NCBI GenBank assembly: GCA_021783235.1
Contig: JAJXUD010000012.1
Location: forward strand, 16,503-80,502
Direction of reading: 5' to 3'
Length of the DNA: 64,000 bases
Source: Myxococcales bacterium
Lineage (GTDB): Bacteria; Myxococcota; Myxococcia; Myxococcales; JAKAPL01
Every line of letters begins with the position of its first letter. Position 1 is the first letter of the stretch. This document shows, in pieces, positions 1 through 64,000 of the stretch. Both the position numbers and the translations under genes were made by a program. Below the pieces are notes generated by a model. The model made no database searches. It was not told where the DNA came from and saw only the letters and a list, made by a program, of their open reading frames with translations.

Positions 1-2
1 CC

Positions 3-1451
3 TCACAGACGCTCCTCGACCTCGCGAAGCTGCTCGCGCTGCCGAGCCTCCACTTCCCGGCGGCCAACTTCCACGACTACTTCCTCGGCCGCCTGAAGGC
101 GATCGTCGAGCCCGGCGCGGCCCCGGGCGGCGACGTCACCCCGGCGCAGCGGGCGGCCCTGGAGCGGGGAGTCGTCGTCTCTCCCGCGCCGCCGCCGGTC
201 CAGCCGACGCTGAAGACCGAGCGGCTGCGCCGCTTCGAGCTCTCCCCGGCGCCGCCGGCGGCGCTCGCCCTCGTCCCCTTTCCGACGGCGTTGCGCCAGG
301 ACGGGCGGAACGCCGAGCTGCCCTGGCTGCGCGAGATCCCCGACCCGACGAGCTCCATCGCCTGGAGTCCCTGGGTCGAGCTGTCGCCCGGGACGGCGGC
401 GCGGCTCGGCCTCGAGACGGGCGACGTCGTCTCGCTCTCGACCGAGCGCGGCTCCGCCGAGCTGCCCGCCTACGTCTACCCGGGGCTGCGGGACGACGTC
501 GCCGCCGTCCCGCTCGGCACGCCCGAGCTCCTGCGGATCCAGCCCGTGGCGCTCGACCCCGACTCGGGCGCCCTCGCCTTCGTCGGCGCCGGCGTGACCC
601 TTCGCAAGACCGGGCGGACGGTCGACCTGCCGCGCCTCTCGACGGTGCCCGAGCCGGAGCCCGGCGGCGTCCTGCAGTGGGTCTCGGCCGCCTCGCCAGA
701 GGCCGAGCGACCGCCGCCGGCCGAGGCCATGTACCCGCGGCCGGAGGCGAAGGAGCACCGCTGGGCCATGGTCATCGACCTCGACCGCTGCACCGGCTGC
801 CAGGCCTGCGTGGTCGCCTGCTACGCCGAGAACAACGTGCCCGTCGTGGGCCCGGAGCTCGTGACCCAGGGGCGCAGCATGGCCTGGCTGCGCATCGAGC
901 GCTACTTCGACCCGCGCGCGCCCGGCGGCCCGGGGATGGATTTCCTCCCCATGCTCTGCCAGCAGTGCGACAGCGCGCCCTGCGAGCCCGTCTGCCCCGT
1001 CTACGCGACCTACCACAACCCCGAGGGGCTCAACGCGCAGGTCTACAACCGCTGCGTCGGCACCCGCTACTGCTCGAACAACTGCCCCTACAAGGTCCGG
1101 ACGTTCAACTACCTCGACCCCTCCTTCCCCGACCCGCTGAACCTCCAGCTCAACCCCGACGTGACCGTCCGCTCCAAGGGCGTGATGGAGAAGTGCACCT
1201 TCTGCGTGCAGCGGATCCGCGCGGCCGAGAACGTGGCCCGCGACGAGCGGCGCCCGGTCCGCGACGGCGAGGTCGTCAGCGCCTGCGCCCAATCCTGCCC
1301 CTCCCGCGCCATCGTCTTCGGCGACGCGCTCGATCCCGCCTCGCGGGTCCACGCCCTGCGCAAAGACCCGCGCGGCTACCGGGCGCTCGAGGATCTGAAC
1401 ACGGGGCCCGCCGTCACCTACCTCGCGCGCGTCCGGGAGCCCGAAGCATGA
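3..1451 (+). CDS. actB: Alternative Complex III subunit ActB (molybdopterin-like plus 4Fe-4S ferredoxin domains), 5' end cut by the window edge
   Basis: The frame is open from nt 3. The product aligns with the C-terminal half of the full-length paralog at 40115-42991. Ferredoxin Cys clusters are present (CTGCQACVVAC, CQQCDSAPCEPVCP, CVGTRYCSNNCP). The stop overlaps the next start as ATGA. Confidence 0.9.
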   Translation, partial: SQTLLDLAKLLALPSLHFPAANFHDYFLGRLKAIVEPGAAPGGDVTPAQRAALERGVVVSPAPPPVQPTLKTERLRRFELSPAPPAALALVPFPTALRQDGRNAELPWLREIPDPTSSIAWSPWVELSPGTAARLGLETGDVVSLSTERGSAELPAYVYPGLRDDVAAVPLGTPELLRIQPVALDPDSGALAFVGAGVTLRKTGRTVDLPRLSTVPEPEPGGVLQWVSAASPEAERPPPAEAMYPRPEAKEHRWAMVIDLDRCTGCQACVVACYAENNVPVVGPELVTQGRSMAWLRIERYFDPRAPGGPGMDFLPMLCQQCDSAPCEPVCPVYATYHNPEGLNAQVYNRCVGTRYCSNNCPYKVRTFNYLDPSFPDPLNLQLNPDVTVRSKGVMEKCTFCVQRIRAAENVARDERRPVRDGEVVSACAQSCPSRAIVFGDALDPASRVHALRKDPRGYRALEDLNTGPAVTYLARVREPEA

Positions 1452-2785
1452 GCAGCGCCGCCCAGATCCGAAGGATCCAGGAGCTCGCCGTCGGGCTGCG
1501 CGAGCGGCTCGGCCTCGGCCACCTCCTCCTCACGCTCCTCTCGCTCGCCGCCATCGCGGTCGGCAGCTACTGCTGGGCCTGGCAGATCCAGCACGGCATG
1601 GTGGGCAGCGGCCTCATGCGGCCCGTCGCCTGGGGCGTCTACATCACCGACTTCGTCTTCTGGGTCGGCATCGCCCACTCGGGCACGCTCATCAGCGCGA
1701 TCCTCTTCCTGTTCCGCGCCCGCTTCCGGACCGCCGTCTACCGCGTCGCCGAGGCGATGACCGTCTTCGGGGTCATGACCGCCGGCCTCTTCCCCATCAT
1801 CCACCTCGGGAGGCCCTGGTTCGCCTACTGGCTCTTCCCCTACCCGAACGAGCGCCGGCTCTGGGTCAACTTCCGCTCGCCGCTCCTCTGGGACGTCTTC
1901 GCCGTCTCGACCTACCTCATCATCAGCGCGACCTTCCTCTGGGTCGGCATGGTGCCGGACGCAGCGGCGCTGCGGGACGCCTCGACCGGCTGGCGGCGCC
2001 GCTTCTACGCCGCCTTCTCGGTGGGCTGGCGCGGCAGCGCCGACGAGTGGCGCCACTTCACGCGCGCCTACCTCTTCTTCGCGGCGCTGGCGACGCCGCT
2101 CGTCATCTCGGTCCACAGCGTCGTCTCCTGGGACTTCGCCGTCTCCATGCTGCCGGGCTGGCACTCGACCCTCTTCCCTCCGTACTTCGTGGCGGGGGCC
2201 ATCTTCTCGGGCGTCGCGATGGTGATCATGCTGCTCATCCCGCTGCGGCGAGCGCTGCGGCTCGAGGAGGTCGTCGCCCACCGCCACCTCGACCTGCTCT
2301 CTCGGGTGGTGCTGCTCACGAGCCTCATCGTCACCTACTCGTACCTCCTCGAGTACGCCCTGGCGCTCCACGGCAAACCGTCCGCCGAGCGCGCCACGCT
2401 GATCTACCGGGCGACCGGCGACTACGCGGCGCTCTTCTGGACCATGATCTTCTGCAACAGCCTCGCGCCGCTGCTCCTCTTCGTCCCCCGCATCCGCCGC
2501 TCCACCATCCCGCTGCTCGCCATCGCCATCGGCGTCAACGTGGGAATGTGGCTCGAGCGCTTCGTCATCATCACGAGCTCGCTCTCCCACGACCGGCTCC
2601 CCTTCGACTGGCGCGTCTATCACCCCCGGCCCATCGAGATCGGCATCACCATCGGCTCGTTCGGCTGGTTCTTCTTCTGGTTCCTCGTCTTCGTGAAGCT
2701 CCTCCCCACCATCTCGGTGGCGGAGCTCAAGGAGGAGGCAGGCCACCCGGCCGAGCCGGCGGGGATGGGGGTGGTCCATGGCTGA
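1448..2785 (+). CDS. actC: ACIII subunit ActC (NrfD/PsrC-like polytopic quinol-interacting membrane protein)
   Basis: Multi-TM protein with the NrfD-like segment WGVYITDFVFWVGIAHSGTLISAILFLFRARFR. Highly similar to the paralog at 38748-40118. ATGA coupling to actB. Confidence 0.9.
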   Translation: MSSAAQIRRIQELAVGLRERLGLGHLLLTLLSLAAIAVGSYCWAWQIQHGMVGSGLMRPVAWGVYITDFVFWVGIAHSGTLISAILFLFRARFRTAVYRVAEAMTVFGVMTAGLFPIIHLGRPWFAYWLFPYPNERRLWVNFRSPLLWDVFAVSTYLIISATFLWVGMVPDAAALRDASTGWRRRFYAAFSVGWRGSADEWRHFTRAYLFFAALATPLVISVHSVVSWDFAVSMLPGWHSTLFPPYFVAGAIFSGVAMVIMLLIPLRRALRLEEVVAHRHLDLLSRVVLLTSLIVTYSYLLEYALALHGKPSAERATLIYRATGDYAALFWTMIFCNSLAPLLLFVPRIRRSTIPLLAIAIGVNVGMWLERFVIITSSLSHDRLPFDWRVYHPRPIEIGITIGSFGWFFFWFLVFVKLLPTISVAELKEEAGHPAEPAGMGVVHG

Positions 2786-3278
2786 CTCCGCCGTGCTGGC
2801 GCTCTTCTCGGAGCCCGACCAGGCGGCGCGGGCCATCGAGGCGCTGCGAGCGGCCGGGCTAGAGGACGTCCACGCCGCCATGCCAGCGCCGTTTCCCGAC
2901 ATCCTGCGCGCGCTCGGCCAGCCGCGCAGCCGCCTCGGCGGCGGGGTCTTCCTCGGCACCGTGGTCGGGGTCGCATCCGGCTACGCGCTCTGCGTCGCCA
3001 CCTCCCTCGCCTGGCCGCTCGTCACCGGCGGCAAGCCCATCGTCTCCTGGCCGGCCTTCACGGTGATCGGCTTCGAGGTCGCCGTCTTGATCGGCGGGCT
3101 CACCACCCACGCGCTCCTCGCCTTCACCACCGCCGCGAGCCGCCTGCGCGAGCGGGCGTCCCTGCGCGACCCGCGCTTCTCGCAGGACCGGATCGGCGTG
3201 CTCGCCGGCGGCGATCCGGCGCTGGCCGAGCGGCTCCTGCGGGAGCACGGCGCCGAGGAGGTGCGACGTGTCCCGTGA
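2778..3278 (+). CDS. actD: ACIII subunit ActD (DUF3341-like membrane protein)
   Basis: Position in the act cluster. N-terminus MADSAVLALFSEPDQAARAIEALRAAG followed by two TM segments. Paralog at 38240-38758. Confidence 0.8.
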   Translation: MADSAVLALFSEPDQAARAIEALRAAGLEDVHAAMPAPFPDILRALGQPRSRLGGGVFLGTVVGVASGYALCVATSLAWPLVTGGKPIVSWPAFTVIGFEVAVLIGGLTTHALLAFTTAASRLRERASLRDPRFSQDRIGVLAGGDPALAERLLREHGAEEVRRVP

Positions 3279-3810
3279 CCACGACCGGGCCGGCCCCTCC
3301 CGCGCGCTTCGCGCGGAGCGGCTCTCGATCGGCCTGCTCGCCTTCGCCCTCGTCGCGGTCGCCTGCCGCAACGACTGGCGCACGGACATGTGGTACCAGC
3401 CCGCGATTCAGCCCCAGACGGCGCCCCCGCGCCCGGAGCCCGAGGACTCCGTTCCCCTCGGCGCCGAGCCGCCGATCGCCGATCGGGACGACGCCGAGAG
3501 CCTAAAGGATCCGGTCCCGCGCGACGCCGCCTCGGTGCGGCGCGGCGCCGCGATCTTCCACGAGCGCTGCATCTGCTGCCACGGGGCCGAGGGGTACGGG
3601 AAAGGGCCGGTGTCGCGCTTCTTCCCGCCCGCGCCGGACCTCCGCTTCCCGGCCATCGTCCAGAGGAGCGACGGCTACCTGTTCGGCACGATCACGTTCG
3701 GGGGCCGGGCCATGCCTCCCTACGTCGACGGCCTCACCCGGAACGACCGCTGGGACATCGTCAACTTCGTCCGGACGCTCCAGGGCCGGCCGCTGGAGGG
3801 GGGCCGATGA
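3268..3810 (+). CDS. actE: ACIII subunit ActE (monoheme cytochrome c)
   Basis: Single CXXCH (CICCHGAEGYG). Conserved N-terminal C-x-NDWRTDMWYQP motif shared with the paralog at 37738-38253. GTG start. Confidence 0.8.
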   Translation: MSRDHDRAGPSRALRAERLSIGLLAFALVAVACRNDWRTDMWYQPAIQPQTAPPRPEPEDSVPLGAEPPIADRDDAESLKDPVPRDAASVRRGAAIFHERCICCHGAEGYGKGPVSRFFPPAPDLRFPAIVQRSDGYLFGTITFGGRAMPPYVDGLTRNDRWDIVNFVRTLQGRPLEGGR

Positions 3811-4799
3811 CGCGTGGGATGCGCCGGCTGAGCAGCGCCGCGGTTCTCGTGGGGGCCGCCGCCCTCCTCTTCGGTTTCGTCACGGGCCGCCGCCCCCTCG
3901 TGCTCGCGCTGCTCGACGCGAGCTTCCTCTTCTGCGCCGGCGTCGCCGCCGGGGGCGTGGCGCTCTCGGCCAGCGTCCGGCTCGCCTTCGGCGGCTGGGC
4001 CGGCCCGCTCCTGCCCGCGGCCGAAGGGCTCGTCGACTTCCTGCTCCCTGCCCTGGGGCTCCTCGTCGTCTTGGTCCTCGAGGGCGCCGCCTGGAAGCCG
4101 AGGCCGCTCTCGGCCGGGCTCGCGATCCGCGATCTCGGCGGCGGCCTCCTCCTCTTCCTCGCGGCGCGCTGGTACGTGACGCGCCGGCGGCGCGGCGAGC
4201 CCATCGGCGCCCCGGCGGTGATCTACCTCCTCCTCTACGCCGCGGTCCTCTCCACCTGGGCCGTCGACCTGGTGCTCGACCTCGGCCCCTGGGCGCCGAG
4301 CACCGTCGTGCCCGCCTACTACTTCATGAGCGCGCTGCTCGCCGGGCTCGCCTGGGCCACGCTCCAGATCCTGGCGCGCGAGCGGGGCGAGGGCGACCCC
4401 GAGCTCCACCACGACGCCGGAAAGCTCGTCTTCGGCCTCGTCTGCTTCTGGGGCTACCTGCTCTTCGCGGGCTACCTGCCCGTCTGGTACGAGAACCTGC
4501 CCGACGAGACGGGCTTCCTCCTCGCCCGCTGGCACGGCGCCTTTCGGCCGCTCAGCCTGCTGACGCTCGCCGCCACCGGGCTCGTGCCCTTCGCGATCCT
4601 GCTCACCGAGTGGGCGAAGCGGCGGCGCGCCCTCCTCGCGGCCGGCACCGCCAGCGTGCTCGTCGGCGTGCTCGTGGAGTGCCTCCTCCTCGTGCTTCCG
4701 TCGCTGCCGCTCCAGGCGAGCGCCACCGGCGGCGTCCTGGGCGCGGGCGTGCTCGTGGGGAGCCTCGGGCTCGTCTTCTGGTTCGCGCCGCCGCCATGA
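3807..4799 (+). CDS. actF: ACIII subunit ActF (polytopic membrane protein, ActC-related)
   Basis: ATGA overlap with the actE stop. Multi-TM protein. Similar to the paralog at 36707-37741 (for example the YLPVWYENLPDETGFLL versus FLTIWYGNLPDETEFLV segments). Confidence 0.8.
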   Translation: MTRGMRRLSSAAVLVGAAALLFGFVTGRRPLVLALLDASFLFCAGVAAGGVALSASVRLAFGGWAGPLLPAAEGLVDFLLPALGLLVVLVLEGAAWKPRPLSAGLAIRDLGGGLLLFLAARWYVTRRRRGEPIGAPAVIYLLLYAAVLSTWAVDLVLDLGPWAPSTVVPAYYFMSALLAGLAWATLQILARERGEGDPELHHDAGKLVFGLVCFWGYLLFAGYLPVWYENLPDETGFLLARWHGAFRPLSLLTLAATGLVPFAILLTEWAKRRRALLAAGTASVLVGVLVECLLLVLPSLPLQASATGGVLGAGVLVGSLGLVFWFAPPP

Positions 4800-4872
4800 C
4801 CTGCATCAAGTTCGCGAGCGGAGAGCCGCCCTAGAGTTTCCTGCGAACCGCACTCCTCGTCGGGAGAACGCC

Positions 4873-5310
4873 ATGGCCGGCCTCATCGTGGACGACGTCA
4901 TGACCCGTCACCCGCGGACGATGTCCTCCGCCGCGACCATCCTCGCCGCCTACGAGGCGATGTCCTCCGGGAACTTCCGCCACCTGCCCGTCCTCGACGG
5001 CAAGCGGTCCATCGGCATCGTCTCCGATCGCGACATCCTGCGCCACATGCCGCCGCTCTCGCACGAGCCCAGGGACCGCGCCGCCCATGGCCAGTTCCTC
5101 CAGCGGCCCATCGCCGAGATCATGACCCAGAACCCGCTCACCGTGCTCGAGGGCTCGCCGCTCGAGGTCGTCGTCGAGCTGATGCTCGTCAACCAGGTGA
5201 GCGCCGTCCTCGTCGAGGACCAGGCCGCGACCCTGCGCGGCATCGTCACCACGGTGGACGTCGCCTCCGCGCTCCTGCGGCTCCTGCGCGGCGAGATCAG
5301 CCAGCGGTAG
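4873..5310 (+). CDS. CBS domain pair protein
   Basis: Two CBS-like motifs (VMTRHPRTM...HLPVLDG...GIVSDRDILR and IMTQNPLTV...VSAVLVED...GIVTTVDV). Confidence 0.75.
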   Translation: MAGLIVDDVMTRHPRTMSSAATILAAYEAMSSGNFRHLPVLDGKRSIGIVSDRDILRHMPPLSHEPRDRAAHGQFLQRPIAEIMTQNPLTVLEGSPLEVVVELMLVNQVSAVLVEDQAATLRGIVTTVDVASALLRLLRGEISQR

Positions 5311-5378
5311 CGCCGCGGCGCCGGAGCGGCGGCGTGAACCGCCAGGCGGGGGGAGGTCGCGCGACGGGCCGGACGAGC

Positions 5379-5975
5379 CTATGCGGCGCCAGCGGACGAG
5401 CCGGCCGTCGCCGGCGCCGGCGGATCGACGCGCAGACCCTTCGCGAAGTTTCCCCAGAAGCGGCTGTACTCCAGAATCACGTCGCAGCCCGAGGGGGGAA
5501 CCGCGACGTCCCAGCCGCGCCGCCGCCTCATGCTGCCAAACACGATCGCCGACTCGAGGCGGTGCTGCCCCGGCGCCACCGGAACGGTCACGTCGATTCC
5601 CGCCTTGAAGCCGCCGTCGTGGATGGCGGCGCCGTCGAGCAGCAGCAGCACCCGGACGTCGCCCAAGAAGAACCGTGGGGCGGGAAACGAGACGTGGATC
5701 TCGCCGCCGCCCGCTCTGCCCGCCGGAGAAGAGGCCCGATCGATGCTCGGGCTCGTCTGAACCGCGAGGCCGCGCGGCACGCCCAGAAAGAACAGCACGC
5801 CGCCGCCGAGGAGGAGAATCGTGCTTCACTGCCCCGGGAACCAGAGGCCGCTCAGCATGAGGCCGCATCCCGAGAGCAGGGCGCCATCCTTCCAGAGAGG
5901 CGCCTTCCTCTTGATGCTCAGGTAGACGGCGAACATCGTGGCGGCCGGCAACGCCACCGCGTGGAACCAGCTCAT
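5379..5975 (-). pseudogene. Putative 3-TM membrane protein reading frame interrupted by an in-frame TGA at 5826-5828. It may instead be two separate small genes.
   Basis: ATG at 5975 is preceded by AGAGGAGAGG. A 49-codon hydrophobic ORF ends at a TGA. The same frame then continues directly into the track ORF 5379-5798, whose N-terminus (STILLLGGGVLFFLGV) reads like a third TM segment. Confidence 0.35.
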
Positions 5976-6014
5976 CGGCCTCTCCTCTGACGGGCTGCCC
6001 GCCGAAGAAGAAGC

Positions 6015-6497
6015 CTACTCAAGCCGTGCCGGTGGCCGCAACCGGCCAAGCCCCCTCCGTCCTTGGGCCTCCGGCCTGTCTCGCGACGACTCGCGCGACT
6101 CCAGCGTCGGGAGGCGCCCTCCGCACGCGGAGTCGTCCTCCCGGCATGCGGAGTCGACCTCCGCGCACGCGGACTCGTCCTCCCCGCACGCGGACTCGTC
6201 CTCCCCGCACGCGGAGTCGTGCTCCCCGCATGCGGAGTCGACCTCCCCGCACGTGGAGTCGACCTCCCCGCATGCGGAGTCGACCTCCGCGCACGCGGAC
6301 TCGTGCTCCGCGCATGCGGACTCGCTCTCCCCGCACGCGGAGTCGTCCTCCCCGCATGCGGACTCGTGCTCCGCGCACGCGGAGTCGTCCTCCCCGCACG
6401 CGGACTCGACCTCCGCGCATGCGGACTCGTGCTCCGCGCGCGCGGGAACGGAGAAAAGCGGGCGGCCGATGTCAGGGAGCTCGGTCTCCTGGCCCAT
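6015..6497 (-). CDS. Candidate small acidic Cys-repeat protein (15 heptads of E-x-[DE]-S-A-C-[AG])
   Basis: ATG at 6497 begins MGQETELPDIGRPLFS, which is shared with the ORF at 13297-13569. Fifteen heptads follow. This frame terminates sensibly at 6015, whereas the plus-strand frame runs on antisense through sqr. No obvious Shine-Dalgarno sequence. Confidence 0.4.
   Translation of the reverse strand: MGQETELPDIGRPLFSVPARAEHESACAEVESACGEDDSACAEHESACGEDDSACGESESACAEHESACAEVDSACGEVDSTCGEVDSACGEHDSACGEDESACGEDESACAEVDSACREDDSACGGRLPTLESRESSRDRPEAQGRRGLGRLRPPARLE
6123..6437. repeat. Tandem repeat of 15 units of 21 bp (consensus gcaCgcggaGtcgtcctcccc), head to tail with no spacers
   Basis: Units were counted directly in the sequence. 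Several units contain the near-palindrome GCGGAGTCGACCTCCGC. The 21-bp period preserves the reading frame. Confidence 0.95.
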
Positions 6498-6634
6498 ATA
6501 CGGGAGTAGAGAGCAAGAGAAGCGAGCGGGCGCTCTCGTGGGCTTCGGGCGGTCGATGGTCGACCGGCCGGGGATCCACGGGTCCCGCGGCGCGGAGAGG
6601 AAGCGCGAGCGACCGCTCCAGACCGCGGGGTGCC
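6451..6634. repeat. Conserved ~185-bp block, copy 1 (pairs with 13523-13707)
   Basis: By-eye alignment to copy 2 shows about 15 substitutions and one 1-nt indel, with runs of 44, 26 and 22 identical nt. Both copies are in the same orientation. Confidence 0.9.
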
Positions 6635-6646
6635 GATTGGGGCCCA

Positions 6647-6667
6647 CCGCCGCCCGCGGTGCGGCGG
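6647..6667 (-). terminator. GC-rich hairpin 5 nt downstream of the sqr stop; possible intrinsic terminator without a U-tract
   Basis: CCGCCGC-ccgcggt-GCGGCGG, a 7-bp stem. There is no T-run, so this call is weak. Confidence 0.3.
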
Positions 6668-6672
6668 CCTCT

Positions 6673-7824
6673 TCAAAACCAGCGACGCAGCCAGTCCTTC
6701 TCGAAGAGCACCTTCCCCGCGTGCCACCGCCTCGCGGGTGGATGCAGCTTCACCGCGGGCAGCGGCTCGGCGTAGAAGTTTCCCTTGCCGAACCCCGCCT
6801 TGCCGTCGCCCGTCTCGACGAAGCATTCGCCCTCGCCGTCGAAGGTCGCACCCTTGCCCTTGCCGAGGATCGCCCGGGCGATGTTCGCCGCGACCACGTT
6901 CGCCTCGGCGTGGGCGAAGACCCCGGCCTTGGGCAGAGGCTTCCCCAGCTTCAGCGGGATCGAGACCGCGTCGCCGATCGCGTAGACCCCCGGGAATCGC
7001 GTCTCGAACGTCGCCCGATCGGCGGAAACCCAGCCGCTCTCCCCGCAGAGCCCCGCTTCTCGAACGACCTTGGGCGCCCGGTGGGGTGGGACGTAGGCGA
7101 GCAGGTCGTAGCCCGCCTCGGCCCCATTGGCGAAGCGAAGCTTCCGCGCGGCCGGATCGACGCTCTGGACACGATGCTCGGGGTGATAGGTGATTCCCTT
7201 GGCTTCGACCATGCCGCGCACGCCCTGGGAGACCTCGGGACCCGCCACTCCCATGGGACCCGGCTCGGCGGCGTAGAGATCGATCTTCGTCTGCTCGCGT
7301 ATCTTGCGCTTGCGGCAGTACCCCTCGACCAGCATCGCCGCCTCATAGGGCGCGGCGGGACATCTGTAGACGGGCTCCGCCGTCAGCAGAGCGATTCGAC
7401 CGCCCGAGAAGCGCTCGAGGGCCCCGTAGAGCGATCCGGCTCCGGCGAGCGTGTAGAAGTCGTGCCCCGCCTCCGAAAGCCCGGGCACGGAGGCCGCGTC
7501 GAGGTCCGCTCCCAGGGAGACGACCAGGAAGTCGCCGGCGATTGTCGTTCCGTCTACGATGACCTCTCGCCTGTCGGGCTCGATCTTCCGTATCTCGCCG
7601 CGCTTGAACTCGATCCCCTTGCGGCTCAGCCGGTCCAGCGGACGGGAGATCTTCTCGGGCGTCCGCTCGCCGACCATGAGCCAGAGGAGAGAGGGGGCGA
7701 AGAGGAAGGAAGCTTCCCGTTCGACGAGGACGACGCGGTGCTCCTTCGGCAGCTTCTTCCGAAGCGCATTGGCGGCGACGAGACCTCCGACGCCACCTCC
7801 CAGAACCAAGACGGTGCTCGCCAT
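6673..7824 (-). CDS. sqr: Sulfide:quinone oxidoreductase-like FAD-dependent pyridine nucleotide-disulfide oxidoreductase
   Basis: N-terminal Rossmann motif VLVLGGGVGGLVAA. Contains a YRCPAAPYE motif and an AIGD motif near the C-terminal third. GGAGAG lies upstream of the ATG. Confidence 0.8.
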   Translation of the reverse strand: MASTVLVLGGGVGGLVAANALRKKLPKEHRVVLVEREASFLFAPSLLWLMVGERTPEKISRPLDRLSRKGIEFKRGEIRKIEPDRREVIVDGTTIAGDFLVVSLGADLDAASVPGLSEAGHDFYTLAGAGSLYGALERFSGGRIALLTAEPVYRCPAAPYEAAMLVEGYCRKRKIREQTKIDLYAAEPGPMGVAGPEVSQGVRGMVEAKGITYHPEHRVQSVDPAARKLRFANGAEAGYDLLAYVPPHRAPKVVREAGLCGESGWVSADRATFETRFPGVYAIGDAVSIPLKLGKPLPKAGVFAHAEANVVAANIARAILGKGKGATFDGEGECFVETGDGKAGFGKGNFYAEPLPAVKLHPPARRWHAGKVLFEKDWLRRWF

Positions 7825-7832
7825 GTGCTCTC

Positions 7833-8336
7833 CTACTTTTCGACGGGAAGACCCTTGACCGCCCAGTCGGTCTGGAAGTTGTGGGGCAGGTCCAGCACCT
7901 TCACGTGGGTAAAGCCGAGCCTCTCCAGTTCGTGCAAGGCTGGACGGACGTTCGGGCAGCGCTCCCAGGGGCAGCAGCCGCAATAGATGACGATGGGTGC
8001 CTCGTGGGGCAATCCCTGCACCGCCTTCTGGAGAGCCGCCAGCCCTTCCGGCGCCGACGCCATCCCGACGTAACGGGCTCCCGGGACGTGGTTTCGGGTG
8101 AAGATGGCCTCGGGTCCGACGTGGAGGACCAGCGGCTTCGCTCCGGCGTCGCTGCCGAGCGTGCGAACCAGCTCCTCGGGCTCGATGACTTTGTCGGGAG
8201 GAGGGTCGGAAGCCAACGGAGCGGTCGGCGCAGCCTGCGCCGCGCTCTCGGGCGGAGTCGGTTTCGCGCACGCTGGCGCCACACCGACGTACGACGCGGC
8301 GATCAGAGCAAGAGAGGCGAGACGAACGCGATTCAT
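7833..8336 (-). CDS. Secreted rhodanese-like sulfurtransferase domain protein
   Basis: Signal peptide MNRVRLASLALIAASYVGVAPACA. Rhodanese-like fold with the active-site loop IVIYCGCCPWERCPN. The start could instead be 8348. Confidence 0.7.
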   Translation of the reverse strand: MNRVRLASLALIAASYVGVAPACAKPTPPESAAQAAPTAPLASDPPPDKVIEPEELVRTLGSDAGAKPLVLHVGPEAIFTRNHVPGARYVGMASAPEGLAALQKAVQGLPHEAPIVIYCGCCPWERCPNVRPALHELERLGFTHVKVLDLPHNFQTDWAVKGLPVEK

Positions 8337-8348
8337 GATCGACTCCAT

Positions 8349-9362
8349 TCAGGGATTCATCCGCATGCCACCCATGGGCATGCCGGGCATGTCGATCATC
8401 ATTCCAGCCTGCTCCTGCCGATCTGCAGAGCCTGTCATCATGGGACAGCCCATCGCAGGACCAGGCTGTGGCCGGGAGAGCAGGCGCCGCACGTAGGCGG
8501 CGAGCGCCCAGGTCTCATCCGGGCTCAGCGCCGTACCCCAGGCCGGCATGGGCGAGCCGTCCATGCCGGTGCGCAGGGTGAGGAAGATGTCTGCCATCCC
8601 GCTGCCACGCTCGAAGCGCCCCTGGGTCAAATCGGTCGGGTGCGCCGGCCGGCCAGCCTGGTCCTGCAACGTGGCGGCGGACGGTCCGTCTCCGCGTCCG
8701 GAGATCCCATGGCAAGAGGCGCAACTCATGCGCTGGTAGAGGACTCGCCCCCTCTCGACGAGCGCCGGCGTCTCGGGCGGCGCGCTGGGGACCACGACCG
8801 CCGGTCCCGGAGGCTCCTCGGCGAAGCGCTTCGAGAAGCTCTCGAGCCACGCGACCAGCGCCCATCGCTCGTGCTCAGGGAGCGCGATCCACGGGACCAT
8901 CGCCGTCCCATGAATGCCGCGCGAGATGGTCTCGAAGAGATCCTGATCGGTGGGCAACGATCCGGTGGGCGTGGAGCGCAGCTCGTAGACGCCGGTGGTG
9001 AAGTCGCGCGGTCGCGGTGAGAGACGACCAGCTTGCAGGCCCTTCCCGTCGCCCTTCTCACCGTGACAGGCGGCGCAGTGGGCGGAGTAGCTCCTCTGTC
9101 CGACGGCGAGCAGTGCGGGCTCGATCGGCGGTTCCGGGCTGCTGGGCGTGCCATCCAGGTCGGCGCCATTCATCCACGACATGAGCGCCCACATCGAACC
9201 CATCATCGAATCCATCGGGCCGGGGGGCGACTCCACCATGCCCCCCATCATGCCCGGCCCCGTCATTGCCATGGCCGACATGGGCGGCGAAAGCGCGGCC
9301 GACGCGCCGGCGGCCGTGGCGATGAGGCACCACCGGACCAGTGCCCGGTCAGGGGTCGCCAT
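8349..9362 (-). CDS. Diheme c-type cytochrome with Met-rich N- and C-terminal segments
   Basis: Two CXXCH motifs (CAACHGEKG, CASCHGISG). Met-rich stretches include MSAMAMTGPGMMGGM...MDSMMGSMWALMSWM and a C-terminal MMIDMPGMPMGGMRM. An alternative start lies at 9404. Confidence 0.8.
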   Translation of the reverse strand: MATPDRALVRWCLIATAAGASAALSPPMSAMAMTGPGMMGGMVESPPGPMDSMMGSMWALMSWMNGADLDGTPSSPEPPIEPALLAVGQRSYSAHCAACHGEKGDGKGLQAGRLSPRPRDFTTGVYELRSTPTGSLPTDQDLFETISRGIHGTAMVPWIALPEHERWALVAWLESFSKRFAEEPPGPAVVVPSAPPETPALVERGRVLYQRMSCASCHGISGRGDGPSAATLQDQAGRPAHPTDLTQGRFERGSGMADIFLTLRTGMDGSPMPAWGTALSPDETWALAAYVRRLLSRPQPGPAMGCPMMTGSADRQEQAGMMIDMPGMPMGGMRMNP

Positions 9363-9476
9363 CCCTACATGCCCCCGTCGCTTGCCGTCCCGAGCGTGAG
9401 CCATGCGACCAAAAGCGCTCCGAGCATCCCCGAACCCATGACGTAGCTCCTGGACACGTCGCCGGCCGCAGGTCTG

Positions 9477-9878
9477 CTAGGACGCGACCACCGCTCCGCG
9501 GAGCATTCCCATGCCGCAGGAGAAGGCGATCTCGCCCTGGGGCGTGAGCGTGATGTCCACGGGCTGGTTGAGGGGAAGCGCCTTCTTGATGCCCTCGTGC
9601 TCAAAGACGACCTCGGTGGCGCAAGTCTGGTCGGTCGTACGCACAAAGCGCAACGTGAGCGGTCGGCCGGCCTGGGCCTGGATGCGGCTGGGCGTGAAGC
9701 CGCCTGCGCCGACGCTGACGGTGACGATGACCGGAGCCGCGACCGCCCTCGCGCTGCCCGTCGCGGCAGGAACCATCCGCTGCGGGGACGCCGCGATGCC
9801 GGTTCGTGGCCTCTCATGGCAACCGGCGACGAGGAGCAGGGCGATGCCGACGAGGACGCCCAAGCGGAGTCTCTTCAT
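9477..9878 (-). CDS. Cupredoxin-like domain lipoprotein
   Basis: Lipobox LLVAGC. C-terminal FSCGMGMLRG plus an upstream C..E..H segment, typical of small cupredoxin_1-type metal-binding domains. Confidence 0.65.
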   Translation of the reverse strand: MKRLRLGVLVGIALLLVAGCHERPRTGIAASPQRMVPAATGSARAVAAPVIVTVSVGAGGFTPSRIQAQAGRPLTLRFVRTTDQTCATEVVFEHEGIKKALPLNQPVDITLTPQGEIAFSCGMGMLRGAVVAS

Positions 9879-9911
9879 GGGAATGGAGGTTGGCATCGAT
9901 GGAGGCTCCCG

Positions 9912-10262
9912 TCAGAAGACCAGCGCCTGCTGCGCCTCGGCGGTCCAACTGGTCCACTCGTCGAGCGTGCTCTTGTGCGTGCCCTCGATCAGCTCGGCTT
10001 CCGTGATCCCCCGCGCGTCCATGCAGGTGCCGCAGACGCCGACCACGCCGCCGTGGCGCACGACCCCCGAGAGCATCGTCTGGACGTTGTAGTAGCCCTG
10101 CGGAACTTTCTGTCCGGACTTGGCGCAAGCCGCGCCGTCGCCCACCAGGAAGACCCGAACTTCGACTCCCTCTCGCTTGGCGAGCGACCCCGCCAGGCGC
10201 AGCGCGTTGTACGCGCGCTCGCTGCCATAGGGGGCGTCGTTGATGGTGATGAGGATGTTCAT
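9912..10262 (-). CDS. DsrE/DsrF-like sulfur-relay family protein
   Basis: 116-aa product starting MNILITINDAPYGSERAYNALRLA, with VFLVGDGAACA and GVCGTCMDARG motifs. ATGA overlap with the upstream regulator gene. Confidence 0.75.
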   Translation of the reverse strand: MNILITINDAPYGSERAYNALRLAGSLAKREGVEVRVFLVGDGAACAKSGQKVPQGYYNVQTMLSGVVRHGGVVGVCGTCMDARGITEAELIEGTHKSTLDEWTSWTAEAQQALVF

Positions 10263-10927
10263 GGGGACGGCTCCTTCTCGATGGGAAGACCTGCGGCTCG
10301 CCACTCTGGCAGACCATCTTCGAGACGGCGTGCCGATCGACCACGAGCGCGCAGAATCTCGACGGCGCGAAGCGCCATGATGCAATAAGGACCGCGACAG
10401 TACGCCACGACGTTCTTTCGAGACGGCAGCTCCCCGAGGCGGCGGGCGAGTTCGGGGAGCGGGATGCTCAGCGCGCCGGGGATGTGCCCTGCTCGGTATT
10501 CGTCGGCGGGGCGCACGTCGAGGACGAGAACCGTCCCGGCTCGCGCTCGTTCCAGCAACTCCCTTCGGGGGACGGGTTCGAGCCCGTCGCGATCCGAGAA
10601 ATACCTCGCCACGATGTCGCCGACCTCGGAGAGGTGGCGCTCGCCGAGGCTGCGGAGGAGGCGGGGAAGAGCCTCGACCTCGCCGCCGGACAGGCGGTAG
10701 TGAACGAACAGCCCCTCCTTGCGCGCCTCGACGAGACGCACCTCCCGCAGGACTTGGAGGTGGTGGGAGGTGTTCGCAACCGAGAGGTCCGCTTCCTTGG
10801 CCAGCGCCTCCACGGAGCGCTCTCCTTGCGCGAGGATTTCGAGCAGCTCCAGGCGGCTCGGGCTCGAAACCGCCTTCGCGATTCTGGAGAACTGCTGGTA
10901 GAGGCGGCGCTTGGGCTTCATGATCAT
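10259..10927 (-). CDS. ArsR-family wHTH transcriptional regulator fused to a C-terminal rhodanese domain
   Basis: ArsR HTH segment (LELLEILAQGERSVEALAKEADLSVANTSHHLQVLREVRLV) followed by a rhodanese domain (LDVRPADEYRAGHIPGALSIP...VAYCRGPYC). The start is ambiguous among 10921, 10927 and 10969. Confidence 0.8.
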   Translation of the reverse strand: MIMKPKRRLYQQFSRIAKAVSSPSRLELLEILAQGERSVEALAKEADLSVANTSHHLQVLREVRLVEARKEGLFVHYRLSGGEVEALPRLLRSLGERHLSEVGDIVARYFSDRDGLEPVPRRELLERARAGTVLVLDVRPADEYRAGHIPGALSIPLPELARRLGELPSRKNVVAYCRGPYCIMALRAVEILRARGRSARRLEDGLPEWRAAGLPIEKEPSP

Positions 10928-10990
10928 TCCAACGCCGGCTTGAATAGTTCTCGGACGCCGGCAAGTCAAGTGCGACCGGCTCGGCGACCG

Positions 10991-12010
10991 TCAGCGCCCA
11001 GCGATCTGCCCGGTGGAGCTCCAGAAGTAGTAGATGGAGAAGTTGGGGTAGACCGCCACCACGTCGTTCATCCCAGCCGCGGTCAGCAAGACGCCGGCCT
11101 CACCCACGAACCGGGCGCCGAGGCGGAACTCGAAGGTGGGCTGCACCCCGAGCAGCCCGAAGCTGGGACGGCCGGCATCGACCGGATTCCCGTCTAGGCG
11201 GAAAGGGAGCCCGTGAAGGCCGATGCCCTCGATCGCGTAGGCGAGCCCTCTCCTCTCGTCGAAGACGTGCTCGAACGCGAGGCGATACTGGAAGATGTCG
11301 CCGTAGTAGTCGCCGCCCCCGCTGGAGCCGCCCGGCAGGGCATAGGAGTAGTAGAGCCCTCCGGACAGGCGAAAAGGGCGGAAGGCTTTTCGGAAGAGGA
11401 GCAGCTCGGTGATCTCCGGCTCGCCGAAGTGGGTGGCGGGGAGGCGTCCCAAGGGCGCGAAACCTCCGGGAATGGCCGGGGTCCCGATCGAGCCGAGCCA
11501 CTGGCTGGTGGGCAAGGAGACGAACACCATCTCCGTGAGCCAGAGCGGGAGCCCGCCCTGCTGGGGCGCGTGCAGCCGAAACTTGCAGTAGGGGTTCGCG
11601 TCGCCGACGCCGTTGCCAAAGGTCGCGCCCTCGTTGCCGCCGGCGGTCTGCCACCAGGAGGCTTCGGAGGCGAAGACGCCGCACTCCATCCAGGGGAGAA
11701 TGCCGGCGGCGAACTCGACGTTCGGGTTGATGGCGGCCAGGCGCTGCGCCAGCGGAAGGGCGCCCAGCGACCACGCGTCGCCGTACTGGGCGTAGGCGAC
11801 CTCGCTGAACGTGTAGAGCCTGAGGAACATCTGCCCGGGGGGCTGCAAGCCGACGCCGCTGAGGAGCTCCGGTCCCGCGATCACCGGATTCCACACCTCG
11901 GTGCTCGTGCTCGCTGCGGCGCTGGCCGAGAGCAGAAGCGCGTCGAACACGACCAGACGAAGAAGGCGGGCGCGTCCCGCTCGTCCCTGCCCCACTCCCG
12001 ATCGAATCAC
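10991..12010 (-). CDS. Putative outer-membrane beta-barrel protein
   Basis: Signal-like N-terminus, Gly/aromatic-rich alternating segments and an aromatic-rich C-terminal region. GTGA overlap with the upstream regulator stop. Confidence 0.55.
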   Translation of the reverse strand: MIRSGVGQGRAGRARLLRLVVFDALLLSASAAASTSTEVWNPVIAGPELLSGVGLQPPGQMFLRLYTFSEVAYAQYGDAWSLGALPLAQRLAAINPNVEFAAGILPWMECGVFASEASWWQTAGGNEGATFGNGVGDANPYCKFRLHAPQQGGLPLWLTEMVFVSLPTSQWLGSIGTPAIPGGFAPLGRLPATHFGEPEITELLLFRKAFRPFRLSGGLYYSYALPGGSSGGGDYYGDIFQYRLAFEHVFDERRGLAYAIEGIGLHGLPFRLDGNPVDAGRPSFGLLGVQPTFEFRLGARFVGEAGVLLTAAGMNDVVAVYPNFSIYYFWSSTGQIAGR

Positions 12011-12681
12011 CTACCGGCAACCTCGATGGGGAGCCCGCGCTCGCGCCATTCCGCGACGCCCAGGTCGAACCGAGTGGCTCGGTAGCCTCGCGCCCGCAGA
12101 GATCTGACGGCGTCCGCTGCCCAGACGCAATAAGGTCCCCGGCAGTAGGCGACGATCTCCCGAGACTTGGGAATCGCCGCAAGCTTGCGGCGCAGCTCGG
12201 GCAGCGGAATGGAGAGAGCACCCGGCAGGTGTCCCGCCTCGAACTCTTCTTTCGGGCGGACGTCGAGCAGCGTCACATCCTTCTTGCGGATCCTCGCGAC
12301 GAGCAGCTCGCGATCGACGGGCTCGAAGCCGTATTGCTCCACGAAGAAGCCCCTGACCGCCACATCCACCTCGACGAGCCGGGCCTCTGCCACCGCCCGC
12401 AACGAGAGCGCGAACGACCTCACCTCGTCGCTGGCGAGCCGGTAGGCGACATGGAGCCCCTTCTTCTCCGACTCGACGAGCCGAGCCGCGTGGAGGACGC
12501 GGAGGTGCTGCGAGGTGTTGGCGAGGCTCTGCTCCACCTCGACCGCGATGGCTTCTACCGTCCTCGGGCCCTGGGCGAGCAAGTCCAGGATTTCCAGCCG
12601 GCAGGGGCTGCTCGCCGCCTTGCCCGCCCGAGCGATCTGCCGGTAGACGGCGTTCTTGAGAGGTCGGGATTCTCGGCTCAT
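12007..12681 (-). CDS. ArsR-family regulator fused to a rhodanese domain (paralog of 10259-10927)
   Basis: Same two-domain architecture: LEILDLLAQGPRTVEAIAVEVEQSLANTSQHLRVL, then LDVRPKEEFEAGHLPGALSIP...VAYCRGPYC. Confidence 0.8.
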   Translation of the reverse strand: MSRESRPLKNAVYRQIARAGKAASSPCRLEILDLLAQGPRTVEAIAVEVEQSLANTSQHLRVLHAARLVESEKKGLHVAYRLASDEVRSFALSLRAVAEARLVEVDVAVRGFFVEQYGFEPVDRELLVARIRKKDVTLLDVRPKEEFEAGHLPGALSIPLPELRRKLAAIPKSREIVAYCRGPYCVWAADAVRSLRARGYRATRFDLGVAEWRERGLPIEVAGR

Positions 12682-12769
12682 GGCGCCACTCCTCTACTAC
12701 TCAATTGAGTGCTTGACTTATCTTAACGGCCTGGGCATTTTTCGCAAGTGGTTGGCGGAGGATCCTCCA

Positions 12770-13240
12770 ATGGATTGGAAAGCGCTGCGTTGGCTCTGGG
12801 TGCTACTTCAGATCGTGGGGGCCGCCGGATGCGCAACGGCCTCGCTTACGCGAACCTATGAGCAGGAAGCCGCCGCCGCGACGACCTACCCTCTTCCAGC
12901 GAAGAGCATCCTTCCGAGACTCGAAGAGCTGCTTTCCTCCCAAGGCTACTCCTGGACGGGCTCTCCTGCGACTCCGTGCTGGAAGACGGTCTGGCGCTGC
13001 CGGGGCAGCATCTGCGACCGGCTGATCGTCACCCTTGTCGTTTCGCCTTCGGGGACAAAGGTCGAACTCGATCGGCTCACGCAAGAGGGAGGATCGGACG
13101 ATGCCTTCGTTCATCAATCGGCCGCCGGCGACATCGAATGGGCGCTGTACGAGAAGCTGGATCCAGAAGGTGCGAGGCGCGCCGCGGCGCAGGCAAGAGA
13201 GCGCGCGGAGCGAGAGTCGCCCTGTGGGACGACTCCGTAG
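12770..13240 (+). CDS. Hypothetical lipoprotein
   Basis: Signal and lipobox MDWKALRWLWVLLQIVGAAGC. GGAGG lies about 10 nt upstream of the ATG. Confidence 0.55.
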   Translation: MDWKALRWLWVLLQIVGAAGCATASLTRTYEQEAAAATTYPLPAKSILPRLEELLSSQGYSWTGSPATPCWKTVWRCRGSICDRLIVTLVVSPSGTKVELDRLTQEGGSDDAFVHQSAAGDIEWALYEKLDPEGARRAAAQARERAERESPCGTTP

Positions 13241-13296
13241 AAAGCGGCCTCGGCAAGCAACGGCCCGAGTTCCGGCATGACTCCCAGGCGCGGTCC

Positions 13297-13569
13297 CTAA
13301 GGTTCAAGAGGAGATCGAAGGAGAGCTGGTGGCTGCCCCTGCCACCGACGGCTTTGATTCCGGCCTCGACCTCCATCCAGCATGCACGGGACGAGTTCGA
13401 CCCCGATGGACGCCGCCCCGCCAGCCGAAGAGGCTCCCATCGAGGGAACCCAGTCGACTGAAGGCCCGACTGCCCCGAACGGCAACGAGGCCTCCTTCTC
13501 CGACTCGCTCTCCGCGCGGTCAGAGAAAAGCGGGCGGCCGATGTCAGGAAGCTCGGCGCCCTGGCCCAT
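13297..13569 (-). CDS. Candidate small protein sharing its N-terminal 16 residues with the ORF at 6015-6497
   Basis: Begins MGQGAELPDIGRPLFS. Two nucleotide differences from copy 1 within these codons are synonymous (CTC/CTT, TCC/TCT). The remainder is unrelated apart from a degenerate AESESE remnant. Confidence 0.35.
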   Translation of the reverse strand: MGQGAELPDIGRPLFSDRAESESEKEASLPFGAVGPSVDWVPSMGASSAGGAASIGVELVPCMLDGGRGRNQSRRWQGQPPALLRSPLEP

Positions 13570-13707
13570 ATGCGGGAGTAGAGAGCAAGAGAAGCGAGCG
13601 GGCGCTCTCGTGGGCTCCGGGTGGTCGATGGTCGGCCGGCCGGGGATCCACGGGTCCCGTGGCCTCGGTGGGGAAGCGCAAGCGACCGATCCGGACCGCG
13701 GGGTGCC
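13523..13707. repeat. Conserved ~185-bp block, copy 2 (pairs with 6451-6634)
   Basis: See copy 1. Similarity extends about 25 nt further left (13499-13522) into one degenerate 21-bp unit (cgactcgctctccgcgcg). Confidence 0.9.
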
Positions 13708-13769
13708 TCGAAGCGACTGCTCCGCCCGGCGGCATTGGTGCCGACGGTGGGAGCGTCCGAGCGCTTGGG

Positions 13770-14468
13770 ATGGCCGATCCCCAATCGACCAGAAAGGTAA
13801 ACGTGATGGTCAACAACAACAGCAGCATCCCCGGCGGCAGCATCGCCGGGGCCGCCGGCAGCGGCAGCAACGCGGCCGGCAGCGGAAGCCAGAGCACGCC
13901 GCCGTCGGGAGCGATCCCGGCGACCGTCATGCCGAAGTACGGCTTCCGCGACGAGGTCACGACGCTGGTGGACGCCATCGAGAAGAAGATTCCCGGTGGC
14001 CCCACCTTCGTGGTGGCCGGCCAGTCGATCACCAAGCAGGGCATCGAGGATCTCCTGAACGGGATCCTCGCGCTCTTCGAGGACGTCGACTCCGGCGCCC
14101 AGGCGCTGAAGCAGAAGCGTCTGGCCCTCGAGGCTGCGCTGCCCGGGGCTCACCAGTTCGTGGTGAACCTCAAGGCGGTTCTCGTCGGGCTCTTCGGCAA
14201 GGGCAACCCTGTCCTCGAGTCCTTCGGGATCGCGCCGAAGCCTCGCAAGCTCACGACCGAGCAGAAGCTCGCTCGGAAGGAGAAGGCGAAGCTGACGCGC
14301 GAGCAGCGCGGGACCGGTGGCAAGCGCCAGTTGGCGCTGAAGAAGTTCACCGGTCAGATCGTGGTCCAGACGGCGGTCGCGCCGTCCGGTACCCCGATCG
14401 AGGGGCTCGCGCCCCCCGCCGCCGGTGGCGACACCGGCGCTTCGTCCAGCACGCCCTCGCAGAAGTAG
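13770..14468 (+). CDS. Hypothetical protein with a Gly/Ser/Asn-rich N-terminus and a Lys/Arg-rich C-terminal half
   Basis: Clean ORF followed by a strong intrinsic terminator. An alternative start at 13803/13806 is preceded by AGAAAGG. No family was recognised. Confidence 0.6.
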   Translation: MADPQSTRKVNVMVNNNSSIPGGSIAGAAGSGSNAAGSGSQSTPPSGAIPATVMPKYGFRDEVTTLVDAIEKKIPGGPTFVVAGQSITKQGIEDLLNGILALFEDVDSGAQALKQKRLALEAALPGAHQFVVNLKAVLVGLFGKGNPVLESFGIAPKPRKLTTEQKLARKEKAKLTREQRGTGGKRQLALKKFTGQIVVQTAVAPSGTPIEGLAPPAAGGDTGASSSTPSQK

Positions 14469-14567
14469 GCGGAGGCGTGAAAGCCGGCACCCCGGGGCCG
14501 TCTCCTCCCGGGGCCGTGCGAGAGCGGCCTCTCTCGCGAACGGCGACCGCGGCCGAGGACGGCGGGA

Positions 14568-14604
14568 GCCCCGGGGATCGACGAGATCCCCGGGGCTTCT
14601 TTTC
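14568..14604 (+). terminator. Rho-independent terminator
   Basis: 12-bp perfect stem GCCCCGGGGATC-gacga-GATCCCCGGGGC followed by TTCTTTTC. Confidence 0.8.
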
Positions 14605-14690
14605 GCGCCGGAGGGCCTCCGATGCTTCCTTCATGCACTGTTTGAGATAGTCTGTGAGCGCTCGTCACGCAGCTCGACCGGGAGGACCCC

Positions 14691-17600
14691 ATGCAGCCGC
14701 CTCGCTCGCTCCGCGCGCTCATCGCGCAGGGGCTCGTCGCGCTGTCGCTCGCCGCCTGCCACCGCGGCGCGGGCGGCGCGCCGCCGCCGGTGACGGCGAC
14801 TCCCGCGACGCCGGCGAGCGCGGCCCCCGCCGAGAGCAAGCCGCCGCCAAGGCTCGCGGCCAGCGACGTGCAGCCCATCCTGAGCCCGCAGGGGAACGAC
14901 GGCGCGATCCCCGACCGGCTCGTCATCGAGCTCGCGCTGCCGGTGCTGGCCGACGGCTCCTTCCCGCGCCCCGCCTCGGCGAAGACGCGGCTCTCGTTCG
15001 AGCCGAGGGTCGAGGGGGAGCTCTCCTTCACGAGCCCGTCCACGCTGACCTTCACGCCTCGGCTCGGCTTCGCGCCGCGGCAGCGCTACCGGGCGACGCT
15101 CGAGCAGCTCGAGACCGACGCCGGGCCGCTGGCGGCGCCGGAGCCGGCGGGCTGGTCGACCACGTTCGAGACCCCGGCGTTCGGCTTCTCGCGGCTCGAT
15201 CTCGACGGGATCGACCTCGGCAAGCGGCGGATCGCGGTCAAGCTGCTCTTCACGGGGCCGCTCGAGGCCTCGCAGCTCCGGGGGCGCGCCTCGCTCCTGC
15301 TCGACGGCGTGCCGCCCTCGCACGTGGCGTTCGCCTCGACCCTCGATCCTCACGCGGTCCGCGCGCTGCTCGATCCGGCCTCCCTGCCGCCCGTCGGGAA
15401 GATCTCGCTGGCGCTGCGCGCGGGGGTGCGGCTGCGGGGCGGCCACGCCGAGGCCGAGGCGGCGGAGGCGAGCGTCGACTACTCGAGCGGCAAGCCGATC
15501 GACGTCAAGCTCGTGCAGCGGGGGGAGTCGCCGAGCGGCCACTACCTCGACGTGGTCTGCGACGATTCCGCGGCGGGCGGCGAGCGCTACTACTGGCAGC
15601 CGGACGCGGAGCAGTCGTTCCAGCTCTCGAAGCGCTGCCTGCCCACGGACGACAGCGCGCAGGAGCGGATCCACTTCACGCCGCCGGTGAAGTTCTCGAT
15701 CGCCCCGTCGGGGGGCGGTTTCCGCATCCTCGGAAGCTTCAAGCGCGGCAGCTACGCGATGCGCATCGACGCGGGCCTCGCCTCGGCCGACGGCGGAGTG
15801 CTCCTCGGCACGGTCGAGAAGTCGTTCTCCTTCCCGGCCCGCAAGCCGCAGCTCTCGTTCCTCTCGCAGGGGCGCTACCTGCCGCGCGCGGCCTGGAAGA
15901 GCCTGCCGGTGAGCCACCTCAACGTCGAGGAGGCGAAGCTCCAGATCCGGCAGGTGCCCCCCGAGGATCTGGTCTTCTGGGCGAGCGACGCCCAGAGCGA
16001 GAAGGCCACCGAGCGCGACAGCAACCTCCTGCTCGAAAAGACGGTCGCGCTCGGGCGCGCCGCGCCGGACGAGCCGACGACGAGCTGGATCGATCTCGCC
16101 TCGATGCTTCCCGCGAAGACGCGGGGGCTGCTCGAGATCCGCCTCTCGGCGGGCGGCGCGCAGGACGCGGTGGCGAGGATCGTCCTCACCGACCTGAACC
16201 TCGTGGCGAAGCGGGCCTCGGCCGCTCGGGCCCAGGACCAGTCGGTGCTCGTCTGGGCGCTCGACGCGTCGAGCGGCGAGCCGCTGTCGGGCGTCGACGT
16301 GAAGGCCGTGCGCATGAGCGGCAAGACGGTCGGCGAGTGCGAGACGCGCGGCGACGACGGCTGCCTCATGGCGCCCGCCCAGGACGACGCCGACCCCGCG
16401 CCGGCCTTCGCGCTGATCGCGCGCAAGGGGGACGACCTCACCTACCTCAAGTTCGCCGATCTCGAGACCGGCATCGACGACGCCGAGGTGGGTGGCGCGC
16501 CCTACCAGGGCGACCAGCCCTACCGCGCCGCGATTTACGGCGACCGGGGCGTCTACCGGCCCGGCGACGTCGCGCACCTCGTGGCGATCCTCCGCGACCG
16601 CGGCGACGTCGCCCCGCAGGAGCCCGTCCCGCTGGTCCTGCGGCTGACCGACCCCCGCGCGCGGACGATCCAGAGGCTCGTCGTCGAGACCAACCCGGCG
16701 GGGCTCGCGAAGCTCGACTGGCGCATCCCCGTCTTCGCCGACACGGGGAGCTACACGCTCACCGCGCTCGTCGCCGACAAGCCCGTGGGCACGCTCGCCT
16801 TCCACGTCGAGGAGTTCGTCCCCGAGCGGATGAAGGTCGTCGCGACCGCCGAGCAGAAGGATCTGCTCACGGGCGAGGCCGCCAAGGTGAAGGTCGCCGC
16901 GAAGTACCTCTTCGGCTCCACGCCCGAGGGGGCCAAGGTCGAGCTCGGCTGCAAGGTCGAGCCGGCGGCCTTTCACCCGACCCAGAACGCGAACCTCACC
17001 TATGGCGTCTGGCACCGGGGCGGCAAGGAGCCGAAGCCCATCGACCTCGGCAGCGCGGACGGGACGCTCGATTCGAAGGGGGAGGCGGAGCTCGCCTGCC
17101 CCGGCCAGGGCGGCCTCGCGGAGTCGGCGCGCGTCGTCGCCACCGCCGCGGTCTTCGAGTCCGGCAGCGGCCGGACGAGCCAGGCGGTCGCGACCGTGCC
17201 GCTCCACCCGGAGCGCTTCTACCTCGGCCTCTCGACCGGCGTGACCAGCGGCGCGGCGGGCAAGGCCATCCCCGTCTCGGGGAAGGTGGTCGACTGGAAC
17301 GGCGCCCGGATGAACGCCCTCACCAGCGTGGAGCTACGGCTCGTGCGGCTCGAAGAGGACTACGACTGGAGTTGGAACGCGGACGACGGGAACCAGGGGC
17401 TCCGGCGCTACCTCCGGCCGATCGTCGAAGGGAAGGAGACCGTCCCGGTGAAGGACGGGAGGTTCGAGGCGACGCTGACCCCGCAGGAGGACGCCGAGTC
17501 GTTCCTCGTCGAGGCGCGCGCCGGCAAGGCGCGCACGGATCTCGAGATCAAGGGGAACGGCCGCTGGTGGTGGGCGCCAGGCGAGAGCCAGGCGGAGCAG

Positions 17601-20348
17601 ACCCCGAAGCCGCAGAAGCCGACCTGGATCGTCTTGACCGCACCGCCGAAGCTGCGGGTCGGGCAGAAGGCGGTGGTGACCGCGAAGCTGCCGTACCGCG
17701 GCCGGGCGCTCTTCACGGTGGAGACCGACCACGTCCTCAGCTCGAGCTGGCGCGCCGTGCAGGCGGGGGAGAACGGCTTCGAGCTGACGCTCGACCGGTT
17801 CGCGCCGAACGTCTACGTGAGCGTCTTCCTCGTGAAGGACCCCCACCTCGAGTCGCCCCAGGCCTACCTGCCCGACCGGGCCTTCGGCGTCACCTCGGTC
17901 CCGCTGGAGCCGGTCGACTACACGCAGGCCGTCCGGCTGGAGGTGCCGAAGGAGGTGCGCAGCGAGGGCAAGCTCGAGGTCTCCCTCGATCTCGGCAAGC
18001 TCGACGGGCCGACCTGGGCCACGGTAGCGGCGGTGGACGAGGGCATCCTGCAGCTCACCCACTTCGAGCCGCCCGAGCCGCTGCGCCAGATCTTCGCGAA
18101 GCGCGCGCTCGGGGTCGAGACCTTCGAGACCATCGGCTGGTCGCTCCTCCTGCCGCCGCAGGGCGGTGCGGCAGGCGGAGATCAGGCGGCCGGCAAGGGT
18201 GGGCGCGTCCAGCAGGTCGAGCCCGTCGCGCTCTGGTCGGGCCTCGTCGAGCTGCCGCCGAGCGGCAAGGCGAAGGTGGCCTTCGACCTGCCTTCCTACC
18301 GCGGCGCGCTGCGCGTCATGGCCGTGACGGTGGGGCCGAAGCGAGTGGGCCACGCCGACGCCGAGCTGCTCGTGCGCGACCCGCTCGTGGTGCAGACGAC
18401 CTTGCCGCGCTTCCTCTACCAGGGGGACGTGGCGCAGATTCCGGTCTTCGTCTCGAACCTCTCGGGCGCGCCGCGCGAGGTGACGGTGACCATCGACGCC
18501 GCCGACCTCCCCTACCCCGGCCTCGATCTGCCGGCCGGGCTACCGGCTCCGGTGGCCGTCGTCGGCCGCTCGGCGAAGCGGCTGTCGCTCCCCGCCGGCA
18601 AGGACGGCGTGGTGGTGTTCCAGGCGAAGGCGACCGCGGCGGTGGGGGCCGCGACCCTGCGGGTCACCGCGAGCGCGGGCGAGCTCGCGAGCCACGAGAA
18701 GACCAAGGTGCCGATCCTGCCCGTCGGGCCGCGCACGCGGCTCGTGCAGCGCGTCCTGCTCTCGCAGGGCGACAACGAGCTCTCGACCGACCTCGCGGGC
18801 TGGCTGCCCACCTCCGAACGGTCGACCTTCTGGGTGACCTCGAACCCTTACGGCGACGTGCTGGATCACGTGAGCTACCTCCTGCACTACCCCTATGGCT
18901 GAATCGAGCAGACCGTGTCGTCGACACGGCCCCTGCTGTTCCTCTCCGACCTCGTGCCGAGCCTCGACCCGGCGCTGGTCGCGCATGACCGCATCGAGGA
19001 TCTCGTCTCCCACGGCATCGATCACCTCTTCACCATGCAGACCCCCGAGGGCGGCTTCAGCTTCTGGCCCGGCGAGACGGAGCCCCAGCTCTGGGGAAGC
19101 GCCAACGCGGTGCAGCTGCTCCTCGACGCCCAGAAGCACGGCTACGCGGTGCCCCAGGATCGGCTCGACGCCGCCGTCGACTACCTCGCGCAGGCGTCGT
19201 CGAACCTCGCGGGCGGCGGCGTCCGCCACGAGTGGAGCGAGCTCGGCGACGGCGACCCCGAGCCCTACGTGCAGTTCGTGCTGGCGCTGACGGGCAAGGC
19301 GAACCGGGGGCGGCTGCAGAAGCTCATCGACAGGATGGCCCCGAACCCGACGGGCGAGCAGGCCGAGGAGCTCTACATGCTCCAGGCGGCGCTCTGGCTC
19401 TCGGGCGATCGCCGCTACGAGGGCGCGCTGAAGCGGCCGGACGTCTCGGCGCTCACCGACGAGCGCTCGAACCGCTGGTCCTTCTACTCGGATCGGCGGC
19501 GGCGGGGCTTCATGCTCTCGACGTTCGTCGACCTCTTCGGCCAGGATCCCGCCGGAGAGCCGCTCGCGGCGCTGGTGGCCGAGGGGCTGCGCGGCCACGC
19601 CGACGACTGGTACACCACGCAGGAGCTGGTCTGGGGGATCACCGGCCTCGGCAAGTGGATCCGGGGCGCGGCGGCGACCTTCTCGCCGCCCGAGCTCGTC
19701 GCGGACGGCAAGCGGCTCGCGCCCCAGCCCGCGCCCCCCACCGCGAAGGGCGGCGATCGCGTCTGGGCGGTCGCGCGCGCGAGCGAGTACCACTCGGTCG
19801 ACTTACGGGTGAAGCAGAAGGGTGAGGGGAAGCTCTACCTCTTGCTCTCGAGCGAGGGCGTACGGGCGCACCCGGATGCGCGCGAGGGCGGCGAGGGGCT
19901 GCGGGTGAGCCGCCGCTACGTGAAGGAGGACGGCACGCCGCTGGACCCCTCGAAGCACGCGCTCGGCGATCTCGTCTTCGCGGAGATCGAGCTGACGAAC
20001 ACGACCGGCGAGCGACTCGACAACATCGCCCTCGTCGACCGCTTCCCCGCGGGTTGGGAGATCGAGAATGCCCGGCTGGGCCGCGGCGGGGCGACCGCCG
20101 ACTTCGTGTCGCAGGACGACCTCTGGACGGCGGACTACGTCGACCTGAGGGACGATCACGTCGAGTGGTTCGGAAGCCTCGGTCGGGGCGAGGCGAAGAA
20201 GGTGGTCTACCTCCTGCGCGCCGTCACCGCCGGCCACTTCGACGTGCCGCCGGTGGAGGCGTCGGCGATGTACGACCCTCGGATCTGGGCGCGCGGCGAG
20301 CCACAGAGCTTCGACGTGGGCGGCCCGTGGAAGCCGTACCTGGACTAG
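14691..20348 (+). CDS. Bacterial alpha-2-macroglobulin family lipoprotein (YfhM/ECAM-like). A single reading frame with an in-frame TGA at 18900-18902, at the thioester Cys position.
   Basis: Lipobox LSLAAC. Track ORFs 14691-18902 and 18915-20348 are in the same frame. The junction reads HYPYG-TGA-IEQTVSSTRPLLFL, compared with the canonical PYG-C-x-EQ thioester motif. pbpC lies immediately downstream, as in E. coli yfhM-pbpC. Confidence 0.8.
18903..18940 (+). promoter_or_regulatory. Candidate SECIS-like stem-loop downstream of the in-frame TGA
   Basis: Hairpin CCGTGTCG-T-CGACACGG at 18913-18929 starts 10 nt after the TGA. A possible lower stem pairs AGCA (18907-18910) with TGCT (18934-18937). 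The apical loop contains G and U. Confidence 0.4.
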
Positions 20349-20363
20349 CGGACGCGAGCGGAC

Positions 20364-22745
20364 GTGAGCGGCGAGCCCTCACCCTCCCCCCCCTTCCGGC
20401 GCGCCGCGCTGGAAGAGGGGGGCGCCACGAAGCCGCCGCGCGACCAGCGCTCCCTTCTTCCGGGCCGCGGTCGTCGATGGCTCGCGGCGCTCGCCGCCGT
20501 GCCGGTCGCGCTCCTCGTCGCCCTCTACGCCGTTCCCCTCCCCACCCGCCTCGCCGAGCCCGGCTCGACGATCGTCCAGTACCGCGACGGCACCACGGCC
20601 TACGTCTTCCTCTCGCCGGACGACCGCTGGCGCATTCCAGTCAGCGCGCGCGAGGTGGACCCCGCCTACCTGCGGGCGCTGCTGCGGCTCGAGGACAAGC
20701 GCTTCTGGCGCCACCCGGGCGTCGACCCGCTGGCCGTGCTCCGGGCCGCCTGGATCGACCTCTCCCGCGGGCGCGCGGTCTCGGGCGCCTCGACGCTCAC
20801 GATGCAACTCGTGCGCGTCCTCGAGCCGCGGCCGCGGACGCTCCGCTCCAAGGCGGTCGAGGCCTTCCGCGCGCTCCAGCTCGAGCTGCGGCTCGGCAAG
20901 CCGCGGATCCTCGGCGCCTACCTCTCGCACGCCCCCTTCGGCCGAAACGTCGAGGGGGTCGAGGCGGCCTCGCTCGCCTACTTCGGCCACGGCGCCCGCG
21001 CCCTCACGCCGGCGGAGATCGCGACCCTGCTCGCGGTGCCACAGGACCCGAACCACCGCTTCCCGTCGCCGCGCAACCGCGAGCGACTGCGGGCGGCCCG
21101 CGGCCGGGTCGCCGAGCGGCTCGGCGCGCCGCTCGGCCCGGCGAGCCCGGTTCCCGATCGGCTCCTGCCGTTCCCCCGCGAGGCGAGCCACGCGGCGGTC
21201 TGGCTCCACGGGCTCGAGCCGGCCCTGCCCCGCCTCCGGACGACCCTCGACCGCGGCATCCAGGCGACCGCGGCGCGGATCCTCGCCGGGGCGGCGCCTG
21301 CGCTCGCGCTCGAAGGGATCCACAACGGCGCCGCCGTGGTCATCGACCACGTCGCGGGCGAGGTCCGCGCGCTCGTCGGGAACGTCGAGCCCGACGACCC
21401 CTCGCATGGCGGGCAGATCGCGGGCTTCGCCCAGCGCCGCTCGACCGGCTCCACCCTCAAGCCGTTTCTCTACGCCGCCGCGATCGACCGCGGCCTCGCG
21501 CTCCCCGACGAGCTGGTGGCCGACGTGCCGAGCCGCTTCGGAGGCTACGCGCCCCACAACTACGACCAGAGCTTCGCGGGGCTCGTGCGGCTCGAGGAGG
21601 CGCTCTCGCAGTCGCTCAACGTCCCCTTCGTGCGGCTGCTCTCCCGCTTCGGCGTGCCCGAGTTCATCGGGCTTCTCGGCCGGCTGGGCGCCCGCGGCGT
21701 CGAGGACGATCCCGGCCGCTACGGCCTCTCGGCGGTGGTGGGGGGCGTCGAGATCTCGCCCCTCGAGCTCGCGCAGCTCTTCACGGCGCTCGCCGAGGAC
21801 GGCCTCGCGCGCCCCGCGCGGCTGCTCGCCTCGGATCCGGCGACCGCGGGCACGCGGATCTTCAGCCCCGGCGCGGCTTTCCTGACGCGGCGCGCGCTCT
21901 ACCGGCGCGACCGGCCGGACTTCCCGGCGCGGCGCGAGCTGTCGGGCGTCCCCGCGAGCATCCACTGGAAGACCGGAACGAGCTACGGCCACCGCGACGC
22001 CTGGGCGGTGGGCTCCGGGCCGCGCCACACCGCCATCGTCTGGCTCGGCAACTTCGACGAGCAGCCGAGCCCCGATCTCGTGGGCGCCGAGGCGGCCGGC
22101 CCCCTCTTCTTCGACGTGCTCGAGGCGCTCGACGGAAAGCTGCCGCCCCGCTCCGAGGCGCCGACCCAAGATCTCACCCAGGTCGATCTCTGCGCGGTCT
22201 CGGGCTTCCTCCCGACCCCGGCCTGCCCGGAGCGGCGCCACTCGCTCGCCCTGCGCCGCCGCGTTCCGACTAAGAGCTGCCCCTACCACGTCGCCGTGGA
22301 CGTCGACGTCTCGAGCGGGCTCGCGCTCTCGCCGACCTGCCGCGCGGGACGGCGCTTCGAGCGGAGGAGCTTCCTCTCCTGGCCCGCGAGCGTCCGCCGC
22401 TGGCTCGTCGACGAACAGCGCCGCTCTCCAGAGCTACCCGCCTTCGCCCCCGGCTGCGAGCTCGGCGGCGTCCGCGAGCCGCCGTCGATCGTCTCGCCGC
22501 CGTCGCGCGAGGTGGCCTTCCTCATCCCGGGCGTGCCGGCGGAGCGGCAGTCGATCGCGCTCGAGGCCGAGAGCCGCTCCCCCTCGTCCAGGCTGAGCTG
22601 GTTCGTCGACGGCGAGCTGCTCGGAACCTACCCGGCCGGCCAGCGCGCCTTCTGGACGCCGCGCCCGGGCCAGCACCAGATCGTCGTGATGGACGAGGCC
22701 GGGCTATCGGCGCGGCGCGAGCTCACCGTCCGATCCGCGCCGTGA
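20364..22745 (+). CDS. pbpC: Penicillin-binding protein 1C (bifunctional glycosyltransferase/transpeptidase)
   Basis: GT51 motifs (LEDKRFWRHPGVD, ASTLTMQLVR). Transpeptidase STGSTLKP (SxxK) motif. A C-terminal PBP1C-type domain. Located directly after the A2M gene. Confidence 0.85.
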   Translation: MSGEPSPSPPFRRAALEEGGATKPPRDQRSLLPGRGRRWLAALAAVPVALLVALYAVPLPTRLAEPGSTIVQYRDGTTAYVFLSPDDRWRIPVSAREVDPAYLRALLRLEDKRFWRHPGVDPLAVLRAAWIDLSRGRAVSGASTLTMQLVRVLEPRPRTLRSKAVEAFRALQLELRLGKPRILGAYLSHAPFGRNVEGVEAASLAYFGHGARALTPAEIATLLAVPQDPNHRFPSPRNRERLRAARGRVAERLGAPLGPASPVPDRLLPFPREASHAAVWLHGLEPALPRLRTTLDRGIQATAARILAGAAPALALEGIHNGAAVVIDHVAGEVRALVGNVEPDDPSHGGQIAGFAQRRSTGSTLKPFLYAAAIDRGLALPDELVADVPSRFGGYAPHNYDQSFAGLVRLEEALSQSLNVPFVRLLSRFGVPEFIGLLGRLGARGVEDDPGRYGLSAVVGGVEISPLELAQLFTALAEDGLARPARLLASDPATAGTRIFSPGAAFLTRRALYRRDRPDFPARRELSGVPASIHWKTGTSYGHRDAWAVGSGPRHTAIVWLGNFDEQPSPDLVGAEAAGPLFFDVLEALDGKLPPRSEAPTQDLTQVDLCAVSGFLPTPACPERRHSLALRRRVPTKSCPYHVAVDVDVSSGLALSPTCRAGRRFERRSFLSWPASVRRWLVDEQRRSPELPAFAPGCELGGVREPPSIVSPPSREVAFLIPGVPAERQSIALEAESRSPSSRLSWFVDGELLGTYPAGQRAFWTPRPGQHQIVVMDEAGLSARRELTVRSAP

Positions 22746-22780
22746 GCCGCCGCCTGGCCCGGCGAATCCGTCCCGCGGCG

Positions 22781-23191
22781 CTACTCCTTCACGGGCGGCG
22801 ACGAGAGCACGTCGACGCCGCTCGGCACGGTGACCTGGGCGTCGGCCTCGGCCGTCACGAAGAGCGTGAAGCGGGTGAACGACGTCACGGTCTCGAGCTC
22901 GCCCTCGAGGTCCTTGTCGACCTTGAGCGCCCCGACGTTGATGGGCTTGCCGTCGCCGCCGGCCGGCCGGACCCAGACGACGTAGGTCGTCGCGCCGTCC
23001 GAGAGCTTGGGCGCCGGGGCGAGGTGCTGGACCTCGAGGTCGATGTGGACGTTGCCGTTCGAGGTCTCCTTCGTCTTGAGGTGGCCCTGGGCGGCGGGCT
23101 CCCGCGAGGTGGGGAGGAGCTCGTAGGCGCTGCCGGCACAGCCGAAGAGGCCGATCGAGAGGACCAGGGCGAGGAAGGATGCGCGCTTCAC
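22781..23191 (-). CDS. Hypothetical lipoprotein
   Basis: GTG start preceded by GGAGG. Lipobox LSIGLFGC. The longer track ORF extending to 23581 is a GC-rich N-terminal artefact. Confidence 0.6.
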   Translation of the reverse strand: MKRASFLALVLSIGLFGCAGSAYELLPTSREPAAQGHLKTKETSNGNVHIDLEVQHLAPAPKLSDGATTYVVWVRPAGGDGKPINVGALKVDKDLEGELETVTSFTRFTLFVTAEADAQVTVPSGVDVLSSPPVKE

Positions 23192-23270
23192 GGGCGGACC
23201 TCCGGTTGAAGGGGTGACCGGCAGGCAGAATAGGAAATCCGACCGTCCCCGTCCACTCGCGACCGAGCCC

Positions 23271-24908
<1,638 letters not shown>

Positions 24909-24990
24909 GAAGGCGAATGGAATCGGGAGGGCCCGGGGCGGAGTGACCGTGGCCGAGGCCGGCACCGCGCCGGGCGCTCCAGCGCCACCG

Positions 24991-26370
24991 ATGGATCCCG
25001 ATCGGCGACCGACGCTGGGGCTCTGGGACTCCACCGCCATCGTCGCCGGCTCCATGGTCGGCTCGGGAATCTTCCTCGTCTCCGCCGACGTCGCCCGACT
25101 CACCGGCTCGCCCGGCTGGCTCCTCGGCGTCTGGCTCTTCGCGGGCGCCCTGACCGTGGCGGCGGCGCTCTCGTACGGCGAGCTCGCAGCCATGATGCCG
25201 AAGGCCGGGGGGCAGTACGTCTACCTGCGCGAGGCCTTCGGCCCCGCCCCGGCCTTTCTCTTCGGCTGGACGCAGCTCGCGGTGATCCAGACCGGCACGA
25301 TCGCCGCGGTGGCCGTCGCCTTCGCTCGTTTCCTCGGCGTGCTCGTCCCCTCGATCTCCGACCGGCCACTCGCGCTCGCGGGCCCGCTCGTGCCGACCCC
25401 GCAGCGACTCGTGGCGGTGGCCCTCGTCGTCCTCCTCACCTTCGCGAACTCGCGAGGGCTCGAGGCGGGCAAGCTCCTCCAGAACGGCTTCACCGCCGCC
25501 AAGGCGCTCGTCCTCCTCGCGCTCTGCGCCCTCGGCTTCTGGGCGCTCGGCGGCGGGGAGCGCTTCGCCTCGGCGGCCATCCACGCGCGCCCCTTCTTCG
25601 GCCCCTTCCCCGCCGCCACCATCGGCCCTGCCATGGTCGGCGCCCTCTTCGCCGCCGACGCCTGGAACAACGTGACGTTCACCGCCGGCGAGGTGCGGGA
25701 CCCGGCGAGAAACCTCCCCCGCTCGCTCCTGCTCGGCACGGCGCTCGTCATCGGCCTCTACCTCGCCGTGAACGTCGCCTACCTCGCCGTGCTCTCGCTG
25801 CCCGCCATCGCCCACGCCCCCGCCGACCGGGTCGCCTCGGCCGCCGTCTCGGCAGCCCTCGGCCCGGGGGCGGCCCTCGCGGTGGCGGTCGCGATCCTCG
25901 TCTCCACCTTCGGCTGCACGAACGGCCTCGTCCTCGCCGGCGCGCGGGTTTCGTACGCGATGGCAGGGGACGGCCTCTTCTTCCGCGCCGCCGGCAAGCT
26001 CAACGGGCGCGGCGTCCCCGGGGCGGCGCTCTGGATGCAGGCGGGGTGGGCCGCGCTCCTCTGCCTCTCCGGCAGCTACAGCGAGCTGCTCGACTACGTC
26101 ATCTTCGCGGTGCTCCTCTTCTACGTCCTCACGCTGCTCGGCCTCTTCCGGCTGCGCCGCACCCGTCCCGAGGCAGAGAGGCCCTACCGAACGCTGCTCT
26201 ACCCCTGGCTACCCGTGGCCTATGTGCTCCTCGCGAGCGCGATTGCCGTGGGGCTGCTGCTCGCCCCCGAAACCCGGAGCCAGGCGCTCTCGGGCCTCGG
26301 CTGCGTCCTCGCCGGCATCCCCGTCTACGTCCTCTTCCGGCGGCGGGCCGCCGGGCCGTCTCACCAGTAG
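24991..26370 (+). CDS. APC-superfamily amino acid/polyamine permease
   Basis: LGLWDSTAIVAGSMVGSGIFLVSA N-terminal motif. Polytopic membrane protein. An alternative GTG start lies at 24898. Confidence 0.8.
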   Translation: MDPDRRPTLGLWDSTAIVAGSMVGSGIFLVSADVARLTGSPGWLLGVWLFAGALTVAAALSYGELAAMMPKAGGQYVYLREAFGPAPAFLFGWTQLAVIQTGTIAAVAVAFARFLGVLVPSISDRPLALAGPLVPTPQRLVAVALVVLLTFANSRGLEAGKLLQNGFTAAKALVLLALCALGFWALGGGERFASAAIHARPFFGPFPAATIGPAMVGALFAADAWNNVTFTAGEVRDPARNLPRSLLLGTALVIGLYLAVNVAYLAVLSLPAIAHAPADRVASAAVSAALGPGAALAVAVAILVSTFGCTNGLVLAGARVSYAMAGDGLFFRAAGKLNGRGVPGAALWMQAGWAALLCLSGSYSELLDYVIFAVLLFYVLTLLGLFRLRRTRPEAERPYRTLLYPWLPVAYVLLASAIAVGLLLAPETRSQALSGLGCVLAGIPVYVLFRRRAAGPSHQ

Positions 26371-27074
26371 CTGCCGGAGTCGTGGCGCGGCGCGGGATCG
26401 GGGGTGCCCGAAAAGAGTCGCACGGTCACGAAGAGGGCCTGGGCCCAGCCGTTCGTATCGGCGTCGAGCAGGAGACCGAGGGCGACGCCCGAGCCGTTCT
26501 CCTCGCCCCAGCGCGACAGCACGAGGTCGCCGCCCGCCCGAACGTCCACGTCGAAGGCGCGCGACTCGAAGTCGGTTTCGGGCGACGGGGCGGAGACCAG
26601 GAGCGCGAGCGTGCTCACGGCCGGACCCGCGCCCGCGAAGACCGACCAGTCGCCGGGCAGCTGGTAGCGGAGCTGGAACGGAAGGGCGATCAGCCCGAGC
26701 GACATCGGCCCGGCGAGCGCGTCCGAGCTCTGCGGCGTGAAGCGCAGCGAACTCGGCCGGTAGCCCGCGAAGAGCGCCTCGTAGACGGCCCAGATTTCGA
26801 GCGTGAGGCTCGACGGCAACGGGATGCCGAGCCCGAGCTGGAGCCCGTAGCCGCCGCAGAAGCCGGCCGAGCCGCTGGCCGCGAGGGTCGCGCCGGTTGG
26901 GGTCGGACTGATCGAGCCGGCGTAGGCCTCACCCGTCCAGGCCGAGGGCAGGTTCGAGAGGAGCCCCGCCCCCCCGGACAGCTCGAGGCTCCAGGTCACC
27001 GCGCGCGCGGGCGCGGCGCAGAGGAGCGCGAGGAGCAACGGGACGATCCGCGAGAGACGCTCGGCCACGCCCAC
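26361..27074 (-). CDS. Putative outer-membrane beta-barrel protein
   Basis: Signal peptide ...LLLALLCAAPARA. Alternating-pattern strands. C-terminal aromatic residues (…GSYW). Confidence 0.55.
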   Translation of the reverse strand: MGVAERLSRIVPLLLALLCAAPARAVTWSLELSGGAGLLSNLPSAWTGEAYAGSISPTPTGATLAASGSAGFCGGYGLQLGLGIPLPSSLTLEIWAVYEALFAGYRPSSLRFTPQSSDALAGPMSLGLIALPFQLRYQLPGDWSVFAGAGPAVSTLALLVSAPSPETDFESRAFDVDVRAGGDLVLSRWGEENGSGVALGLLLDADTNGWAQALFVTVRLFSGTPDPAPRHDSGSYW

Positions 27075-27242
27075 TCAATGCCTCGGCCGGCGCCCGAAGT
27101 CGATGGAGGGCCCCCGCCACGCGCCGAGCGCCGGCCAGGCGTTGCTCGGGCTTCGTCGATTCTCGCGGCGCCAGCCGTTTGAAATACCGAGGTTGCCGGG
27201 ATAGAACCCTCGCCTTCCAGCCAGAACGGGGGCACCTCCCGC

Positions 27243-28715
27243 ATGAACGCCTTGTTCGCCCGCAAGACCATCGCGCAGCTCCAGTCGGAGGCGGACGAGC
27301 AGGAGCACGGCCTGCGCCGGGCGCTCTCGGCCTTCAACCTGATGACGCTCGGGATCGGCGCCATCATCGGCGCTGGCATCTTCGTCTTGACGGGGGTGGC
27401 CGCGGCTCAGTACGCGGGCCCGGCGGTGGTGCTCTCCTTCATGCTGGGCGGAGTCGCCTGCGCCTTCGCCGGCCTCTGCTACGCCGAGATGGCGTCCACG
27501 GTGCCCATCGCCGGCAGCGCGTACACCTACTCCTACGCCACCATGGGCGAGCTCTTCGCCTGGATCATCGGCTGGGACCTCTGCCTCGAGTACGCCTTCG
27601 GCGCCACCACGGTGGCAATCGGCTGGTCCGGCTACGTGGTCAGCTTCCTCAAGAGCCTCGGGCTCGCCCTGCCCCAGGCGCTGACCCACGCGCCGGCCGA
27701 GGGGGGACTCCTGAACCTCCCGGCCGCCCTCATCGTCCTCGCCGTCACCGCGCTCCTCGTCGTGGGGGTCAAGGAGTCGGCCAACGTGACCTCGGCCATC
27801 GTGGTCGTGAAGGTGCTCGTCGTCCTCGCCTTCCTCGCCGCCTGCGCCCCCTTCATCCACGCCTCCAACTGGCATCCCTTCGTGCCGCGGAACAGCGGGG
27901 CGTTCGGCCACTACGGCTGGTCTGGGATCCTGCGGGGCGCCGGGGTGGTCTTCTTCGCCTACATCGGCTTCGACGCCGTCTCCACGGCGGCGCAGGAGGC
28001 GAAGAACCCGCAGCGGGACATGCCGATCGGCATCCTCGGGAGCCTCGTCGTCTGCACGCTGCTCTACATCGCGGTCGCGCTCGTCATCACTGGCATCGTG
28101 AGCTACACCACGCTGAACGTGCCCGATCCCATCGCGGTCGGCGTCGACGCGGTGGGCCTCACGTGGCTCGCGCCGATCATCAAGATCGGCGCCATCCTGG
28201 GGCTGACCTCGGTGATCCTGGTCATGCTGATGGGCCAGCCGCGCATCTTCTTCTCCATGGCGAACGACGGCCTCCTGCCGCCCGGGGCCGCCAAGATCCA
28301 TCCGCGCTTCCGCACGCCGTACGTGACGACGATGATCACGGGCGCGGTGGTCGCGGTGGCGGCGGCGCTCCTGCCCATCGGCGTCGTGGGCGAGCTCGTC
28401 AGCATCGGCACGCTCCTCGCCTTTGCACTCGTCTGCGCCGGCGTCCCCGTGCTCCGGCTGCTCGACCCGGACGCCAAGCGACCGTTCCGCACGCCCGCCG
28501 TCTGGCTGGTGGCGCCGCTCGGCGTGGCCTCGTCGCTGGCGCTCATGGCCGGGCTGCCGCTCGACACCTGGCTCCGGCTCGTCGTCTGGATGGCGATCGG
28601 CCTCGCCATCTACTTCTTCTACGGCCGCAAGCACAGCAAACTGCGGCTGGCCCGGCCGCCCAACGCGTCGAACGGTCCGCCGGAGACGGCGCGGGGTGTC
28701 GGAGGGATGAAGTAA
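27243..28715 (+). CDS. APC-superfamily amino acid permease (cationic amino acid transporter-like)
   Basis: [28 protein letters not shown] motif. Polytopic. Paralog of 23271-24908. Confidence 0.85.
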
Positions 28716-28724
28716 GCAGTCGGG

Positions 28725-29126
28725 ATGCTCCGACCGGTCGCCATCGCCGCCCTCCTCTCCCTCGGCCAGTACGCGCCGTCCAACCCTTACGGCAAGGTGA
28801 CGGCGACGTTCTACCCGGCCACCCCCGCGCAGCCGTGGGCCGCGCCGCCGAGACCGCCGAACTCGCTCGAGGTCTACCGCGGGGTTCCCCCGCGCCCGGC
28901 CCGCGAGGTCGGCTTCGTCCACGTCGAGAGCCTGATGGGATATGCGCTCGGAATTCAACTGCTCGTCGGGACGGCGGCGGAACATGGCTGCGACGCGGTG
29001 GGCAACCTAGAGACCCGCCTCGGCGTCGGCGGTACGCCCACCGCCGGGTCGCCCTTTGCGCTGCAAGGCGGCCTCGGCTTCGTCGAGGAGCTCGACGCAA
29101 GCTGCTTCACCTGGGTGGGGAAGTAG
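28725..29126 (+). CDS. Hypothetical secreted protein
   Basis: ORF with a signal-like N-terminus MLRPVAIAALLSLG. No family recognised. Confidence 0.45.
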   Translation: MLRPVAIAALLSLGQYAPSNPYGKVTATFYPATPAQPWAAPPRPPNSLEVYRGVPPRPAREVGFVHVESLMGYALGIQLLVGTAAEHGCDAVGNLETRLGVGGTPTAGSPFALQGGLGFVEELDASCFTWVGK

Positions 29127-29226
29127 GCGAAGCTCGGCCCCCCTCCAGCGCCTCGCGCCGGAGGAGGGGAGCGGATGGAGCCCGTCGACGGGCGTCGATC
29201 GATTCCCGCCTCGGACCGAATGCGGC

Positions 29227-29670
29227 CTACCGGGCCTTCTTCCACTCATACGCCTGGATCTCGAAGGCGTTGAAGAAGAAGGCGATCTCGATGGCCGCGT
29301 TCTCGACCGAGTCCGAGCCGTGGACGCTGTTCTGCTCGACGTTCGTCGCGAAGTCCTTGCGGATCGTCCCCGCCGCGGCCTTCGCCGGGTCGGTCGCGCC
29401 CATGATCTCGCGGTTCTTCGCGACGGCGTTCTCGCCCTCGAGCACCATCGCGAGGATCGGGCCGCTCGTCATGTACTGGCAGAGCGACTTGAAGAACGGC
29501 CGCTCGCGATGGACCCCGTAAAAGGCCTCGGCCTGCGGCAACCCCAGCCGAACGAGCTTCATCGCGACGGGCTTGAGCCCCTGCTCCTCGAAACGGGCGA
29601 CAATCTTGCCGATGAGCCCCTTCTCGATGCCGTCGGGCTTGATGAGGGAGAGTGTGCGCTGCTGGGCCAT
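29227..29670 (-). CDS. ndk: Nucleoside diphosphate kinase
   Basis: [17 protein letters not shown] and NSVHGSDS (active-site His) motifs. Confidence 0.95.
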
Positions 29671-29711
29671 GTGGAGTCTCCGAGGAAGGTGTTGGCGAGC
29701 GGACGGGCTCT

Positions 29712-30272
29712 TTACGACGCCGCGACCGATTGCGCAAGCCGCTTCCCCCGCTCGAGGGCCTCGCGCAGCCGCGGCAGCTCGTCGGCGCTCGCCCGATCGG
29801 CGAGAGCCGCTTCGACCGAGCGGAAGGTCACGATGGGACGGAGCTGGCAGAGCGCACCGACGACCGCGAGCCCGACGAGCCGCGGATCGCCGACCTCGGC
29901 CGGGACGAGCGGCAGAGAGACGGCCTTCCTGCCCCGCGGCGGAAGGAGCCCCTCCTCGCAGAGGAGCAGCGCCCCATCCCGGAGATCCCCGGCGTAGGCC
30001 GCGAGCGACTCGGGCGTCAGACAGACGAGCGCGTCGAGCTTCGAGACGTGGGGGCTCTCGATCTCCCGGTTCGCGAGGAGAACGTCCGATCGACCAGCCC
30101 TTCCCCGCGGATCGCTTCCATAGACCTGCGACTGGAGGGCGAACCGCCCCTCGTGAAGCACGGCGGCCTCGGCGAGAACGACGCCCGCAAAGACGAGACC
30201 GTGCTCACGGACGGCCCCGGCGAGCCGCAGCTCGATCCGCTCCCCGCGCTCTGCCGCCCCCCCCTCGTCCAA
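29712..30272 (-). CDS. 2-oxoacid:acceptor oxidoreductase gamma-subunit-like protein (PorG-like) with a degenerate N-terminal Gly motif
   Basis: Overall PorG-like pattern (…[11 protein letters not shown]…[16 protein letters not shown]…DALVCL…). The usual GxGGQG motif is replaced by AGAVREHG. No alpha or beta subunit gene is adjacent. Confidence 0.5.
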
Positions 30273-30284
30273 GCCGCCCTCCCC

Positions 30285-31352
30285 TCAGCGGGCCCGGCGC
30301 TTCGCGACGACCCGCTTCTTCGTCGCCTTTCGCGCGGGCTTCGCCGCCGGCTTGACGGCCCGGGTGGCCTTCGCCCGACCGCGCGCCTTCGCCGCGACCT
30401 TGACCCGCGGCTTCGAACCGCCAGGGCTGCGACTCGGCTTGCGGCTCGACTTCGCGAGGCGCCGCGCGAGCAGATCCTTCATCGCCCGCCCCATGTCGGC
30501 AGGGCTGTCGACGACCTGAACTCCGGCCGCCCGCAAGGCCGCGACCTTGTCCTGAGCCGTCCCCTTCCCTCCGGAGATGATGGCACCGGCATGTCCCATC
30601 CGCTTCCCCGGAGGCGCGGTACGTCCCGCGATGAAGCCCACCACCGGCTTCTTCATCTCATGTCGAATGTATTCAGCCGCTCGCTCCTCGGCACCGCCGC
30701 CGATCTCGCCGATCATCACGACGCCGTCGGTGCGCGGATCGGCCTCGAAGCGCGAGAGGCAGTCGATGAAGTCGGTGCCGTTGACGGGATCGCCGCCGAT
30801 GCCGACGCAGGTCGACTGGCCGATTCCCTCCAGCGTGAGCTGGTGGACCGCCTCGTAGGTGAGGGTGCCGGAGCGCGAGACGACGCCGATGCGCCCCTCC
30901 TTGTGAATGTGGCCCGGCATGATGCCGATCTTGCAGGCGCCCGGCGTGATGACGCCGGGGCAGTTGGGGCCGACGAGCCGGATGGGCTGGCCCGCGATGG
31001 CCCGCTTGACGCGCACCATGTCGAGCACTGGGATGCCTTCTGTGATCGTGACGATGAGCCCGATGCCCGCGTCGGCCGCCTCGAGGATGGCGTCTGCGGC
31101 GAAGGCGGGGGGCACGAAGATGACCGTGGCGTCCGCCCCGGTGGCCTCGACCGCCTGGGCGACGGTGTCGTAGATCGGGACCTTCTTCCCGGCCGCGGCG
31201 GGCGCCTCGAAGAAGGTGCCGCCTTTCCCCGGCGTCACGCCGCCGACGAGCTTCGTGCCGTAGGCGAGCATCTGGCCAGAGTGAAAGGCGCCGGCCGAGC
31301 CGGTGATGCCCTGGCAGAGGAGCTTGGTGTTCGAATCGACGAAGATGGCCAT
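30285..31352 (-). CDS. sucD: Succinate--CoA ligase subunit alpha with a ~59-aa Lys/Arg/Ala/Pro-rich C-terminal extension
   Basis: Canonical SucD core ([18 protein letters not shown]…[14 protein letters not shown]…). A basic tail ([59 protein letters not shown]) follows the normal end of the protein. Confidence 0.9.
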
Positions 31353-31370
31353 GGCGTTCTCCTGTCGCCG

Positions 31371-32546
31371 CTAAGCGGCAGCCTGCTGGCGTGCGGCGGC
31401 GACGACCTTCTCGGCCGCGTCGCGCATGCCGTCCGCGGAGGTGATGGCGAGGCCGCTCTGGGCAAGGATCGCCTTGCCCTTCTCGACGTTGGTTCCCTCG
31501 AGCCGGACGACCAGCGGCAGCCGGAGCCCGACCTCGCGCGCCGCGACCACGATCCCCTCGGCGATGACGTCGCACTTCATGATGCCACCGAAGATGTTCA
31601 CGAGGACCGCTCGGACATGGGTGTCGCCCAGGATGATCTTGAAGGCCGCCGTCACCTTCTTCGCGTCGGCGCCGCCACCTACGTCGAGAAAGTTCGCCGG
31701 CTGGCCGCCCGCGAGCTTGATGATGTCCATGGTCGCCATCGCGAGGCCGGCGCCATTCACCATGCAGCCGATGTTCCCTTCGAGGGCGATGTACGAGAGG
31801 TCGAACTGCTTCGCCTCGTTCTCGCGCGGGTCCTCCTCGTCCGGGTCGCGCATGGCCGCGAGATCGGGGTGGCGGAAGAGCGCGTTGTCGTCGAGGTTGA
31901 TCTTCGCGTCGAGCGCCAGCACATCGCCGCCCTTCGTGAGGACGAGCGGGTTGATCTCGGCGAGGCTCGCGTCGACCCGCTCGTAGGCCACGGCGAGGGC
32001 GCGCGCGAACTCGACGAAGCGGTTCGCGACGTCCTTGCCGAGCCCCAGCCCGTAGGCGAGCTTGCGGCCTTGGAACGAGGAGAGGCCCACCACCGGATCG
32101 ATCGCGGTCTTCAGGATCTTCTCGGGGTGCTTCGCGGCGACCTCTTCGATCTCGACGCCGCCCTCGGAGGAGGCCATCAGCGTGAGCCGGGAGCTGTCCC
32201 GGTCCAGAGTGAGCCCGAGGTAGAGTTCGCGGGCGATGTCGCAGCCCTGCTCGACGAGGACGCGCCGGACCTTCTGCCCGGCGGGACCGGTCTGGTGGGT
32301 CACGAGCTGCATCCCGAGGATCTCCTGGGCGCGGGCGCGCGCCTCCTCGGGAGAGCGGGCCAGCTTGACACCGCCGCCCTTGCCGCGGCCGCCGGCGTGG
32401 ATCTGTGCCTTGACGACGCAGACAGCCCCGCCCAGCTCACGGGCAATCGCCTGGGCCTCCTCGGGCGTCGTCGCAATCCGGCCCTTCGGAACGGGCACGT
32501 TGAAGCGCCGGAGGATCTCCTTCGCCTGATACTCGTGGATCTTCAT
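31371..32546 (-). CDS. sucC: Succinate--CoA ligase subunit beta
   Basis: [21 protein letters not shown]-terminus, an ATP-grasp domain and a CoA-ligase domain. Confidence 0.95.
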
Positions 32547-32555
32547 CGCGTCCCT

Positions 32556-33338
32556 CTATCGGTAGTGCGGGTCGTCTGTCGTCTGCTCGCCGTGGTTCGA
32601 GAGCAAGAGGTCCTTGAGCGATTGGACCAGCGTGGCGCCGCCCATCTCCGCGATGGAACTCGTGAGCGGAATGTGCTTCGGGCAGACGCGGACGCAGTTC
32701 TGGTCCTTGTTGCAGTCGCCGACCCCGCCTGGACCCATGAGCCCGCGCAGCCGCTCGGCGGCGTGGATCTTCCCGGTCGGGTGGAGGTTGAAGAGCTTCA
32801 CCTGCGAGATCGCGGCCGCGCCGATGAAGGGCGAGTGGTCGTTCACCTGCGGGCACGCCTCGAGGCAGCAGCCACAGGTCATGCACGTGGAGAGGACGTA
32901 GCGATCCTGCTGGACGTCCGGATCGACTCGCGGCCCGGCGCCGAGGTCGTAGGTCCCGTCGATCGGGATCCAGGCCCGGACTCGCTTGAGCGCGTCGAAC
33001 ATCCGCTGCCGATCGACCGCGAGGTCGCGGACCAACGGGAACTTGCCCATCGGCTCGACGGTGATCGGCTGCTCGAGCTTCGAGACCAGGGATGAGCACG
33101 CCTGGCGGACGGTCCCGTTGATGACCATCGAGCAGGCCCCGCAGACCTCCTCGAGGCAGTTGCTGTCCCAGATCACGGGGGTCGTGGGCTTGCCGTCCGC
33201 CGTGACCGGGTTGCGCTGGATGTGCATCAGGCACGAGATGACGTTCGCGCCCTGGTGCGGCTCGACCGCGAACTCTTCCCAGTACTGAGCGCCCGGGATA
33301 CCACGCCTGATGCGGAGTCTGATCTTGTCTTGGGCCAT
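32556..33338 (-). CDS. sdhB: Succinate dehydrogenase/fumarate reductase iron-sulfur subunit
   Basis: 2Fe-2S motif (CLEEVCGACSMVING), then CMTCGCCLEACP and CNKDQNCVRVCP clusters. The start at 33338 has GAGGAGA upstream. Confidence 0.9.
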   Translation of the reverse strand: MAQDKIRLRIRRGIPGAQYWEEFAVEPHQGANVISCLMHIQRNPVTADGKPTTPVIWDSNCLEEVCGACSMVINGTVRQACSSLVSKLEQPITVEPMGKFPLVRDLAVDRQRMFDALKRVRAWIPIDGTYDLGAGPRVDPDVQQDRYVLSTCMTCGCCLEACPQVNDHSPFIGAAAISQVKLFNLHPTGKIHAAERLRGLMGPGGVGDCNKDQNCVRVCPKHIPLTSSIAEMGGATLVQSLKDLLLSNHGEQTTDDPHYR

Positions 33339-33541
33339 CGCTCGTTCGTCTCCTCGCGAAGGACACCACCTTTTCGACGATCGGGAGGCGGAGCGCAAGA
33401 ACGTTCTGCGCCCCCCCCTCGATGGCTGACTCTCGGCTGGGGCTGGCGCCGCCCGAGCCACCAGGACCATAAGGCTTTCCCTAATTGCAACTGAATCTCG
33501 GACCCCCTATTCTCCAGCCTGAGACCTGGCTTGGGGGAACC

Positions 33542-33913
33542 ATGCGGCTGCTGCTCTGCGGGCCCGACGCGCTGGAGGTCATCGATGCGATCGCCTCGGC
33601 CGTCGGGATGAATGGTGACGAGACTCACCTCTGCGACCACGGGTTGCCCTTCGAGCGGCGGCTCGAGCAGGCACAGGCCTTCGCCCCCGACGTCGGCGTC
33701 TTCTACCTGCCGCTCGATCCGAATGGCGAGATCGATGAAGGGCGAGCGCTCCGCGAGTGGCGAAGGCGGGTCGTCTGCCTCATGACCGACCCCAGGAGCC
33801 AGTCCGTTCGGGCCGAGCAGATGGGCGCGACCGCGCTGCTCGAGGCGCCCTTCGATCTCGAGGCGCTCGAGCGGGCGATTTACGGCGAGGCGGCGCTGAG
33901 GCTGAGGCAGTAG
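33542..33913 (+). CDS. Small receiver-like (CheY-fold-like) protein; identity uncertain
   Basis: MRLLLCGPD… layout loosely resembles a REC domain, but the acidic pocket and phospho-Asp cannot be confirmed by eye. Confidence 0.35.
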   Translation: MRLLLCGPDALEVIDAIASAVGMNGDETHLCDHGLPFERRLEQAQAFAPDVGVFYLPLDPNGEIDEGRALREWRRRVVCLMTDPRSQSVRAEQMGATALLEAPFDLEALERAIYGEAALRLRQ

Positions 33914-33963
33914 CGCTCGGGGGCCCGGGCCGAAGGGGAACGGACGACGCGGGCGGATCTCGC

Positions 33964-36525
33964 TCAGCCTGCCGACGCGCCCCCGTCAACCCGCGCGACC
34001 GCGAGCATCTTTGCCATCCCCTCGAAAAGCGCAGAGAGCGACGCCGCGACATCAGGGGGCGCCTCGAAGACGACCCGCCCCGAGGGGTTCGAGCGGATCT
34101 CGAGCCGGGAGAAGAGGCCGCGGATCTGGTCAGCGACGAGATCGTCCCGGGCGGGGACCGGCGCCGCCAGTGCCGGATGGGGCAGGGAACCGGGGAGAGT
34201 GTCGGGCGGTGGGCCGTCGGGCAGCGGCTCATCCTCGCCGCCCTTCTGATCGACGGTGCTCGTCCCCCCGGGCGCGGGCGGCGCGACCACCTTCTCGAGC
34301 CGCGAGAGGAACGAGCCCGAGCGGGCAAACGCCACCTCGTCGCTCTGGCCGTCGAAGAGCCCCGAGAAGAGCGCCTTCTTGTCGCCGACGAGGAAGGAGA
34401 TCCGCTCCTCAATGCCTGGCTGGGAGACGAGGCAGTAGACCTCGACCGGACTCGCTTGGCCGAGCCGGTGGATGCGGCCGATCCGCTGATCGAGCACCGC
34501 CGGGTTCCAGGGCAGCTCGAGGTTCACGCAGCAGCTCGCCGCGCGCTGTAGGTTCAGCCCGACCCCGCCCGCGTCGCTCGCGAAGAGGACCCGGGTCTTC
34601 GGGTCGTCGTGGAAGTCGACGAGGTTCTGGGTGCGTCGCTTCTGCCCCTCCTCGCCCGTGAAGAAGACCGCCCGCAGCCCCGCCGCCGACAGGAGGTCGG
34701 AGGTGGCCCACTGGGCGAGCCGCAGCATGCGCCGCCACTGGCTGAAGACGACGACCCTGCGCTCCTGCGAGACCGCGACGTTCGCGACGAGCTCGCGCAG
34801 CTCGAGGAGCTTCGGAGAAGAGAGGCCCGCGAGCAACGCATCGGTGGGCACGGCCGCCGAGAGCGCCGGCCAGACCTCCTCGAAGTCGATCTGGGCGAGT
34901 CCGTTGCAGATCATCCGCTGTGTCGTGAAGAGGCTCATGAGCCGGAGGAACTCGGGCTGCGTGAGCGGCCGGCGACGCGCCCGACCGAGGATCCGCGCGA
35001 TCGGCTCGTTCATCTCGTCATGCCGCTCCTGCTGCGCGGCTGTCAGCGGAACCGGGATCCGCGTCTCGGTGCGCGAGGGAAGCTGGCTCAAGACCTCGCT
35101 CCGCACCCGGCGGAGCAAGCAGCTCGACAGCCGTGCGCGCAGCGTGTCGAGGTGGCGGGCCCCGACCACCTCCCGCCCCCCATCCGCCTGGACCGAGTGC
35201 CAGGGGCCGAGCCGCCACTTGGGTTCGAGCGCCCGGTCGTCAATCCACTCGAGGAGCGAGGCGAGCTCGTCCAGCCGGTTTTCCATCGGCGTCCCAGTGA
35301 GGACCAGCCGGTAGCGCGGCGAGAGCCGCTTCACCTGGGAGGAGGTCTTGGTCTCCCAGTTCTTGATCCGCTGCGCCTCGTCCAGGACCACGAGTTCGGG
35401 AGCAAAGCGCTGCATCCAGCGGAGATCGCGGAGCACCTGCTCGTAGTTCGCGACGAGGACACCCGACCGGCAGCGCTCGTAGGACCGCTGCCGCTCGGCC
35501 GCCCCGCCCTCCACCAGCGTCGCCGGGACGTCCGTGAACTGTCGCCACTCACGCAGCCACTGCGGCTTGAGCGCCGCGGGCACGACGAGCAGCCCTCGCT
35601 TCACGCGCCCGGCCCGAAAGAGCGCGTGGGCCGAGGCGATCGCCTGCGCGGTCTTCCCGAGACCCATGTCGTCGGCGAGCAGAAGCCGCCCCGCCGCGAG
35701 GAAGCGGCGCACACCCGCCATCTGGTAGGGATAGAGTTCGACCCGGAGACCCCGGAGCCATCCGCGAAGCTCGGCCGCCGAGCAGCCGCCACCGCTCCAG
35801 CTCAGCCGTTCGACCTCCTCGGCGAGGAGCGGCCCGAGCGCCGGGTCCGCCCCCTCCCCGGACCGCCGGTCGGAGACGAGCCGCTGCAGATCGAGGACGA
35901 GATCGCGGCGACGCCCGAGGCGATCGGCGAAGGCCTCTCGCAGCCGGCCGTCCGCCCGAAACCAGCGCCTCACCCGTTCGCGCTCGTCCTGCCCCTCCGC
36001 GGCGCCGTCCCAACGGACCCGCTCGAGCCAGTCTCCCGGCCCCGTCAGAGGCCGAACGGGATCCCAGGCGAGTCCGACCATCGCGCGACCCGGCAGCGCC
36101 CGCACCTTGCCCAGGACACCCGTCTTCGCGAGTTCCTCGACGACGGCGGCGAGGTGCTTGCACAGGCCGAGCGAGCTACGCCCGAAGTCGCGGCATTCGC
36201 AGGCGGCCCGAAACGGATCCAGTGCGGCGAGCCTCATCCGGTAGGGCCGGACAGCGCCCTGCCGGGCCGTCCGGTAGACTCCGAGCGGTCCCGCGGGACG
36301 CAGCGTCAGCCGCAGCGCCTCCCGCCTCGCCGATGCCACCCGGCGAACCAGCGCATCCAGCGCGGCCCGCTGAAGCGCGAGGTCGCCCCCCTCCGTCACC
36401 CGCATCGCCTGCCGGGCGAGCCAGTCAGGCGGGATTCCACCGCTCTTCCCGCGCGCGAGATCGCACAGAACCGCGAAGGCCTCGAGCCCGGCATCGACAG
36501 GGGCCCCAAGCGACGGATCGGCCAT
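33964..36525 (-). CDS. SNF2-family helicase/ATPase with an N-terminal SWIM zinc finger
   Basis: SWIM motif (CECRDFGRSSLGLCKH). SNF2 motifs (LADDMGLGKT, VLDEAQRIKN, LTGTPMEN). Helicase-C motifs (LNLQRAASCCVNLELPWNPAVLDQRIGRIHRLGQ). Strong GGGAGGAG before the ATG at 36525. Confidence 0.9.
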   Translation of the reverse strand: MADPSLGAPVDAGLEAFAVLCDLARGKSGGIPPDWLARQAMRVTEGGDLALQRAALDALVRRVASARREALRLTLRPAGPLGVYRTARQGAVRPYRMRLAALDPFRAACECRDFGRSSLGLCKHLAAVVEELAKTGVLGKVRALPGRAMVGLAWDPVRPLTGPGDWLERVRWDGAAEGQDERERVRRWFRADGRLREAFADRLGRRRDLVLDLQRLVSDRRSGEGADPALGPLLAEEVERLSWSGGGCSAAELRGWLRGLRVELYPYQMAGVRRFLAAGRLLLADDMGLGKTAQAIASAHALFRAGRVKRGLLVVPAALKPQWLREWRQFTDVPATLVEGGAAERQRSYERCRSGVLVANYEQVLRDLRWMQRFAPELVVLDEAQRIKNWETKTSSQVKRLSPRYRLVLTGTPMENRLDELASLLEWIDDRALEPKWRLGPWHSVQADGGREVVGARHLDTLRARLSSCLLRRVRSEVLSQLPSRTETRIPVPLTAAQQERHDEMNEPIARILGRARRRPLTQPEFLRLMSLFTTQRMICNGLAQIDFEEVWPALSAAVPTDALLAGLSSPKLLELRELVANVAVSQERRVVVFSQWRRMLRLAQWATSDLLSAAGLRAVFFTGEEGQKRRTQNLVDFHDDPKTRVLFASDAGGVGLNLQRAASCCVNLELPWNPAVLDQRIGRIHRLGQASPVEVYCLVSQPGIEERISFLVGDKKALFSGLFDGQSDEVAFARSGSFLSRLEKVVAPPAPGGTSTVDQKGGEDEPLPDGPPPDTLPGSLPHPALAAPVPARDDLVADQIRGLFSRLEIRSNPSGRVVFEAPPDVAASLSALFEGMAKMLAVARVDGGASAG

Positions 36526-36706
36526 GCTTACTCCTCCCTGAGAAGGTCGGAACCTACCCCGCCCCTCTGACGTGGCGACCACGCACGCCGCGGGCCGGGA
36601 GATGGAGGACCACGTTCCCCCCCCAACCTTCTTCCCGCGACGCCTCGCGCGGGAGAGGAGCGGCCGGACCGCCTCGAGAGAGACGACTCCCTTCCCCGCC
36701 TTGCGT

Positions 36707-37741
36707 TCAGCCCGCGGCCGGGCTGCTCACGAGCGCGTCGCCGGGCAGCGGGGCGAGCAGGATTCCGAGCGCCCCTAGGCCGGCGAGAACCGAAGCGGCC
36801 GATGGCGAGCTGGAAAGCGACGGCACGACGAGCCACTGGAACGAGAGCCAGAGTCCAAGGAGCACGGCGCTTGCGCCGACCCGCAAGAGCTTCGGGTTTC
36901 GTTTTGCGCTCTCGCGCATCAGCCCGGTGAAGGGGCCGACGAAGATGAGAGCGACGCAGACGAGGCCGAGGGTCTGCCAGACGGCGGCGTGGCGAACGAC
37001 GAGAAACTCGGTCTCGTCGGGGAGGTTGCCGTACCAGATGGTGAGGAACTGGGCCCAGCCAAGGTAGGCCCAGAAGACGGCGAGGCCGAAGAGTAGCTTG
37101 CCGATGTCGTGCCGGAGGTCGCCGTCCTCCGGACGCACGCTCGCGGCGAGCGACGCGATGGCCGCGCCGCCGAGGAAGCTGCTCATGAAGTAGAAAGCCC
37201 CGATGAGGGCATCGCTCCAGGTGGGATCCATCGCCAGGACGAAGTCCAGCGCCCAGAGGGTTAGGACGATGACGAAGGAGAGGCAAAACGCGATGGCGAT
37301 CCGCTTCGCCGGCGTGCCCTCGAGCCGGCGGCGCGCGTAGGCGCGGGCGAGCCCGAAGAGAACTGCCGCGCCGAGCAAGCTCCGCACGGCGAAGAAGGGG
37401 ACGTTCAGCCACCAGCGGTGATCGGCAGGGGCGCTCTCGGGCCACGGGGCCCAGCGGGCGCTCGCCGCGACGAGAACCACGAGGCCGCCGAAGCTCCAGG
37501 GGAGGAGACGGATGCCGGCCGAGCAGGCGGGGACGAGCCGATCGGCCCAGCGCCCCTCGGCGATCTCGGAGGCCGCGAGCACGATGAGCGACCCGAGCGC
37601 CGCGCCGGTGACGAACAGCCAGGTCGCGACGAGTCCGCCGAAGGCCGCGCGGGCCGACATCGCGAAGCCAGCGCCGAGGAGGGCGATTCCCCCTCCGGCG
37701 AAAAGCCAGCCCTTCGCCGTTCGAGCTCTGGTGTCGGTCAC
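36707..37741 (-). CDS. actF: ACIII subunit ActF (cluster 2)
   Basis: The GTG start overlaps the actE2 stop (GTGA). Polytopic membrane protein. Paralog of 3807-4799. Confidence 0.8.
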   Translation of the reverse strand: MTDTRARTAKGWLFAGGGIALLGAGFAMSARAAFGGLVATWLFVTGAALGSLIVLAASEIAEGRWADRLVPACSAGIRLLPWSFGGLVVLVAASARWAPWPESAPADHRWWLNVPFFAVRSLLGAAVLFGLARAYARRRLEGTPAKRIAIAFCLSFVIVLTLWALDFVLAMDPTWSDALIGAFYFMSSFLGGAAIASLAASVRPEDGDLRHDIGKLLFGLAVFWAYLGWAQFLTIWYGNLPDETEFLVVRHAAVWQTLGLVCVALIFVGPFTGLMRESAKRNPKLLRVGASAVLLGLWLSFQWLVVPSLSSSPSAASVLAGLGALGILLAPLPGDALVSSPAAG

Positions 37742-38253
37742 GGCGTGCCTCCGGTCGGCGGAACGCTCTTCTGCAGCGCCCGGATGAAGTTGACGATGTC
37801 CCAGCGGTCGTTCTCGCGCAGCCCTTCCCGCATCACGGGCATGGCCCGCCCGCCGAGGGTGATGGTCGCGAAGATGAAGCCGTCCGAGCGGCGCCGAATG
37901 GCGTCGTAGGTGACGTCCGGCGCCGGCGGAAACACCTTGGAGACCGGTCCGTTGCCGCGCCCGTCGAGCCCGTGGCAAGCCGAGCAGCGGTTCTCGAACA
38001 GAAGCTTGCCCCGCGCGACCGAGGCCGCGTCCGCCGGAATCGGGTTCTCGAGGTCAGCGAGATCGTCCCGGTCGTCCGCCGTGATGATCCCCTGGACGGG
38101 AATCGAGTCGGGCGGCGCCGGCCGCGGGTCCTGCTGTGGACGGGGCTGCGGCTGGTACCACATGTCGGTTCGCCAGTCGTTCGGCGCGCAGGCGGGAGCC
38201 GCCAGGGCTCCGCACAGGGCCCCAAGCGCCGTAAGGGCCTCAAGCCTCCGCAC
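37738..38253 (-). CDS. actE: ACIII subunit ActE (monoheme cytochrome c, cluster 2)
   Basis: CSACHGLDGRG heme motif and a conserved NDWRTDMWYQP segment. Confidence 0.85.
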   Translation of the reverse strand: MRRLEALTALGALCGALAAPACAPNDWRTDMWYQPQPRPQQDPRPAPPDSIPVQGIITADDRDDLADLENPIPADAASVARGKLLFENRCSACHGLDGRGNGPVSKVFPPAPDVTYDAIRRRSDGFIFATITLGGRAMPVMREGLRENDRWDIVNFIRALQKSVPPTGGTP

Positions 38254-38758
38254 GTTCGACCTCCTCCGCCCCTTCGCGACGCAGAATCATCTCGCAGCTC
38301 CCCTCAGCCGTTCCGGAGGCGCAAGGAACGAAGACCCCGATCCGATTCTGCGAGAACGCCGGCCGCTGCGGCATCCGCGCCCGTCGCCGCCCCACGAAGG
38401 CGGAGGTGAGCACCGCCACGAGGTTGACGAGGGCGCCAATGAGCACCATGCACTCGAAGGCGATCACCGTGTAAGGAATTGGCGAGACGATCGGCTTTCC
38501 CCCGATGACGAGCGGCCAGTCGGCCGAGGTCCAGCAGGTGAGCGCGTAGCCGCTGGCGAGGCCGACGATCGCCCCGCCGAGCGTCCACCAGCCGATCTGG
38601 CTCGGCGGATTGCCGAGCGCGGCCTCGACCTCGTGGTATGGGGCCGGCATGGCGGCGCGGATGCCTTGAACGCCGGTTCCGCGCAGCTCGCGGATGGCGC
38701 GGGCGGCAGCGCCGGGGGATTGGAACGTGGCGAGGAGTCCGGAGACATCAGTGGGCAT
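38240..38758 (-). CDS. actD: ACIII subunit ActD (cluster 2)
   Basis: Paralog of 2778-3278 (LATFQSPGAAARAIRELRGTG…, two TM segments). Confidence 0.8.
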   Translation of the reverse strand: MPTDVSGLLATFQSPGAAARAIRELRGTGVQGIRAAMPAPYHEVEAALGNPPSQIGWWTLGGAIVGLASGYALTCWTSADWPLVIGGKPIVSPIPYTVIAFECMVLIGALVNLVAVLTSAFVGRRRARMPQRPAFSQNRIGVFVPCASGTAEGSCEMILRREGAEEVERAEA

Positions 38759-40118
38759 GGGCGCTCCCCTCGAGCGGATGCTCCTTGAGCTCCGCGATCG
38801 AGATGGCGGGCAACAGCTTCACGACGATGAGAAGCCACATGAAGAACCAGCCGAACGAGCCGATGGTGATGCCGATCTCATAGAGGCTCGGCAGGTAGTT
38901 GGCCCAGCTCGCCGGGTCCTGGTCGTGCGCGGTCGAGGTCACGACGATGTTGAACCGCTCGAACCACATCCCCACGTTCACGAGGAGCGAGACGACGAGC
39001 AGGGCCGCACGGTTCGATCGCACCCGCTTCGAGAAGAGGGAGAGCGGAATGATGCAGTTGCATGCGACCATGGTCCAGAAGACCGGGGCGTAGAAACCGG
39101 TTGCCCGGAAGAGGAAGGTCGACCGCTCCGCGGGAGAGCCGCCGTAGAAGACCATCAAGTACTCGGTGGCGTACGAATAGAAGACGATGAGCGAGGTGAA
39201 GAGAACCACCTTCGCGAGCATGTCGAGGTGATGCGGGGTGATGAGGTCCTCGAGCCCGAGCGCCTTGCGCAGCGGGATGAGGAGCGTGATCACCATCGCG
39301 ACCCCGGAGAAGATCGCTCCGGCGACGAAGTAGGGCGCAAAGAGCGTCGAGTGCCAACCCGGGACGATGCCCATGGCAAAGTCCCAGGAGACGACGCTGT
39401 GCACCGAGATGACGAGCGGGGTCGCGAGCGCCGCGAAGAAGAGGTAACCGCGCGCGTAGCCGCGCCACTCGCCGTCGCCGTTCTTCCAGCCGAGCGCGAG
39501 CAGGCCGTAGATCTTCGAGCGCCACCCGTCGACCCGATCGCGCAGCGAGGCCAGGTCGGGGATCATTCCGATGAAGAGGAACACCGCGCTGACCGTGAAG
39601 TAGGTCGAGACCGCGAAGACGTCCCAGAGCAGCGGCGACTTGAAGTTGACCCAGAGGTGCCGGTGGTTCGGGTAGGGGAAAAGCCAGTAGGCGAACCACG
39701 GTCGGCCGACGTGGAGAATCGGGAAGAGGCCAGCGGTCATGACACCGATGACGGTCATCATCTCCGCCGCGCGGTAGACGGCCGTTCGGAAGCGGGCCCG
39801 GAAGAGGAAAAGGACCGCCGAGATGAGCGTGCCCGAGTGGGCGATGCCGACCCAGAAGACGAAGTTCGTGATGTAGACGCCCCAGCCCACGGGGGAATGG
39901 AGCCCGGTCACGATCATGCCGCGCTCGATCTGCTGGGCCCAGCACCAGCCCCCGACCGCCGCCGCGGCGGCCGACAGCAGGATCAGCCCAAAATGAAGCG
40001 CCTTCGGGAAGCCGAGGCTCCGAATGACCGGCGGGGTGATGTCGGGGATCTGCTCGAGCGCTCCGCCGTGGGTTTCGGGCAGAAGCCGAACGCTTTCGAC
40101 CTGAGTGCTCACGCTCAT
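38748..40118 (-). CDS. actC: ACIII subunit ActC (NrfD-like, cluster 2)
   Basis: WGVYITNFVFWVGIAHSGTLISAVLFLFRARFR segment. ATGA overlap with the actB2 stop. Confidence 0.9.
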   Translation of the reverse strand: MSVSTQVESVRLLPETHGGALEQIPDITPPVIRSLGFPKALHFGLILLSAAAAAVGGWCWAQQIERGMIVTGLHSPVGWGVYITNFVFWVGIAHSGTLISAVLFLFRARFRTAVYRAAEMMTVIGVMTAGLFPILHVGRPWFAYWLFPYPNHRHLWVNFKSPLLWDVFAVSTYFTVSAVFLFIGMIPDLASLRDRVDGWRSKIYGLLALGWKNGDGEWRGYARGYLFFAALATPLVISVHSVVSWDFAMGIVPGWHSTLFAPYFVAGAIFSGVAMVITLLIPLRKALGLEDLITPHHLDMLAKVVLFTSLIVFYSYATEYLMVFYGGSPAERSTFLFRATGFYAPVFWTMVACNCIIPLSLFSKRVRSNRAALLVVSLLVNVGMWFERFNIVVTSTAHDQDPASWANYLPSLYEIGITIGSFGWFFMWLLIVVKLLPAISIAELKEHPLEGSAHAH

Positions 40119-42991
40119 GCCTCCTCTTCGCGAATGCGCGCGAGATAGCTCACGGCGGGCTCCGTCCCGAGATCCTCGAGGACGCGATAAGCGCGCCGCT
40201 GCCCGCTCGCCGCCCGCACCTTCGACTTCACGTCGCGAATGTCTCCGAAGACGATCGCCTGCGACGGACAGGTCTGGGCGCACGCCGGCTGAATCTCGCC
40301 GTCGCGAACCGGCCGACCCTCCTCGCGCGCCACGATCTCGCCAAGCCGGATCCGCTGCACGCAGAAGGTGCATTTCTCCATGACGCCCTTCTCGCGGGCG
40401 GTCACATCGGGGTTCAACTCGAGGTTCACGGGCTCGGGCCACGGGTGATCCGAGTAGTTGAAGACCCGGACCTTGTAGGGGCAGTTGTTCGCGCAGTACC
40501 GGGTGCCGACGCAGCGGTTGTAAACCTGCGCGTTGAGCCCCTCGTCCGTGTGGTAGGTCGCCTCGACCGGGCAGACGGACTCGCATGGCGCGTCGCAGCA
40601 CTGCTGGCAGAGCATCGGAAGGAAGCTCACCCCCGAGGTCAGCTCGCCCGACTCAGGGAAGAAGCGCTCGACGCGCATCCAGGCCATCTGGCGGTGCATC
40701 GCCGCCTGCTCCGCGCCGACCACCGGGAGGTTGTTCTCAGCGTAGCAGGCCGCCACGCAGGCCGCGCAACCAGTGCAGCGATCAAGATCGATCGCCATCG
40801 CCCAGCGGTGCTCTGGGTGCGGGTGCTCGGGGTAAAACGACTTCTCGGTCGTCTCACGAAAGCCCCGGTCCGCCGCCGCGACCGTCCGGGCGAGCTCCCG
40901 CCCGAGCTGCCGATCCGACCCGGCGTAGATCGGAAGCAACGCCCGGAGTCCGACGCGCCGGATCTCCACCGGAGTCGCCGGGTAGACGCGAGCGCCAGTG
41001 AGCGGATCGGAGGCGGCCGGGATGAGCCGCAGGACTTCGGGCTCGCCGGCCGGAAGCGCGACGGTCCCTCCAACCGTCAGCGGCGAGACGACGACCGGGA
41101 ACTCCGCGGTCTTGCCCGCGACGGTCACGGTCGCGCGGTCGCCCGTCGAGACGCCGAGCTTGCCAGCCAACTCGGTGGGAACCGTGAGCGGCGACGACCA
41201 GGCAGCCGTCGTCAGCGGATCGCCGATCTCCTGCATCCAGCTCCGGTCGGCGGACCGACCGTCGAACCGCCGCACGTCCGACGCGAGCACGAGAACCGTC
41301 AGGCCGGGATCGACCGGGGCCTCCGGCTGGGCGCCCACGAGGGCCTGGAGGAAACCATCACCCAGCGACGGCGCCGCGGCCGGCCGCTCGACGAAGATTC
41401 CGCCGTGCTGCTGGCCGGTCCGGACAGCCGCGACCAGGTCACCAGACTTGCCGGCCTCGAGCATCGCCCAGTCGGCCGCGCGGTCGCGCCAGTAGTCCTC
41501 GAACGACGCGAACGGAAAGCTCGCTGCGGGGACGTTGCTCTTCTTGGCGATCGCGAGGAGCACGTCGCCCGCGGGGCGGCTGTCGTAGAGCGGAGTCATC
41601 GCCGGCTGGCCGAGGGAGAGAACGCCGGAGCGAACCTCGGAGTCGGAGAAGTCCTCGAGGAAGTGGTTCTTCGGGAGCGCGAAGGTCGCGGCCTCGGAGG
41701 CCGGGCACTCCTCGTCCCCGAGGTAGACGCTCATGGGAACCTTCCGCAGCGCCGCCTCGAAACCGAGCTTCTCGGGGAGGGTCCGCGACGGATCGACTCC
41801 CACGAGGAAGAGCACGCCCAGCTGCCCGGAGGCCATCCGCTCGGTCAGCTCGGTGAACTCCGCGAGAGCAGAGGGACGATCGCGGGCAGGGTCCCGCCCG
41901 TATTCGACGGTCTCTCCCACGTTGCCGAGGAGGTGGTTCAAGAGCAGGACCGCCACGGCGGCCTGGGTCGGCTCCGCTCCTCCCGCGAGAGGACCCGGCG
42001 GCAGAACGACGCTCGACGGAGCATCGTGCAGCTGGCGCGCGAGCCGCCCGATGCTCTCGGCCGACAACCCGGTGCGGTCTCCAACGGCGCCAGCGTCAAA
42101 CGGCCGGAGCGCGTCAGCAAGGGAGGCGCGCAGCTGGCCAGGGACCGCAACCTTGGGACCGCGGGCGAGCAGATCGCGGCAGAGAGCCAGGGCGATTAGA
42201 CCTTCGGTGCCGGCGCGAATCCGGAGAAACCGATCGGCGTTGGCGGCGGTGAGGCCGACGTGGGCGCCGACGTACACGAGCTCGGCACGGCCGTCCTGCG
42301 AGGAGCGGGCCTCGGAGAGCATCCGGGCGTGCTCGACCGGCGAGAGCCAGCCCTCGAGGAAGTCGGCGCCGAGCGACACGATGACGCGCGCACGATCGAG
42401 CCGGTAGGCCGGGATCTCGTCGAGACCGTAGGCGAGGCTCGAGGCCTGCCGCAGCGGCGAGAGGTCGAACGGCTCGTAGACCAATCGATCGCCGCCCATC
42501 GATTCGGCGAAGGCGGTTTCGAGGGCGCCGAGGCTTCCCGGCTCGAGACCCGAGACGAGCGCGACCTTCGACGGATTCGCGCCGACGGCGTGGGCGATCT
42601 CGGCGATAGCGGCGTCCCAAGCGACCGGGCGCGTCAAGCCGCTTGAATCGCGGCGGGTAGGCTGCCGGAGCCGGCGCGTCGAATAGAGGCCCTGGAGCGC
42701 GGCCTGGCCCCGGGCGCAGAGCGCCCCTCGATTGAGAGGATGCTCGGCGTTGCCTTCCAGCTTGACGACGCGCCCTTCCCGTGTCCGGACCGTCAGGCCG
42801 CATCCCGACGGGCACTCGCGGCAGAGCGAGGCATAAAACGTAGGCTTGCCGGGCGTCCCGGCGATCGGCGGGTTGAGCAACGGAATGATCTTCTCGCCGC
42901 CGTGGGGAGGCGAGCAGGCGGCCGCCCCCGCGGTGGCGCCCACGATCGTCAGGAACTTCCTTCGGCTCAATCCAGAGAGGTCGTCAGGCAC
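40115..42991 (-). CDS. actB: ACIII subunit ActB, full length (Tat signal, molybdopterin-oxidoreductase-like domain, 4Fe-4S ferredoxin domain)
   Basis: Twin-arginine signal SRRKFLTIVGATAGAAA. N-terminal Cys cluster CRECPSGCG. C-terminal ferredoxin clusters CTGCAACVAAC, CQQCCDAPCESVCP and CVGTRYCANNCP. Confidence 0.9.
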   Translation of the reverse strand: MPDDLSGLSRRKFLTIVGATAGAAACSPPHGGEKIIPLLNPPIAGTPGKPTFYASLCRECPSGCGLTVRTREGRVVKLEGNAEHPLNRGALCARGQAALQGLYSTRRLRQPTRRDSSGLTRPVAWDAAIAEIAHAVGANPSKVALVSGLEPGSLGALETAFAESMGGDRLVYEPFDLSPLRQASSLAYGLDEIPAYRLDRARVIVSLGADFLEGWLSPVEHARMLSEARSSQDGRAELVYVGAHVGLTAANADRFLRIRAGTEGLIALALCRDLLARGPKVAVPGQLRASLADALRPFDAGAVGDRTGLSAESIGRLARQLHDAPSSVVLPPGPLAGGAEPTQAAVAVLLLNHLLGNVGETVEYGRDPARDRPSALAEFTELTERMASGQLGVLFLVGVDPSRTLPEKLGFEAALRKVPMSVYLGDEECPASEAATFALPKNHFLEDFSDSEVRSGVLSLGQPAMTPLYDSRPAGDVLLAIAKKSNVPAASFPFASFEDYWRDRAADWAMLEAGKSGDLVAAVRTGQQHGGIFVERPAAAPSLGDGFLQALVGAQPEAPVDPGLTVLVLASDVRRFDGRSADRSWMQEIGDPLTTAAWSSPLTVPTELAGKLGVSTGDRATVTVAGKTAEFPVVVSPLTVGGTVALPAGEPEVLRLIPAASDPLTGARVYPATPVEIRRVGLRALLPIYAGSDRQLGRELARTVAAADRGFRETTEKSFYPEHPHPEHRWAMAIDLDRCTGCAACVAACYAENNLPVVGAEQAAMHRQMAWMRVERFFPESGELTSGVSFLPMLCQQCCDAPCESVCPVEATYHTDEGLNAQVYNRCVGTRYCANNCPYKVRVFNYSDHPWPEPVNLELNPDVTAREKGVMEKCTFCVQRIRLGEIVAREEGRPVRDGEIQPACAQTCPSQAIVFGDIRDVKSKVRAASGQRRAYRVLEDLGTEPAVSYLARIREEEA

Positions 42992-43000
42992 GCTCTTCTC

Positions 43001-43546
43001 CTACTTGTGGCAGACGATGCAGTTGTCTACGGGGGCATGATTGGCACGGTGGCAATCGACACAAAAACCCATGTCGTCGAGTGGCTTCGCCATCCGGACC
43101 ACCTTCATCGTCTCGACGGCGCCGTGGCACTTCTGACAGCGAACCCCGGCCTGGATGTGAGGCTCATGGTTGAAGCCAACGTGATCGGGCACCCGGGTCA
43201 CACGGTTCCAGGCCACCCGGTCGCCGGCCTCGAAGGCCGCCTCGAGCGCCTGGACATCCGGCTTCTGCTTGTCGACGAAGCGATGGCAGCCCATGCACTT
43301 CGCCGCGGTGGGAATCCCGGCGATGGGCGAGTGATCCGCATACGCGTGGCAGGTCTGGCAGGGGATCTGGTACTTCCCGGCGTGGATGGTGTGGTCGAAG
43401 TGAAATGGCTGCTCAGGGGCCACGGCGGTCACGACCGCTCCCGCATCGGGGACCCACGGAGCCTCCTTCACGGCCGCCGCGGGCTCGGGCCGAGGCCCGC
43501 AGCTCGCGGCGGCGATGACCAACAGGGGAATGAGGCGTCCGCCCAT
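43001..43546 (-). CDS. actA: ACIII subunit ActA (pentaheme cytochrome c lipoprotein)
   Basis: Five CXXCH motifs (CQTCH, CMGCH, CQKCH, CVDCH, CIVCH). Lipobox IAAASC. Confidence 0.9.
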   Translation of the reverse strand: MGGRLIPLLVIAAASCGPRPEPAAAVKEAPWVPDAGAVVTAVAPEQPFHFDHTIHAGKYQIPCQTCHAYADHSPIAGIPTAAKCMGCHRFVDKQKPDVQALEAAFEAGDRVAWNRVTRVPDHVGFNHEPHIQAGVRCQKCHGAVETMKVVRMAKPLDDMGFCVDCHRANHAPVDNCIVCHK

Positions 43547-43549
43547 CTG

Positions 43550-44113
43550 CTAAAACTCGAGGTCCAGCGAGGTGGAACCCGAGACCGTGACGGGGAACTC
43601 CTTCTTCCGGTCCTTCTTCTTCTTGATCGGCTTACCGAAGGCCCGGACGGTGTAGGCGCCATCGGGGACGCCCTTGATGACGTAGGAGCCGTCGTCCTTG
43701 GTCATCGCGTAGTAGGGGTTCTGCAGCACGACGACGTAGCCCTCCATCTCCGGATGGAGGCTGCAGAGCAGGGCGTCGATTCCGGTCTGCTGGAAGGTGT
43801 GCGTCTTCGTCTGCCCCTTCGACCAGGTACCGAGGTTGAAGCCCTCTCCGTCCGGGCTGAAGACGTTGTGGTTCACCGGGTCGTCGTTGCGGAAGGTGAC
43901 CGTCGCGCCCTGCAGCACCGGGGTCACGTACGGCACGAACGCCATCTTCTGCTGGTTGACGGTCGCCGGCTTCGGCTTGAACGCCCCAGACGCCTGGACC
44001 ACGTAGACCAGCACCCCGGCCCCACCCTTGGGACTCGAGACCTTTCCGTGAATCTCCCCGGCCGACGCCGAGAGGGCGAAGGACACGGCCATCATCGCGA
44101 GCAACGAACGCAT
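43550..44113 (-). CDS. Secreted type-1 (blue) copper protein-like cupredoxin with a C-terminal carboxypeptidase-regulatory-like beta-sandwich
   Basis: Signal peptide. Candidate T1Cu ligands are His in VNHNVFS and C-x2-H-x2-M in CSLHPEM. The C-terminal segment DGSYVIKGVPDGAYTVRAF is typical of the CarboxypepD_reg fold. Confidence 0.65.
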   Translation of the reverse strand: MRSLLAMMAVSFALSASAGEIHGKVSSPKGGAGVLVYVVQASGAFKPKPATVNQQKMAFVPYVTPVLQGATVTFRNDDPVNHNVFSPDGEGFNLGTWSKGQTKTHTFQQTGIDALLCSLHPEMEGYVVVLQNPYYAMTKDDGSYVIKGVPDGAYTVRAFGKPIKKKKDRKKEFPVTVSGSTSLDLEF

Positions 44114-44150
44114 TTGATATCTCCTTTGGTGTCGGGTTGGATGGGGCGGG

Positions 44151-45674
44151 CTAGAACGCGTATAGCAGATTCGCGGTCACGGTTTCGAGGGTCGGCTTAC
44201 CGGTCGCATACTCGGCGAGCGGCTCAGGCCCGAGCGCGCTCCCTGCGCCGGACCAGCCTCCCGGAGGCGCATCCTTGGACTGATCGATCTCGGCGAGGAG
44301 CTGCACCCGGACGTTTGGGCGGATGAGAAAATTCACGGCCGGCAGGATCCGATTCAGCGCAGGATTCGTTCCGTTCGCAAAGAGCGGGTCGTTCGCCGCG
44401 TTGATTTGCGTGAACTCATAGCGCAGCGCCGGAATGAGCCACGGATAGACGACGTACGAGGCCTCACCCCAGACGGTCGCCGCGGAGATCGGCACGCCGC
44501 TCGAATCGGCCCGCGAATGGAGCTGATCGAAGGCGCCAACGTCGAGCTCGAACGACGAGATCTGCCCGCGGATGGCCACGCCGCCCGTATTCGAGGTGTC
44601 GAACAGGAGACCGCCCAGATCGTTGTTGTAGTACGATTCCGCGTGGTAGCCGAACACGTCCACGGTCAGCGCCGTCTCGGCCCACGGCTTATCCGAGGCC
44701 TGGCCCCCACCCTCGCCGTCGAGCCGCATTCCGCCGAGCTTGAAGCCGACATGCGCGTAGGCGTCGGCCGAAGGCGGGGTGACGGAGGGAATGGCAGCCG
44801 GCGCCCCGGGAGCAGTGCCCGAATAGTCGTTCGTCCCAGAGTTGAAGCCGATGGAGTAGTCGAACCGACCCACCACCGTCCCGTTCAGCTCGACCGTGTC
44901 GAGTTCGTTGATCCCGGGCGTGAACGAGCCGCTGCCGCCGACCATCGGCGCCAGGTTGATCTCGGGGACGTAGCCGTCGACCACGTAGCTCGAGTGGTTG
45001 TCGAACGAGGTGATCGTCGGGAAGTTCTTGCCGACCAGGAGGTTGAAGACGTGCTGTCCGACCGCATCCGAGAGGATGTCGTCGAAGATGAGGTAGCCGC
45101 GCTCGATGTCGACCGGAGCGCTCGGATCGGTGCTCAGCGTCACCTCGCCGAACCAAGACAGGGAGTTATTGAACGTGCCGCCGGTCCAGATGTGGGCCTC
45201 GGTGGTGAGCCCCATCAAGGAGAAGAAGCCGGTGTGCTCGACGTTTCCGGCCGCATCCGTCTTCGGGCTGCCGTCCGGGTTGGCGAGGACACCCGGGCTC
45301 GAGGCGGCCGCCGACGTGCCCGGCATCGCCGCGTTGGCGCCGCCGATGAAGCCGAAGGCGATGGGGACCGAGTCCGGGATGCTGTCGGGCCAGATGGCGT
45401 TCGGGAAGACTTTCTTGTAGGCGTCGACGCCGAGTCGCGTGACACCCTGCTTGCGCTCGTCCGAATCGTCGCCCGGGAAGCGGAAGCCATTTCGGCGGAA
45501 GGCCTCACCAAAGGGGTTCAGCTTGGGCCAGGCGGTGTGGCAGGTGGTGCAGCTCGTCTGGTACTTCCGGGCGAAGACCGGGATGGCCAGCGCGGGACGA
45601 GCGAGCAGGGACGCAAAGCCAACCGAGAGGACGGCGAAAAGACGCACGGTGATTACAGAAAGACCGCGACGCAT
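44151..45674 (-). CDS. Outer-membrane beta-barrel-like protein with an N-terminal CXXCH heme-binding motif
   Basis: Start at 45674 is preceded by GGAGGAGG. Signal peptide …LLARPALA. FARKYQTSCTTCH follows directly after the signal. The long Gly/aromatic-rich body ends in LLYAF, an OMP-type C-terminal Phe. The 1083-aa track ORF is an upstream artefact. Confidence 0.7.
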   Translation of the reverse strand: MRRGLSVITVRLFAVLSVGFASLLARPALAIPVFARKYQTSCTTCHTAWPKLNPFGEAFRRNGFRFPGDDSDERKQGVTRLGVDAYKKVFPNAIWPDSIPDSVPIAFGFIGGANAAMPGTSAAASSPGVLANPDGSPKTDAAGNVEHTGFFSLMGLTTEAHIWTGGTFNNSLSWFGEVTLSTDPSAPVDIERGYLIFDDILSDAVGQHVFNLLVGKNFPTITSFDNHSSYVVDGYVPEINLAPMVGGSGSFTPGINELDTVELNGTVVGRFDYSIGFNSGTNDYSGTAPGAPAAIPSVTPPSADAYAHVGFKLGGMRLDGEGGGQASDKPWAETALTVDVFGYHAESYYNNDLGGLLFDTSNTGGVAIRGQISSFELDVGAFDQLHSRADSSGVPISAATVWGEASYVVYPWLIPALRYEFTQINAANDPLFANGTNPALNRILPAVNFLIRPNVRVQLLAEIDQSKDAPPGGWSGAGSALGPEPLAEYATGKPTLETVTANLLYAF

Positions 45675-45881
45675 AGAAATCCTCCTCCGAGGGGAGCCAG
45701 TTCGAGCGAAGCGGTATAGCCGCCTTGCGCATCCCGTGCCAACGACAAAAAGTCGGCAAGAGGGCGGATTCGCGAGCGATCGGGAGCCGCTCCGCCACGC
45801 AAGGGCTGCGCCGCGGGGCGTCAGATTGCAGGAATTGCGCGACGCATCCGCCGGGAATCGGACTCGTCGCCGGTCCCGAGG

Positions 45882-47360
45882 TTGCATTCGAAACGCGGCA
45901 GCTCTCCAAAGGAGGTCCCGCTGAACCCCAAGCACCCGCGCCTCGTCGCCCCATTTCTCCTGGTCTCGCTCTCCGCCGTGCTCGCTGGGACCAGCGCCGG
46001 CGTGATCGCGCTCCTGCGAAGCCTGCTCGCCCTCGGCGTCCTGCCCCCGGCGCTCGGGCAGATCCACGGGCGGCTCCAGATCTTCGGCTTCCTCCTCCCC
46101 TTCGTCCTCGGCTGCTCGACCTTCGTCTTTCCGCGGATCGCGGCTGGCCGACCCCTGCGCCACCCTGAGCTCGCCCTCGCCGCGGCGGCGGGCTTCGGCC
46201 TCTCGCTGCTCCTGCAGCTCGCGGGCTGGGCGCTCCCCCGCCTGGTCACTCCCCTCTGGCGGGCCTCGGGGCTCGCGCTCGCGCTCGCGGGTCTCTTCGC
46301 GGCGGCGGCGCTCGAGGGGCCGCTTGCCGAACTCCGCAGGCGGCGGCAGGGGCAGGCCGCCGACCGCGGCTACGAGCCGGTCCTCGAGATCGCCCTCCTC
46401 TTCGTCGCACTCGCCGCCGCGACCGAGGGCCTCGCCCTCTGGCGCGCCGCCGCCGCGTCCGACCTCGTCGCGCCGTTCACCCTCGCCGCCGCCGCCGAGC
46501 GGCTCGCCCTCGGAGGCGGAGCGGCCGGCATCGCCTTCGGCGTCTCCACGCGGATGTTCCCGGGCTTCCTCGGGATCGACCCAGGGCGCGCGCGCCCCCC
46601 TCGCTGGACCGTCCTTTTGTGGGCCACCTCGGTGGCGCTCGGCGCGGCCGGCTCCCTCGCCGGCATCCCCCGCATCGAGAGCGGCGCGGATCTTCTTTTC
46701 GCGCTCGCGGCCCTGTCGTTCGCGGCGAGGCTCGGGCTTGCGACTCGCCGCGGCGGTCCCGCGATCGACCGATCTCGCGACCCGCTCTTCCCCTGGGGTG
46801 CGCGGGTCGCGTACGCATCGCTCGCCGCGAGCGCCATGCTCGGCGGGCTTGCGGCACTGGGATCGCTCGCGGGGCTCGCCGTCCACCTCTTCTGGACGGA
46901 CGCGGCGCGCCACCTGCTGGTGCTCGGCTTTCTGTCGACCCTCGTCGCGACCATGGCCGGACGTCTGGCTCCGGGCTGGGCAGGCCGACCCCTGGCGCTT
47001 CCCTGGGCCCGCGGGGTCGCGGTCTTCGCGCTCCCCCTCGCGGCGGCCCTGCGCGCGACCGAGGGAATCGCCGGCCAGTGGGGCCCCGCCTGGGTCGTGG
47101 ATCTCGCGGCGGCCTCCGGGCCCCTCGGCGCGATCGGCTTCCTCGGCCTGGTCGCGAGCGTCGGGACGACGCTCGCGCGGCCGCCACGCGCGTCGGGACG
47201 CACGCAGGGCCCGTCGGTCCGCCGCGCCGAGCGTCCCGCCGAAGCAGAGCAGCACCAGGGACGCGAGGGGCCCGGAGAGGCCCGAGACCTCGAGCGGCGC
47301 AGGCGCGAGGCGCGCGGCGGCCACGGGGCCGAGCCGCGAGGCGACCGCTCCGTTCAGTAG
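45882..47360 (+). CDS. NnrS-like polytopic membrane protein
   Basis: About 12 hydrophobic segments with conserved His positions (IHGRLQIFGF, ARHLLVLGFLS) resembling the NnrS family. The last ~60 residues are low-complexity. Confidence 0.5.
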   Translation: MHSKRGSSPKEVPLNPKHPRLVAPFLLVSLSAVLAGTSAGVIALLRSLLALGVLPPALGQIHGRLQIFGFLLPFVLGCSTFVFPRIAAGRPLRHPELALAAAAGFGLSLLLQLAGWALPRLVTPLWRASGLALALAGLFAAAALEGPLAELRRRRQGQAADRGYEPVLEIALLFVALAAATEGLALWRAAAASDLVAPFTLAAAAERLALGGGAAGIAFGVSTRMFPGFLGIDPGRARPPRWTVLLWATSVALGAAGSLAGIPRIESGADLLFALAALSFAARLGLATRRGGPAIDRSRDPLFPWGARVAYASLAASAMLGGLAALGSLAGLAVHLFWTDAARHLLVLGFLSTLVATMAGRLAPGWAGRPLALPWARGVAVFALPLAAALRATEGIAGQWGPAWVVDLAAASGPLGAIGFLGLVASVGTTLARPPRASGRTQGPSVRRAERPAEAEQHQGREGPGEARDLERRRREARGGHGAEPRGDRSVQ

Positions 47361-47455
47361 GGCGAAGGCCGCGAGGCGGGAGCGATTGGCCTTCGCGGGC
47401 AACCGCCGCGCCAGGCGCGCGTCGCCCGACGCTTGCCAGGGGGCTGCCGCCCGCT

Positions 47456-49762
47456 ATGCTCGCTGCCGCGATGCCCCGCCTCCTCGCCGTCGCCACCCTC
47501 GCCGCCGCGCTCGTCGCCTCGCCGGCCCGGGCCGGCTGGAGCTGGCTCTCCCCCACGCCCACCGGCTACCCGATCGAGGGCGCGGCGTTCCCCACCGCCT
47601 CGAGGGGCTACCTGGTCGGTGGCGCCGGGACGATCCTCGCCTCGACCGACGGGGGCGCTCGTTGGACGCTCGAGTCGGCGCCGAGCAGCGCCGACCTGTA
47701 TGGCGTCTTCTTCCTCCCCGACGGCGCGACGGGGTGGGCGGTGGGAGGGAACGGGACGATCCTTCACACGACGGACGGAGTGCACTGGAGCGCGCAGACC
47801 TCGCCGACCGCTCAGAAGCTTTACGCCGTGGCCTTCGTGGACGCCCTCCACGGCTTCGTCGCGGGCGACCAGCGGACGCTCCTCCAGACGGCAGACGGCG
47901 GCCAGAGCTGGACCCTGCGCGACGGCCAGATCCTCACTCTGAATGCCCTCGTCTTCGCCGACGCGCTCCACGGCTTCGCGGCGGGCTGGGGCGGAACCGT
48001 GCTGCTCACGCTCGATGGCGGCCAGAGTTGGAGCCCGATCGAGACGCCGACGACCGAGGATCTGCTCGCCCTCTCGTTCGCCGACGCCTCCCACGGCTGG
48101 GCGGTCGGCGCCGGCGGAGCAATCGTCGCGACAACGGACGGCGGCCGGAGCTGGCACGCGCAGGCGGCCGGCCTCACCTCGCAAGATCTGGTCGGAGTCT
48201 TCGCGGCCACCTCCGGCGTGGCGTACGCGGTCGGCAACGGCGGCAGCTTCTGGTTCACGACCGACGGCTCGACGTGGCAGGCGGGCGGCTGGGCCGACGC
48301 GGGAGAGGTCCTCACCGGGCTCGCCGCCTCTCCCACGGGCGCGCTCGTCGCGCTCGGGGCGGACGGCCACATCTACTCGGCGCCGCCGACGACGGCGCCA
48401 GGCAGCCAGATCTTCTCTGACGAGAACCAGGGCTTCTCGCGCTACGAATCAGTGACCGGGATCGCCTTCGCGGACGCGCTCCACGGCGTCCTCGTGGCGG
48501 GCGGCGTCCTCTATTACACGCAGGACGGCGGCGCCCACCTTCAGCCGGGCAGCATCCCCCCCTCCAGCCAGCCGAGCCGACCGTTCGTCGCCTGGCAGGC
48601 GGTCAGCATGCCGGCCCCGAGCGCGGTCTTCGCGGTGGGCACGGGCGGCGGCATCGCCGTCAGCCACGACGTCGGCCAGAGCTGGAGCTGGCTCTCCGAC
48701 CAGGGCGGGTTCCCCGAGGCCGACCTCTTCGCGGTCGCCTTCGCCGACGGGCAGGTCGGCTACGCTGCGGGCGAGCAGGGGATGGTGCTCTCGACCCGCG
48801 ACGGCGGGGGCAGCTGGAGCCCCGAGCCGACGCCAGCCGCCGGTACGCTGCACGCGCTCCTCGTCCTCTCGCCGAACGAGGCGGTCGCGGTCGGAGACTA
48901 CGGCGAGATCGTCGGGACGACCGACGGGCGAAGCTGGTCGCTCGCCGCGATCCCTCCCGGCTCGCAGGCGCTGCGCGGCATCTCGGGGAGACCGCCGGGC
49001 CACATCTACGCCGTCGGCGACCGCGGCGCGACGCTCGTCTCACTCGACCAGGGGCAGACCTGGTACGCCCAGCCGAGCATCGCCGACGCGGACCTCGGGC
49101 CGATCGTGATGCTCGATCGGCTGAACGGCTTTCTCGCCACCTCCCATCCCGGACAGATCCTCGTAACGAGAGACGGGGCGCAGAGCTGGCAGCCTCAGAT
49201 CGGCGCGCTGCCGCCGCTCGCGGCGCTCGCCTTCGTGGATCCGCAGCACGGCTTCGCGGGCGGCGTCGGCGGCTCGCTCCTCGGAACCGACACGGGCGGC
49301 GAGGCGAGCTGCGTCTCGAGCGCCGACTGCGCCGACGCCGGCGCCGAAAATGGGCTCGGCTACGCCTGCGTGCGGGGCGCCTGCGCGCCCTGCAACCTCG
49401 ACTCGCAGTGCACGGCGGCCTGCTCCGCCTGCGGCGCGCCCACGCCCTACTGCCTCGGGGGCTTCTGCGGCCAGTGCCTCCTCGACTCCGACTGCGCCGA
49501 CGGCGGCAGCTGCATCTCGGGCGGCTGCGTCGTCAATTCGCCGCTGCCGGACGCGGGGCTGCCCTTCGCGGACGGCGGATTCACGGGCTTCGACGCCGGG
49601 TTCGTCGTGGTGCTCCCCGACGGCGGCGTGCGGCTCAACCCCCAGGCGCTCTGCTGCGGCTGCCGCCCCGGCGGGGACGGAAGCTCGCCGCTCGGCCCGC
49701 TGATCCTGGGGGGCTTCCTCTTCGTGTCGCTTTTTCTCCACCGCCGCCGCGCGGGGCGGTAG
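47456..49762 (+). CDS. Secreted BNR/Asp-box (Ycf48-like) double beta-propeller protein with a Cys-rich module and a MYXO-CTERM-type sorting tail
   Basis: Signal peptide. About 12 Asp-box repeats (S/T-x-D-G-G-x-S/T-W). A Cys-rich stretch. A C-terminal CCGCRPGG…LILGGFLFVSLFLHRRRAGR tail. An alternative start lies at 47471. Confidence 0.8.
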   Translation: MLAAAMPRLLAVATLAAALVASPARAGWSWLSPTPTGYPIEGAAFPTASRGYLVGGAGTILASTDGGARWTLESAPSSADLYGVFFLPDGATGWAVGGNGTILHTTDGVHWSAQTSPTAQKLYAVAFVDALHGFVAGDQRTLLQTADGGQSWTLRDGQILTLNALVFADALHGFAAGWGGTVLLTLDGGQSWSPIETPTTEDLLALSFADASHGWAVGAGGAIVATTDGGRSWHAQAAGLTSQDLVGVFAATSGVAYAVGNGGSFWFTTDGSTWQAGGWADAGEVLTGLAASPTGALVALGADGHIYSAPPTTAPGSQIFSDENQGFSRYESVTGIAFADALHGVLVAGGVLYYTQDGGAHLQPGSIPPSSQPSRPFVAWQAVSMPAPSAVFAVGTGGGIAVSHDVGQSWSWLSDQGGFPEADLFAVAFADGQVGYAAGEQGMVLSTRDGGGSWSPEPTPAAGTLHALLVLSPNEAVAVGDYGEIVGTTDGRSWSLAAIPPGSQALRGISGRPPGHIYAVGDRGATLVSLDQGQTWYAQPSIADADLGPIVMLDRLNGFLATSHPGQILVTRDGAQSWQPQIGALPPLAALAFVDPQHGFAGGVGGSLLGTDTGGEASCVSSADCADAGAENGLGYACVRGACAPCNLDSQCTAACSACGAPTPYCLGGFCGQCLLDSDCADGGSCISGGCVVNSPLPDAGLPFADGGFTGFDAGFVVVLPDGGVRLNPQALCCGCRPGGDGSSPLGPLILGGFLFVSLFLHRRRAGR

Positions 49763-49821
49763 AAGTCTCCGCGGCGCGTCTGATAGAACGCGCTCGCGGT
49801 TTCGAACGAACGAGGACTCCC

Positions 49822-51657
49822 ATGGCCGAGGAAGCGCGTTTCATCGTCGTCGGGGGCGGGCTCGCCGGGCTGATGACCACCATCAAGCTCGCCGAGGCGG
49901 GGCAGAAGGTCGACGTCTTCTCCATCGTGCCGGTCAAGCGCAGCCACTCGGTCTGCGCCCAGGGCGGGATCAACGGCGCCGTCAACACGAAGGGCGAAGG
50001 GGATCACCCCGACATCCACGTCAAGGACACGCTCAAGGGCGGCGACTTCCTCGCCGAGCAGCCTCCGGTCAAGGGCATGTGCTACGCCGCGCCCGGGATC
50101 ATCTACCTGCTCGACCGGATGGGCGTGCCGTTCAGCCGCACCCCCGAGGGCCTCATCGACTTCCGCCGATTCGGCGGCACCCTCCACCATCGCACGGCGT
50201 TCGCGGGCGCCACCACCGGCCAGCAGCTCCTCTACGCGCTCGACGAGCAGGTCCGCCGCCACGAGGCCGACGGGCGCGTCCGCAAGTTCGAGTACTGGGA
50301 GTTCCTCGGCATCGCGAAGGACCCCGAGGGCCGCTGCCGCGGCATCGCGGCGATGGACGTGCGGACGATGGAGGTCCGCTCGTTCCCCGCCACGGCGGTC
50401 TGCCTCGCCACCGGCGGGCCGGGCATCATCTTCGGGCGCAGCACGAACTCCGTCATCAACACGGGCTCGGCCATGGGCAGCGCCTACCAAGACGGAGCTT
50501 TCTATGCGAACCCCGAGATGATCCAGGTCCACCCGACCGCGATCCCGAGCGAGGACAAGCTTCGCCTCATGAGCGAGAGCATCCGGGGCGAGGGTGGACG
50601 CGTCTGGGTGCCCCGCGACGGAAAGCCCTGGTACTTCCTCGAGGAGAAGTACCCGCACTACAAGAACCTGGTCCCCCGCGACGTCGCCACCCGCGAGATC
50701 TTCCGCGTCTGCCGCGAGCTCAAGCTCGGCGTCGACGGCAAGGACCAAGTCTACCTCGACGTCACCCACATCCCGGCCGACGTGCTACACCGCAAGCTCG
50801 GCGGCGTCATCGAGATGTACGAGAAGTTCGTGGGCGACGATCCGACCCGGGTGCCGATGCGAATCTTCCCCGGCATGCACTACAGCATGGGCGGCCTCTG
50901 GGTGGATTACGAGGCCAACGCAGCGGGCGACATCGTCCCGTCGCCGCGCAACCAGGCCACCAACATCCCTGGCCTCTACGCGACGGGCGAGGTCGATTAC
51001 CAGTACCACGGCGCGAACCGGCTCGGCGCCAACTCGCTCCTCTCCTGCATCTACGCGGGGCAGATCGGCGGGCCAGCCATGACGCTCTATGCTCAGAACG
51101 CGCAGAAGGCGACCGTCTCGCCCGCCGACAAGGCGCTCGAGGCCGCGCGGTCGCGCTGGTCCGAGCGGATCCAATCCATCTACAAGATGAAGGGAACCGA
51201 GAACCCCTACCGGATCCACCAGGAGCTCGGGGATCTCATGACCGACAGCTGCACGGTCGTCCGCTACAACGACAAGCTGCGCGCCGCCGAAGAGAAGATC
51301 CGCGGCATGAAGGAGCGCTGGGGCAAGATTGGCAACCTCGACGACAGCGCAAAGGCGAACCAGGCCGTCTCGTTCACGAACCAGCTCTGGAACATGCTCG
51401 AGATGGCCCACGCCATGGTCAAGGGCGCGCTCCTGCGCGATGAGTGCCGCGGCGCCCACTACAAGCCCGACTTCGAAATGAAGCCCACCGAGGGGAAGAA
51501 GCCCACGGACGACGCGGCCTTCATGGAGAAGTGGCGCGCGAACCTCGACCGCTGGTGCCGCACGACCATCGCGACCCACAAGCCCGACGGGCCCGAGATG
51601 AGCTTCCGGCCGATTCCGTTCCCCGTCCTGAAGCCCGAGCCGCGCCACTACGACTGA
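49822..51657 (+). CDS. sdhA: Succinate dehydrogenase/fumarate reductase flavoprotein subunit
   Basis: FAD motif VVGGGLAGL. SHSVCAQGGI (FAD-attachment His region). HPTAI and RGEGG motifs. Confidence 0.95.
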   Translation: MAEEARFIVVGGGLAGLMTTIKLAEAGQKVDVFSIVPVKRSHSVCAQGGINGAVNTKGEGDHPDIHVKDTLKGGDFLAEQPPVKGMCYAAPGIIYLLDRMGVPFSRTPEGLIDFRRFGGTLHHRTAFAGATTGQQLLYALDEQVRRHEADGRVRKFEYWEFLGIAKDPEGRCRGIAAMDVRTMEVRSFPATAVCLATGGPGIIFGRSTNSVINTGSAMGSAYQDGAFYANPEMIQVHPTAIPSEDKLRLMSESIRGEGGRVWVPRDGKPWYFLEEKYPHYKNLVPRDVATREIFRVCRELKLGVDGKDQVYLDVTHIPADVLHRKLGGVIEMYEKFVGDDPTRVPMRIFPGMHYSMGGLWVDYEANAAGDIVPSPRNQATNIPGLYATGEVDYQYHGANRLGANSLLSCIYAGQIGGPAMTLYAQNAQKATVSPADKALEAARSRWSERIQSIYKMKGTENPYRIHQELGDLMTDSCTVVRYNDKLRAAEEKIRGMKERWGKIGNLDDSAKANQAVSFTNQLWNMLEMAHAMVKGALLRDECRGAHYKPDFEMKPTEGKKPTDDAAFMEKWRANLDRWCRTTIATHKPDGPEMSFRPIPFPVLKPEPRHYD

Positions 51658-51671
51658 GCGATCGCGGATCC

Positions 51672-51697
51672 GACGGCCGGGCGATCGCCCGGCCGTC
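51672..51697. terminator. 26-nt perfect GC-rich palindrome between convergent sdhA and hemN; possible bidirectional terminator
   Basis: GACGGCCGGGCGATCGCCCGGCCGTC. There is no clear U-tract on either strand. Confidence 0.4.
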
Positions 51698-51715
51698 TGC
51701 GATCTGACCCACGAA

Positions 51716-53053
51716 CTAGACCGCCCGCGAGTACTCCCCCGCGCCTCGGCGGTGCGCGTCGAAGACCGAGGCGACGTTCCGGACGAACACGCGTCCGAGC
51801 CCCGTCAAGACGATCTGCCCCTCGGACAGCCGCAGGAGCCCCTCGCGCTCGAGCGCGCGCAGCCGCTCCAGCTCTGGCCCGAACCGCTTCCCCGAGTCCC
51901 GGCCGAGGTCGGCCGCGAAGTGGCACATGAGCCCCTGGATGATGGAGCGACGGAGCCGCTCGTCCGGATCGAGCGCGAGGCCGCGCTCGGTCGCGAGCCT
52001 TCCCGCGCGGACGGCCGCCTCGTAGCGGACGAGCGCCCGGCTGTTCTGCGCGTAGACCCCGCCGACGTCGCTGATGGCGCTGACGCCGATCGCGATGACG
52101 TCGTCCACCGGCATTGCGGTGTAGCCCTGGAAGTTGCGCCGCAGGCGGCCGGCGGCCTGCGCCAGGGCCAGCTCGTCGCCGGGCCGCGCGAAGTGGTCCA
52201 TCCCGATCGGCAGAAAGCCCTCCCCTTCGAACGCCTCGTAGGCCATTCGAAAGAGGTTCAGCTTGGCGACGCCGGACGGGATCTCTTGGAGGGGCAGGAG
52301 CCGCTGGTGGTGCCGGACCTCCGGCACGTATGCAAACGAGTAGACGGCCGCGCGATCGGGATGCATCTCGAGCACCCGTTCGAGGGTCTTCGCCCAGCGC
52401 TCGGGCGTCTGGCGCGGCAATCCGTAGATGAGATCGACGTTGAGCCCGCGAAAGCCGAGCTCGCGGGCCCGCGTCAGGATCGCCTCCGTCTGTGGAGCCG
52501 ACTGCTCGCGGCCGATCGCCTCCTGGACGTCCGGATCGAGATCCTGGATCCCGACCGATAGCCGGTTGAAGCCCAGGTCGGCGAGCAGCTCGATCTGTCC
52601 GATCGTCGCTGTGCGTGGGTTCACCTCGACGGCGACCTCGGCCTTCGGATCGACGTCGAAGCGGGCGCCGATCGCCCCCCAGAGCCGCTCGATCTGCGCG
52701 TCATCGAGCGCCGTCGGCGTCCCTCCGCCCCAATGGATTTGCGCGAGGGACCGCCGGCCGCCCAGCCGCTCCCGGACCAGATCCAGCTCGAGGTCGATGG
52801 CGTCGAGGTAGCGGTCGATCTGCTGGGGCTCCCGCAGCACGATGACGTTGCAGCCGCAGAATCGGCAGAGCTCACGGCAGAACGGCAGGTGGACGTACAG
52901 CGAGATCCGCTCGCTCGCCGACCGAAGCGCGCTACCGTACCCATCGGGATCGAAGCCGTCGCTCCAGACGGGAACGGTGGGATAGCTCGTGTACCTGGGC
53001 GCCTCGACGTCGTAGCGGCGGACCAACGCCTCGTCGACCTTGGGAAAGGGCAT
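51716..53053 (-). CDS. hemN: Oxygen-independent coproporphyrinogen III oxidase-like radical SAM protein
   Basis: YVHLPFCRELCRFCGCN (CxxxCxxC) motif, the Y-T-S-Y-P-T N-terminal motif, and a HemN C-terminal domain. Confidence 0.85.
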   Translation of the reverse strand: MPFPKVDEALVRRYDVEAPRYTSYPTVPVWSDGFDPDGYGSALRSASERISLYVHLPFCRELCRFCGCNVIVLREPQQIDRYLDAIDLELDLVRERLGGRRSLAQIHWGGGTPTALDDAQIERLWGAIGARFDVDPKAEVAVEVNPRTATIGQIELLADLGFNRLSVGIQDLDPDVQEAIGREQSAPQTEAILTRARELGFRGLNVDLIYGLPRQTPERWAKTLERVLEMHPDRAAVYSFAYVPEVRHHQRLLPLQEIPSGVAKLNLFRMAYEAFEGEGFLPIGMDHFARPGDELALAQAAGRLRRNFQGYTAMPVDDVIAIGVSAISDVGGVYAQNSRALVRYEAAVRAGRLATERGLALDPDERLRRSIIQGLMCHFAADLGRDSGKRFGPELERLRALEREGLLRLSEGQIVLTGLGRVFVRNVASVFDAHRRGAGEYSRAV

Positions 53054-53299
53054 GGACGGCTACCTCGAAACCGAGAGGGCGAGCGCCCACATGGGGTACG
53101 TTCGCCTGCAAAAGAGAATCTCGACGCCGAGATTTGGGATCTCGGGGCGCGAGGGGGCTGAGTTGGGAAGGCGGAAGAGGGACATGGGCGGCCAAGGCCA
53201 TTCTGGACAGTTTGCAAGCCGCACGCCAGAGGAAGGCGCCAGTCCGCGGCTGAATTCCCCGGCGAGCCGGAGTGCAACGGCTGCGGCCGAGGGCGAGCG

Positions 53300-54067
53300 A
53301 TGACGCCCGATCGGCAGGAAATGCGCCGGCGAGGGCGTCTGAGCCGCGCCGTCCGATACGCCTTCGCGGGCCTCGCGCTGTCGCTCGGCGCGCCGCTCGG
53401 CTGGCTCGCCCTCCACTGCGGGATCCTCGCGGTCTGCCGACCCTGGTCCCGGATCGCGGCGGATCCGGGGCTCTACGCCTACCTGCTCCTCGGGACGGCG
53501 GTCGCCTTCGGGACCTTCGGCGCAGCCGTCGGCCACCTCTCCGATCGGCTCGCGGAGGCCCGCGACCGGCTCGAGCGGCTCTCCCTGACCGACTCCCTCA
53601 CCTCGCTCTACAACGCCCGCTACTTCCACGAGGCGCTGGCGCGCGGCTGCTCCAGGGGAGATCGGGATGGACGCCCCTTCGCGCTCGTGATGGCCGACAT
53701 CGATCTCTTCAAGCAGGTGAACGACAGCCATGGCCACGCCGTGGGCGACCGCGTCCTCGCCCACGTCGCGAAGCTCCTCGCCGAGGGCGCCCGCGCCGCC
53801 GACGAGGTCTGCCGCATCGGCGGCGAGGAGTTCGCGATCCTGGCGCCGGACGCCGATGCCGCGGACGCCCAGCTGATCGCCGAACGAATTCGAGATCGGA
53901 TCGAGCGGACGCCGCTCGTCGCCGAGGGAGGCGCGATTGGCGTCACCGTCTCCTTCGGAACGGCCAGCCAACCGCCTGCGCGGGGGGCCGAGGATCTCTT
54001 CCGCGCCGCGGACGCCCGCCTCTACGAGTCGAAGCGGACGGGCCGCAACCGCGTGACGGGCCCCTGA
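53300..54067 (+). CDS. Membrane-anchored GGDEF diguanylate cyclase
   Basis: Two N-terminal TM segments. GGDEF domain with RIGGEEFAIL and DxLT…LYNAR motifs. Confidence 0.85.
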   Translation: MTPDRQEMRRRGRLSRAVRYAFAGLALSLGAPLGWLALHCGILAVCRPWSRIAADPGLYAYLLLGTAVAFGTFGAAVGHLSDRLAEARDRLERLSLTDSLTSLYNARYFHEALARGCSRGDRDGRPFALVMADIDLFKQVNDSHGHAVGDRVLAHVAKLLAEGARAADEVCRIGGEEFAILAPDADAADAQLIAERIRDRIERTPLVAEGGAIGVTVSFGTASQPPARGAEDLFRAADARLYESKRTGRNRVTGP

Positions 54068-54154
54068 GAGAGTTCCCCTCGCGAAGAGACCAGCCGGGCC
54101 CTTGCTCGCGGCGCTCGCCGTGCCCATGTTGGCCCTGCTCACAGGGAGGCGCCG

Positions 54155-54532
54155 ATGCTCACCGGAGGAACCCCGACTCTCTATGTGACGAACCTCGATC
54201 GGTCGATCGCCTTCTTCACCCAGACTCTCGGGCTCGAGCTCAAAGGACGACCGAGCGAGGGTTGGGCCGAGATCGACGCGGGGGGCGGACTGATCCTCGG
54301 ACTCCACCCGTTCTCCCCGCACGCCGCCTCCCCCGGAACCCGCGGCGCCATCACGGTGGGCTTCGACGTCACCGAGACGCTCGAAATGGCCATGGGCGAA
54401 CTCGAGCGGCGCGGCGTCCGCTTCCGGACGCCGATCCTCGACAACCCGGGCTCGCCGGTTCGCCTCGTCTTCTTCAGCGACCCCGACGGCAACGAACTCT
54501 ACCTGAGAGAGACGCGGCCGAAGCGCCGCTGA
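54155..54532 (+). CDS. VOC (glyoxalase/bleomycin-resistance/dioxygenase) family protein
   Basis: 125-aa product with the pattern YVTNLDRSIAFFTQTLGLEL…GLHP…F.V…F.DPDGNELYL. GGGAGG lies upstream. Confidence 0.65.
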   Translation: MLTGGTPTLYVTNLDRSIAFFTQTLGLELKGRPSEGWAEIDAGGGLILGLHPFSPHAASPGTRGAITVGFDVTETLEMAMGELERRGVRFRTPILDNPGSPVRLVFFSDPDGNELYLRETRPKRR

Positions 54533-54593
54533 GCGGGAGCGGCCGCCGCCTCGCGGGGCCGAACTCCACGGACGCCGACCCTGAATCGTGGAA

Positions 54594-55367
54594 TCAGCGG
54601 CGTTCGGCTTGCCGCCGCAGCAGGTCGACGTAGGAGATGATCCCGACGAGCCGACGACTGGGGTCGACGACAGGAACCGCGCCGATTCCGTGGCGCAGGA
54701 GCAGCCGCGCCACCGTGCTCGCCGGGGTCTCCTCCGCGACCGAGAGCGCGGGCGCGGACATGACCACCCCGACCTCTTCCTCCAGCGAACCCGGAGGGCT
54801 GGCCCGCCCGAGGCGTGAGCGAACGTCCCGATCCGAGAGCATGCCGACGAGCGTGCCGGCCGCATCGACGACCGGCAGGTGGCGAACGCCGAGCCGACTC
54901 ATTCGCTCCGCGGCGACCCCGAGTGGCTCCTTCTGGAGCGCGGTGGCCGGTCTGCGGGTCATGAGCTCCCGCGCCGACGGGTTCTCGGGAACCGACGAGA
55001 GCGAGTGGGCGGCGATGACATCGCTGCGGGTCACTATGCCGAGCAGACCGCCCTCGGCGTCGACGATCGGTAGACAGCCGATCCGCTCGAGCAGCATCCG
55101 GCGGCCCAGCTCGGCGAGTTCGTCGTCGGGCTTCGCCGTCCGAACTGGCGCGGTCATGACCGATCCCACCGTCGCCGAGGCGTCGTCAGGCTGCTCGGCC
55201 CTGTGGAAGAGGAGATCCCGCTCGGTGAAGATCCCGACGAGCTCCCGCCCGCGGACCACCGGCAGGTGGTGGATCCCCGCGGCGGCCATCCGGGAATGGG
55301 CCTCCGAGAGAGCGAGGCTCTCCTCGACCGCCACGACCTCGGTTCCGAGCAGCTCGCGGGCCTTCAT
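54594..55367 (-). CDS. Protein with four tandem CBS domains
   Basis: Four repeats of the CBS pattern (…HHLPVV…GIFTERDL…, …GCLPIVD…GIVTRSDV…, …RHLPVVD…GMLSDRDV…, …GAVPVVD…GIISYVDL…). Confidence 0.8.
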   Translation of the reverse strand: MKARELLGTEVVAVEESLALSEAHSRMAAAGIHHLPVVRGRELVGIFTERDLLFHRAEQPDDASATVGSVMTAPVRTAKPDDELAELGRRMLLERIGCLPIVDAEGGLLGIVTRSDVIAAHSLSSVPENPSARELMTRRPATALQKEPLGVAAERMSRLGVRHLPVVDAAGTLVGMLSDRDVRSRLGRASPPGSLEEEVGVVMSAPALSVAEETPASTVARLLLRHGIGAVPVVDPSRRLVGIISYVDLLRRQAERR

Positions 55368-55604
55368 CGAGAGGTACCTCCAGGCTTCTTTGTTGGGGCG
55401 TGTTCATCCCCGGGGCTGCAAGGGTCGGGCCGTCCCAAAGAAGGCGATGACCCAGTTGCCGACGCTCCGTTTTTTGCGCGCAAGGCCTGCGGCTTTCCTG
55501 GGTGTCGGCGCACCAAATGCGCGCAGGTCGCGCTGCCGCGCCATGGAACCGGGGTCTCGAATTCCTCCGCCGGACCGGCACTCTCCTTGCACCCGAATCG
55601 TGGG

Positions 55605-55940
55605 ATGGAGAGCGACGGGGTGGGCTCGAGAGAGGCGGAGCAGGCGAGGCGAAAGCTCGCGCGAAGGCGCGAGACCATCGCGCGGCTCTACGAAGCGACC
55701 TCCGCCCAGCGGCTTGCCGGCGGGGGGCGCGAGGCAGGAGAAAAGAACGAGGTCGAGCCCGTGCAGACTCACCTCGCCGACGAGGTGCTGCGCGAGATCC
55801 TCGAGATCGACCGCGCCATCGATCGGATCGACCGCGGGACGTGGGGGCTCTGCGAGCGCTGTGGCCAGCGCATCGGCCGCTCCCGCCTCCGGGCGCTTCC
55901 CGAGACTCGACGCTGCCTGGACTGCCGGGAGAATCGCTGA
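55605..55940 (+). CDS. DksA/TraR-family C4 zinc-finger protein
   Basis: C-terminal GLCERCGQRI…RLRALPETRRCLDC motif (CxxC-x17-CxxC). Confidence 0.75.
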   Translation: MESDGVGSREAEQARRKLARRRETIARLYEATSAQRLAGGGREAGEKNEVEPVQTHLADEVLREILEIDRAIDRIDRGTWGLCERCGQRIGRSRLRALPETRRCLDCRENR

Positions 55941-55980
55941 CCCTTGAGCGGGCTCCACCATCGCCGTTACTGTGGGCCCG

Positions 55981-57132
55981 ATGGCAGAGACGATCTTGGA
56001 TGAGCTGAGGCGTTACGTCGAGTTCGGAACGGAGGACGAGGCGCGCCTTCGCGCCCTTCACCCGCACGCGGCGCCGCACTTCGAGCGCATCGCCAAGGTC
56101 TTTTACGACCGGATCCTGACCCACGAGGGGGCCCGCCTGGCGCTCGAGAGCGGTGACGGCCAAGTCAGCCGGCTCGAGGTGACGCTCCAGGCCTGGATGG
56201 ATCGGCTGCTCTCCGGGCCGTGGGACCAGTCCTACTACGACACCAGGGCCCGCATCGGCCGCGTCCACGTCCGCATCCAGCTCCCGCAGCACTACATGCT
56301 CGGCGCGATGAACGTCCTGCGCCGCGAGCTGGAGTCCGTGGCCGACGTGGCGTTTCAGGGGCGCCCCACCGATCTCGCCGCCACGCGGACGGCGCTCGGG
56401 AAGATCCTCGACCTCGAGCTCGCCATCATGCTGCACAGCTACCGCGAAGACCTGCTCGAGGAGCGGGCCAAGCTCGAGCGGCTCTCGACGTTTGGGCAGC
56501 TCGTCGGCTTCATCGGCCACGAGCTGCGCAACCCGCTGAGCGTCATCGAGACCTCCCTGCACCTGCTCCGCGGCCGCCTCCCGGACTCCGACGAGCGGAT
56601 CACGAAACACCTCGATCGCATCGGCTCGCAGCTCTTGCAGGCAAACGACATCATTGGAAACCTCCTCGACCTCGTCCGCGACCGCGCCCGCGTCCGCTCC
56701 CCGGTCGACGTGGGCTCGCTCATCCGAGAGCTCACCGGCGCGGTCGAGCGGCCGGAGCGCGTCTCGCTCTCCCTCTCGGGCCTGGACGACCTGCCGCCCG
56801 TCCACGGCGACGCCATCCAGCTCCGCCAAGTCTTTCGCAACCTGCTCGCGAACGCCGTCGAGGCGACCGCCCCCGAGGGGGAGGTCCGCGTGGACGGCCG
56901 CTCCTCGGACGGCTTTCTCGAACTCGCCGTCGAGGACAGCGGACCCGGGGTCGATCCCGAGGTTCGCCGGCGCCTCTTCGAGCCGCTCGTCACGACGAAG
57001 GAGCGGGGGATCGGCCTCGGGCTCGCGCTCGTCCGCCGCTTCGTCGAGCAGCACGGCGGATCGGTCGAGCTCGACCGGTCGTACGGCCCCGGGGCCCGCT
57101 TCCGAGTTCGCCTGCCGATTCAGGCGGCCTGA
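55981..57132 (+). CDS. Globin-coupled sensor histidine kinase
   Basis: N-terminal protoglobin/globin-sensor segment (…[10 protein letters not shown]…[20 protein letters not shown]…). His[15 protein letters not shown]. HATPase_c motifs ([17 protein letters not shown]). Confidence 0.8.
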
Positions 57133-57139
57133 GCCCCCG

Positions 57140-57844
57140 ATGCGCCGCTACCTCATCGCCGACGACAACCGCGACTTCGCCGACAACCTCGCCGAGATCC
57201 TGCGCGAGGAGGGCGACGTCGAGGTCGTCGTCGCGGCCGACGGCCACGACGCCGTCGAGCAGCTCCGCCGGGGCAGCTTCGACGCCCTGCTCACCGACAT
57301 GAAGATGCCGCGCATGGGAGGCGCGCGGCTCGTGCACGAGGCGCGCGCCCTCGACCCCTCGCTCCCGGCCATCGTCACGACCGCCTACTCGAAGGACGTC
57401 GACCTCGAACTCGCGCTCGCCCACGGGATCCTCGCGGTCCTGCCGAAGCCCGTGCCGATCCCCCGGCTCCTCGAGATCCTCTCCCGCGCCCGGCGGGGCG
57501 GCTTCGTCGTGGTCGTCGAGGAGGACGGACCGCTCCGCGAGAACCTCGCCGAGGCGCTCGCCGCGCGCGGCTTCACCGCCGTCTCGGCCGGCAGCCTCCT
57601 CGAGCTCGACCGCATCGGCAACGTTCGGCCCTTCACCGCCATCGTGGACCTGCGGATCGCCGGCTGCGCCGACGGCGAGGCGTTGCTCGACCTCGTGGAG
57701 CGTTTCCCCAGCATCGAGCCCATCGTCGTCTCGGCCTTCGACGAGGCGATCCAGGCCGCGCGCGGCCGGACCGTGATCGAGAGGCCGTTCGACAGCGCCG
57801 CCCTGCTCGATTGCGTCGAGTCGCTCTACGCGAGGTCGCGGTGA
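57140..57844 (+). CDS. Response regulator with a canonical REC domain plus a second receiver-like domain
   Basis: YLIADDN…FDALLTDMKMPRMGG…LPKP in the first domain. The second half has a similar layout (VVVEEDG…AIVDLRIAG…) and no output domain. Confidence 0.75.
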   Translation: MRRYLIADDNRDFADNLAEILREEGDVEVVVAADGHDAVEQLRRGSFDALLTDMKMPRMGGARLVHEARALDPSLPAIVTTAYSKDVDLELALAHGILAVLPKPVPIPRLLEILSRARRGGFVVVVEEDGPLRENLAEALAARGFTAVSAGSLLELDRIGNVRPFTAIVDLRIAGCADGEALLDLVERFPSIEPIVVSAFDEAIQAARGRTVIERPFDSAALLDCVESLYARSR

Positions 57845-58932
57845 GCGACTCGGCGCCGGGCAAGCTCCTCGTCGTCGAGGACAACGCGAGTCTCGCCGAG
57901 AACCTCGTCGAGATCCTGGCGGAGGCCGGCTATTCGGCCGCCGCCGCGGGAGATTGCCGGCGCGCCCGCGAGCTCGCGGCCGCCGGGCTCGACGTGGCCC
58001 TCGTCGACCTCCGGCTCCCGGACGGCGACGGCATCTCGCTCGCTCGGGAGCTGCGCGAGCTCTCGGGCGACTCCCAGGTGGTCCTGCTCACGGGCTTCGC
58101 GAGCGTCGAGTCGGCCGCGGCAGCGGTGCGCGCCGGCGCCTGCGCCTACCTCGTCAAGCCGTGCGCGACCCCGGACCTCCTCCTCACCGTCGACCAGGCG
58201 ATGCGCCAGGTGCGCATGCACCGCGAGCGGCAGGAGCTTCGGATCCGCACCGCCGCGGCGGAGCGGCTCGCGACCATCGGGACCTTGACCGCCGGCCTCT
58301 CTCACGAGATCCGAAACCCGCTCAACGCCGCCGGGCTCCAGCTCTCGATCCTCGAGCGTCGGGTGCGACGCCTGCCGGCCGGGGCCGACCAGACCGCCCT
58401 GCTCGGACCGCTCTCGCTCGTCCGCGACGAGATCGACCGGCTCGAGCACATCCTCCAGGACTTCCTCCAGTTCGCGCGGCCGCGCGAGCCGCTGACCCGG
58501 CCCGTGCCGGTCGCGACGCTCGTCGAGAAGGTCCTCGATCTCCTCGAGGCCGACGCCGAGCGGCGCTCGATCCGGATCGAGCGATCCCTCCGCGCCCAGA
58601 AGCCGATCGCCGGCGACGAGGAGCAGCTTCGGCAGGCGCTCATGAACCTCGCCATCAACGCCATCGAGGCGAGCCCGCCCGGCCGCTCGGTCCGGGTCGC
58701 GTCGAGCGACGAGGCCGCCCGCGTCCGGATCGACGTGGACGACTCGGGGCCCGGCGTGCCCGCCGAGCTCCGGCACCGGATCTTCGAGCCGTTCTTCACC
58801 ACCAAGGCCAGCGGATCGGGGCTGGGCCTCCCGATCGTCCACGCGATCGTGACCCAGCACGGCGGCGAGATCGTCGTGGCCGAGGCTCCCGGCGGTGGCG
58901 CCCGCTTCAGCCTCGTCCTGCCGACGGCGTAG
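57841..58932 (+). CDS. Hybrid REC-histidine kinase
   Basis: GTGA overlap with the upstream stop. REC segment (LLVVEDN…VALVDLRLPDGDG…LVKP). H-box LSHEIRNPLN. HATPase_c motifs (DDSGPGVP, GSGLGLPIV). Confidence 0.85.
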   Translation: MSDSAPGKLLVVEDNASLAENLVEILAEAGYSAAAAGDCRRARELAAAGLDVALVDLRLPDGDGISLARELRELSGDSQVVLLTGFASVESAAAAVRAGACAYLVKPCATPDLLLTVDQAMRQVRMHRERQELRIRTAAAERLATIGTLTAGLSHEIRNPLNAAGLQLSILERRVRRLPAGADQTALLGPLSLVRDEIDRLEHILQDFLQFARPREPLTRPVPVATLVEKVLDLLEADAERRSIRIERSLRAQKPIAGDEEQLRQALMNLAINAIEASPPGRSVRVASSDEAARVRIDVDDSGPGVPAELRHRIFEPFFTTKASGSGLGLPIVHAIVTQHGGEIVVAEAPGGGARFSLVLPTA

Positions 58933-58980
58933 GAAGGCCGCTCACCCATCGGCCTCGCCCGAGGGCGGGCGGCGCGTCGC

Positions 58981-60381
<1,401 letters not shown>

Positions 60382-60705
60382 GGGTCTCCCAGACTATAGA
60401 GGGGCGGCAAACCTCGTGCCAGCTGGAAGAGCGACGGCCGACCGACGCGTCCCGGCAAAGCGGGTCCCGGACCAGCGCGCCCGGGAGGACGCCATCCCAC
60501 TGGAATCTCGCACGAAAACCAGCCACCCGGGGCGCGGCCGGCCGAACGCGGGCCCCCGCCCATCGCCGATGCTCTCGAGAACCACGAGCGGAGGGCCCCA
60601 CGCAGCGCCTGCACCCAGCGCGCCGTCAGCGCAATTCTTTTTCAGGCTTCACGACGACGGCCGCTCGCGCTTCGCGAGCCTCGCGCGAGCGGCTTCCGCC
60701 GAACG

Positions 60706-61704
<999 letters not shown>

Positions 61705-61854
61705 CTCGGTTGCCTCCTCCGGGGGGGGGGGGCGGAGAGGCCGCCCTCGACCGAGCCCGGAAGATAGATCGACGGACGACGGGCGCAAAGGGCCGACGCC
61801 GATTGGAATAGACTGGCCCCTCGGCCGTCGAGCCAACGGCGAGGAGTTCTGACG

Positions 61855-62847
61855 ATGCGGCGGATGTCGGTGGCTGGGTCGATCCTGTTGCTCTCGGCGC
61901 TGACGGCGGCGGTCGCCTCGTGCGGCAGCCGCGCGGCGACTTCGGGCGCGAAGCCCGAGCCGACGCCCTGCGCGGACGCCGGCGCCACCTGTGGCCCCGA
62001 CGTCGCGTGCTGCAGCGGAGCCTGTACGAACGGCAGCTGCGGGGCGGCGCCTCCCGCGGGCGGCTGCCAGCGGGCCACCGACTGCCCCGCCGGGGAGAGC
62101 TGCACGGCCGGCGCGTGCGTGCTCGCCGGCTGCGTGCAGGACCACGGGGCCTGTAGTCCGAACGCCCCCTGTTGCTCGGGAGAGAGCTGCTACAGCGGCT
62201 TCTGCATGGGGCCGCTCCCCTGCAAGACCAGCTCCGACTGCACGGTCGACGTGAACGGCTTCCCCGCGAGCGCGGGCGTCTGCATCGACGGGGGCTGCGA
62301 GCCGTGCCGCGAGCCGGGCCAGGCCTGCGGGTCGGCGGGAGATTGCTGCACGGGCTCGTGCGACACCGGAAGCTGTTGCGGCAACCTCGGCGACGGCTGC
62401 GGCTCGAGCGCCGACTGCTGCGCCGGGAGCGGCGTCACGTGCGCCCAGCGCAGCTGCTGCCTCGCCAACGGCGTCGCCTGCTCCAGCGCCTCCCCCTGCT
62501 GCGGAGGCGGCTGCTCCGCCGGTGCCTGCTGCACGACGGCGGGCGGGAGCTGCTCGACCGCGGGCGACTGCTGCGGTGGGCTCCCGTGTGTCGCGGGTCT
62601 CTGCGGAGATGGCACCGGAGCCAGCTGCTCGAGCTCGGCCGAGTGCGGCAGCAAGGTCTGCCAGAACGGCATCTGCTGCGCCCACCTCGGCTCTTCCTGC
62701 GCGACCGACGCCGACTGCTGCTTCGGCGCGCTCTGCGGCTCGGACGTCTGCTGTGAGGGCGTGGGCGAGAGCTGCGGGGCCAACTCCGACTGCTGCTCGG
62801 GCGCCTGCAACCTGGGCAATGGCTACGACAGCTTCTGCGGCGGCTGA
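61855..62847 (+). CDS. Cys-rich repeat lipoprotein (61 Cys in 330 aa)
   Basis: Lipobox AAVASC. About ten repeats of G-x-x-C-x(4-6)-[DP]-C-C-x-G-x-C-x(3-5)-C. Confidence 0.8.
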   Translation: MRRMSVAGSILLLSALTAAVASCGSRAATSGAKPEPTPCADAGATCGPDVACCSGACTNGSCGAAPPAGGCQRATDCPAGESCTAGACVLAGCVQDHGACSPNAPCCSGESCYSGFCMGPLPCKTSSDCTVDVNGFPASAGVCIDGGCEPCREPGQACGSAGDCCTGSCDTGSCCGNLGDGCGSSADCCAGSGVTCAQRSCCLANGVACSSASPCCGGGCSAGACCTTAGGSCSTAGDCCGGLPCVAGLCGDGTGASCSSSAECGSKVCQNGICCAHLGSSCATDADCCFGALCGSDVCCEGVGESCGANSDCCSGACNLGNGYDSFCGG

Positions 62848-62960
62848 GGCCGCGAGCGCGCCGCTGCCGTGCCTTCCACGCGCGCACCGCCTCCCCGGGA
62901 AGGGGCAAGAACGGCACGGTCGCCGGCGAAAGCCGGGCTGAGATCCCGGGCATTGTCGCG

Positions 62961-63515
62961 CTAGAGGCGGACTGCTTCTTGGCGAGCAGCGACGAGCGAT
63001 GGAGGCGAGCCATCCGGGGGCTGGGCGGATTGCAGCCACTCGTTGAAGGCGCGTCCGGCGTTCTCGCAGGCCGGAGCCCTGTCGTCGCCCAGGTAGAAGG
63101 CCGAGTAGTCGTCGGTCTCGTTGACGGGCTTCTCCTGCAAGAAATGAATCCACGTCTCGACGTTCCGTCTCGGAACGAGGAGGCAGATGCGCTCGGTGCT
63201 CGCCCGCGCCGCCAGTCCCGCGTCCCTGAGCTTTGCCTCGAGTGAGGCGAGCCGTTGCGGGACGGTGGACGTGTCGGCGTCGATGACCACGATGAGCCGC
63301 CGCGAAGAGACATGGTTGGCACGAGCGCGGTATTCGGATACCTCGCCCGGATAGCTCGTGACCACATGCTGCGTCCCCGCGCCCCTCCCCGCCGGACAGG
63401 GGACAATCCGAATTTCTCCGGACTTCAGGCCACGATTGAGCAGCCAGCGGTAGACGAACAGCGCGTGCGCCTCGTCCTCGCACAAGACGATCGTCGACTT
63501 CGTGGCCGCCATCAC
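62961..63515 (-). CDS. Hypothetical protein, possible TOPRIM/DUF4276-like partner of the upstream ATPase
   Basis: 4-nt overlap with the ATPase gene stop. N-terminal TIVLCEDEAHALF and later LIVVIDAD acidic motifs resemble small TOPRIM-like folds. This family call is from memory only. Confidence 0.4.
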   Translation of the reverse strand: MMAATKSTIVLCEDEAHALFVYRWLLNRGLKSGEIRIVPCPAGRGAGTQHVVTSYPGEVSEYRARANHVSSRRLIVVIDADTSTVPQRLASLEAKLRDAGLAARASTERICLLVPRRNVETWIHFLQEKPVNETDDYSAFYLGDDRAPACENAGRAFNEWLQSAQPPDGSPPSLVAARQEAVRL

Positions 63516-64000
63516 TCTTCCCCGCGCGCGACGATCTCCGCGGGTGTCAGCGGCGAGGACTCTGGCGCATGGAAGGGCCGGACCCGGCTGGGACCGAGCG
63601 TCTCGCGTTCCAGCACGAGGCCGTGCTCGGCCGCCTGGAGATTGATCAATTCGGGATGGTGCGAGATGACGACGAGCTGCAGCCTCGGGCGGGCTCGCAG
63701 TGCCATCAAGAGTGGCTGCACCTCTCCGAGCGCGACGAAGTTGTCCGGCTCGTCCAAAAACAGCGTCGTGTCGTCATCCCCGGGCTCCGCCGCGAGCATG
63801 GCGAGGCCGAGAAGCACGCGCTGGCCGTCCGAGAGCTCGTCGACACCGAACTCGAGCGGCGGCGCTCCGGCGCCCGGAACCTGCCAGACGGTCATGAGCC
63901 GTCGCGATGAACCTTCCGTCGCGAGCCGGAGGTTGTGAAAACCGGGGAGGACTTCCCGGAGCGCGTCCCGAACGGTCTCCACCTGATCGGGATATTCTTG
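63512..64000 (-). CDS. ABC/SMC-like AAA ATPase, C-terminal part (5' end lies beyond the window)
   Basis: The frame is open to nt 64000. Signature LSDGQRVLLGL. Walker B LFLDEPDNFVA. H-loop VISHHPE. Confidence 0.7.
   Translation of the reverse strand, partial: QEYPDQVETVRDALREVLPGFHNLRLATEGSSRRLMTVWQVPGAGAPPLEFGVDELSDGQRVLLGLAMLAAEPGDDDTTLFLDEPDNFVALGEVQPLLMALRARPRLQLVVISHHPELINLQAAEHGLVLERETLGPSRVRPFHAPESSPLTPAEIVARGEE

Follow-up and report, generated by a model that had tools for sequence, protein, structure and literature searches.

A 21-bp hairpin-forming tandem array and its 160-codon reading frame beside a sulfide:quinone oxidoreductase gene of an uncultured Myxococcales lineage: a probable minisatellite

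The locus downstream of sqr

The stretch of DNA that we analysed (64 kb, hereafter the window) carries a 7.07-kb sulfide-oxidation cluster, the last gene of which, sqr (6673-7824, minus strand), encodes a 383-aa sulfide:quinone oxidoreductase-like flavoprotein recognized by the Pfam domains Pyr_redox_2 and FCSD_central. Along with that SQR, the neighbouring genes encode a rhodanese, a cytochrome c, a cupredoxin, DsrE, an ArsR-rhodanese, a CBS protein, and an ACIII-like complex. Directly past the sqr stop, sequence and fold disclosed a G+C-rich hairpin without a U-tract (6636-6672, minus strand), which structure had been missed by the terminator scan. There follow, in the direction of sqr, a conserved element of about 195 nt (CE), an array of 15 head-to-tail 21-bp units (T1; 6123-6437, minus strand), a segment comprising a 35-codon basic tail plus a TAG stop (6015-6122, minus strand), and the gene of a 198-aa two-TM protein (5379-5975, minus strand). 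The last was delimited by its intact 198-aa homologues (P0002-P0006) and a frame check, and possesses a strong Shine-Dalgarno sequence (SD; -9.0 kcal/mol); in the window an in-frame TGA (5828-5826) splits this gene into 49 + 139 aa, and at the related locus L001 the gene is heavily eroded. A homologue is known from a 'Deltaproteobacteria bacterium' MAG.

CE occurs in two copies, 7.07 kb apart, that flank the cluster. Copy 1 (6441-6634), between the sqr hairpin and the array, is 91% identical to copy 2 (13513-13707), the latter forming, with a spacer of about 85 nt (to approximately 13790), the upstream region of a divergent operon consisting of a 220-aa gene, A2M, and PbpC. This longer version—copy 2 plus spacer—is common to the related loci L001, L025, L026, L027, and L028. 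A sulfide-oxidation cluster of 7 kb bracketed by direct repeats of about 195 bp, in a strain-variable zone, suggests the arrival of a cassette or its possible loss. Two identities were rejected for CE itself: that of a tRNA, tmRNA, or known RNA acting as an integration target, since neither ARAGORN nor Rfam returned any match for CE and the fold z-scores were only -1.0 and -1.7; and that of a coding part of an extended 220-aa gene, in view of a GC by codon position of 0.69/0.77/0.69 and a 1-nt indel between the copies. A scan of genome contigs with a CE 20-mer gave only 2 actinobacterial chance matches, and a contig scan with a CE 21-mer only 5 chance matches. Directly after copy 2, the alignment placed one degenerate T1-like unit (GCGGAGAGCGAGTCG...; 13490-13512, minus strand), which might be either a proto-unit or the relic of an array.

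In the T1 array, TRF called a period of 21 at 6121-6445 (15.5 copies, 84% matches, score 419), and upon reading the minus strand down from 6437 we obtained a table of 15 exact 21-nt units at 6123-6437, just as the initial annotation had stated. The unit consensus is G[CG]GGAG-NNCGA-[CG]TCCGC-[AG]TGC, every unit being an inverted repeat with arms GCGGAG and CTCCGC and with loops of 5 and 4 nt (GCGGAG-N5-CTCCGC-N4), so that the hairpin-forming character proposed for the units was borne out; the arms are able to pair inside one unit or with those of the adjacent one. The motif TCCGCRTGCGS, for which 0.98 occurrences were expected in the window, was found 13 times, all 13 within the array, and across the related loci was present at homologous arrays only. 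The array is thus real and far above chance; nor is it an assembly artefact, because gene calls on 12 contigs, drawn from several samples, give the identical 160-aa product.

With regard to CRISPR, the units abut with no spacers between, and the Rfam CRISPR matches were far under the threshold; Rfam 15 returned no family at the gathering threshold anywhere in the window, and in 5900-6750 gave chance-level matches only (E of at least 1.7). With regard to iterons or a centromere, the context is chromosomal and no Rep or Par domain was found among the neighbours. Operator sites for the ArsR-rhodanese regulators were likewise rejected, the motif being missing from the rest of the window. Plasmid and phage blastn yielded zero matches, as did a scan of metagenome contigs with a two-unit repeat pattern, and the literature and accession searches returned nothing specific.

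The 160-codon frame and its putative product

On the minus strand, an ORF of 160 codons runs from an ATG (6497-6495) to a TAG (6017-6015). The start and first 20 codons (6438-6497) lie inside CE copy 1, the N-terminus reading MGQETELPDIGRPLFSVPAR; then come the heptads encoded by the units (AEHESAC AEVESAC GEDDSAC ... REDDSAC), which match [AG]E-x-[ED]-S-A-C, and finally the basic tail of 35 residues. This translation agrees with the initial annotation, as does the location of the ORF 176 nt past the sqr stop (6673), co-directional with sqr and beyond its hairpin. Three options had been offered there for this sequence—a thiol-rich carrier linked to the SQR, rhodanese, DsrE, and copper genes; a repeat-type precursor peptide; or a non-coding structured repeat—of which the data favour the third.

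That the frame is open is uninformative, because across the array no stop occurs in any of the six frames; for its part, the window, of 70% G+C, has 34.5% of all its 160-codon windows open. The plus-strand frame with HAESSSP heptads, already noted as running antisense through sqr, is open from 5938 to 7986, and we rejected its coding capacity for the lack of any stop before 7986 and for that antisense course. In the ATG frame, the GC by codon position of the array is 0.70/0.58/0.94, a pattern similar to that of the real genes here (approximately 0.68/0.50/0.88) and thus coding-like; the plus frame, sharing the wobble, scores equally at position 3, so that composition cannot separate the two frames. 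A gene finder has the ORF among its calls in ENA assemblies. In the 25 nt before ATG 6497, a pyrimidine-rich stretch, no SD was found, which absence had also been noted initially; the anti-SD duplex energy of +0.5 kcal/mol is the worst among the 21 called genes, 19 of the other 20 lying at -3.3 to -15.2 kcal/mol and one at -0.5. A promoter scan for the ORF detected no sigma-70-like promoter.

If the ORF were nevertheless a gene, the product would be a small cytoplasmic protein of a short N-terminus and 15 acidic heptads, with one Cys per two turns on the same helical face, that could act as a buffer or carrier of sulfane sulfur, polysulfide, or a soft metal, for example Cu(I), arising from or processed by the neighbouring SQR, rhodanese, DsrE, and cupredoxin. 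We consider such a protein unlikely. The coding-like GC phase, the calling of the ORF on 12 contigs, and the neighbourhood of sulfur and copper genes speak in its favour, to which may be added the conservation of the heptad: E2, S5, A6, and C7 are near-invariant in 38 + 8 units, with the Cys, Ser, and Glu positions invariant over these 46 units from two loci. Moreover, AlphaFold2, run with the single sequence, predicted three long helices with block-mean pLDDT values of 69-89 at residues 21-100 and lower values beyond, in a model whose overall pLDDT of 66.9 denotes low confidence. Against the protein stand the missing SD and the dearth of relatives. One homologous cluster (P0001, from the same samples) was found among 5.8 billion proteins, and an HMMER search against 1.84 billion representatives gave 439 matches, all of them to unrelated heptad or 21-bp-repeat/minisatellite ORFs. 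Neither Pfam nor NCBIfam contained a match for the ORF product; phmmer against the PDB found heptad adhesins only, at E 5.7e-4 or weaker; Foldseek against the PDB with the low-confidence model found nothing under E 3.5; and a word-index protein search with P0178 was swamped by low-complexity words and gave no useful match.

If translated, the product would call to mind the Csp proteins and metallothioneins through its helical nature, its many Cys on one face, and its context of copper and sulfur genes. Csp1 and Csp3 are Cys-lined copper storage proteins, which are non-repetitive four-helix bundles with conserved families (reviewed in PMC7558416). Unlike Csp or metallothionein, the ORF is without sequence similarity, similarity to a solved fold, family, or SD, and its frame is unstable.

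In the repeat-core RiPP precursors a short, conserved N-terminal part precedes many short units that are nearly identical, and to these precursors the ORF bears a likeness in its own short conserved N-terminus and the Cys-containing units behind it. It differs from them in having no maturase, protease, or transporter gene nearby—the rSAM, YcaO, Lan, peptidase, and ABC genes that we sought among the neighbours by Pfam were all absent, as was any maturase-type gene in the Pfam annotations—and in that the 'leader' is part of a duplicated promoter region and is found elsewhere ahead of unrelated continuations. On this evidence a repeat-type precursor peptide is disfavoured.

Variation among related loci and the test of the frame

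The ATG of the ORF recurs, with 16 codons, at 13569 and in L026-L028, and there continues into unrelated sequence: in copy 2 of the window, the same ATG opens a non-repeat ORF of 90 codons; in L028, an ORF of 35 codons; and in L026/L027, it leads into an unrelated array. At the L001-type locus, the ATG and about 15 codons are deleted, with 8 units retained. This instability of the start argues against a protein, as does the finding that the linkage with sqr is not conserved: in L001 the same type of array lies away from sqr, and the distant relatives of the downstream gene (L013-L015) are without array and without sqr.

The unrelated array, T2, is a 21-bp (PEVAGAL)n repeat of the same lineage and the same variable zone. 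In L028 it lies 18 nt beyond the ORF of a 199-aa Cys-rich lipoprotein and shares the frame of that ORF, and in L026/L027 a deletion of about 0.7 kb brings it against CE. That L026/L027 carry another 21-bp array at this very junction, phased with the ATG, suggested at first a protein family whose N-terminal leader (MGQE.ELPDIGR.LFS) is conserved and whose heptad arrays are interchangeable. We rejected that idea: the L028 ATG ORF stops after 35 codons, the T2 of L028 belongs behind the lipoprotein ORF 0.7 kb off, and L026/L027 are deletion derivatives. T2 does indicate that coding 21-bp arrays occur in the lineage, which circumstance counts in favour of the protein.

The T1 alleles differ extensively. 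The window has 15 units, L004 has 9 (units 9-14 of the window being missing), the L001-type locus has 8, and L012 has 15 with a middle order different from that of the window and a unit 14 of 22 nt, whose +1 frameshift alters the last unit and the whole tail—the comparison sequences being all short-read metagenome assemblies, in which that insertion and the copy numbers may include assembly errors. L012 is 98.9% identical to the window across 14.5 kb, and between the two the array differs by 10.2% and most of the flanking genes by 0.2-0.6%, or approximately 25-fold less. Short-read contigs break at the array. All four alleles keep the ORF open, although two of the four have an altered start or end. 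The initial annotation would have abandoned its coding interpretation upon finding the repeat with a broken minus-strand frame in relatives; precisely that was found, through the extra nucleotide in L012 and the deleted ATG in L001.

As 21 divides by 3, gains and losses of units are no test of the reading frame, and the earlier proposal to compare copy number and frame was accordingly of little use: steps of 21 bp preserve every frame by construction, and the changes were not synonymous-biased. The array differences between the window and L012 fell 8/12/11 over the three positions, and the unit-to-unit heterozygosity by codon phase was 0.73/1.09/1.03, in contrast to the values of 0.24/0.41/1.77 and 0/0/1.51, nearly all at the third position, of our positive control, T2. 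To judge from these sequences, the variation of the T1 units is without codon periodicity and displays no sign of purifying selection. The codon periodicity of unit-to-unit variation thus constitutes a simple internal control that separates the coding (PEVAGAL)n array from T1. The unit consensus is, even so, identical at two loci whose tails diverge by 20%, which finding hints at some constraint on the unit.

The tail (window versus L001) accumulated 22 differences in 108 nt, distributed 5/10/7 over the codon positions with a pN/pS of 0.91, and its GC by codon position (0.80/0.69/0.77) is un-gene-like; on this comparison the tail evolves neutrally. Its final 70 nt or so belong to the conserved 5' sequence of the gene downstream and can be aligned with what precedes the homologous gene in L013-L015, which are free of repeats.

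The thiol-rich carrier is unsupported, in view of the missing ribosome-binding site (RBS), the unstable start, the L012 frameshift, the neutral tail, the non-periodic unit variation, the confinement of homologues to one narrow-clade cluster, and the unconserved sqr linkage. Of what would mark a coding gene, a conserved start with an RBS, a kept frame, purifying selection, and homologues beyond the lineage were all wanting, and a codon-phase composition like that of the host genes was present in the array; the three attributes of a minisatellite or VNTR—tandem units, polymorphism of copy number and order, and a faster change than that of the flanks—were all present. A variant of the protein hypothesis would have the ORF be a young, lineage-specific proto-protein, initiated independently of an SD on the pyrimidine-rich leader and forming an acidic helical rod or bundle, whose ladder of 15 Cys would buffer polysulfide, persulfide, or Cu(I) beside the SQR and whose length the minisatellite would tune by expanding and contracting, so as to give a copy-number-variable thiol capacity; we regard this elaboration as decidedly improbable. 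Were the protein reading true, it would represent a new kind of thiol-ladder protein together with the birth of a gene de novo from a repeat.

Folding, origin of the array, and comparison with known systems

As RNA of the sqr strand, the array had a minimum free energy of -204.6 kcal/mol and a z-score of -8.0 against shuffles, compared with -4.7 for the opposite strand and -6.7 for the single-stranded DNA. That the mRNA would be a hairpin of -205 kcal/mol is a further argument against the protein. This folding, extreme and strand-asymmetric, and maintained in the diverged 8-unit array of L001 (z -3.5), would suit a functional nucleic-acid element, whether RNA stem-loops serving as terminator, insulator, or 3'-end stabiliser of the sqr operon, or, at the DNA level, phased protein-binding or cruciform sites, 21 bp being two helical turns. 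The position between two co-directional transcription units, and stem arms better conserved than most loop positions, agree with that possibility, which we nonetheless hold to be very doubtful: stem position 2 is a G:G mismatch in half of the units, as is the closing pair in half, and there is no compensatory change; a hairpin 30 nt upstream of CE already belongs to sqr; the copy number is free to drop by half, as in L004, to no visible effect; the array shows no specific association with a rep, par, or regulator gene; and T2, in the same zone, is unstructured (z -1.2 and +0.8). Nor does the motif occur elsewhere in the 64 kb, as would be expected of a dispersed REP-like family or of an operator common to the cluster promoters. 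REP and BIME elements are present in hundreds of dispersed copies, clustered in alternating orientation. The array resembles them in its G+C-rich stem-loops downstream of an operon, which could stabilise or terminate transcripts, but differs in being one locus of direct, head-to-tail units with no other copy in the 64 kb or at the related loci.

The array might instead be a relic in decay, left by a heptad-repeat domain that was once coding and whose gene lost its 5' part through a deletion or recombination joining the array to CE. The coding-like GC phase is compatible with such a history, and both of its components have precedents in T2, which lies in frame behind the lipoprotein ORF in L028 and has been joined to CE by deletion in L026/L027; the pseudogenisation of the neighbouring gene in the window and in L001 points in the same direction. 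On the other side, no donor gene with AEHESAC-like repeats emerged from the protein, HMMER, or metagenome-contig searches, the degenerate unit beside CE copy 2 suits an in-situ expansion at least equally well, and the palindromic design of the unit argues for an origin at the DNA level. We find the relic distinctly unlikely.

The explanation that we favour, and think probable, is that of a hypervariable minisatellite of 21-bp units, specific to this lineage, within a strain-variable stretch that is prone to rearrangement and separates sqr from the small membrane-protein gene, with the ORF most likely a by-product. A stop-free 21-bp unit would leave a frame open indefinitely, as occurs here in six frames; the ATG would derive from the duplicated upstream region, of about 195 nt, of another operon (the 220-aa gene, A2M, and PbpC), and the stop would be simply the first that the frame encounters on entering the 5' region of the next gene. 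The turnover would be driven by replication slippage, promoted by the hairpins, and by unequal recombination among the units, which may have originated either by expansion in situ from a degenerate unit beside CE copy 2 or as the relic of a once-coding heptad domain. Under this explanation the ORF would have no protein function; if the array were transcribed, an RNA structure of approximately -200 kcal/mol would hinder ribosomes and could incidentally block read-through from sqr to the next gene.

Bacterial minisatellites and VNTRs are exemplified by the mycobacterial MIRU. In common with these, the array has tandem units tens of bp long, differs in copy number and order between near-identical strains, lies in or near intergenic DNA, changes much faster than its flanks, and breaks short-read assemblies; unlike the usual VNTR, its unit is itself an inverted repeat, rendering the whole array self-complementary, it sits inside an ORF called by a gene finder, and its known occurrence is confined to one narrow uncultured lineage. 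Loci with repeats of 10-100 bp serve for MLVA typing in the high-G+C Xanthomonas (PMC4045669).

The ORF, for its part, invites comparison with the spurious ORFs, including repeat translations, collected by AntiFam (PMC3308159), being long by virtue of a stop-free repeat, high in G+C, devoid of an RBS, and matched by repeat translations only. It departs from that class in that no existing model in Pfam or NCBIfam covers it and in its unusually gene-like codon-phase G+C, in consideration of which the status of a proto-gene or a relic is possible. A caution follows for annotation: a G+C content of 70% and a stop-free 21-bp repeat together produce a convincing 160-codon 'Cys-rich heptad protein' that some gene finders call, and the neighbourhood of sulfur and copper genes invites a functional story unsupported by the comparative data. 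As a minisatellite built of hairpins, the array should serve well to tell strains of this uncultured lineage apart.

The 21-bp array and its open frames

Tandem Repeats Finder returned a single strong array at 6121-6445 (period 21, 15.5 copies, 84% matches, score 419), and cutting the minus strand from 6437 yielded fifteen exact 21-nt units (6123-6437; hereafter T1), which translate on that strand as AEHESAC AEVESAC GEDDSAC ... REDDSAC and agree with the head-to-tail units of the initial annotation. Likewise upheld were its 160-codon minus-strand ORF with Cys heptads, running from an ATG at 6497 to a TAG at 6017-6015, co-directional with and 3' of the sulfide:quinone oxidoreductase-like gene sqr (7824 to 6673) and a G+C-rich hairpin, and its plus-strand HAESSSP frame, which is open over 5938-7986, antisense through sqr. 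The source, an uncultured high-G+C bacterium, is represented solely by metagenome assemblies and MAGs; the identical 160-aa product was called on 12 contigs from several samples, so that the array is no one-off assembly artefact.

We consider it probable that T1 is a lineage-specific minisatellite driven by its hairpins, the ORF being fortuitous. The open frame itself is uninformative: T1 contains no stop codon in any of the six frames, and 34.5% of the 160-codon windows in the 64-kb window are stop-free. That the ORF encodes a real Cys-ladder protein, which we judge unlikely, has as its sole points in favor a gene-like GC phase and four heptad residues (E2, S5, A6, and C7) that do not vary across two loci. 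The GC3 of T1 in the AEHESAC frame is 0.94, but since that frame and the HAESSSP frame have their third codon positions in common the value cannot discriminate the strands, and, each unit having seven wobble positions, it supports coding only weakly. The absence of a Shine-Dalgarno (SD) sequence, noted earlier, was borne out: the 25 nt 5' of the ATG (CTTCTCTTGCTCTCTACTCCCGTAT) are nearly devoid of purines, and the best anti-SD pairing there (+0.5 kcal/mol) is the worst among the 21 called genes of the stretch, against -9.0 for the downstream membrane-protein gene (5379-5975, minus strand), -7.3 for sqr, and values between -4 and -15 kcal/mol for 18 of the 20 others. A scan of 5300-6900 for sigma-70-like promoters, which is weak in high-G+C organisms, found none.

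Among 5.8 billion proteins, a word-index search retrieved one cluster (P0001), that of the ORF in a related locus, the L001 type. The HMM search recommended in the initial annotation, run exhaustively with HMMER on 1.84 billion representatives, gave 439 matches, all of which (e.g., IDNESAC, HVDSACM, GEVELLC) were rejected as homologues, being translations of unrelated heptad or 21-bp repeats. The product matched nothing in Pfam, NCBIfam, the PDB sequence search, or Foldseek, and its single-sequence AlphaFold2 model was helical, of low confidence (pLDDT 66.9). GTDB genomes and JGI metagenomes, scanned for exact patterns, gave chance matches only, and plasmid and phage collections no match.

Unit variation and hairpin structure

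We compared T1 between close strains, which comparisons rest on short-read assemblies. Over 14.5 kb, the locus L012 (NCBI MAG GCA_027417995.1) shares 98.9% identity with the window, and most flanking genes differ by 0.2-0.6%, chiefly at third positions; T1 differs at 10.2% of its positions, distributed 8/12/11 by codon position, so that the synonymous bias which the initial annotation had expected of a coding array was not seen, and the gains and losses of units, always in multiples of 21, can never break the frame. The two strains share their first five units and the last one, with a reshuffled middle, and unit 14 of L012 has 22 nt (GGGGAGCACGACTCCCCGTGGC), which puts the last unit and the entire tail in another frame. 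The repeat is thus present there with the minus frame broken, an observation that the initial annotation had named in advance as speaking against its reading of the ORF. In L004 (MAG GCA_027417905.1; 99.7-99.8% identical) nine units remain, corresponding to the window array minus units 9-14, with one Ser-to-Tyr change. This is classic minisatellite behavior.

Each unit is laid out as GCGGAG-N5-CTCCGC-N4, so that each arm can pair inside its own unit or with the adjacent one. The predicted fold of the minus-strand RNA was -204.6 kcal/mol (z -8.0) and that of the plus-strand RNA -162.9 kcal/mol (z -4.7); the minus-strand ssDNA had z -6.7 and the RNA of the diverged L001 array z -3.5. Such values might be expected of a functional stem-loop array, which we nevertheless regard as quite improbable: no compensatory change upholding pairing was found in the T1 stems, a G:G mismatch affects stem position 2 in half of the units and the closing pair in half, and the motif does not occur elsewhere in the window. 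Because of the lack of compensatory changes and the confinement of the motif to the array, the hairpins are likely the cause of instability, through slippage and unequal exchange, rather than proof of an RNA or DNA function.

An unrelated 21-bp array of the same lineage, T2 (unit CCCGARGTYGCGGGAGCYCTT), served as a positive control; it has 11.6 units in the related locus L026 (133-375), 22.6 in L027 (336-809), and 12.2 in L028 (5082-5333, minus strand), and its RNA folds with z -1.2 and +0.8. Unit-to-unit heterozygosity by phase was 0.24/0.41/1.77 in L026 plus L027 and 0/0/1.51 in L028, nearly all units encoding PEVAGAL despite several synonymous differences; positions 15 and 21, both of them wobble positions (rare codons GGA and CTT), are invariant. 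We conclude from this near-synonymous variation that T2 is a translated heptad domain, or was one until very recently, and that the test is able to detect coding. For T1 the values were 0.73/1.09/1.03, with unit positions 2, 7, 8, 12, and 18 variable; judged by its units, T1 fails the codon-periodicity test that T2 passes. By analogy with T2, T1 might be the relic of a once-coding heptad domain, which we hold to be improbable. Two unrelated arrays in one zone share exactly the 21-bp period, for which heptad coding accounts in T2 only. In L028, T2 begins, in frame, 18 nt past the stop codon (TGA) of a Cys-rich lipoprotein ORF of 199 aa (5352-5951, minus strand) missed by the gene caller, which arrangement may reflect read-through of that codon, a nonsense mutation of recent date, or a repeat domain at the C-terminus.

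Origin of the start codon and of the tail

The ATG and the first 16 codons of the ORF belong to a conserved element (CE) of about 195 nt directly 5' of T1 (copy 1, 6634 to 6441), which recurs with 91% identity at 13707 to 13513 (copy 2). Copy 2, with a spacer of about 85 nt, directly precedes a divergent 220-aa gene, the first of an A2M/PbpC operon, and this longer version is present in every related locus. What follows the CE varies: T1 after copy 1 and in L012 and L004; after copy 2, one degenerate unit (GCGGAGAGCGAGTCG), then unrelated low-GC3 sequence with a 90-codon ORF; in L028, a 35-codon ORF and the lipoprotein gene; and in L026 and L027, T2, placed beside the CE by a deletion of about 0.7 kb, the second T2 unit common to both having 22 nt and breaking the frame from the CE ATG. 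In the L001-type locus, known from five contigs, three samples, and one MAG, a deletion of about 70 nt between short direct repeats took out the ATG along with some 15 codons but spared eight T1 units and the tail.

The CE had no Rfam match, contained no tRNA or tmRNA, folded unremarkably (z -1.0 and -1.7), and was not coding-like in composition. All copies come from one narrow clade and display a mosaic polymorphism pattern, and they are similar through recent common descent and recombination rather than deep constraint. Most simply read, the CE is the upstream region of the 220-aa operon, with copy 1 as a partial duplicate, in which case the T1 ATG would be an accident of that sequence. The 220-aa gene (13806-14468, plus strand) has no family match, diverges by 4.55% from its L012 version, the differences being evenly spread by codon position (13/8/9), is a mosaic of two haplotypes across strains, and has an (AAC)3 versus (AAC)5 length polymorphism directly after its start codon (13812-13820).

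Several Logan contigs stop 115-157 nt past sqr, inside CE copy 1 and up to about 120 nt before the array. Independent short-read assemblies all break at the same points, in the CE or the array (position 1 of L001/L021-L024 and of L025; ends of L005-L008), which indicates co-existing strain variants or repeats at the junction. MAG GCA_027417995.1 is probably a strain mixture, since it holds both the L012 and the L026 version of the region.

At its other end, the ORF has a 35-codon tail in which 22 of 108 positions are not the same as in L001 (5/10/7 by codon position; pN/pS 0.91). The last 70 nt or so of this tail can be aligned with sequence upstream of the homologous membrane-protein gene in L013-L015, distant relatives (65-68% protein identity) having neither CE, repeats, nor sqr nearby; the ORF thus ends within the leader of the gene that follows, whose SD is strong. 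In relatives this gene codes for one 198-aa two-TM protein; in the window an in-frame TGA (5826-5828) replaces Trp50, leaving 49 plus 139 aa, the gene being intact in L012 and more distant relatives and heavily eroded in L001. One homologue of the neighboring gene is labeled 'Deltaproteobacteria bacterium'.

The sulfide-oxidation cluster and other repeats of the window

The CE copies are direct repeats 7,072 bp apart that bracket the whole sulfide-oxidation cluster: two ArsR-rhodanese genes, a 339-aa protein, DsrE, a cupredoxin, a cytochrome c, a rhodanese, and SQR. The content at this position differs in L001 and L026-L028: the L001-type locus lacks sulfide genes, its copy-2-like CE (96% identical) being joined straight to T1 and the eroded membrane-protein gene, and L028 has quite different genes. 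The arrangement suggests a cassette that entered, or can be excised, by recombination between the repeats, possibly of the Campbell type within the CE. Given the contents of the L001-type locus and L028, the adjacency of T1 and sqr is a consequence of the position of the cassette in a variable zone, not a conserved functional linkage.

Other duplications were seen in the window. At 38781-39959 lies a 77%-identical paralogue of the NrfD/ActC-like membrane-subunit gene at about 1448-2785, which suggests that the window encodes a second complex of ACIII-like or polysulfide-reductase-like type. The stretches 23391-24326 and 27318-28109, 77-79% identical and some 3.8 kb apart, are probably duplicated amino-acid permease genes, because AA_permease domains occupy the equivalent place in L025/L026. 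Finally, a motif of about 50 nt (GCC.TCGCCTTCGC.GACGC.CTCCACGGCTTCG), in six copies spaced by 120-490 nt over 47825-49272, likely belongs to a repeat-domain protein, the motif reading roughly FADALHGF.

Follow-up and report, generated by a model that had tools for sequence, protein, structure and literature searches.

Two direct repeats bracket a sulfur/copper operon in the window, by which we mean the whole 64,000-nt stretch of Myxococcales DNA analyzed here, and the question is what the repeated block is and how it came to flank the operon. A preliminary description offered three answers: a promoter, 5′-leader or regulator-binding module for small minus-strand proteins, a small structured RNA, or the scars of an acquired island. 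We found that the repeats represent the front part of a conserved, folded leader RNA not described before, one copy being intact and the other broken.

The repeated block and its plus-strand gene

The two same-orientation segments, described before as lying about 7.07 kb apart, were recovered by MAFFT alignment, by repeat search (families D4 and D10) and by base-by-base comparison, and they span 6441–6634 (copy 1) and 13513–13707 (copy 2) at ~91% identity. The offset between them is 7072 nt and becomes 7073 nt past the 1-nt indel near 6589–6591. Inside the narrower coordinates used earlier (6451–6634 and 13523–13707) we count 16 substitutions, against the ~15 estimated by eye, and the one 1-nt indel; the 44-nt identical run lies at 6501–6544. 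A ~194-nt match at ~91% identity cannot be chance, and this is the sole repeat pair of such size and identity in that part of the window. Relatives match for ~100 nt more past the right end of copy 2, as far as the start codon at 13806, so that the 185-bp block represents just the portion that the truncated copy also has. The complete conserved region, of which the block forms the 5′ part, measures ~330 nt and lies ahead of a plus-strand gene at 13806–14468. Copy 2 is a complete cassette of upstream motif, leader, Shine-Dalgarno (SD) sequence, gene and terminator, and its features are as follows.

13513–13585, plus: conserved region of copy 2 on the 5′ side of the RNA domain (alignments A5 and A6)
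13542–13548 and 13561–13571, plus: motif halves TGTCAGG and CTGGCCCATAT, conserved in most family members (A5 and A6)
13586–13773, plus: intact structured RNA domain of copy 2, ~190 nt (covariance model (CM) R1, 143.8 bits; minimum free energy (MFE); covariation; strand test)
13592–13609 paired with 13749–13766, plus: closing stems P0/P1
13610–13651, plus: hairpin P2
13652–13708, plus: hairpin P3
within the copy 2 RNA domain, plus: conserved junction CUCGAAGCGA
13726–13747, plus: hairpin P4
13774–13805, plus: leader 3′ hairpin, then the SD sequence AGAAAGG (13791–13797), directly before the start codon
13806–14468, plus: gene for a 220-aa protein of an uncharacterized family (homologues, family alignment)
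14566–14603, plus: intrinsic terminator hairpin GAGCCCCGGGGATC / GATCCCCGGGGCTTC followed by TTTT, the end of the cassette (read from the sequence)

The upstream motif has the layout TGTCAGG-N12-CTGGCCCATAT, in which the spacer varies in sequence and is constant in length (A5 and A6). It is likely to be a promoter or to mark the 5′ end. Because a consensus sigma-70 scan gave no match at the motif, its promoter role, like the transcription start, is one that we infer from sequence.

The plus-strand gene encodes a member of a family of 220–260-aa proteins with the features MVNSN..., FGKGNPVLE and TRxLRGTGGKRQ and a basic C-terminal region. A profile search collected 2758 representative clusters (50% identity) at E ≤ 1e-3, and members occur in MAGs that carry the labels Myxococcales, Acidobacteria and ‘Proteobacteria’. 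The 220-aa protein had no match in Pfam, NCBIfam, PHROG or PADLOC, and its AF2 model (core pLDDT about 78) matched no fold. This is a large unannotated family without a Pfam model, and its constant RNA companion offers a direct experimental route to its function.

The conservation of the block in other genomes, proposed earlier as a check, holds, and it is this plus-strand family that follows the copies. The block stands ahead of all closer homologues whose upstream DNA could be fetched (L004–L008, L010–L012, L015, L016, L018 and L021), and in 13 of 13 units from other assemblies the RNA domain lies immediately upstream on the same strand, 30–40 nt before the SD sequence. Between members whose proteins share only about 58% identity, the leader DNA is still 80–89% identical. 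No such RNA lies upstream of the distant member P0019 (29% identity). One locus, L003, keeps the full RNA domain without motif or gene, and the RNA might therefore act independently of the gene.

Structure, strand and likely role of the leader RNA

Ten diverged leader sequences, folded independently, each gave the same multi-helix MFE architecture, and RNAalifold found 13–16 pairs maintained through changes on both sides. Of the cells in the CM alignment, 90.5% are paired; sliding the partners lowers this to 42–51%. Two-sided changes occur in 14 pairs, compared with 4–8 in the slid controls. The covariation score is 0.277 versus 0.06–0.11 with slid partners, a value reached by none of 500 shuffles, with the support coming from about 8–10 independent lineages. 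Helix P0 required two alignment registers and is 70% paired as counted, and for the window copy taken by itself the MFE z-score is a modest −1.7. In the leader 3′ hairpin, pairs 229–235 with 241–249 survive two-sided changes, for example GC to AU in 5 of the 10 sequences; the GAAAGG of the SD sequence is invariant in A6. The RNA thus has the covarying, conserved secondary structure of a cis-regulatory structured 5′ leader, and the covariance-model analysis suggested in the preliminary description supports the helices.

The fold favors the plus strand, where 90.5% of cells are paired compared with 74.9% on the minus strand, and the MFE is −99 kcal/mol compared with −80. Many of the G-U pairs, which fill 95 cells of the CM alignment, fit the plus strand only, and all three differences between the copies in P2 preserve pairing on that strand alone. 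Most of the palindromes noted earlier in the block are arms of these plus-strand helices. The idea of a small structured RNA was thus right about structure, but the RNA measures ~190 nt, belongs to the plus strand and reaches beyond the block.

Full copies score 119–160 bits with CM R1. An Rfam search, also suggested before, found no family: at the gathering threshold Rfam 15 gave 0 matches in the whole window, and E-value scans of both copies and four other exemplars returned only chance matches elsewhere. The leader RNA is none of the 4227 Rfam models and is a new motif with at least five helices. It adds a well-supported ~190-nt structured RNA to those absent from Rfam.

We think it probable that the block makes up the 5′ portion of a single-gene plus-strand cassette with a cis-acting leader, whole in copy 2 and a remnant in copy 1, and that recombination joined the sulfur operon to it. 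Such a cassette would comprise, in order, the upstream motif as probable promoter, a ~290-nt leader with its ~190-nt core, the SD sequence, a gene for 220–260 aa and an intrinsic terminator. Most likely the leader influences, in cis, the expression of the gene that follows it. Since the RNA always accompanies one protein subfamily, and that protein has a basic C-terminal region, protein binding is favored over a metabolite riboswitch; the encoded protein may bind the leader, either for autoregulation or to form an RNA–protein complex.

A metabolite- or ion-sensing riboswitch controlling the 220-aa gene, with copy 1 still a truncated remnant, would account for the multi-helix junction, for its highly conserved unpaired nucleotides (CUCRAAGCGA and UGCCGRCGGUGGG) and for a domain directly 5′ of the SD sequence. 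We regard it as unlikely. Riboswitches are usually found ahead of several gene families of one pathway, whereas this RNA precedes a single, functionally unannotated protein subfamily. The terminator scan found no terminator between the RNA domain and the SD sequence, no clear SD-sequestering alternative emerged, and Rfam gave no match. Orphan riboswitch candidates, gathered by comparative genomics into CMfinder-type motif collections and deposited in Rfam (PMC5737381, PMC2864571), resemble our RNA in covariation, 5′ UTR position, conserved junction nucleotides and size; ours differs in falling outside the Rfam models and in belonging to one uncharacterized subfamily with multicopy cassettes.

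The autoregulation that we favor has its closest parallels in autoregulatory 5′ leaders such as the ribosomal-protein leaders in Rfam. Shared with these are a covarying multi-helix RNA directly 5′ of one gene's SD sequence, the constant pairing of RNA and protein and a basic region in the protein. The present system differs in that it matches no Rfam sequence or structure, its protein is non-ribosomal with no known domain, and binding is putative.

Minus-strand reading frames over the block

The preliminary description had read the block on the minus strand, as a promoter or leader driving small proteins, for example Cys-rich repeat peptide precursors, that share the N terminus MGQ..ELPDIGRPLFS. 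The reading frames exist as described: the ATG at 6497 gives MGQETELPDIGRPLFS and that at 13569 gives MGQGAELPDIGRPLFS, with two synonymous differences (CTC/CTT Leu and TCC/TCT Ser) and divergence downstream. Adjoining copy 1, a repeat search delimits an array of tandem 21-bp units.

6121–6445: array of 15.5 tandem 21-bp units

On the minus strand the array encodes E-x-[ED]-S-A-C-[AG] heptads inside the ORF at 6015–6497, a 21-nt period being seven codons. Copy 2 does keep a vestige of it, at about 13490–13522, amounting to about 1.5 units where a single unit had been described. The ORF at 6015–6497 has a codon-like composition on the minus strand (third-position G+C 0.93–0.97, first-position G+C above second-position), and 12 ENA contigs have a gene call for it, all of which would suit the minus-strand reading.

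We nevertheless consider that reading very improbable indeed. The “MGQ..PD” codons (ATG GGC CAG ... CCT GAC) are the reverse complement of the upstream motif, so that each ATG falls in a motif conserved for the plus-strand unit. The peptide is not conserved: distant homologues retain the motif with an altered spacer, and the minus-strand frame of L012 stops after 18 codons (A6). Neither ATG is preceded by an SD sequence, and the copy-2 ORF has no gene call in any assembly. About every second strain variant has the copy-1 ORF frameshifted or uncalled; the ORF is frameshifted or missing in L004 (a frameshift), L054 and L057, and has its N terminus replaced in L003. The number of 21-bp units varies from 9.5 to 15.5 across strains, differences between units are not mainly synonymous, and the sole homologue of the ORF is P0001, in L003. 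What stands of the earlier promoter/leader option is the leader-type module itself; the strand and the genes were wrong, as it serves the plus-strand 220-aa family. What looks like a conserved ORF start can turn out to be a promoter-like motif of the other strand, read in antisense.

A shared-leader small-protein or RiPP-type precursor was also considered and rejected, on the missing SD sequences, a frame not kept in other members, the uncalled copy-2 ORF and the L004 frameshift.

The truncated copy and the sulfur/copper interval

Copy 1 and the operon beside it have the following features.

6441–6634, plus: copy 1, truncated cassette remnant (alignment; CM R1, 65.4 bits)
6470–6476 and 6489–6499, plus: retained upstream motif
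6520–6537, plus: retained 5′ strands of P0/P1
6538–6579, plus: retained P2
6580–6634, plus: retained P3
6647–6667, minus: G+C-rich hairpin, CCGCCGC, 7-nt loop, GCGGCGG (read from the sequence)
6673–12681, minus: sulfur/copper operon with two ArsR-rhodanese fusions, a 339-aa protein, DsrE, a cupredoxin, a dihaem cytochrome c, a 167-aa protein and SQR (gene calls, Pfam)

Copy 1 lacks the junction, P4, the 3′ strands of P1 and P0, the SD sequence and the gene. Its homology ends at 6634, while that of the relatives goes on, and no gene remnant belonging to it occurs elsewhere in the window. Because its closing stems cannot form and no gene follows, copy 1 is a remnant. The break lies 12 nt from the 6647–6667 hairpin, which directly follows the sqr stop codon (6673–6675) and is likely the terminator of the sulfur operon; lacking a T run, it is missing from the consensus terminator scan. 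Gene calls and Pfam agree with the gene content reported earlier for the interval, which also holds a small plus-strand ORF. Operon G+C is 0.64–0.70, compared with 0.71–0.76 in the flanks. Among the genes called in the first ~20 kb of the window, Pfam searches found no integrase, recombinase or transposase domain, in line with the earlier reading.

Units like copy 2 recur elsewhere. One unit of 1172 bp recurs, at 99.4% identity and with sharp boundaries, in two or more different contexts, and its 3′ boundary lies just past the homologous terminator (L005, L006, L007 and L008). Neither inverted repeats nor target duplications were found at the unit ends. At L007 two units surround AAA_15/DUF4276 genes, and others adjoin Kiwa, SLFN and restriction-modification genes; the multicopy cassettes border variable gene blocks. 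Being multicopy, placed beside defence or variable genes and broken at different points, the cassettes may bear on genome plasticity.

How the operon came to lie between the copies is most likely explained by illegitimate or homology-anchored recombination that would have joined the lower-G+C sqr operon to one cassette, destroying the 3′ part of that cassette and leaving the neighbouring paralogue whole. As the copies belong to a multicopy paralogous family, they need not stem from a single event. The arrangement resembles the direct repeats that flank islands after Campbell-type integration or homology-facilitated illegitimate recombination, in having intact and truncated direct copies around a lower-G+C block; it differs in that no recombinase and no empty site was found and the copies have diverged by 8%.

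A further reading, in which the two copies serve a mobile 7-kb island as working recombination sites, either att-like or through homologous excision, seems to us highly improbable. Direct repeats do surround exactly one lower-G+C operon, L007 provides an analogue, and cassettes do lie at variable-region edges. However, neither in nor beside the interval is there an integrase, recombinase or transposase, the copies share no more than about 91% identity and had diverged before the split from the sister strain, and the end of copy 1 is a breakpoint in the RNA domain, not a shared core site. A strain with a solo copy and no interval, which the preliminary description had proposed to look for, did not appear: among 23 contigs with an identical CBS neighbour, every one long enough holds the interval and both copies (L003, a different locus, falls outside this comparison). 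The duplication-scar option is compatible with the truncation of copy 1, the lower G+C of the interval and the two units around other cargo at L007; the difference of about 8% between the copies, which predates the split from the sister strain, and the lack of an interval-less contig among the 23 lend it no support.

Two mobile-element classes were rejected, an integrative island with att repeats (no integrase or recombinase, and no empty site among the 23 contigs) and an insertion sequence or composite transposon (no transposase domain, and no inverted repeats or duplications at the unit ends).

There is a slight chance that RNA and basic protein together form an RNA–protein system, itself mobile or promoting the capture and exchange of adjacent cargo. 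On that view the sqr operon and the defence genes of L007, L016 and L005 would be cargo, and the broken copies (copy 1 and L003) would be footprints of activity, not accidents. The IS110 bridge RNA and the IscB omega RNA / HEARO are non-coding RNAs upstream of a partner protein in multicopy mobile units. Like these, the cassette has a ~190-nt structured RNA in a 5′ untranslated region and occurs as near-identical units in different contexts. In contrast, its protein is much shorter and has no recombinase or nuclease domain (Pfam, NCBIfam), the units end without terminal repeats or target duplications, and there is no HEARO match.

Between sister strains copy 1 is 100% conserved and copy 2 differs by 4% there. 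For a dead remnant such full conservation is unexpected, but the sister genomes are very close.

Upstream region of a + strand gene family

The sulfur/copper (sqr) operon lies between two direct copies of a conserved block, and MAFFT alignment, a repeat search (families D4 and D10) and base-by-base comparison all agree that this repeat pair, put forward in the preliminary description, is genuine. The copies are offset by 7072 nt, and by 7073 nt past a 1-nt indel near 6590. They share an identical 44-nt run (6501–6544 in copy 1) and differ by 16 substitutions within 6451–6634 and 13523–13707, the segments originally described. The features of the region are these:

6015–6497, minus strand: Cys-repeat ORF
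6121–6445: 21-bp array, 15.5 units, abutting copy 1
6441–6634: copy 1 of the block, in direct orientation with copy 2
6470–6499: upstream motif in copy 1
6647–6667: G+C-rich hairpin
6673–6675, minus strand: sqr stop codon
12681 to 6673, minus strand: sqr operon
13513–13707: copy 2 of the block
13542–13571: upstream motif in copy 2
13586–13773, + strand: complete structured RNA domain of the leader
13806–14468, + strand: gene for a 220-aa protein
14566–14603, + strand: terminator of the unit

The + strand gene that follows copy 2 has 18 homologues. In all of the closer ones whose contigs were fetched (loci L004, L005, L006, L007 twice, L008, L010, L011, L012, L015, L016, L018, and L021), the block precedes the gene, which makes the 185-bp block the 5′ portion of this + strand family's upstream region. 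The conserved region spans ~330 nt upstream through to the start codon; DNA identity in the leader region is 80–89%, while the proteins are only about 58% identical. Copy 1 is the exception, the family gene being absent after it. The RNA accompanies the closer subfamily only, and the homologous protein P0019 (29% identity) is encoded without it. An exact 23-mer of the block had no match in the genome contig and metagenome contig collections, and protein-pattern scans returned only three loci in each. Viral contigs held no relative of the 220-aa protein; 31 matches to a degenerate 18-mer among them were set aside as chance, as the covariance model of the leader (R1) finds nothing in these contigs.

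The preliminary description had read the block on the minus strand, as a module driving small proteins with a shared N-terminal leader. Minus-strand ATGs at 6497 and 13569 do begin ORFs, with first 16 codons that are almost the same. The part upstream of them is noncoding, as had been stated: the copies differ at positions of all three codon phases and by the indel, on which grounds a coding sequence was rejected. The motif TGTCAGG-N12-CTGGCCCATAT is conserved upstream of the RNA domain, and its reverse complement is ATG GGC CAG ... CCT GAC, the M-G-Q...P-D of the proposed peptide. Distant relatives keep both half-motifs and the length of the spacer, not its sequence. No Shine–Dalgarno sequence (SD) was found upstream of either ATG, the minus-strand frame ends after 18 codons in L012 (read from A6, the alignment of family upstream regions), and the copy-2 ORF is on record in no assembly and is unannotated in the NCBI sister MAG, all of which speaks against a shared leader peptide. 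This pattern fits a putative promoter or 5′-end signal belonging to the + strand unit and does not fit a leader peptide. The motif departs from the sigma-70 consensus, and consensus promoter and terminator scans at both copies returned nothing. A sigma-54 reading of TGGCCC-N- was dismissed by eye, the −12 GC element being missing. A paralogous promoter or leader module and a structured RNA thus survive from the original interpretation; its strand, the genes driven and the peptide do not.

A covarying leader RNA

Ten diverged leaders, folded individually with RNAfold, adopt one common shape, made up of the following elements:

P0 and P1, + strand: long closing stem
P2, + strand: long hairpin
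P3, + strand: long hairpin, tip sequence freely variable
Further helix, + strand: short
P4, + strand: hairpin with an invariant CGGC/GCCG stem

The unpaired junction nucleotides CUCRAAGCGA and UGCCGRCGGUGGG are strongly conserved. On the 3′ side of the domain come another hairpin with covarying pairs, then GAAAGG, which is invariant, and finally the ATG. RNAalifold finds 13–16 pairs preserved despite changes on both sides. The covariance model R1 was built from the leader sequences and pairs were counted on its alignment; in the control, every 3′ partner was slid by 1–3 columns.

Table. Base pairing in the R1 alignment, observed and with slid partners
Cells forming a standard pair: observed 90.5%; slid partners 42–51%
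Pairs changed on both sides: observed 14; slid partners 4–8
Covariation score: observed 0.277; slid partners 0.06–0.11

None of 500 shuffles reached the observed paired cells, both-side-changed cells or covariation score. The alignment holds 95 G-U cells on the + strand, and the same pairs read on the minus strand are only 74.9% standard, well below the + strand value. The minimum free energy of the window copy is −99 kcal/mol on the + strand versus −80 on the minus strand, and within P2 copies 1 and 2 differ at three places, all of which preserve pairing on the + strand only. A minus-strand structure was rejected on this pairing deficit and on z scores of −2.1 (copy 1) and 0.0 (copy 2). The small structured RNA suggested earlier is thus borne out as a covarying structure and reassigned to the + strand. 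Full copies score 119–160 bits with R1 (143.8 bits for the window copy), and the model finds no further RNA copy in the window. Rfam gave no match at the gathering threshold, nor in permissive scans of six exemplars. We conclude that the element represents a new family of structured leader RNAs, linked to a protein family that is itself uncharacterised.

The truncated copy, the operon and other cassettes

Copy 1 keeps the upstream motif and complete P2 and P3, but only the 5′ strand of P0 and of P1. Its homology ends at 6634, precisely where relatives go on into the conserved junction, it scores 65 bits with R1, and no fragment of the 220-aa gene was found elsewhere in the window; this marks copy 1 as a cassette truncated within its leader. 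The G+C-rich hairpin begins 12 nt past this end and is followed by the sqr stop codon. The core of copy 1 differs from copy 2 by 8.3%, and for copy 2 the block at locus L003 (94%) is a nearer relative than copy 1. The sister MAG GCA_027417995.1 has a copy 1 identical to that of the window and a copy 2 that differs by 4%. Judged from these sequences, copy 1 did not arise by recent duplication of copy 2, and the interval is bracketed because one copy is a truncated remnant.

The interval contains a single minus-strand operon for two ArsR-rhodanese fusions, a 339-aa protein, DsrE, a cupredoxin, a cytochrome c, a 167-aa protein and SQR. An active att-type system flanking it would account for paired repeats in another way, and the evidence is against this: the Pfam content of the called genes includes no recombinase domain, in line with the earlier remark that integrase and transposase are absent; the copies are 8% diverged; and a search for an empty site through the adjacent CBS gene, the strain comparison once proposed, turned up no contig without the interval among the 23 anchored ones. 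L003 as a hybrid "solo" copy was also dropped, as its flanks are unrelated to the window. The G+C content of the interval is 0.64–0.70, versus 0.71–0.76 in the flanks. Because of this lower G+C and the operon's own likely terminator hairpin adjoining the break, we infer that the interval was joined at the copy-1 break by illegitimate or homology-anchored recombination among neighbouring cassette paralogues.

The two fusions (10259–10921 and 12007–12681, minus strand) are paralogous, each with an ArsR-type HTH and a rhodanese, and could plausibly regulate the sqr operon by sensing persulfide. The ~830 nt that separate copy 2 from the start of the operon (12682–13512) are of ambiguous coding status: a + strand ORF of 156–194 aa (12656/12770–13240) is called in some assemblies and missing in others, and the third-position G+C signal switches frame near 13400.

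Cassettes also occur in other contexts, and those of L005, L007 and L016 have defence-type genes as neighbours. L005 and L006 have 1172 bp in common at 99.4% identity, with sharp boundaries and unrelated flanks; the shared unit starts about 355 nt 5′ of the ATG and stops right after a strong intrinsic terminator, homologous to that of the window unit. In L005 (1–10672) the genes preceding the unit encode a UvrD-type helicase, an N6/N4 methyltransferase and a ResIII helicase, and a DDE transposase lies close by. L007 (1–4125) carries two direct units, 84% identical, with AAA_15/DUF4276 genes between them on the opposite strand, a topology shared with the window. The L016 unit (509–4304) follows KwaA/KwaB and an SLFN/AlbA_2 (SLFN-type) gene, that of L018 adjoins a nucleotidyltransferase, and MAG DAIDIT01 has two copies. 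L003 (1–340) has a third copy of the block, reaching ~80 nt further on the copy-2 side. This copy has a complete RNA domain (140 bits) and lacks the upstream motif, replaced by the 21-bp array, and the family gene; the sequence downstream is of lower G+C and includes a 33-codon ORF, with the end of the contig a further 148 nt on. These contexts and copies indicate that the units are multicopy, border variable gene blocks and have been broken at differing points.

The encoded protein and neighbouring repeats

A family profile search returned 2758 representative clusters at E ≤ 1e-3 among 1.84 billion, and the ten looked up were unnamed or "hypothetical protein". The 220-aa protein, the Cys-repeat ORF, a 139-aa ORF and the small + strand ORF matched nothing in Pfam, PHROGs, PADLOC or NCBIfam. 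The AF2 model of the 220-aa protein is moderate (pLDDT 63 overall), with a helical core and one beta hairpin at residues 45–170 (pLDDT about 78) and disordered Ser/Gly-rich ends; Foldseek found no fold match for it in the PDB. The C-terminal half has a conserved basic stretch, KPRQLT..K.ARK.KA..TR.LRGTGGKRQKA.

The conserved + strand structure lies directly 5′ of the SD of one gene subfamily, with one intact and one truncated RNA copy in the window, and the leader would control its own gene in cis. Since the RNA pairs exclusively with one protein and that protein has a basic region, binding by the encoded protein, as autoregulation or in a ribonucleoprotein, would be the likeliest mode of action; a riboswitch is the main rival to protein binding.

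Units of the 21-bp array also abut copy 2 (~1.5) and the L003 copy (~9), so the array was already in the ancestor of all three copies. It occurs at L056 11162–11465, L057 11249–11447 and L003 about 341–525, and its unit number varies by strain (9.5, 14.5, 15.5). The minus-strand frame encodes acidic Cys heptads, E-x-[ED]-S-A-C-[AG] (ESACGED-like), with coding-like composition; the Cys-repeat ORF has one homologue, P0001, at L003. The array ORF has a frameshift or no gene call in roughly half of the strain variants, variation among units is not mainly synonymous, and each unit has a near-palindrome, CCGCRTGCGG. The array may be translated, may bind a protein or may simply be an unstable repeat.

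Further duplications and an interrupted gene were observed in the window. At 5379–5975 (minus strand), 49-aa and 139-aa ORFs are two pieces of one 198-aa predicted membrane protein, intact in sister strains (L004 1571–2167, L054, L055); the interruption reflects either a pseudogene or a fault of the assembly. A large inverted duplication (753–3443 versus 37771–40813, 70–83% identity) covers an alternative-complex-III-like cluster (molybdopterin subunit, NrfD, ActD, cytochrome c), present as two diverged copies in opposite orientation about 35 kb apart. Direct repeats at 23546–24326 and 27395–28109 (77–79% identity, 3.8 kb apart; families D2, D3, and D6) are probably tandem paralogous genes.

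Follow-up and report, generated by a model that had tools for sequence, protein, structure and literature searches.

We report that a 64-kb stretch of DNA (hereafter the window, meaning the whole of the sequence analysed) carries on its forward strand a type I (YfhM/ECAM-like) bacterial alpha-2-macroglobulin (A2M) gene (14691..20348; 1885 codons if TGA 18900-18902 is decoded), in which an in-frame TGA, the proposed selenocysteine (Sec) codon of residue 1404, is aligned with the thioester cysteine of the CxEQ motif. Judged from its sequence and from those of its relatives, this frame very probably encodes one 1885-residue periplasmic lipoprotein A2M with the UGA decoded as Sec. A full-length A2M of about 1885 codons, with Sec in place of the thioester cysteine, had been suggested in a first-pass annotation of the window, and the suggestion now draws support from orthologs, from the bacterial SECIS (bSECIS) model and from coding constraint.

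A single TGA interrupts an A2M gene at its thioester site

The frame from 14691 to 20348 contained 1885 sense codons and a single internal stop, the TGA at 18900-18902, and the earlier description of two single-frame ORFs split only by this TGA at the thioester cysteine was confirmed in its coordinates. Lipoboxes follow the rule [LVI][ASTVI][GAS]C, and reading of the translation revealed a signal peptide with a lipobox (14691..14759, forward strand; …LSLAAC, with LAAC at codons 20-23 by eye and the Cys at codon 23); the product is predicted to be a membrane-anchored periplasmic lipoprotein, like YfhM. Pfam searches detected MG2, bMG3, bMG5, A2M_BRD and A2M 5′ of the TGA and bMG10 3′ of it, and joining the two ORFs recovered TED_complement (29.4 bits; cut-off 22), which neither fragment gave alone. 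The resulting architecture of multiple MG domains, bait-region domain, A2M, TED and C-terminal MG domain (bMG10) is shared with the type I A2Ms (YfhM/ECAM, SaA2M), as are the lipoprotein signal, the YPYG-x-[ILV]EQT context, the C-terminal Met-Tyr and the adjoining pbpC. Those proteins have a Cys codon at the thioester position, whereas the window has TGA and a SECIS-like hairpin, and a reactive bond formed there would be of the selenoester type. Sequence matches in the PDB were Salmonella A2M (4U48) and E. coli YfhM (4ZIQ, 5A42 and 4RTD), all at low identity (E about 1e-12 over TED). The GC3 was 0.97 5′ of the TGA and 0.95 3′ of it.

Directly after the A2M gene lies pbpC (PBP1c; 20364..22745, forward strand; Pfam Transgly, Transpeptidase and BiPBP_C), the canonical operon partner of yfhM-type A2Ms, and the yfhM-pbp1C linkage has been stated previously (PMC4498604). 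The A2M-pbpC order was found in 8 of the 9 fetched relatives; in the ninth (L015) no pbpC was called, and its contig stops soon after the A2M gene. Both type I traits, the pbpC operon and the lipoprotein signal, were present in the window.

The codons TAC CCC TAT GGC (18888..18899, forward strand) encode YPYG, which the alignment placed against the same motif in Salmonella A2M and E. coli YfhM, and the TGA itself aligned with the cysteine of YPYG-C-LEQT in the solved A2Ms of these two species. After the TGA, ATC GAG CAG ACC encodes IEQT, in which the CAG (18909..18911, forward strand) specifies Gln1407, the Q of CxEQ and acyl partner of the thioester, positioned 3′ of the TGA and 5′ of any possible restart codon. 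Among the best 120 protein matches, 86 homologs carried Cys at the TGA position. Strictly, the C-x-E-Q motif (described as CXEQ in PMC4498604) is absent from the window, which reads TGA-I-E-Q, with E and Q kept and a stop or Sec codon at the Cys position; if the TGA specifies Sec, U-x-E-Q would be a chemical analogue of CxEQ, and the protein a variant and not a canonical member. Thioester-shielding tyrosines are known in ECAM (Tyr1183/Tyr1185) and SaA2M (Tyr1175/1177), and a C-terminal Met-Tyr also shields the thioester in SaA2M (PMC4498604). From the motif, we infer that these tyrosines are the two of YPYG, and the C-terminal Met-Tyr is kept in the window protein (...SAMYDP), which places the shielding residues at the level of sequence. 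The TGA at 18900-18902 was the sole TGA in the 64-kb window with coding-type composition on both sides. Because many window genes end with TGA and no other TGA there stands in a coding context, TGA is not reassigned in general.

The TGA recurs in A2M genes of about seven phyla

In a homolog search blind to the type of stop codon, 22 of the best 120 protein matches (46-100% identity) stopped exactly at YP[YF]G. Contigs were fetched for 9 of these 22 truncated homologs (15 contigs), and the stop was TGA in all 15; in the nine relatives [IL]EQT followed in the same frame, which stayed open for 473-485 codons provided that the contig was long enough. A DNA-pattern scan of GTDB species genomes for YP[YF]G-TGA-xEQT returned 17 matches, 16 of which were A2M genes, from Myxococcota, Chloroflexota, Planctomycetota, Verrucomicrobiota, Poribacteria, Abditibacteriales and Vicinamibacteria (about 7 phyla). 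Pfam A2M and bMG10 were detected in 6/6 non-myxobacterial representatives tested, and a TED spanning the TGA in 5/6. A metagenome scan with the stop codon relaxed to TRR revealed 23 TGA codons in A2M genes, on contigs with a GC of 0.40-0.74, and neither TAA nor TAG at the thioester position in an A2M context. In total, 34 distinct TGA junction sequences were obtained from about 7 phyla, and all except one (L026) are followed by an intact ORF (448-534 codons); the carriers live in soil, wetland and marine habitats or in association with sponges. The junction of the window was identical in an independent MAG (L001; GCA_027417995.1), and a length of 1403 aa was shared by all six cluster members, which came from assemblies of NCBI, ENA and Logan.

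In the A2M tree the Sec and Cys types were patchily distributed, with at least six Sec clades interleaved with Cys clades, apparently through repeated origin or loss of the Sec type. The origin of this type may have been eased by the conserved TxSSTRP peptide, whose GC-rich codons already specify most of a SECIS hairpin. The first-pass annotation had allowed that the TGA might be confined to this gene; instead it is widespread, with TGA and hairpin conserved together in many divergent relatives and a TGC or TGT Cys codon in others.

The region 3′ of the TGA is under protein-level constraint

Compared with L002, the amino-acid identity of the window protein was 80.5% 3′ of the TGA and 71.7% 5′ of it, with dN/dS values of 0.28 and 0.43, respectively; compared with L004, the identities were 70.4% and 60.9%. 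The part 3′ of the TGA is under protein-level constraint at least as strong as that on the part 5′. The current annotation (gene callers, NCBI) consists of a 1403-aa product and a separate 477-aa ORF. The starts chosen by the gene callers lay 13 to 106 nt 3′ of the TGA and varied by relative, with no conserved restart codon, and in the window an in-frame GTG (18915) lies 13 nt after the TGA. The invariant E-Q-T is encoded between the TGA and the called starts, with E and Q 5′ of any restart codon.

A conserved SECIS-like hairpin follows the TGA

A perfect 17-nt hairpin with a 1-nt loop had previously been proposed at 18913-18929. The DNA palindrome (CCGTGTC-GTC-GACACGG) is present, but a 1-nt loop is impossible, so the proposed bSECIS (18913..18929, forward strand) is an upper stem-loop in which 7 bp (CCGUGUC/GACACGG) close a GUC triloop, and this loop starts 17 nt after the UGA. 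The suggested lower stem, AGCA/TGCT, was found as AGCAG (18907-18911) paired with CUGCU (18933-18937), and together with an internal loop (A 5′/CCC 3′) and the upper stem-loop it forms a two-tier element (18907..18937, forward strand). The MFE was -10.3 kcal/mol for the upper stem and -17.3 kcal/mol for the whole 35-nt element, and the 53-nt fold gave z = -2.8. The published bSECIS model specifies a loop of 3-9 nt, a stem of 4-16 bp, a G in the first two loop positions, a spacing of 16-37 nt and an MFE ≤ -7.5 (PMC13188914). The window hairpin agreed with every one of these constraints in its GUC loop, 7-bp stem, 17-nt spacing and MFE, and the fold held up in relatives, with compensatory changes.

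Stability alone was unexceptional: at 5.9% of the codon positions of the gene, the 35-nt stretch that comes next has a fold of equal or greater stability, and the same test in six relatives gave 0.1-30% of codon positions. Such stability is ordinary for 70%-GC coding DNA and was not used as evidence; the hairpin is significant because it is conserved across relatives. Among 14 distinct sequences, the upper stem was 92.9% paired, and two of its pairs showed compensatory double changes (G-C/U-A/A-U and C-G/U-A); the observed covariation was reached in 0/500 shuffles, and slid registers were only 32-57% paired. The lower stem was 82% paired in 14 relatives and showed no compensatory change among them, so we regard it as the weaker, though probable, part of the element.

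Synonymous sites within the stem were frozen (Thr+4 ACC in 15/15, Ser+6 TCG in 15/15, Arg+9 CGG/AGG), and those of conserved Pro, Gly and Leu codons just outside it were free to vary. The window has ACA, which accounts for 1% of the Thr codons of the gene, exactly where pairing with the U of GUG occurs. The hairpin overlaps the T-x-S-x-T-R-P peptide, and since this peptide is also conserved in Cys-type relatives, the sequence conservation of the hairpin is partly protein-level. The RNA-level evidence consists of the two covarying pairs, the synonymous sites and the Cys-type controls; the latter, three contigs only, formed 5/7, 3/7 and 5/7 stem pairs, all with ACG at +4, and 2/3 of them have the same peptide. 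No additional Cys-type DNA controls were found in the viral_contigs scan, and Rfam gave no match in the window at gathering thresholds.

A Sec-containing SelD lies near a TGA-carrying A2M gene

On contig L008/L009, a SelD gene (TIGR00476, 362 bits) was located 5 kb from the Sec-type A2M gene, and it has an in-frame TGA of its own at the catalytic UxxK site. The SECIS of the L008 SelD comprises an 8-bp stem, a GGA triloop and a lower stem, and is closely resembled by the A2M hairpin of the same contig, with its 7-bp stem, GGG triloop and lower stem. As read from this SelD gene, the organism of L008/L009, a carrier of TGA-A2M, demonstrably uses Sec. Apart from the L008/L009 SelD, no selA, selB, selD or tRNA-Sec was found in the 64-kb window or the other fetched loci: tblastn searches of the window and 61 loci with E. 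coli SelA, E. coli SelB and the L008 SelD as queries gave the L008/L009 SelD as the sole match, and ARAGORN detected no tRNA-Sec in the window or any fetched locus. Within the Myxococcota, Anaeromyxobacter has 11 selenoproteins (PMC1794560). Actual Sec insertion in the window organism is, we infer, highly probable.

Alternative explanations

The nonsense mutation and the base-call error that the first-pass annotation had kept as alternatives are both disfavoured by the recurrent TGA and the constrained downstream ORF. A mutation of TGC or TGT to TGA would leave a dead A2M with its downstream part untranslated, and such an origin would agree with the single substitution that separates TGA from either Cys codon, with the annotation as a 1403-aa product and a separate 477-aa ORF, and with the lack of Sec machinery within the 64-kb window. 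Nevertheless, the same TGA stands in 34 distinct junctions from about 7 phyla, the downstream ORFs (448-534 codons) are intact except in L026, the 3′ part is more conserved than the 5′ part, with a lower dN/dS and a GC3 of 0.95, and the thioester-shielding MY motif is kept. TGA is the sole stop codon one mutation from TGY, so its exclusive occurrence counts against a stable split of the gene and not, by itself, against repeated nonsense mutation; repeated nonsense mutations are excluded because the downstream ORFs are intact and constrained, and an inactivated gene is an extremely unlikely explanation. The probability of a sequencing or assembly error at 18900-18902 is almost negligible, as this account has prior possibility only in its favour and is contradicted by the identical junction in the independent MAG L001 (GCA_027417995.1), by the 1403-aa length of all six cluster members (NCBI, ENA, Logan) and by the TGA in every fetched contig of the truncated relatives.

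Translation might instead stop at the UGA and restart nearby (e.g. at GTG 18915), yielding two assembling polypeptides with no thioester. An in-frame GTG does lie 13 nt after the window TGA, and a start of some kind is called in every relative; however, no restart codon is conserved, the called starts being spread over 13 to 106 nt after the TGA, and the codons between the TGA and these starts encode the invariant warhead E-Q-T. In a stable split gene all three stop codons, TGA, TAA and TAG, would be expected to interchange over time, above all at a GC of 0.40-0.57, but TGA was found in 23/23 metagenome A2M genes, the TED domain would be cut at its reactive motif, and the stem is under RNA-level selection; we consider a split A2M very unlikely. 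Low-level UGA read-through is common in bacteria, and with no Sec machinery found in the 64-kb window, the codon might also be read without selenium, through a near-cognate tRNA (Trp or Cys) or a Cys-tRNA resembling tRNA-Sec, which would place W or C at residue 1404 and make the hairpin a generic stimulator. The chance of this is similarly slight: the spacing and the G-rich triloop of the element are those of the SelB-type bSECIS model, the L008 A2M hairpin resembles the Sec-SelD SECIS of the same organism, Trp is unable to form the acyl bond, and if Cys were made, nothing would favour TGA over TGC across many lineages.

Proposed mechanism and relation to known systems

Under decoding of the UGA as Sec, the hairpin at 18913-18929, on its weaker lower stem, would recruit SelB·GTP·Sec-tRNASec as the ribosome nears the UGA, and the C-x-E-Q warhead would receive Sec1404 where it otherwise has Cys, and so read U-I-E-Q. 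A protease's cut in the bait region would then produce a shape change that exposes the acyl bond between residue 1404 and Gln1407, and the exposed bond would acylate a protease lysine, as expected from other bacterial A2Ms. If residue 1404 is Sec, a selenoester would take the place of the thioester; both the nucleophile that forms it and the leaving group that it carries would be better, and faster capture would be expected. Thermodynamically, a Gln amide is converted less easily into a selenoester than into a thioester, so the selenoester chemistry is uncertain, and we consider the formation of a selenoester and that of a free selenol about evenly balanced. The broader proposal, of a widespread bacterial A2M class whose warhead for protease capture is an internal Sec-Gln selenoester, which would be the first natural protein selenoester and a rare acyl-transfer use of Sec, could as readily prove wrong as right.

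Like fdhF and selD-type selenoprotein genes, the window gene has a UGA at a functional Cys followed immediately by a model-compliant stem-loop, and the patchy Sec/Cys family tree and the TGA orthologs in several phyla are as in selenoprotein genes generally. Almost all known selenoprotein families have Sec in redox or metal-binding sites (PMC13188914); unlike in most selenoproteins, the Sec proposed here would take the place of a Cys that forms an acyl bond, in an exported protease inhibitor of very large size. The terms A2M, thioester and MG2 are absent from the 119-family prokaryotic selenoprotein inventory of 2026 (PMC13188914), which bears out the earlier impression that a Sec-containing A2M had not been described, and no mention of one was found in literature searches or in the text of selenoproteome papers, outside the BSepDB supplementary family table. 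The pieces of the A2M matched no NCBIfam model, and the family thus lacks a curated selenoprotein model there. Sec-A2M is very probably a real selenoprotein gene, and it appears to be undescribed.

Sec at the A2M thioester position would put selenium in a covalent-capture (acyl-transfer) warhead. Selenoesters are prized by chemists for reacting with amines far faster than thioesters, so an A2M that carried one naturally would trap proteases faster and would, if true, be nature's own direct test of why a thioester is used in the complement/A2M superfamily. These genes of roughly 1900 residues are mis-annotated as a truncated A2M and an orphan "bMG10" ORF, which hides a selenoprotein family. The Sec/Cys pair of A2Ms suits biochemical comparison of methylamine reactivity, autolysis and capture kinetics. 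Cys-type A2Ms of the same myxobacterial clade (e.g. P0001, P0005, P0015 and P0048) have 50-58% identity to the window protein and share its pbpC linkage and the same peptide, C-[ILV]-EQT[TV]SSTRPLL, but they carry TGC, and their TxSSTR codons form 3-5/7 stem pairs.

A TGA codon occupies the thioester cysteine position of a type I alpha-2-macroglobulin

In the alpha-2-macroglobulin (A2M) gene (14691-20348, forward strand), the YPYG codons TAC CCC TAT GGC (18888-18899) are followed directly by TGA (18900-18902) and then by ATC GAG CAG ACC, which encodes IEQT. The reading frame from the ATG at 14691 to the TAG at 20346-20348 comprises 1885 sense codons and this single internal stop; the first-pass annotation had described two ORFs in one frame parted by this TGA alone, and sequence and coordinates agree. 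GC3 was 0.97 on the 5' side and 0.95 on the 3' side, and no other TGA in the window has coding-type composition on both flanks. Pfam matches to MG2, bMG3, bMG5, A2M_BRD and A2M lie 5' of the TGA, and bMG10 lies 3' of it. Neither fragment searched alone matched a Pfam TED model; once the two were joined, with C in place of the TGA, they matched TED_complement (29.4 bits, query residues 161-272) across the TGA position.

A PDB sequence search aligned HYPYG-[TGA]-IEQT with the YPYG-C-LEQT of Salmonella A2M (4U48) and E. coli YfhM (4ZIU, 4ZIQ, 5A42, 4RTD). In ECAM, the E. coli protein, the CXEQ thioester motif is Cys1187-Gln1190, the thioester is shielded by tyrosines before the motif and a C-terminal Met-Tyr, and yfhM and pbp1C form an operon (PMC4498604). 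Like ECAM and Salmonella A2M, the window protein retains both tyrosines and has SAMYDP close to its C-terminus. It begins with a lipobox (LSLAAC), and the next gene (20364-22745) encodes PBP1c (pbpC; Pfam Transgly, Transpeptidase, BiPBP_C). Because domains, PDB alignment, shielding residues, pbpC and lipobox are all present, the protein is, judged by its sequence, a canonical type I bacterial A2M with the Cys codon as the sole exception. ORFs of 422 aa (13382-14650, forward) and 266 aa (22781-23581, reverse), both without a Pfam match, flank the A2M-pbpC pair. Just 3' of the pair lie three genes for amino-acid permeases (AA_permease_2; 23214-24908, 24898-26370 and 27243-28715, forward), an arrangement identical in the sister MAG L001.

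The TGA recurs in independent assemblies and across phyla

We searched for homologs with the region spanning the TGA junction. Among the 120 homologs listed, which were found without regard to the stop codon that closed a gene call, 86 carry P[YF]G-C-xEQ. Another 22 (46-100% identity to the query) break off precisely after YP[YF]G, as predicted proteins of about 570-1430 residues. Fifteen contigs were examined for nine of these 22 proteins. All 15 have TGA at the junction and continue in frame as [IL]EQT, with 473-485 further open codons wherever the contig was long enough (all but L006). The A2M gene is followed by pbpC in eight of nine relatives; none was called in L015, whose contig ends shortly after. 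One relative, L011, has an additional 313-aa ORF (15610-16551, forward) without a Pfam match between the two genes, absent from the window and the other relatives. The junction of L001, an independent MAG (GCA_027417995.1), is identical to that of the window, and its protein belongs to a 90% cluster of six sequences, each 1403 aa long, drawn from NCBI, ENA and Logan assemblies. Since the independent MAG and the cluster share the TGA and the length, a base-call error is excluded for practical purposes. The ortholog comparison proposed in the first-pass annotation thus revealed a TGA that is not private to this assembly but recurs in relatives and L001, while other homologs carry Cys.

One GTDB genome per species was scanned with the pattern TAYCCNTWYGGN-TGA-NTNGARCARAC, for which about 2 chance matches are expected from its information content. 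Of the 17 matches, one (L028) was due to chance and 16 fall within A2M genes that have a long open frame on either side of the TGA. By record title, the 16 belong to Myxococcota (Myxococcaceae, Myxococcales, Polyangia and one "Deltaproteobacteria" MAG), Anaerolineae, Planctomycetota, Verrucomicrobiota, Candidatus Poribacteria, Abditibacteriales and Vicinamibacteria. Loci outside the myxobacteria are found among L017-L059 (e.g. L018, L020, L022, L025, L031 and L052). Read-through translations of six non-myxobacterial representatives matched bMG10 downstream in 6/6, A2M upstream in 5/6 and TED across the TGA in 5/6. With the critical codon written as TRR, which admits TGA, TAA, TAG and TGG alike, a scan of metagenomes returned 26 matches, of which 23 were TGA, every one in an A2M gene (contig GC 0.40-0.74); no TAA or TAG was found in an A2M gene, and one TAG and two TGG matches had no A2M context. 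The selenocysteine (Sec) reading had been put forward for a single gene; the TGA-containing A2M is in fact widespread, with 16 GTDB species genomes and 23 metagenome contigs carrying it.

Comparative evidence supports the downstream hairpin as a candidate SECIS

The palindrome CCGTGTC-GTC-GACACGG (18913-18929) begins ten bases after the TGA. Its position stands as first noted, and its fold is a 7-bp stem with a GUC triloop instead of a 1-nt loop; the lower stem, suspected earlier, is predicted to have 5 bp (AGCAG, 18907-18911, with CUGCU, 18933-18937). In the bacterial SECIS consensus, the apical loop is 3-9 nt long with a G among its first two nucleotides (mostly G[G/U]), the upper stem has 4-16 bp, the UGA-loop spacing is 16-37 nt and the MFE is ≤ -7.5 kcal/mol (PMC13188914). 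The window element falls within these constraints (loop GUC, 7-bp stem, 17-nt spacing; MFE -10.3 kcal/mol for the upper stem and -17.3 kcal/mol for the whole). The hairpin's stability by itself is unremarkable: local folds just as stable follow 5.9% of the codons of this A2M gene (0.1-30% in six relatives).

Support for the hairpin as a putative SECIS is comparative. In an alignment of 14 distinct sequences from the window's clade, the upper stem was 92.9% paired, with pair 16:28 being G-C (6), U-A (3), A-U (1) or A·C (4) and pair 17:27 being C-G (11) or U-A (3). None of 500 shuffles reached the observed covariation score, pairing fell to 32-57% when the 3' partner was slid by 1-3 columns, and RNAalifold independently predicted the same stem. 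The lower stem was 82% paired, without compensatory change. Stem codons, numbered after the TGA, are frozen (Thr+4 ACC in 15/15, Ser+6 TCG in 15/15, Arg+9 CGG/AGG or Trp UGG), and 3-4 synonyms occur at the Pro, Gly and Leu codons next to the stem, whose residues are conserved to the same degree. Given the codon usage of each gene, these choices would coincide in eight lineages (not fully independent of one another) with a probability of about 10^-1.8, 10^-3.9 and 10^-3.5 at Thr+4, Ser+6 and Arg+9, respectively. At Thr+8, the window (18924-18926), L002 and L004 have ACA, a codon that serves for 1% of the threonines these genes encode, and its A forms a pair with the U of the +5 codon GUG. In L007 and L021, the otherwise invariant Arg+9 behind the hairpin loop is Trp, whose UGG restores Watson-Crick pairing to the A of ACG at +5, an amino-acid change preserving RNA structure.

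Cys-type relatives, which have TGC or TGT at this position, share the peptide T-[TV]-S-S-T-R-P, so conservation of the hairpin region is partly at the protein level. The Cys-type contigs L060, L061 and L062, three controls only, form 5/7, 3/7 and 5/7 stem pairs and use ACG at +4; the peptide is identical in two of the three. Outside the myxobacteria, both the peptide after the motif and the candidate hairpins differ, with GUU or GUUU loops and 20-32 nt spacing. The candidates are UGGCACG-GUU-CGUGCCG in a planctomycete, GGCAGG-GUU-CCUGCC in L052, UGCCGUG-GUU-CGCGGCA in Verrucomicrobiales and Vicinamibacteria (32-nt spacing), and a weak one of only 4 bp in Anaerolineae.

Selenocysteine insertion is the best-supported reading of the TGA

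A reassigned genetic code is ruled out, because TGA serves as an ordinary stop in other window genes. TGA is the sole stop codon one substitution away from TGY, so its constancy alone would also fit repeated nonsense mutation; the same constancy speaks against a gene that was split long ago and has stayed so, since TAA or TAG would be expected to replace its stop in lineages richer in AT. Pseudogene remnants are expected to decay. In all relatives but L026, the frame after the TGA stays open for 448-534 codons or up to the contig end, and the downstream part is the more conserved one (window versus L002: 80.5% identity and dN/dS 0.28 downstream, 71.7% and 0.43 upstream; window versus L004: 70.4% and 60.9% identity, respectively). 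The codons for the invariant E, Q and T sit between the TGA and any possible restart, and gene-caller restarts vary by lineage from 13 to 106 nt after the TGA. Because frames are intact, the downstream part is more conserved, E/Q/T precede the restarts and restart sites are inconstant, the simplest reading of these sequences is that continuous translation crosses the UGA. In L026 (a Verrucomicrobiota MAG, TGA at 3488, reverse strand) the frame breaks after 19 codons, reflecting either a frameshift/assembly error or a decaying copy; the near-identical metagenome contig L055 is intact.

SelA, SelB, SelD and tRNA-Sec were not found within the 64-kb window or the other loci, except for SelD in L008/L009, the contigs carrying homolog P0106. 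There, selD lies 5 kb upstream of the TGA-containing A2M gene (L008 4187-5236, reverse; same in L009) and scores 362 bits against TIGR00476 (cut-off 125) and 315 bits against NF002098 (cut-off 299). It has an in-frame TGA at its catalytic position (GVKAAG-TGA-ASKLPP, the UxxK motif of Sec-type SelD), because of which the gene caller cut off its N-terminus. The RNA after this TGA has a predicted fold in which an 8-bp upper stem with a GGA triloop stands on an internal loop and a lower stem, resembling the A2M element of the same contig (lower stem, internal loop, 7-bp upper stem, GGG triloop), and one SelB could plausibly read both. Within Myxococcota, Anaeromyxobacter has 11 selenoproteins (PMC1794560). 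A gene with PF04463 (DUF523/2-thiouracil-desulfurase-like) and DUF1722 lies 2 kb from selD (L008 1136-2134, forward); DUF523 is among the listed selenoprotein families (PMC13188914).

The TGA-at-thioester A2M is real, and selenocysteine, as the first-pass annotation had proposed, is very probably its best explanation, with TGA, downstream ORF and hairpin conserved across lineages. In the best-supported model, SelB/SECIS-directed insertion of Sec at residue 1404 would yield a full-length lipoprotein A2M. The protein keeps its shielding tyrosines and C-terminal MY motif as well as E and Q, so the warhead pocket is evidently under selection, and the sequence suggests that Sec fills the role of Cys. 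Sec1404 and Gln1407 would form an internal acyl bond, which upon bait cleavage would acylate the attacking protease. Selenols have lower pKa values and are better nucleophiles than thiols, and selenoesters react more readily with amines; faster capture is therefore predicted, and the same reactivity raises the question of whether the acyl bond forms and survives at all. Selenoester chemistry is a plausible prediction to which we give even chances. Under scarce selenium, a 1403-residue product without TED and the C-terminal MG domain would be made.

Relation to known selenoproteins and Cys-type A2Ms

Full-text literature searches found no Sec-containing A2M. The terms macroglobulin, thioester, A2M and MG2 do not occur in the 2026 inventory of 119 prokaryotic selenoprotein families and subfamilies, Table 1 included, which describes its list as "the most comprehensive inventory" (PMC13188914). 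Sec-A2M is not mentioned in the deep-Sep paper, the main text of the BSepDB paper, a 2022 review, or Kivenson et al. 2021 with two supplements. NCBIfam has no model for it, and NCBI labels the shortened product an ordinary "alpha-2-macroglobulin family protein". As literature, inventories and NCBIfam lack it, we rate Sec-A2M as undescribed in the literature searched; it joins two known kinds, A2M and bacterial selenoproteins.

In a rough neighbor-joining tree (92 sequences, 330 residues before the motif), Sec-type genes form not one group but at least six clades, with Cys-type genes in between. Patchy distribution is typical of Sec/Cys families. In GC-rich codons, the TxSSTRP peptide supplies up to 5/7 stem pairs (3-5 in the three Cys-type relatives); these pre-supplied pairs may ease Cys-to-Sec conversion and may be a pre-adaptation behind repeated Cys/Sec switching.
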